A stretch of 15,306 bases of DNA from assembly GCA_963745025.1 (NCBI GenBank), contig CAVUWD010000001.1, positions 1 through 15,306 on the forward strand, read 5' to 3'. Position 1 is the first letter of the stretch; each line of letters begins with the position of its first letter. The position numbers were made by a program, and so were the translations under genes. Shown in pieces: positions 1 to 15,306 of the stretch. The DNA comes from an uncultured delta proteobacterium. GTDB lineage: Bacteria; Desulfobacterota; Binatia; JACPRU01. Under the pieces are notes generated by a model. The model was not told the DNA's origin. It ran no database searches and saw only the letters and a list, made by a program, of their open reading frames with translations.

Positions 1-744
1 CACCTCGCCGAGAAGATCCTCACCACCCGCAGCGCTCTCGAAGGCGAGCGGAAGCAGGTGACCGTGCTCTTCGCCGACGTGAAGGGGTCGATGGATCTCG
101 CCGAGCAGCTCGATCCCGAAGACGTGGCACGAGATCATGGATCGCTTCTTCGCGATCCTCTCCGACGGGGTTCACCGCTTCGAGGGCACGATCAACCAGT
201 ACACCGGCGACGGCATCATGGCGCTGTTCGGTGCGCCGATTGCGCACGAGGATCACGCGCAGCGTGCTTGTTACGCGGCGCTGGACCTCCAGCACGAGCT
301 GCGGCGCTACGCGGACGAGATCCGCCTCGAGCACGGCCTCAGCTTCTCCGTCCGCATGGGCCTCAACTCCGGCGAGGTCGTGGTGGGAAAGATCGGCGAC
401 GACCTGCGGATGGACTACACGGCGCAGGGCCACACGGTCGGTCTCGCCGCGCGGATGGAGCAGATCGCGGAGTACCGGGAAGGTGCTCCTCACCGGGTAT
501 ACGGCGAAGCTGGTCTCGGGCTACTTCCGGCTGCGAGACCTGGGACGCACGAGGGTCAAGGGGGGTGGATGAGCCGGTCGGGCTCTACGACCTCGAGGGG
601 GTGGGGTCGTTTCGCACGCGCCTCGACCGCCAGCGGGCCCGCGGCTTTTCGCGCTTCGTCGGGCGTCAGGATGAGATCGCGACCTTGGAGGCTACCTTCG
701 CCCGTGCCCTCGACGGCCACGGGCAGGTGGTTGGGGTTCAAGGG
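1..744 (+). pseudogene. Class III adenylate/guanylate cyclase (cyclase-AAA type), 5'-partial, frameshifted and truncated before the AAA Walker A motif
   Basis: Stitched frames read HLAEKILTTRSALEGERKQVTVLFADVKGSMDLAEQLDPE / IMDRFFAILSDGVHRFEGTINQYTGDGIMALFGAPIAHEDHAQRAC...VRMGLNSGEVVVGKIGDDLRMDYTAQGHTVGLAARMEQ / GKVLLTGYT... / FVGRQDEIATL...GHGQVVGVQG. Metal-binding FAD and GDG motifs are present. Frame changes near 122, 473 and 565. Similarity stops where GxxGxGKS is expected. Confidence 0.88.
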
Positions 745-946
745 TCTTTTTCACGCCGGCACCTCGCAAGCATCGCGGCCGAGATTCGCCATTCGCCGGT
801 TTCCGAGAAGCGGTCGTCGCCAAGGCCGCTCAATGGACTTTCGGAGCGACCCCTCCGATAGGGGACTTTACTTATAGAACTGTTTCGACTGGGGAGGGAT
901 TGTGAGCTGTGCGAGCGTCCCTCGGCCGCTAACCTTTGCAGCGCAC

Positions 947-955
947 GAAGGAGAG
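947..955 (+). promoter_or_regulatory. Ribosome-binding site of the SDIMO alpha gene
   Basis: GAAGGAGAG ends 5 nt before the ATG at 961. Confidence 0.7.
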
Positions 956-960
956 TCCTC

Positions 961-2472
961 ATGCGAAGCCTCGTCGAAGCCCACAACCGAGTCAAAGATT
1001 TCGACTGGGAGCCGACCTACGCGAAGAAGCCGGTCCGCTATCCCACCCGCTACAAGATTCCCGCGAAGACCAAGGATCCGTTCCGCCACTTGCTCCGCGA
1101 TTATTTCTCGATGGAGGAGGAGAAGGACAATCGACAGTACGGCGCGCTCGAGGACGCGCTCGCGCGGTCCAACGCACCCGCCAAGGCGGAGCGGCGGTGG
1201 ATGGAGGTCATGAAGGTCGCTCTGCCGGTCGTGAACTTCGGCGAGTACGCGGCCATGAAGTGCACGGGTCAGCTCGTCGACACGATCGAGAACGCGGAGC
1301 TTCGCCAGGGCTACATGGCGCAGATGCTCGACGAGGTTCGCCACGTGAACCAGGAAGCGTACCTCACGCGCTACTTCGCGCGCCACGCCGCCGATCCCGA
1401 AGGCTTCGCGCAGGGCTTCAAGTTCCGCGGCACGAACATGTTCCACCGCGCTGGACGGGCGGCGCTCGAGGCGTTCTTCGTCGGCGACCCGATCGAGGGG
1501 GCGCTGAACCTGCAGGTCGTCGCTGAGACGGCCTACACGAACCCGATCTTCGTCGCCATGACTGAGATCGCCGCGGCCAACGGAGATCAGGCGACGCCGA
1601 GCGTGTTCCTGAGCATCCAGTCGGATGAGGCGCGGCACATGGCGAACGGCTACTCGACGCTGGCCGCGGTCGTGTCCAACCCCGATAACCTGACGATCCT
1701 ACAGGCCGACTTTGACCGCGCGTTCTGGCGTCAGCACGCGTTCCTCGATCCCTTCCTCGGCACCGTCTACGACTACTTCCAGGCCAAAAGGACCTCGAGC
1801 TACGGCGAGAAGTGGAACGAGTGGATCCATGAGGACTGGGTGGGCTGCTACATCGAGAAGCTCGCCCCATTCGGGCTGAAGGTGCCCCGCTGGTACCCCG
1901 CGGCGCGCAGCCGTATGCAGTGGATCGGGCACACGGCCGCGATGTTCGCGTTCGCCGCATGGCCCCTGCAGTTCTGGCGCTTCGACCCGCTCACCGACGA
2001 GGACATGGAGTGGTTCGAGCGCAAGTACCCCGGGTGGTACGGCCACTACGGCGCGTTCTGGCAGGAGTACCGCAAGATGTGCGACCCACGCTCGAAGAAC
2101 GTGCCGCTGTCGCTCTTTCCGGCGATGCCGCCGATGTGCCGCGTCTGTCAGATGCCCTGCGTGTTCCCGCGGCCCGACATCACGACGATGCGGGTGAAGA
2201 CGTACGGGGGCAAGAAACACGCCTTCTGCACCGAAGCCTGCGAGTTCATCTTCGACGAAGACCCTCAGCGCTATCTCGGCTACGACACGTTCTACGAGCT
2301 CTACGACGGTTACGATCTCGCCGAGTACGTCCGCGAGAACGGGCTCTTGCGGGCGGACGGCAAGACCCTGATCGCGCAGCCCTCGCTCGACGACGATCGC
2401 ATGTGGACGATCGACGATCTCGCGGCCCTGAAGATCGAGATCAAGAATCCGCTCGCGGAGGTGCTGTCATGA
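961..2472 (+). CDS. prmA: Soluble di-iron monooxygenase hydroxylase alpha subunit, group-6 propane monooxygenase-like
   Basis: 503 aa, intact. Two DExRH iron-binding motifs (DEVRH, DEARH), further ligands E95 (FGEYAA) and E189 (AETAYTN), plus FDWEPTY, KTKDPFR, WFERKYPGW, CRVCQMPC and DGKTLIAQP, all typical of SDIMO alpha subunits. The group assignment rests on recalled similarity and gene order. Confidence 0.95.
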   Translation: MRSLVEAHNRVKDFDWEPTYAKKPVRYPTRYKIPAKTKDPFRHLLRDYFSMEEEKDNRQYGALEDALARSNAPAKAERRWMEVMKVALPVVNFGEYAAMKCTGQLVDTIENAELRQGYMAQMLDEVRHVNQEAYLTRYFARHAADPEGFAQGFKFRGTNMFHRAGRAALEAFFVGDPIEGALNLQVVAETAYTNPIFVAMTEIAAANGDQATPSVFLSIQSDEARHMANGYSTLAAVVSNPDNLTILQADFDRAFWRQHAFLDPFLGTVYDYFQAKRTSSYGEKWNEWIHEDWVGCYIEKLAPFGLKVPRWYPAARSRMQWIGHTAAMFAFAAWPLQFWRFDPLTDEDMEWFERKYPGWYGHYGAFWQEYRKMCDPRSKNVPLSLFPAMPPMCRVCQMPCVFPRPDITTMRVKTYGGKKHAFCTEACEFIFDEDPQRYLGYDTFYELYDGYDLAEYVRENGLLRADGKTLIAQPSLDDDRMWTIDDLAALKIEIKNPLAEVLS

Positions 2473-3500
2473 CCGTCGAAGCCAAGGCACCCCGCGACTT
2501 CACCTACATCCGGCCGCGCAAGCGCCGGCTCTCCGAGTACGAGGCCGTCACCTGTTACACGCAGCCCGACCCGGAAGTCTTCGACAAGCAGGGGTGGTAT
2601 CTGCGCACCGCGGAAGGGCGGACGGCGTGGCGGAAGGAATCGACGCGCCTCAGCCACCCGCACTGGTTCGACTTCAGGGACCCCGCGGCGCTCTGGCAGC
2701 GGCCGTACGTCCGCATGCAGGCGGAGCAGGAGCGCTCGCTCGAGAGGGCGTTCGAGGATGCCGCGCGCGGCGGGGCGTTTCGCGACTTCGAGCCGATCTG
2801 GACTCGCGAGATCGTCGGCGCGCATTACCGCGTCTGGTCGTTCTTCGAGTACGGACTCTTCCGCTGCTTCGCGCAGGCGCAGCGCGAGACGCTCTCCGAC
2901 ACGCTCGGCAACGTCTACTGCTTCGCCGGCGTGGATCGCATGCGCCATGCGCAAGCGATCGTGATCTATCTCATGGACCTCGAGGATCAGATCGAAGGAT
3001 TCCGTGACGTCGGCGCCAAGGAGCGATGGCTCTCCGATCCAATCTATCAGCCGATGCGTCGATTGACCGAGGAGCTGATGGCGATCGAGGACTGGGCCGA
3101 GCTGCCCGTGGCCGTGCACCTCGCGGTCGACCCGATTCTCAGCGACGTGGGCGCGAGCGAGATCGTCCGCCGTCACGGCGCTTTCCACGGCGACGCGGTC
3201 AGCCCGCAGGTGGTCGCCACGACGGAGCGCGATCGGCGCCGCAACCTCGAGTGGACGCAGGAGCTGGTGCGCATGGTGACGGACCCGAAGGTCCCGGCGG
3301 CCGACGCGAACCGCGAGCTCGTAAAGGGCTGGATCGCCCGCTGGACGCCCCGGGCGCTCGCGGCGACCGAAGCCCTGGCGCCGATCTACGAACGGATCCC
3401 TAATCGTCGAGGCAGCTTCGGCGAGGCCGTGACACGTGCCCGCGAGGCACAGGCCGCGATCGTCGCCGCCCTCGAGCCCAAGTCCACGGAGGCCGCATGA
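2469..3500 (+). CDS. SDIMO hydroxylase beta subunit
   Basis: Likely start is ATG 2469, an ATGA overlap with the alpha stop, giving 343 aa. Contains RRLSEYEAVTCYTQP, WFDFRDPAALWQRPYVRMQAEQE and DRMRHAQ, typical of the methane/phenol/alkene hydroxylase beta family. Symbol left blank because prmB/prmC usage differs between systems. Confidence 0.93.
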   Translation: MTVEAKAPRDFTYIRPRKRRLSEYEAVTCYTQPDPEVFDKQGWYLRTAEGRTAWRKESTRLSHPHWFDFRDPAALWQRPYVRMQAEQERSLERAFEDAARGGAFRDFEPIWTREIVGAHYRVWSFFEYGLFRCFAQAQRETLSDTLGNVYCFAGVDRMRHAQAIVIYLMDLEDQIEGFRDVGAKERWLSDPIYQPMRRLTEELMAIEDWAELPVAVHLAVDPILSDVGASEIVRRHGAFHGDAVSPQVVATTERDRRRNLEWTQELVRMVTDPKVPAADANRELVKGWIARWTPRALAATEALAPIYERIPNRRGSFGEAVTRAREAQAAIVAALEPKSTEAA

Positions 3501-3802
3501 CCACCCATGTAGGAAGGAAGGTTGCGCTCGTCCTGATGAAGAGCGACGAGGCCGACGCGACGATAGACATGCTCGAGCGCGAACGGCCTGACGTCGAGGT
3601 GACCGACAAGGGCACCTACTGGCACATCGCCGCCGACGACGAGATCGTAGTGCCGATGGACAAGGTTGGCCAGGAGCTCGGACGACCGATCGAGCTCAGC
3701 CAGTGGCTCGTCGTGATGACTACATTCGTCGGACGAGCGGCGCCGGGGCCCGACTTCTTCCGGGTCACCTCGAAGATGGTCGAGCTCGAAGCAGGGGCGT
3801 AG
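3497..3802 (+). CDS. SDIMO coupling/effector protein (MmoB/DmpM family)
   Basis: 101 aa, ATGA overlap with the beta stop. VALVLMKSDEADA, DKGTYWHIAADDEIVV and MTTFVGR match the MmoB/DmpM pattern, and the position in the operon fits. Confidence 0.92.
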   Translation: MTTHVGRKVALVLMKSDEADATIDMLERERPDVEVTDKGTYWHIAADDEIVVPMDKVGQELGRPIELSQWLVVMTTFVGRAAPGPDFFRVTSKMVELEAGA

Positions 3803-3809
3803 GTCTTCG

Positions 3810-4856
3810 ATGGCGAGCTGTCGAGTCCGTCTCGAGCCGAGCGGAACGGTCTTCGAAGCCGGCGAAGGCGAGGCGGTGCTGAACGCCGCGCTACGGCACG
3901 GGGTGCCGCTGCGGTACGGATGTCGTCACGGCAACTGCTCGAGCTGCAAGTACCTGGTGAGCGACGGCGACGTCGATCTCGGCAACGCGTCGCCGTACTC
4001 GCTCTCGGAGCGGGAGCGAGAGGAGGGCTGGGCGCTACTCTGCTGTGCGCGTGCGTGCTCCGATCTGGTCATCCAGGTTCCCGAAGACCCGACCGATCGA
4101 CTGCGGCCGGTTCTGCGGCCGGCCGACTTCGCTGCGACGGTCTCGGTGAACGAGCGCATCACTCGCGCGCTCTACCGCTTGCGGCTCCGTCTCGACCGGC
4201 CGCTTGCCTTCTACCCGGGCCAGTTCCTCGAAGTGGAGGTTTCGGGTCGCTCCGGAGAATGGCGGTCGTACTCGATCGCCAGCCCGCCGAGCCGCTGCGA
4301 AGAGGTCGATCTCGTCATCCTCAAGATTCCCGGTGGCGCGTTCTCGGGAAGCCTCGACCAGCTGAGCCGCGGGAACCCGCTACGCGTTCGTGGACCCTAC
4401 GGCGCGAGCTATCTCCGCGAGGGAGATCAGCCCATCCTGCTCGTCGGCGGCGGATCGGGAATCGCTCCGCTGCTGTCGATCCTCGAAGCGGCCGCCGAAG
4501 ACCGAGACCCCCGAGCGATCACGTTCTACTACGGTGCCCGTACCGTGGCCGACCTTCCTCTACAGGAAGAGATCGCCAACCTGCAGAGGCGCGTTCCGAA
4601 CCTCCGCTACCGGCCGGCGCTCTCCGAGCCGACGGCCGACTGCCGGTGGGAGGGCCCGGTCGGGATGATCGCTCAGGTCATCCAGCGCGCCCTCGCGGAT
4701 GCGAGCCCGTTCGACGCTTACATCTGCGGCCCGCCGCCGATGTGCGACACCGTCTCGCTGATCCTCGCGGCCAAGGGTCTCCAAGAAGGGCACGCGTTCC
4801 TCGACCGCTTCTATTCGGCGGTCGACTCGGCAGCGACTACGCCACCGCGCTCTTAG
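3810..4856 (+). CDS. SDIMO NAD(P)H reductase ([2Fe-2S] ferredoxin plus FAD/NAD-binding domains)
   Basis: 348 aa. Plant-type CRHGNCSSC...LLC cluster motif, FYPGQF, RSYSIAS (FAD), GPYG, GGGSGIAP (NAD), YICGPPPM and C-terminal DRF. Confidence 0.95.
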   Translation: MASCRVRLEPSGTVFEAGEGEAVLNAALRHGVPLRYGCRHGNCSSCKYLVSDGDVDLGNASPYSLSEREREEGWALLCCARACSDLVIQVPEDPTDRLRPVLRPADFAATVSVNERITRALYRLRLRLDRPLAFYPGQFLEVEVSGRSGEWRSYSIASPPSRCEEVDLVILKIPGGAFSGSLDQLSRGNPLRVRGPYGASYLREGDQPILLVGGGSGIAPLLSILEAAAEDRDPRAITFYYGARTVADLPLQEEIANLQRRVPNLRYRPALSEPTADCRWEGPVGMIAQVIQRALADASPFDAYICGPPPMCDTVSLILAAKGLQEGHAFLDRFYSAVDSAATTPPRS

Positions 4857-5120
4857 CGGCGGCCCGGCCGCGTCGCGCCGAGGAAGCCCGAGGCGACTGG
4901 AAAGCGCCATGGCCGAAACGGATGCCCGGTTGATCCTGGATCTCAGGGGACCACACGTTGCTCTTCGACGACATGTCCCTCGCCTCCTTCCGGATCTTCG
5001 GCGCTGACCAGACTCGAAACGCGTACGCGGCGCAAGAAGCCTCTCATGTCCTGGGTCGTGGACCCGCATTCGACTCGAGCGGCGAGCGTCAGCTGTGGTA
5101 GGGCGCAACCGTGGAAGGCT

Positions 5121-5269
5121 ATGAGACCGCGCCCCCGGCCGGACGGCGATCGGGTACAGCAACACCCCGACCTGGTTCAGGCGCCGCGCACGGGACGACC
5201 CTCGAGGGCATCCTCGAGCGCGTCACCTACGCCAATGAGGAGACCGCGTGGAGCGTGGTGAAGCTGGTC
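5121..5269 (+). pseudogene. recD2: N-terminal stub of a RecD2-like ATP-dependent DNA helicase
   Basis: LEGILERVTYANEETAWSVVKL (5201-5266) matches the conserved RecD2 N-terminus. Similarity ends abruptly after about 25 codons. The 5' boundary is approximate. Confidence 0.7.
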
Positions 5270-5559
5270 GCTGCGCGTGCTGCGGCGGCAATTCGAACTC
5301 GATGACGATGCGCTCGAGGAGGTCATCGAAGAACTCGTCGACGTTCAGCGCATGGCACGACGTGAAGGCAGTCTTTTGGTGTGGGTGGAAGATGCACCGG
5401 CGTCAGCCTCGGCATCGCCCGCCGCGAATACGACGGCGCCTTCGACGCCGAGCGTTCGCGAACCGCGCACGCCTACACACCGAAACACCTCCCTGACAAG
5501 ATCCTGCAGTCCCGCTGCAGTCCCGCTTGCAGTCCCGCTCCGCCCTCGAAGGCGAGCGC
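5268..5559 (+). pseudogene. N-terminal fragment of a class III adenylate/guanylate cyclase
   Basis: SLRVLRRQFELDDDALEEVIEELVDVQRMARREGSLLVW, then after a frame change AYTPKHLPDKILQSR-[repeat]-SALEGER. The last part aligns directly with HLAEKILTTRSALEGER at positions 1-51. Confidence 0.8.
5505..5538 (+). repeat. Tandem triplication of TGCAGTCCCGC
   Basis: Copies at 5505-5515, 5516-5526 and 5528-5538. Confidence 0.95.
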
Positions 5560-5638
5560 CGTAGAAAGGGAGCATTCCGAGGCAGAAGTGGGGGGTCGCC
5601 GTGCGACTGTGATATCGAGGCCAGCTGAGGAGGAAGTC

Positions 5639-6095
5639 ATGCCGAGTCTAGAGTACGAATTCACCTATCGCGCCACGTTGAAGCCCGCGGTCACCATCGG
5701 GTCCGGGCCTTACGGCAACCGCATCGTCGTCGAAGTGACCGGCGGCGACTTCGAGGGGCCGCGGCTCAAGGGAAGGATCCTGAGCGGCGGCGGCGACTGG
5801 GCCCTGGTCGGACCCGACGGGCAAGCGCGCCTCGACGTGCGTGCCCAGCTCGTCACGGGCGATGGGGCGGCCATCTACCTCGCGTATTACGGAATCATCG
5901 AATTCAACGCGAAGGCGCAGCAGGCGCTGGAGAAGCAGACCGGAACGGAGTTCGCGGACCACTACTGGCGGACGAATCCCCGCTTCGAGACCGGCGACCC
6001 GAGAGTACGCCTGGCTGAACCAGACGCTATTCGTAGGAGAGGGCCGGATGCTGCCGAACCTGGTCGTCGAGTACCGGGTGTACAGGGTCACCTGA
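5639..6095 (+). CDS. DUF3237 (UPF0311-like) protein, one frameshift near 6003
   Basis: RBS GAGGAGG upstream of ATG 5639. Reads GPYGNRIVVEVTGGDFEGPRLKGRILSGGGDW...RLDVR...RTNPRFETGDP and continues in another frame as YAWLNQTLFVGEG...EYRVYRVT. Confidence 0.85.
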
Positions 6096-6181
6096 AGAAT
6101 CCCGTCGTTCTCGCTCTACGACTCAGTTGCAACGCGTGCGCTGGCGATCGCCGTGAAGAACGATCGGATCGAGTCGCGGTT

Positions 6182-6298
6182 CACGCAGCTCGCGAGTCGG
6201 ATCAGGTCACGAATCGGCACGAGCTGCGTGGCGTGAGAGGACGACCCGCACCGGGCCAGCTTCGCCTTATCCCGTAACCTGAACTGGCGAAGCGGCCC
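6182..6298. repeat. Two adjacent inverted repeats
   Basis: CACGCAGCTCG (6182-6192) / CGAGCTGCGTG (6220-6230) is a perfect 11-bp pair. GGGCCAGCTTCGCC (6253-6266) / GGCGAAGCGGCCC (6286-6298) pairs 13 bp with one bulge. Confidence 0.7.
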
Positions 6299-6318
6299 GC
6301 GCCGGCGGCTCCTACCGC

Positions 6319-6438
6319 TTGATCGCCAAGATTCCGCACTCGCGACGCTGGCGCGTCACCCTCTCCGGCCGTCGCATCATCGCCGCAGCCCTCAAGCTAC
6401 GTGAAGGGCGCTTCAGTCTCTACGCCGCTGCTGCCTGA
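6319..6438 (+). mobile_element. Probable C-terminal remnant of an IS-like transposase
   Basis: Not in the ORF track. Translates LIAKIPHSRRWRVTLSGRRIIAAALKLREGRFSLYAAAA-stop, resembling the winged-helix C-terminus of a poorly classified transposase family. Followed by an A-rich possible element end at about 6450-6490. Recognised from memory only. Confidence 0.5.
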
Positions 6439-6571
6439 CCTGGACAGGATCTTCGCAAAACGCGAAGAAGCAACGGACAAAGAATCAATCCCCCGATAAG
6501 GTTTGGCCCTCCGCAGGCCAGACGCTGTAAGGCCCGACATCCGCGGGGAGAGCTCGGGAGGAGGACAGTTG

Positions 6572-7829
6572 ATGGCCTACGTGATCGCCAACGCGAGCAT
6601 CTTCGATGGCACCGGCCGGGAGCCGTTCCGCGGCGCCGTCCGCGTCGAGGCGAACCGCATCGCCGCGGTCATCCCGGGGTCGGACACGCCCGACGCCGCC
6701 GGCGCGACCGTGATCGATGGCGCGGGCGCCACGCTGATGCCCGGCCTCATCGAGTCGCACGCGCACCTGGGCTTCGCCGACATGAGCTCGCACGACCTGA
6801 CGCGGCTCCGCCATCGAGGAGCACATGCTCATCACCGTGCGCAATGCGCGCACGATGCTCGACTGCGGCTACACGAGCGCGTTCTCGGCCGCGTCGGCCA
6901 AGCCGCGCCTGGACGTCGTGCTGCGCCGCGAGATCGAAGCCGGACGGGAGGCCGGGCCCCGGCTCCTCGCCAATGGCCCCGAGATCACGGTGACGGGCGG
7001 GCTCGGCGACACGAATCAGATGCACCTGCCCCACTACGAGACGCCGACCTTCTCGTGGGTCGCGGACGGGCCCGACGCGATCCGCCGGGTGTGCCGGCTG
7101 CTCGCGCGCGAGGGCGTCGACCTCCTGAAGCTCAACCTCTCCGGCGACATCGGCACGTCGAGCTATCCCTCCGACCAGACGCCCGATGACGGACGGCGAG
7201 GTCGCGGCCGCCATGGAGGTGGCGCGCGCGGCCGAGCTTGCGCGTCGCCGCGCACTGCCGGAGCGCGGAGTCCGTCATGATGGCCCTGCGCCACGGCATC
7301 GAGGTCATCTATCACGCCAACTACGCGGACGAGCGCGCCCTCGACGCGCTCGAGGCGGCGCGCGACCGGATCTTCGTCGGGCCCGCGCTCGGCCTCACCT
7401 ATAACCTGACGCCAGGCGGGCGGCCAGTGGGGCGTCACGCCGAGCGGGCGCGGGCCTTCGAGCACGAGCTGGAAGTCTCCGTCGAGGCGGTCGCGCGCAT
7501 GCGCAAGCGCGGCATCCGGGTGCTCCCCGGCGGCGACTACGGCTTCCTGTTCACACCGCACGGCACGTACGCGCAGGACCTCTGGGTCTTCGTCAAGATC
7601 CTCGGCTTTTCGCCCATGGAGACCCTCGTGGCCGCGACCAGGCTCGGCGGCGAGCTCATGGGGCGCGCCGGGCGAGCTGGGCGTGGTGAAGGCGGGCGCC
7701 CTCGCCGACCTCTTGCTCGTGGACGGCGATCCCCTCGCGCACATCGAGATCCTCCAGGACAGGAGCGCGCTCCGCATGATCATGAAGGACGGCGCGCTTC
7801 ACAAGGCGCCCGTGCGAACCGCCGCGTAG
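6572..7829 (+). CDS. Metal-dependent amidohydrolase (prolidase-like/Xaa-Pro dipeptidase subgroup), multiply frameshifted
   Basis: RBS GGAGGAGG. Contains NASIFDGTG, IDGAGATLMPGLIESHAHL (HxH), LLKLNLSG, VAAHCR, EVIYHANY, GGDYGF..PHG and LGVVKAGALADLLLVDGDPL...IMKDG, ending at TAG 7827-7829. Frame changes near 6810, 7185, 7235 and 7670. Confidence 0.85.
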
Positions 7830-7861
7830 AGTTATCTTTTCTCTAAGAACGGAGGAATGAC

Positions 7862-8616
7862 ATGGCACGTTGGGACACGATTCAGGTGGACGGGCAGCCA
7901 ATGCGGATCTATCTCGACGCCCCCCACGGGGGCGGGGCGGCCCCGGGCGTCGTCGTCATCATGCACGGCCCCGGTCTCGAGCGCTTCATGGAGGACCGGG
8001 TCGAAAAGCTCGCTCGCCAGGGGTATGCGGCGGCGCGCCCGGACCTCTAGCCACCGTCAGCCGCAGAACGACGCCGCCGACATCATGACCCGCATCGGCC
8101 GCCTCCGCGACACGGAGATCATCGCCGACGTTGATGCGCGCCATCGCGCACCTGCGCCGGCTCCCCGACGCGCACGTCGGAGACCTCGCGGTGCTCGGCT
8201 TCTGCATGGGTGGGCGCATCACGTACATGCTCGCCGGAGCGCGCCCGACCGCGTGGAAAGCGGCAGGCGTGTTCTACGGCGGCAACATCATGAAGCCGTG
8301 GGGCGACGGACCCGCGCCGTTCGACCTGACGAAGAACATCGCCTGTCCGGTGATTGGCTTCTTCGGCCTCGAGGACACGAATCCCTCTCCCGCTGACGTC
8401 GACAAGATCGACGCGGAGCTCACGCGCCACGGCAAGGCGCATGAGTTCCACCGCTACGCGGGCGCGGGCCACGCGTTCCTCAACTTCACCAACGCCGAGC
8501 GCTATCGCCCTGACCGGGCCAAGGACGCGTGGGCCAAGATGCTCGGGTTCCTCTCGCGCTTCCTAGAGGTGGCCCCGCTCAATAAACGATTCGATGGAGC
8601 TTGCCGAGCAGGTTGA
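7862..8616 (+). CDS. Dienelactone hydrolase family protein, frameshifted
   Basis: RBS GGAGG. Contains PGVVVIMHGPGL, LARQGY..PDL, the nucleophile motif GFCMGG, FYGG, GLED and YAGAGHAF...DAW. Frame disruptions near 8035-8050 and 8135. The true stop may lie near 8566. Confidence 0.88.
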
Positions 8617-8833
8617 TCCCGAGGAGTGGCACAAGATCATGGATCGCTTCTTCGCGATCCTCTCCGAGGGCGTTCACCGGTTCGAGGGGACGATCAATCA
8701 GTACATGGGCGATGGGATCATGGTGCTGTTCGGTGCGCCGATTGCGGTACGAGGACCACGCGCAGCGCGCCTCCTATGCGGCTTTGCATCTGAAGGACGA
8801 GCTACGGCGCTACTCCGACGAGCTTCGCCTGAG
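8591..8833 (+). pseudogene. Internal fragment of a class III adenylate/guanylate cyclase
   Basis: SMELAEQVDPEEWHKIMDRFFAILSEGVHRFEGTINQYMGDGIMVLFGAPIA / EDHAQRASYAALHLKDELRRYSDELRL. Clearly similar at DNA level to positions 88-330. Confidence 0.9.
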
Positions 8834-8877
8834 GGTGAGTCTCTTCGATAGCGTATCGGAAGTGGGGGCGGATTAGT

Positions 8878-9693
8878 TTACTCCCTGCGCCTCTTCCGTT
8901 CTCCGCGCCCCTTACCTTCGGACTTCGGTCGACCGTACGAAGCGTCACGTTGTTTTTCCAGAAGGAGCTCGACCTGGGCAGCAAGCTCGCGCGTTATGTG
9001 CCCCCGGAAAGCCTGCACACTCCTCGGCGTGACAGCGTCTGTAGGATACGCAGAAACTCGGCGGTCACGTTCCTCACTCAAGCTACATCCCCACTGTGCC
9101 AATGCCGCGATAGCGACCGCAAACGGTTGCTCTCCGAGCTTCTTCGCCACCTTCCGCTCGGCATCGCCATGGGCTGCTCTTTCCGCTGCAATGATGTGCC
9201 GGTGCTTTGCCTGGGGCCAGATCTGATGCACCAGCTTCAACTTTTGCACCACGCGATCGCTCTGGGCAGCAAGCGCCCTCGCTAGTTTTCCTCCCTCATC
9301 GCGGAGCGCTGGAGCGTCGATTCCCTCGGTCACTTCGTGGGACTTGCCGCGCAGCATCAGCTGCAACGCTGAACTCGTCACCCGTGTTTCGCGGCTGAGC
9401 GATACCGATCCCTTCTCCGGTAAGAGATCCCACAACTCGATCGACGCCGCTTCTTCTCTGCCGGGAACCGGCACAGCGAACTTCAAGGCTTGCAGAACGG
9501 TCGGCAAGAGGAGGAACTCCTCAATCGCGATCTTACGTCGCCCGAGCTCTATGGCCGCGATCGTCGCGCGCGTCCACGGGAGGCCCCACTCGCGCGCTTC
9601 GCCCGCGACTTCATCCTGGCGCCTACCATGGAGTTCGCGGAGTTCGCGAAGGCGTTCCCCGATCGCTTTGTCGAGGGGTTTTGGGAGTTCCAT
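8878..9693 (-). CDS. XRE-family HTH transcriptional regulator, putative element repressor
   Basis: Likely start MELPKPLDK at 9693, giving 271 aa. N-terminal AIGERLRELRELHGRRQDEVA...WTRATIAAIELGRRKI is an XRE HTH. Divergent from a small Cro-like gene. Confidence 0.8.
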   Translation of the reverse strand: MELPKPLDKAIGERLRELRELHGRRQDEVAGEAREWGLPWTRATIAAIELGRRKIAIEEFLLLPTVLQALKFAVPVPGREEAASIELWDLLPEKGSVSLSRETRVTSSALQLMLRGKSHEVTEGIDAPALRDEGGKLARALAAQSDRVVQKLKLVHQIWPQAKHRHIIAAERAAHGDAERKVAKKLGEQPFAVAIAALAQWGCSLSEERDRRVSAYPTDAVTPRSVQAFRGHITRELAAQVELLLEKQRDASYGRPKSEGKGRGERKRRRE

Positions 9694-9747
9694 GGCTCTT
9701 CGTGTAGCGCATTGCCTGAAGCAGGTCCAGCGAGTGTGTCCGCACGC

Positions 9748-9777
9748 TTGACATCTTGAGGGATAGTAGGATATCAA
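9748..9777 (+). promoter_or_regulatory. Candidate sigma70 promoter in the divergent switch region
   Basis: Perfect TTGACA at 9748-9753, but only a weak -10 candidate (TATCAA, 9772-9777). Lies in the 90-bp gap between the two HTH genes. Confidence 0.4.
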
Positions 9778-9783
9778 AGGTGC

Positions 9784-9984
9784 ATGGGGACTCGCCTGAA
9801 CTCGCTTCGTCGCTGGCGGCACAAGAGTGGGCTCTCGTTGGAAGAAGTCGCGGACCTCACCGGCCTATCGCCGGCGATGTTGAGTCGGCTCGAGCGTGGC
9901 CAGCGGAACCCGTCACTGGCAACGAAACTAGCCGTGGCGAGGGGACTCGGAGTCCGCATCCGTACGCTTTTTCCTGTGGGGTAA
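9784..9984 (+). CDS. Small Cro/CI-type XRE HTH protein
   Basis: 66 aa: LRRWRHKSGLSLEEVADLTGLSPAMLSRLERGQRNPSL..KLAVARGLGV..LF. Confidence 0.9.
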   Translation: MGTRLNSLRRWRHKSGLSLEEVADLTGLSPAMLSRLERGQRNPSLATKLAVARGLGVRIRTLFPVG

Positions 9985-10037
9985 GCAATCAGAGGGAGTT
10001 TGGACCAGAAGGCTTGAGACGTTGTTGTGGTGGGTTT

Positions 10038-10055
10038 GGTGGTGGTGGTGGTGGT
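10038..10055 (+). repeat. (GGT)6 microsatellite in a G/T-only tract
   Basis: 10021-10056 contains only G and T and ends in six GGT units. Confidence 0.9.
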
Positions 10056-10246
10056 GCAAGGGAAGCGCCGGTCGAAAGTATCGACGTTAGAGCCTCTTCC
10101 AAGAGTAGGGGGATCTCATCTCCCGTCGTCGGCTGGCAGAGAGCCGGATCTCCGACGCACCCTCAATTCGGGCTCGAGCGAGTCGACAAAGCTCATGGCG
10201 TGCTGTCTCCGCGCTCGCCCGGCTTCCGAGAAGGAGGAGGTGCCTG

Positions 10247-10471
10247 ATGCGACAGAAGGAAGAGGGAGCCGCTGCGAACGACTCCCCCCAGATCAAAAAT
10301 GAAACCCGACTATTCGCATTCGTAGCACACGAGACCGATCCGGCAAAGGACCAGTTGAGTGCTCACGGGGCGAAGCTGACACTACGTCGATCGTCCGATC
10401 GCCGCGATCGGCTCCCGCGACCTAACCTGCGACCGCTGCGACAGCCGTGCTCAACAGGGGTGCGGCGATGA
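10247..10471 (+). CDS. Hypothetical protein upstream of the primase
   Basis: Strong RBS AGGAGGAGG before ATG 10247, 74 aa, no recognised domain. Confidence 0.45.
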   Translation: MRQKEEGAAANDSPQIKNETRLFAFVAHETDPAKDQLSAHGAKLTLRRSSDRRDRLPRPNLRPLRQPCSTGVRR

Positions 10472-10562
10472 TCGCCAACGTGCTCGAGCTCTGCGCGGGC
10501 TGCGACCCGGCGAGGATGACCGAGATCAACGTAGGGATCGTTGAGCAGCCGAGGGCGACCGC

Positions 10563-11429
10563 TTGATCCGACACTCTCGTCATGACCCGTGCCGCGTGTG
10601 CCGCGGGCATCCCGACCTTCCGCGCGGACACGGAGAACGCGACTTCGGTTTTCGCTCGGATGACGGCCGCTTCGAGCACTGCACTCGTGAGGAGTACGCG
10701 GGAAGCCTCGAGCTCCACGCGCCGAGCGGGAGCTACGCACACCGCCTCGATGGGCCGTGTACCTGCGGAGTCGAACACAGCTGCGCACGCGACCCACTCG
10801 ACCGGCCGGCCGTGCCGAGGCCGCTCTTCACGGCTGCAGAGCGAACGGAACGCGCCCGCGCGATCTGGTGTGCGGCGAAGCTGGCAGCGGGAACGCCTGT
10901 CGAACGTTACTTACGCGGCCGAGGCATCACGGGACTGCCACCCTCCTCACTCCGCTTCGCGGTGCTCTGGCACGCGCCTACACGGTGCGAACTCCCGGCG
11001 ATGGTCGCGCGCGTGGATAACGTCCGCGGCGAGCTCATAGCGATCCACAGAACCTTTCTTCGGCCTGACGGCTTCGATCGCATTGACAAGCGGATGTTAG
11101 GCCCGTGCCGCGGCGGTGCAGTTCGGCTCGGGCCGCCGGCGCGCAAGCTCGCTCTCGCCGAGGGTATCGAAACAGCACTCTCGATCATGACTGCGATCCC
11201 GGAGCTCTCGACCTGGGCGGCGCTGTCTACCTCGGGGCTCCGCACGATCGAGCTCCCCGCCATGCCACTTGCGGCCGAGGTCACCGGGTATGCCGATGCC
11301 GACCCCGCCGGGATCGAAGCAGCGAAAGACGCGGGGCGCCGCTTTGCTCGACAGGGGCGGCGTGTGCGGCTCGCCATACCTGAAGGCGGCGCCGACGACT
11401 TCAACGACATCTTGCGAGGCGTTGGGTGA
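10563..11429 (+). CDS. Toprim-domain primase-like protein with a putative N-terminal Zn-binding region
   Basis: PCRVCRGH and other Cys/His residues, ERYLRGRGI, LPAMVARV..G..IAIHRTFL, KRMLG..RGGAVRL, AEGIETALS, WAALS..GL, YADAD.AG and C-terminal DFND. Start codon (TTG) uncertain. Confidence 0.85.
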   Translation: MIRHSRHDPCRVCRGHPDLPRGHGERDFGFRSDDGRFEHCTREEYAGSLELHAPSGSYAHRLDGPCTCGVEHSCARDPLDRPAVPRPLFTAAERTERARAIWCAAKLAAGTPVERYLRGRGITGLPPSSLRFAVLWHAPTRCELPAMVARVDNVRGELIAIHRTFLRPDGFDRIDKRMLGPCRGGAVRLGPPARKLALAEGIETALSIMTAIPELSTWAALSTSGLRTIELPAMPLAAEVTGYADADPAGIEAAKDAGRRFARQGRRVRLAIPEGGADDFNDILRGVG

Positions 11430-12840
11430 GAGGACCGCACGCAATTCGAAACGCTCCCGAGCGGCTGATCCTCGATCCGTCCGACCCGCTGCCGAGCGCT
11501 CGAGCCTTCGTCGCTCAACAGCACCTCATCGATGACGTGCTCGCACTCCGACACCAAGCGGACGTCTTCTTCGCCTACGGCTCGACCGCCTACGAGAACG
11601 GGATGAGGCCGCAGTTAGGGCGGAGCTCTACGCCTTTCTCGAGGAGGCGCACTCTTGGGCGGAGCCTCGAAGGGCGGTCAGAGCCGAAGCTCGCGCCGTT
11701 CAAGCCGACAAAGAACAAGGTCGAGAACGTCGTCGATGCTCTTCGCGCCAGTCTGTCAACCTACCGCTTCTTGCCGGCACCGTGCTGGCTCGGAGGACGA
11801 TCCCGCACTCGATCCGCTCGACATCCTCGCCTGCCACAATGGGCTTACTCCACATCCCGACGCGCAGGCTTCTCCGGGCTACGCCGAGCCTTCTTCACGT
11901 TGAACGGTCTCGACTTCGCGCTTCGAGTCGGATCGGCCGCCGAACCGCAGCACTGGCTCCGCTTCTTGCAGGAGCTCTGGCCGGACGACTGCGAGTCGCA
12001 GGACACGTTGCAGGAGTGGATCGGGTACCTTCTCACGCCGCAGACTCACTTTCAGAAGATCGGCATGCTGGTGGACCCAAGCGGTCCGGAAAGGGCACCA
12101 TCGGACGGGTGGTCCGCCGCGACTACTCGGCGACCGTAACGTCTGCGGCCGACTCTCTCGAACCTAGGCCAGCAGTTCGGGCTGTCGGTCCTTATCGGGA
12201 AGTCGCTCGCCATCATCGCCGACGCGCGAATCGGCGGCCGGAGTGACACCGCCGTGATTACCGAACGCCTGCTGTCGATCAGTGGCGAAGACGGGCAGAC
12301 GATTCCTAGGAAGTACTCTGTCCGATTGGAACGGCAAGCTCTCGACGCGGTTGATGCTTCCTCACCAATGAACTGCCGCGCTTCGAGGATGCCTCCGGCG
12401 CGCTCGCCTCGCGCTTCGTCGTCTCGCTGCTCACACGGTCGTTCTTGGCGAGGAGGATACCGCGCTCTTCGAGCGGTTCGTTCCCGAGCTGCCGGGCATC
12501 CTGAATTGGGCGCTTGAGGGAGGGATCGGTTGTATGCTCGTGGCCGGTTCGTCCGCCCCACTCCTCGGCGGAGATGATCCAGCCAGTTCGAGGACCTGGG
12601 GAGTCCGGTGAGCGCCTTCCTACGTGATCGGTGTGAAGTGGGTGCCGGCCACGAGGTCTCGCAGCAAGAGCTCTTCGCTGCGTGGAAGACGTGGTGCCAG
12701 GACAACGGGCGGGAGAGGGCCGGCACGATTCAGATGCTCGGTCGTAACGTCCGGCCGCTCTACCGTGGCTGAAAGTCACGCAGCCCCGAGAGGATGGCGA
12801 GCAGGTGCGGTACTGGCAAGGACTGCGGTTGAGAGGCTGA
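11426..12840 (+). CDS. P4-family/D5-type (SF3) replicative helicase, heavily frameshifted
   Basis: Stitched frames give ILACHNG-LLH, FFTLNGLDF, PQHWLRFLQELWPDD...LQEWIGYLL, Walker A GPKRSGKGT, QFGLSVLIGKSLAIIADAR, ERLLSISGED and a C-terminal winged helix ELFAAWKTWCQDNG...RYWQGLRLRG-stop (12840). GTGA overlap with the primase stop. Confidence 0.85.
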
Positions 12841-12953
12841 CGCGCGATGACACGCGATTCCCTCCATTGTCCCTCTACTCCGACCATCGCGGGTGTGCGC
12901 GAGAAGGAAAGTTGGGAGAACAATAGAGAACCTCGCGTGTCGATGCGTGTCAG
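12837..12953. repeat. Imperfect 34-bp inverted repeat containing four GACRCGC units, candidate replication origin
   Basis: Arms 12837-12870 and 12920-12953 match at 25 of 34 positions by hand alignment. Units at 12839 and 12849 (forward) and 12935 and 12945 (reverse), 10 nt apart within each pair. Confidence 0.65.
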
Positions 12954-12987
12954 GGCCGCTCGGTCGAGAAGCTGGGCACGGAGGCTG

Positions 12988-13125
12988 ATGCATGATCGCC
13001 TCCCGCGTCGGCCGCCGTACCGACGGATCGGCATGATCAACTGGCGTCAACAGTTTCACGTGTTCGTGAATGCCGTAGCCGCGCGCCTCGAGCGCGGCCA
13101 CGAGACCTACGGAGACGACCGGTGA
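12988..13125 (+). CDS. Short ORF or truncated paralogue of the 13508-13750 gene
   Basis: RBS GGAGG before ATG 12988. Its C-terminal WRQQFHVFVNAVAARLERGHETY aligns with WRESFHEFAVRVAERLDRGEGPY. Confidence 0.5.
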   Translation: MHDRLPRRPPYRRIGMINWRQQFHVFVNAVAARLERGHETYGDDR

Positions 13126-13511
13126 CCCCCATCGCCGAACAGGAATGCGTGATCGTGATGAACCGGGGCGACGCCGAAGACGGCAAGGGCTTCATGGTCT
13201 CCTCGACGTGGCCGACCTGGACGAGGTTCTTCGACCAGCTCGTGAAGGCTGGGCTCGCGGAGATCGAACACGAGATCACCCGCGGCGGACGCCGGAAGGG
13301 CGCGAACTACCTCGTCCGGGCCGATGCCGTCAGCGTCGTCAGGAAGCGGCGGCTAGCGATCACGCCCGAGAGGCGAGCGCAGATGGCTGAACGGGGCCGC
13401 GCCCTCGCCAGGAATACCCGTTCTTCGCCGAGAACAACGACTCCGAGTCGTACTCCGAGGACCTCATCCCCCACGGAAGGATCCGAGGCCAAGGGAGAGG
13501 CCGAACCGTGA
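13122..13511 (+). CDS. Hypothetical phage-like protein
   Basis: 129 aa, GTGA-coupled at both ends. The EQECVIVMN...ITPERRAQMAERGR pattern resembles small phage hypothetical proteins. Confidence 0.65.
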   Translation: MTPIAEQECVIVMNRGDAEDGKGFMVSSTWPTWTRFFDQLVKAGLAEIEHEITRGGRRKGANYLVRADAVSVVRKRRLAITPERRAQMAERGRALARNTRSSPRTTTPSRTPRTSSPTEGSEAKGEAEP

Positions 13512-13750
13512 CGGACTGGCGGGAGAGCTTTCACGAGTTCGCCGTCCGCGTGGCCGAGCGGCTCGACCGGGGCGAAGGGCCGTACCAGGGCCGCTCGTTC
13601 TCCGCCGAGCCGCGCGCACTTATCGGGGAGATCCGCGACGAGCTGCGCGACGTGGCCGGGTGGGCGTTCGTACTCGACGGCCGCCTCGCGCGGGCAGCCG
13701 ACGCGCTCTCGCGGCTGCGTTCACTCAACTCGGAGGAGCCTACGTCGTGA
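13508..13750 (+). CDS. Hypothetical phage-like helical protein
   Basis: 80 aa, GTGA-coupled at both ends. Contains RLDRG...Y..RSF....LIGEIRDELRDVAGWAFVL. Confidence 0.65.
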   Translation: MTDWRESFHEFAVRVAERLDRGEGPYQGRSFSAEPRALIGEIRDELRDVAGWAFVLDGRLARAADALSRLRSLNSEEPTS

Positions 13751-14001
13751 ACGTCGAGCCCGAGGGATACCTCACCACCGTAGAGGTGGGGAGGAGACTC
13801 AGGTGGTCCACGCGCACGATCCGCGCGAAGATCGCCGGTGGTGTCTTTCGGGAGGGCCAGCACTTCTTCCAACCGGCGGGGTGCCAACCGCGCTGGAAAT
13901 GGGACGCTGTCGTCGCGTGGCTCGAAGGCAAGGAGCGTCCCGTGATAGACGACGAGGAACCGATCCGCCTCGCTCGTGGTGGCGGGAAGGCGTTGCTCTG
14001 A
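13747..14001 (+). CDS. Excisionase/AlpA-like winged-helix protein
   Basis: GTG start overlapping the previous stop, 84 aa. Reads YLTTVEVGRRLRWSTRTIRAKIAGGVFREGQHFF...RWKWDAVVAWL. The stop overlaps the integrase ATG (TGATG). Confidence 0.75.
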   Translation: MNVEPEGYLTTVEVGRRLRWSTRTIRAKIAGGVFREGQHFFQPAGCQPRWKWDAVVAWLEGKERPVIDDEEPIRLARGGGKALL

Positions 14002-15306
14002 TGGGCGTCAAGGTCCACGCGAACCAGCACGGCTACCTGTGCCTTCGGATCTACTGGAAGGGCCGCGCCGCGTGGGTCGGCGTGAAGGACGCGACGACGG
14101 ACCGAAGGGCAAGAGCCGCACGCTCGTCGAAGCCAAGGCGCGACTCATCGCCGAGGCGCTTCGCAAGGGACGGCCGCTTCACCTGGCGCTGATCGGCGTG
14201 CTCGGCGATTGCCCGTCGAACCTGGTGCCGGAGGAAGAGCGGAAGGCGGCGACAATCACGCTGCGTGAACACGCCGCGCGTTGGCTCGAAGAGATCAAGG
14301 CGACCGAGCGGAAGAGCTATGTGCGGAAGGCCACGTCCTGCACGAGCAACGTGATCCTCCCGTTCTTCGGAAACATGATTCTCTCCGACGTTACTACGGA
14401 GCGGGTGTTCGCGTTCAAGGACCACGTGCTCGCGCGTACCCGCCAGAGGCGCGACGCTGCGACGGGCGAGTTGGTGTCCGTGCCGATCACGGCGAAGACC
14501 GCTCGCAACATCGTGACCGGCTTCTTCCGGGCTATCATCGTCGCGGCGATGGAGCGACACCGCGTGCCGTCGCCCGATCCCTTTCCGCTGGAGCTCCGCT
14601 TCGTGAGAAGAAGAGGGGCGGCGCGATGGTCTCAAGCAAGCGAGCCGCGACGCCGATCCCTTCACCGGCGGGGAGCGCGACAGAATCCTCGACTGGTACC
14701 TCCGCAACGACCGCTTCTGGTACCCGTTCCTCTTCTTCCAGTTCTGGACCGGCTGCCGCCCGAGCGAGACGATCGCGCTGCGCGAGGATGACGTAGGTCT
14801 TGTCACCGGCAGCGTCACGATCGACAAGAGCCGCGACGAGGGCGAGGAGAACGAGCCCAAAACCAGGCAGAGCGACCGCACGATCGCGCTCTACCCGAAC
14901 GTCATCGAGGTGCTGCGGACCGTGCGGCCGCCGCGGATGCATCCGAATCCGGACGACTACTTCTTCACCGGATCCGAAGGGCGGCCCGATCTTCGCGCGC
15001 GACTGGGCGAAGGACTATGGCTTCTACGACGTGCTCCGCCGGCTCAGCATTCGGCCGCGGAAGTTCTACGCCACGCGCCACACGTCGATCTCGTGGCAGT
15101 TGACACAGGGCGCGAACCCCTACGGCGTGGCGAAGTACCATGGCACGAGCGTGGCCATGATCGAGGCGCACTACGGGAAGTGGATTCCCGAGAAGGGCCT
15201 CGATCCCGCCGTGCTCAAGGCACTCGATCGAGGCGAAAACCGTGACCTTGACCGTGACCTTTTAGCGGTGAACGACGAAAAGCCCGAACGCTCGGGCTTT
15301 TCAGAA
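14001..15306 (+). CDS. int: Tyrosine recombinase/phage integrase, frameshifted, with no stop inside the window
   Basis: N-terminal arm-binding-like GYLCLRIYWKG, core-binding region TLREHAARWLEE...ILPFFG, then DPFT..ERDRIL, FWTGCRPSE (catalytic R), EPKT (K), FYATRHT (R), AKYHGTS and AHYGKW (catalytic Y). Frame changes near 14090, 14620 and 14990. Confidence 0.92.
15239..15261 (+). repeat. ACCGTGACCTT direct repeat, candidate integrase arm-type sites
   Basis: Exact 11-bp copies at 15239-15249 and 15251-15261, at the 3' end of the integrase. Confidence 0.7.
15277..15302. terminator. Hairpin, candidate bidirectional intrinsic terminator
   Basis: GAAAAGCCCGA-ACGC-TCGGGCTTTTC: perfect 11-bp stem with A and T runs on either side. 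Confidence 0.7.

Follow-up and report, generated by a model that had tools for sequence, protein, structure and literature searches.

Organisation of the operon

The window, i.e., the whole 15,306-nucleotide stretch of DNA analysed here, contains four intact genes on the forward strand between positions 961 and 4856, as established from the ORF table and by direct reading. In order, they encode a hydroxylase alpha subunit (961-2472, 503 aa), a hydroxylase beta subunit (2469-3500, 343 aa), a coupling (effector) protein of the MmoB/DmpM family (3497-3802, 101 aa), and an NADH:acceptor reductase (3810-4856, 348 aa). ATGA overlaps join the alpha stop to the beta start (2469-2472) and the beta stop to the coupling protein start (3497-3500), which suggests translational coupling of these three genes, while a directly read spacer of 7 bp (3803-3809) precedes the reductase. 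Both the coordinates and the junctions agree with the original prediction, which described four intact genes in this order, a pair of ATGA overlaps, and a gap of 7 bp.

The operon has a conserved 5′ leader (858-960, forward strand), in which the ribosome-binding site GGAGAG lies a few bases 5′ of the alpha ATG. DNA similarity to the closest relative, locus L009, starts at approximately 857-880 and is absent further upstream, and the segment GAAGGAGA is invariant across the window, L009, and a further relative, L010. No sigma-70-like or sigma-54-like promoter consensus was found in the leader.

The operon had also been predicted to lack a gamma subunit and a Rieske ferredoxin, and neither was detected by Pfam (E ≤ 0.01) among 81 stop-to-stop ORFs of at least 50 aa starting before position 6400 on both strands, a set whose only matches were the four operon genes and remnants of cyclase, YrrC-OB, and DUF3237 genes. 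The gamma subunit of a Rhodococcus smo-type cluster, used as a tblastn query, likewise gave no match in the window at E ≤ 1e-8, which is a weak search because gamma subunits are poorly conserved. In addition, no groEL-like chaperonin or alcohol/aldehyde dehydrogenase gene was found in the window.

Subunits and active-site residues

The alpha subunit matches the Pfam families Phenol_Hydrox (6e-54) and YHS (6e-7), and its best solved structure is MmoX of sMMO (group 3), with which residues 6-498 align at E 1e-122. The alignment is nearly full length and places all ligands in register; sMMO, unlike the window, has a gamma subunit, and its alpha extends further at the N-terminus (the alignment begins at MmoX residue 27). 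MmoX residues C151, L110, and F188 are replaced by E132, V91, and A168 in the window. All six di-iron ligand positions (E95, E125, H128, E189, E223, and H226) are present and are kept in 28/28 group-6-like rows, and the subunit is predicted to carry a carboxylate-bridged di-iron centre. T193/N194 and a C-terminal YHS-like four-cysteine motif (C393, C396, C423, and C427) are also kept. Apart from the ligands, which are identical, 17 of 22 aligned positions (T193 and N194 among them) are the same as in Mycobacterium dioxanotrophicus PH-06, the five differences being G94 vs A, V129 vs T, A168 vs V, I196 vs L, and I219 vs V; four of the 22 differ from Mycolicibacterium chubuense NBB4. At residue 168, the counterpart of F188 in MmoX, the window has Ala, PH-06 and NBB4 have Val, and the references of group 3 and of Methylocella group 5 have Phe.

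The beta subunit matches Pfam Phenol_Hydrox (3e-52) and an NCBIfam MmoY-type model (1.5e-53, under its equivalog cut-off), and is 94% identical to that of L009 and 46% to that of PH-06. The coupling protein (Pfam MmoB_DmpM, 8e-19) shows identities of 94% and 38% to the same two loci. With regard to the reductase, an N-terminal plant-type [2Fe-2S] ferredoxin domain is followed by FAD- and NAD-binding domains (Pfam Fer2 1e-15, FAD_binding_6 1e-13, and NAD_binding_1 3e-19; NCBIfam MmoC-type 1e-58, under its equivalog cut-off), and its translation contains C38-x4-C43-x2-C46...C78, RSYS, GGGSGIAP, and CGPPPM. It is only 67% identical to the reductase of L009 and 68% to that of L010, and 45% to that of PH-06.

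Mosaic structure and selection

The divergence of the reductase is abrupt. In 100-nt windows compared with L009, identity is 84-99% from approximately 934 to 3783 and then 54-82% across the reductase gene, and dS rises from 0.18-0.38 in the first three genes to 1.03 in the reductase gene. This drop in identity and jump in dS place a recombination breakpoint (no strand) at 3790-3810, where the hydroxylase/coupling block meets the reductase gene and where the coupling-reductase spacer is also longer in L009 than in the window. The reductase gene has thus been replaced via recombination.

The dN/dS ratios against L009 (alpha 0.07, beta 0.14, coupling protein 0.08, and reductase 0.25) show purifying selection on the lineages separating the two operons, although they do not date the last moment of function. 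The low values of 0.07-0.14, obtained against a locus whose alpha is 97% identical, argue for function.

Phylogenetic position

[quoted passage not shown] Its identity to NBB4 WP_014805366.1 lies above the 50% by which a 2025 review (Yang, Kertesz and Coleman) delimits group 6. The nearest alphas are those of L009 (97%) and L010 (86%), labelled as 'delta proteobacterium'/Deltaproteobacteria MAGs, and of a Candidatus Binataceae protein (75%).

In a maximum-likelihood tree of 39 rows, in which group 3 was represented by one long-branched smo-type sequence, with MmoX and BmoX left out, these three and the window form a subclade (99/97) outside the mycobacterial clade (100/100). Groups 4, 5, and 7 are separate clades (100/100, 100/100, and 100/98). 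The window alpha thus clusters with neither group 4 nor group 5, and, given 62% identity and a mycobacterial clade that closes without it, is not one of the characterised actinobacterial group-6 enzymes; it does not nest among the mycobacterial sequences. Around it in the trees lie Binataceae, 'Deltaproteobacteria', Chloroflexi, Panacagrimonas, and other Gammaproteobacteria, and the multi-phylum clade also includes two Actinomycetota MAG loci, L011 (77%) and L015 (68%). The proposal of a divergent, uncharacterised, largely non-actinobacterial group-6-like lineage is supported by the tree and the identities. This lineage is not new to the literature, since the 2025 review already assigns to group 6 sequences from Candidatus Binataceae, a Deltaproteobacteria sp., and Chloroflexi and Pseudomonadota MAGs.

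Gene order parallels the tree. Among 24 loci with an alpha at least 56% identical, the full alpha-beta-coupling-reductase order occurs in 16, and three more agree as far as the contig end; it occurs in none of 58 loci with an alpha at 37-47% identity. The same order was confirmed on the annotated PH-06 and NBB4 records, that of group 4 (beta, coupling, alpha, reductase) on the JS614 record, and that of group 5 (alpha, reductase, beta, coupling) on the Methylocella tundrae plasmid and in R. ruber YYL, all in accordance with the group descriptions of the review. That the order is characteristic of group 6, as had been claimed, is true in part: the missing gamma gene does separate the window, but the first four genes are the same in the actinobacterial smo-type group-3 cluster (Rhodococcus sp. 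ZPP plasmid pRZP1; like NBB4 smoXYB1C1Z), in which gamma and groEL follow the reductase.

The smo-type lineage is moreover the sister of group 6 (99/97), the node that joins the mycobacterial and multi-phylum clades into group 6 in the wide sense (22 rows) has moderate support (90/75), the multi-phylum clade itself is weak (80/38), and a quick tree of 55 rows leaves the three lineages as a fork. These features would fit a window clade that forms an SDIMO group of its own, or that branched off smo-type group 3 and has no gamma subunit, and that merely shares an ancestral order. We regard this as unlikely, because alpha identity is 62% to the group-6 references vs 41% to the smo-type alpha, no gamma gene was found by the searches above, the AU test did not reject a tree in which the window subclade joins the mycobacterial clade directly (p = 0.10), and related sequences are already assigned to group 6 in the review.

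Decayed flanks

The flanks of the operon consist of frameshifted gene remnants and mobile-element genes, and gave no match in any of the 22 related loci tested. What had been taken for flanking cyclase-AAA paralogues are in fact three decayed, frameshifted, and truncated fragments. Among the broken neighbours are a cyclase-AAA remnant at 1-738 (three frame changes, approximately 800 C-terminal residues missing) and a cyclase fragment at 8582-8855 (one frame change). Remnants of a dienelactone hydrolase gene (7862-8577, two frame changes), a DUF3237 gene (one), and an amidohydrolase gene (at least one) bring the total to at least eight frameshifts. The four genes act as a self-contained cassette, with unrelated surroundings in each close relative.

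A cassette in a decaying, mobile-element-rich region, with broken neighbours, no promoter consensus in its leader, and no accessory chaperonin or dehydrogenase genes in the window, might be a stranded copy that is no longer expressed or functional. This is very improbable. Four frames are intact over 3.9 kb against at least eight frame changes in comparable flanking DNA; at a uniform rate, the probability of no change in the operon is approximately 1e-4 (an order of magnitude by our own arithmetic). The ligands and the ribosome-binding site are also kept, and the dN/dS ratios of 0.07-0.25 indicate selection, without dating the last function.

Host

Cyclase-AAA proteins are not confined to one phylum, and mycobacterial examples exist. 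The search with the cyclase-AAA fragment listed 120 matches, of which two were organism-named (one Candidatus Binatia and one Myxococcales), and the hydrolase fragment gave one organism-named match, from Methylomirabilota, among the 120 listed; no actinomycete-named match was among the 120 listed in either search. The Binatia-like host originally proposed is plausible in view of the nearest-alpha labels and the Candidatus Binatia match, but the argument is circumstantial and the paralogues on which it was built are decayed fragments. The operon relatives are weak evidence of the host, because operon surroundings differ in each close relative.

An actinomycete host, or a chimeric or poorly polished contig that creates the appearance of a non-actinobacterial context, would accord with the Actinomycetota loci in the multi-phylum clade, the mycobacterial cyclase-AAA proteins, the unmatched flanks, and a concentration of frame changes in the flanks that could stem from uneven assembly quality. 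Considering the labels of the three nearest alphas and the named flank matches among those listed, we think it improbable, and the genome is probably non-actinobacterial.

Proposed function and closest known systems

Taken together, positions 961-4856 are likely to encode a complete, functional three-component SDIMO of group 6, from the largely non-actinobacterial part of the group. Judging from the homologous sMMO and the group-6 enzymes of mycobacteria and rhodococci, the reductase would pass two electrons from NAD(P)H via FAD and the [2Fe-2S] cluster to the alpha di-iron centre of an (alpha-beta)2 hydroxylase without a gamma subunit. The small MmoB-type protein would bind the hydroxylase and gate O2 activation, and one oxygen atom would enter a small hydrophobic substrate.

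It was reported in the 2025 review that characterised group-6 enzymes act on propane, butane, THF, and dioxane with terminal oxidation, and that those studied biochemically are all actinobacterial. The main substrates are most likely C2-C6 n-alkanes, oxidised at a terminal carbon; cyclic ethers, chlorinated alkanes, and alkenes would be secondary substrates. This assignment is extrapolated across approximately 38% sequence divergence because the biochemical work covers actinobacterial group-6 enzymes alone. It is possible, though we are doubtful, that the enzyme is real and its physiological substrate is instead an alkene, a ketone, or another small metabolite. The review stresses that the function of most group-6 diversity is unknown and itself suggests ketones as substrates of many group-5 enzymes. 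A related group-7 enzyme oxidises alkenes, its natural substrate being unknown; neither in the window nor in the eight relatives inspected is the operon linked to alkane-pathway genes, and Ala at residue 168 departs from both the Val and the Phe of the references. On the other hand, the aligned active-site positions are near-identical to those of the PH-06 propane/dioxane enzyme, with five of 22 non-ligand positions differing conservatively, and all characterised members of the group, in the review and in the work on Rhodococcus BCP1 described below, use short alkanes.

Among known systems, the plasmid-borne propane/THF/1,4-dioxane monooxygenase PrmABCD of PH-06 has the identical four-gene order, also without a gamma subunit or ferredoxin, and hydroxylase and coupling subunits of 512, 363, and 105 aa vs 503, 343, and 101 aa. 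It lies in a different tree clade, the window host being probably not an actinomycete, and its cluster is followed immediately by groEL and surrounded by IS elements, both absent here. The uncharacterised NBB4 cluster (WP_014805366.1, the group-6 query of the review) shares the order and is linked to genes for an NDMA-dependent alcohol dehydrogenase, GroEL, and a two-component regulator, none of which is found in the window. Another group-6 enzyme, SmoABCD of Rhodococcus aetherivorans BCP1, acts on C3-C6 alkanes and on chlorinated alkanes and is described as having these subunits in this order. The paper on BCP1, which took group 6 to occur in Mycobacterium and Rhodococcus only, reports that in Rhodococcus smoABCD by itself did not enable growth on alkanes, and that growth was obtained with smoABCD plus the linked dehydrogenase and GroEL genes, which have no linked counterparts in the window operon. 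The window alpha shares 61.1% identity with the closest plasmid relatives of BCP1 SmoABCD, those of Rhodococcus sp. ZPP and WAY2. The taxa around the window alpha are those of subgroups A and B of group 6 in the review, and the relatives found here also include Dormibacterota and Myxococcota members, which are apparently not named in the review.

Organization of the Operon

[quoted passage not shown] It lies on the plus strand and comprises the alpha subunit (961–2472; 503 aa; Pfam Phenol_Hydrox, 6e-54, plus a C-terminal YHS-like motif), the beta subunit (2469–3500; 343 aa; Pfam Phenol_Hydrox, 3e-52), the coupling protein (3497–3802; 101 aa; Pfam MmoB_DmpM, 8e-19), and the reductase (3810–4856; 348 aa; Pfam Fer2, FAD_binding_6, and NAD_binding_1). 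The original prediction of this gene order, with two ATGA overlaps (2469–2472 and 3497–3500) and a 7-bp spacer (3803–3809), was correct according to the ORF table, direct reading of the sequence, and the Pfam matches. In NCBIfam, similarity of the MmoY, MmoB, and MmoC types was detected, each below the equivalog cut-off, and the alpha subunit reached no model. The expected cysteine spacing and the nucleotide-binding motifs could be read in the translation of the reductase. The beta subunit homologous to alpha, the cofactor-less MmoB/DmpM effector, and the NADH reductase with [2Fe-2S] and FAD that mark the SDIMO (bacterial multicomponent monooxygenase) superfamily are thus all encoded here, as judged from the Pfam matches.

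Among 81 stop-to-stop ORFs scanned against protein families (at least 50 aa, start before position 6400, both strands), family matches were limited to the four operon genes and a few gene remnants. No gamma subunit, Rieske ferredoxin, or DmpK/TmoB-type protein was found among these ORFs, and a tblastn search with the gamma subunit of the smo-type cluster (a group-3 cluster on a Rhodococcus sp. ZPP plasmid) gave no match in the window, which bears out the proposed absence of the gamma and Rieske components. There was likewise no match to a groEL-like gene in the window, and no dehydrogenase was found in it.

With regard to expression signals, a strong ribosome-binding site is located 5′ of the alpha gene and is conserved in the two closest loci, L009 and L010. 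No sigma-70-like site was detected in 600–5400; three sigma-54-like matches occur in the window, at or below chance expectation, with none upstream of the operon. One terminator-like hairpin is present at 850–864, and the hairpin count is within chance expectation.

Assignment to Group 6

In annotated records, the group-6 references Mycobacterium dioxanotrophicus PH-06 and M. chubuense NBB4 have the order alpha, beta, MmoB, and reductase, with groEL downstream. The order is beta, MmoB, alpha, and reductase in group 4 (JS614), and alpha, reductase, beta, and MmoB in group 5 (the Methylocella tundrae plasmid and R. ruber YYL). The phenol type is arranged as dmpKLMNOP, and Xanthobacter Py2 carries the four-component type with gamma and Rieske genes. 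The orders that had been relied on for groups 4, 5, and 6 are thus confirmed on annotated records. In the smo-type group-3 cluster, alpha, beta, MmoB, and reductase also come first and are only then followed by gamma and groEL; since this first-four-gene order is common to smo-type group 3 and group 6, it is the absent gamma gene that separates them.

In the available text of the review by Yang, Kertesz, and Coleman (2025), group 6 is described as four-gene operons ordered alpha, beta, coupling, and reductase, and its supplement (Table S1) uses as search criterion an alpha subunit at least 50% identical to NBB4 WP_014805366.1 (PMC11825192). The window alpha is 62.1% identical to this protein over 99% of the length, above the 50% threshold. 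Among annotated plasmids, the best alpha matches are the PH-06 plasmid (62.3%) and NBB4 pMYCCH.01 (62.1%), followed by Rhodococcus sp. ZPP and WAY2 (61.1%) and by Mycobacterium sp. ELW1 (59.2%). The next match is much more distant, at 46.9% (EtnC of Nocardioides JS614), and all other plasmid matches are at approximately 40% or less.

The other groups differ in both respects. Operons of group 3 (sMMO, butane MO, and smo-type) include a gamma gene, whereas the window operon lacks one and its alpha shares 41% identity with that of the smo-type cluster. Group 4 (alkene monooxygenases) and group 7 are ordered beta, coupling, alpha, and reductase, unlike the window, and alpha identity is 47% to JS614 EtnC (group 4) and 42% to the Zhongshania group-7-like alpha. 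Group 5, which includes propane-2-monooxygenase and THF monooxygenase, also has a different order, and its alpha subunits are 38–40% identical. Linked groEL and alcohol/aldehyde dehydrogenase genes, which are frequent in actinobacterial group-6 clusters but not strictly defining, are lacking in the window.

Phylogeny of the Alpha Subunit

A quick tree of 55 alpha subunits and a careful tree of 39 (16 near-redundant rows dropped; LG+C20+F+G4; support given as ultrafast bootstrap/SH-aLRT) agree in their overall picture, which has to be read with MmoX and BmoX left out, group 3 represented by one long branch, and very long outgroups. The window alpha forms a clade with that of L009 (2 rows, 100/98), which is joined successively by L010 (3 rows, 100/98) and by the Binataceae protein P0018 (4 rows, 99/97). 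This subclade falls in a weakly supported multi-phylum clade of 16 rows (80/38), outside the mycobacterial/actinobacterial clade with PH-06 and NBB4 (6 rows, 100/100). The two clades together constitute group 6 in the wide sense, a node of 22 rows with moderate support (90/75), to which the smo-type group-3 sequence is sister (23 rows, 99/97). An arrangement in which the window subclade is joined directly to the mycobacterial clade was not rejected by an AU test (p = 0.10).

As anticipated in the original prediction, the window alpha is therefore not nested closely among characterised actinobacterial sequences, and it does not cluster with group 4 or 5, which are separate clades elsewhere in the careful tree (100/100 each), as is the group-7-like clade (100/98). 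Gene order, identity, and the tree, in which the group-6 node is moderately supported, all support a group-6-like SDIMO of an uncharacterised, mainly non-actinobacterial lineage.

Active Site and Selective Constraint

Both E...EXXH di-iron ligand sets of SDIMO alpha subunits, which in this superfamily lie in a four-helix bundle, are present in the window alpha. The ligands E95, E125/H128, E189, and E223/H226 align with MmoX E114, E144/H147, E209, and E243/H246, and in the 55-row alignment all 28 group-6-like rows, like every printed reference, keep the six ligands unchanged. The T193/N194 pair is also kept in both the MmoX and the 55-row alignments. At the 22 other printed positions (T193/N194 included), five differences from PH-06 were found (G94/A, V129/T, A168/V, I196/L, and I219/V); NBB4 differs at four of these five positions and has G at position 94. 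The four-cysteine YHS-like motif occurs across groups in 52 of the 55 rows, being absent only from L005, L008, and L076, and is not distinctive. MmoX is the best solved-structure match of the window alpha (E 1e-122, residues 6–498 aligned), and phenol hydroxylase and toluene monooxygenases come next with far weaker scores (1e-39 to 1e-28). On the basis of active-site similarity to PH-06, the enzyme may be predicted to carry out terminal (C1) hydroxylation of propane and butane and oxidation of THF and 1,4-dioxane.

Purifying selection acts on all four genes. In comparison with L009, dN/dS is 0.07 for alpha (dS 0.18), 0.14 for beta (dS 0.19), 0.08 for the coupling protein (dS 0.38), and 0.25 for the reductase (dS 1.03). 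The operon is genuine, intact, and selectively maintained.

Distribution and Layout of Related Loci

The protein search yielded 597 relatives among 8000 candidates scored, and none of the 120 matches listed falls below 55% identity to the window alpha. Among the matches listed are proteins from Candidatus Binataceae (75%), Chloroflexi (66%), Dormibacteraeota (62%), Mycobacterium avium (60%), M. paragordonae (57%), Deltaproteobacteria (56%), and a second Binata-labelled MAG (56%). A scan of species-representative genomes gave 80 loci with at least six phylum-level labels. The closest, L009, belongs to an 'uncultured delta proteobacterium' MAG (97%) and the next, L010, to a 'Deltaproteobacteria bacterium' MAG (86%), while loci at 77–56% come from MAGs labelled Actinomycetes, Dormiibacterota, Myxococcota, Pseudonocardia, Gammaproteobacteria/Panacagrimonas, Chloroflexi, and Mycobacterium.

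The four window proteins were mapped onto each locus, and the 24 loci with an alpha identity of 56% or more (L001, L002, and L009–L030) were taken as group-6-like. The full alpha-beta-coupling-reductase order is present in 16 of the 24; in three others (L011, L013, and L019) it agrees up to the contig end, and in two (L021 and L028) the contig stops directly after alpha. One locus, L027 on a Sporichthyaceae MAG contig, has a variant order, in which a reductase-like gene immediately precedes alpha, beta, and coupling, and lies on a long branch. In the remaining two, L012 and L025, both on Candidatus Dormiibacterota MAG contigs, no beta, coupling, or reductase gene was detected near alpha (70% and 63% identical to the window alpha, respectively) in the DNA searched (10 kb for L012; 2.5 kb downstream plus 10 kb upstream for L025). 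The next recognisable genes in L012 are those for a pirin and a GntP permease. These two loci may represent orphan alpha subunits or a split operon. None of the 58 loci at 37–47% has the alpha-beta-coupling-reductase order; they show the group-4/7 order or the group-5 order, or are truncated.

Within the group-6-like set, groEL-like genes were found only in L001, L002, and L029, all three actinobacterial, and none was detected in approximately 7.5 kb downstream of each of eight non-actinobacterial loci (L009, L010, L014, L016, L018, L020, L022, and L023). No shared neighbour gene was identified among the ORFs scanned from L009, L010, L012, L014, L015, L016, L018, and L022. The L009 operon is surrounded by lipid- and sugar-metabolism genes. 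In L010, a complete phage-type integrase (5139–6437; SAM-like, central, and catalytic domains) is encoded approximately 460 bp 3′ of the SDIMO reductase gene and has no homologue in the window.

Exchange of the Reductase Gene

DNA similarity between the window and L009 begins approximately 100 bp 5′ of the alpha start codon and continues at 84–99% identity per 100 nt through to the end of the coupling gene. A sharp break follows at 3790–3810: identity falls to 54–82% over the reductase gene, with none beyond. Synonymous divergence rises fivefold at the reductase, which shows that this gene was exchanged by recombination with a less closely related member of the clade. Among the three closest reductases, pairwise identities are similar (67%, 68%, and 62%), which fits a remark in the available text of the review that alpha phylogeny reflects the reductase less well (PMC11825192). 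Outside the operon, blastn of the window flanks (1–900 and 4801–15306) against 22 related loci gave nothing past the operon edge.

Because no chaperonin or dehydrogenase is linked, the surroundings differ in each close relative, and the reductase breakpoint is sharp, we describe the operon as a portable hydroxylase module with an interchangeable electron donor. A stronger version, which we offer tentatively and consider rather unlikely, is that this is a compact, chaperonin-independent form of group 6, a bare cassette of four genes that moves between phyla (Binatia-like bacteria, Myxococcota, Chloroflexota, Nevskiales, and some Actinomycetota) and exchanges its reductase module through recombination. 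If it does fold without a dedicated GroEL, it would be the first member of group 6 to lend itself readily to expression in Gram-negative hosts. For uncultured Binatia, it would also open a path to terminal oxidation of the alkanes from ethane to butane, or of cyclic ethers, that differs from the two routes already reported there, CuMMO and 'prmABC', the latter in some Binatota genomes according to the available text of Murphy et al. 2021 (PMC8262859).

Flanking Regions and Host

The GC content of the window is 0.61–0.72. The flanking genes had been proposed to be cyclase-AAA paralogues; their relation to this family holds, but they are three decayed fragments rather than intact genes. The first is a cyclase-AAA(-TPR) remnant at 1–738, which runs through frames 1, 2, 3, and 1 and is cut off near residue 332 of a protein of roughly 1140 residues. 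An N-terminal fragment at 5268–5480 (residues 21–88 of the same family) is the second, and the third, at 8582–8855, contains one frame change. The first and third share the sole long direct repeat (124–327 and 8626–8830; 91% and 78% identical), which brackets the operon and the other remnants.

These other remnants belong to a run of broken genes spanning 5102–8616. They include a YrrC-type OB fragment (within ORF 5102–5305), a DUF3237 gene split over two frames (ORFs 5366–6277 and 5784–6095), an amidohydrolase whose N- and C-terminal parts are read in separate frames (6500–7846), and a dienelactone hydrolase in three frames (7862–8047, 8052–8135, and 8140–8577), of which intact 240-aa homologues at approximately 90% identity exist. 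At least eight frame changes occur in approximately 3.5 kb of recognisable flanking coding sequence versus none in the 3.9-kb operon; by our own arithmetic, a uniform frame-change rate would give this contrast with a probability of the order of 1e-4. The frame changes may reflect either true pseudogenes or uneven assembly quality.

Further downstream, 8881–15306 resembles a mobile-element-like module. It encodes an HTH protein (8881–9822, minus strand), a DUF7146-Toprim primase-like protein (10563–11429), and an ORF with only an N-terminal SAM-like integrase domain (13976–14791; no catalytic domain detected), and GC falls to 0.61 at 8500–10500. Neither a tRNA gene nor att-like repeats were found in the window, and the operon is not flanked by convincing terminal repeats.

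The cyclase-AAA family is huge (7997 of 8000 protein candidates at E ≤ 0.001), and the organism-named matches among the 120 listed for the window fragment are Candidatus Binatia and Myxococcales. The dienelactone-hydrolase fragment has 953 matches, with Methylomirabilota (77%) as the one organism named among the 120 listed, and was uninformative as to the host. No actinomycete was named among the matches listed (120 each) for these two fragments. The non-actinobacterial context that had been proposed is likely. The labels of the nearest alpha subunits and the two named cyclase-AAA matches among those listed would point weakly to a Binatia-like host, as had been suggested from the cyclase-AAA flanks; because the operon itself moves, a Binatia host is plausible only.

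Relation to Published Work

Group-6 SDIMOs underlie bacterial growth on propane and butane and, in Mycobacterium, the degradation of 1,4-dioxane and THF. Up to 2024, the group was believed to be limited to Mycobacterium and Rhodococcus, as stated in the available text of the paper on BCP1, which also reports that the group-6 SmoABCD has a role in C3–C6 alkane and chlorinated-alkane metabolism and that heterologous growth required linked dehydrogenases and GroEL (PMC11057499). In the available text of the 2025 review, 44 sequences at least 50% identical to the NBB4 alpha are counted and divided into subgroup A (mostly Pseudomonadota MAGs), subgroup B (Actinomycetota plus a Deltaproteobacteria sp., Candidatus Binataceae, and Chloroflexi), and subgroup C (mostly Mycobacterium), and it is stressed that the non-actinobacterial enzymes are all uncharacterised (PMC11825192). 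The novelty of the present operon is tempered because that review already covers non-actinobacterial group 6. A search of open-access papers and preprints found no paper on an SDIMO in Binatia or on a Panacagrimonas propane monooxygenase.

The known picture of SDIMOs is unchanged. What the window contributes is one more operon, intact and under selective maintenance, from a poorly known non-actinobacterial part of group 6. Its value is as an expression candidate and in improving estimates of which soil organisms may oxidise short alkanes or ethers. The points added are the bare cassette without linked chaperonin or dehydrogenases, the surroundings that differ in each close relative, and the sharply bounded reductase exchange, and all three bear on using or predicting such enzymes. 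The searches also show this part of group 6 to be much larger than the 44 sequences of the review, with at least 120 protein clusters at 55% or more identity to the window alpha; its diversity in environmental data goes well beyond what that count would suggest, which is a further point added.

Other SDIMO Sequences

Several additional SDIMOs were detected. L073 (a Candidatus Binataceae MAG) and L081 (a Myxococcota MAG) carry a group-7-like SDIMO in the order beta, alpha, and reductase, and fall with L065/L069 in a group-7-like clade with Zhongshania (100/98); group 7 has been described as almost exclusively gammaproteobacterial (PMC11825192). L081 and the group-6-like L013 come from the same MAG isolate. 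L030, L065, and L069, which carry group-6-like or group-7-like operons on small or medium contigs, belong to MAGs titled 'Klebsiella pneumoniae', a label that looks doubtful for these contigs. The Panacagrimonas MAG locus L023 has a second, distant SDIMO alpha of the phenol/toluene type (17292–18611; 26% identical), approximately 3.3 kb downstream of its group-6-like operon. In addition, a pair of 500-aa alpha subunits, P0101 and P0109 (from MAGs named Deltaproteobacteria and Candidatus Bina...), is 52–53% identical to NBB4 and PH-06 (group 6) and 53–55% to EtnC (group 4); the pair forms a branch of its own, placed between group 4 and the assemblage of groups 3, 5, and 6 (93/89 and 90/84), and may constitute an unclassified SDIMO lineage.
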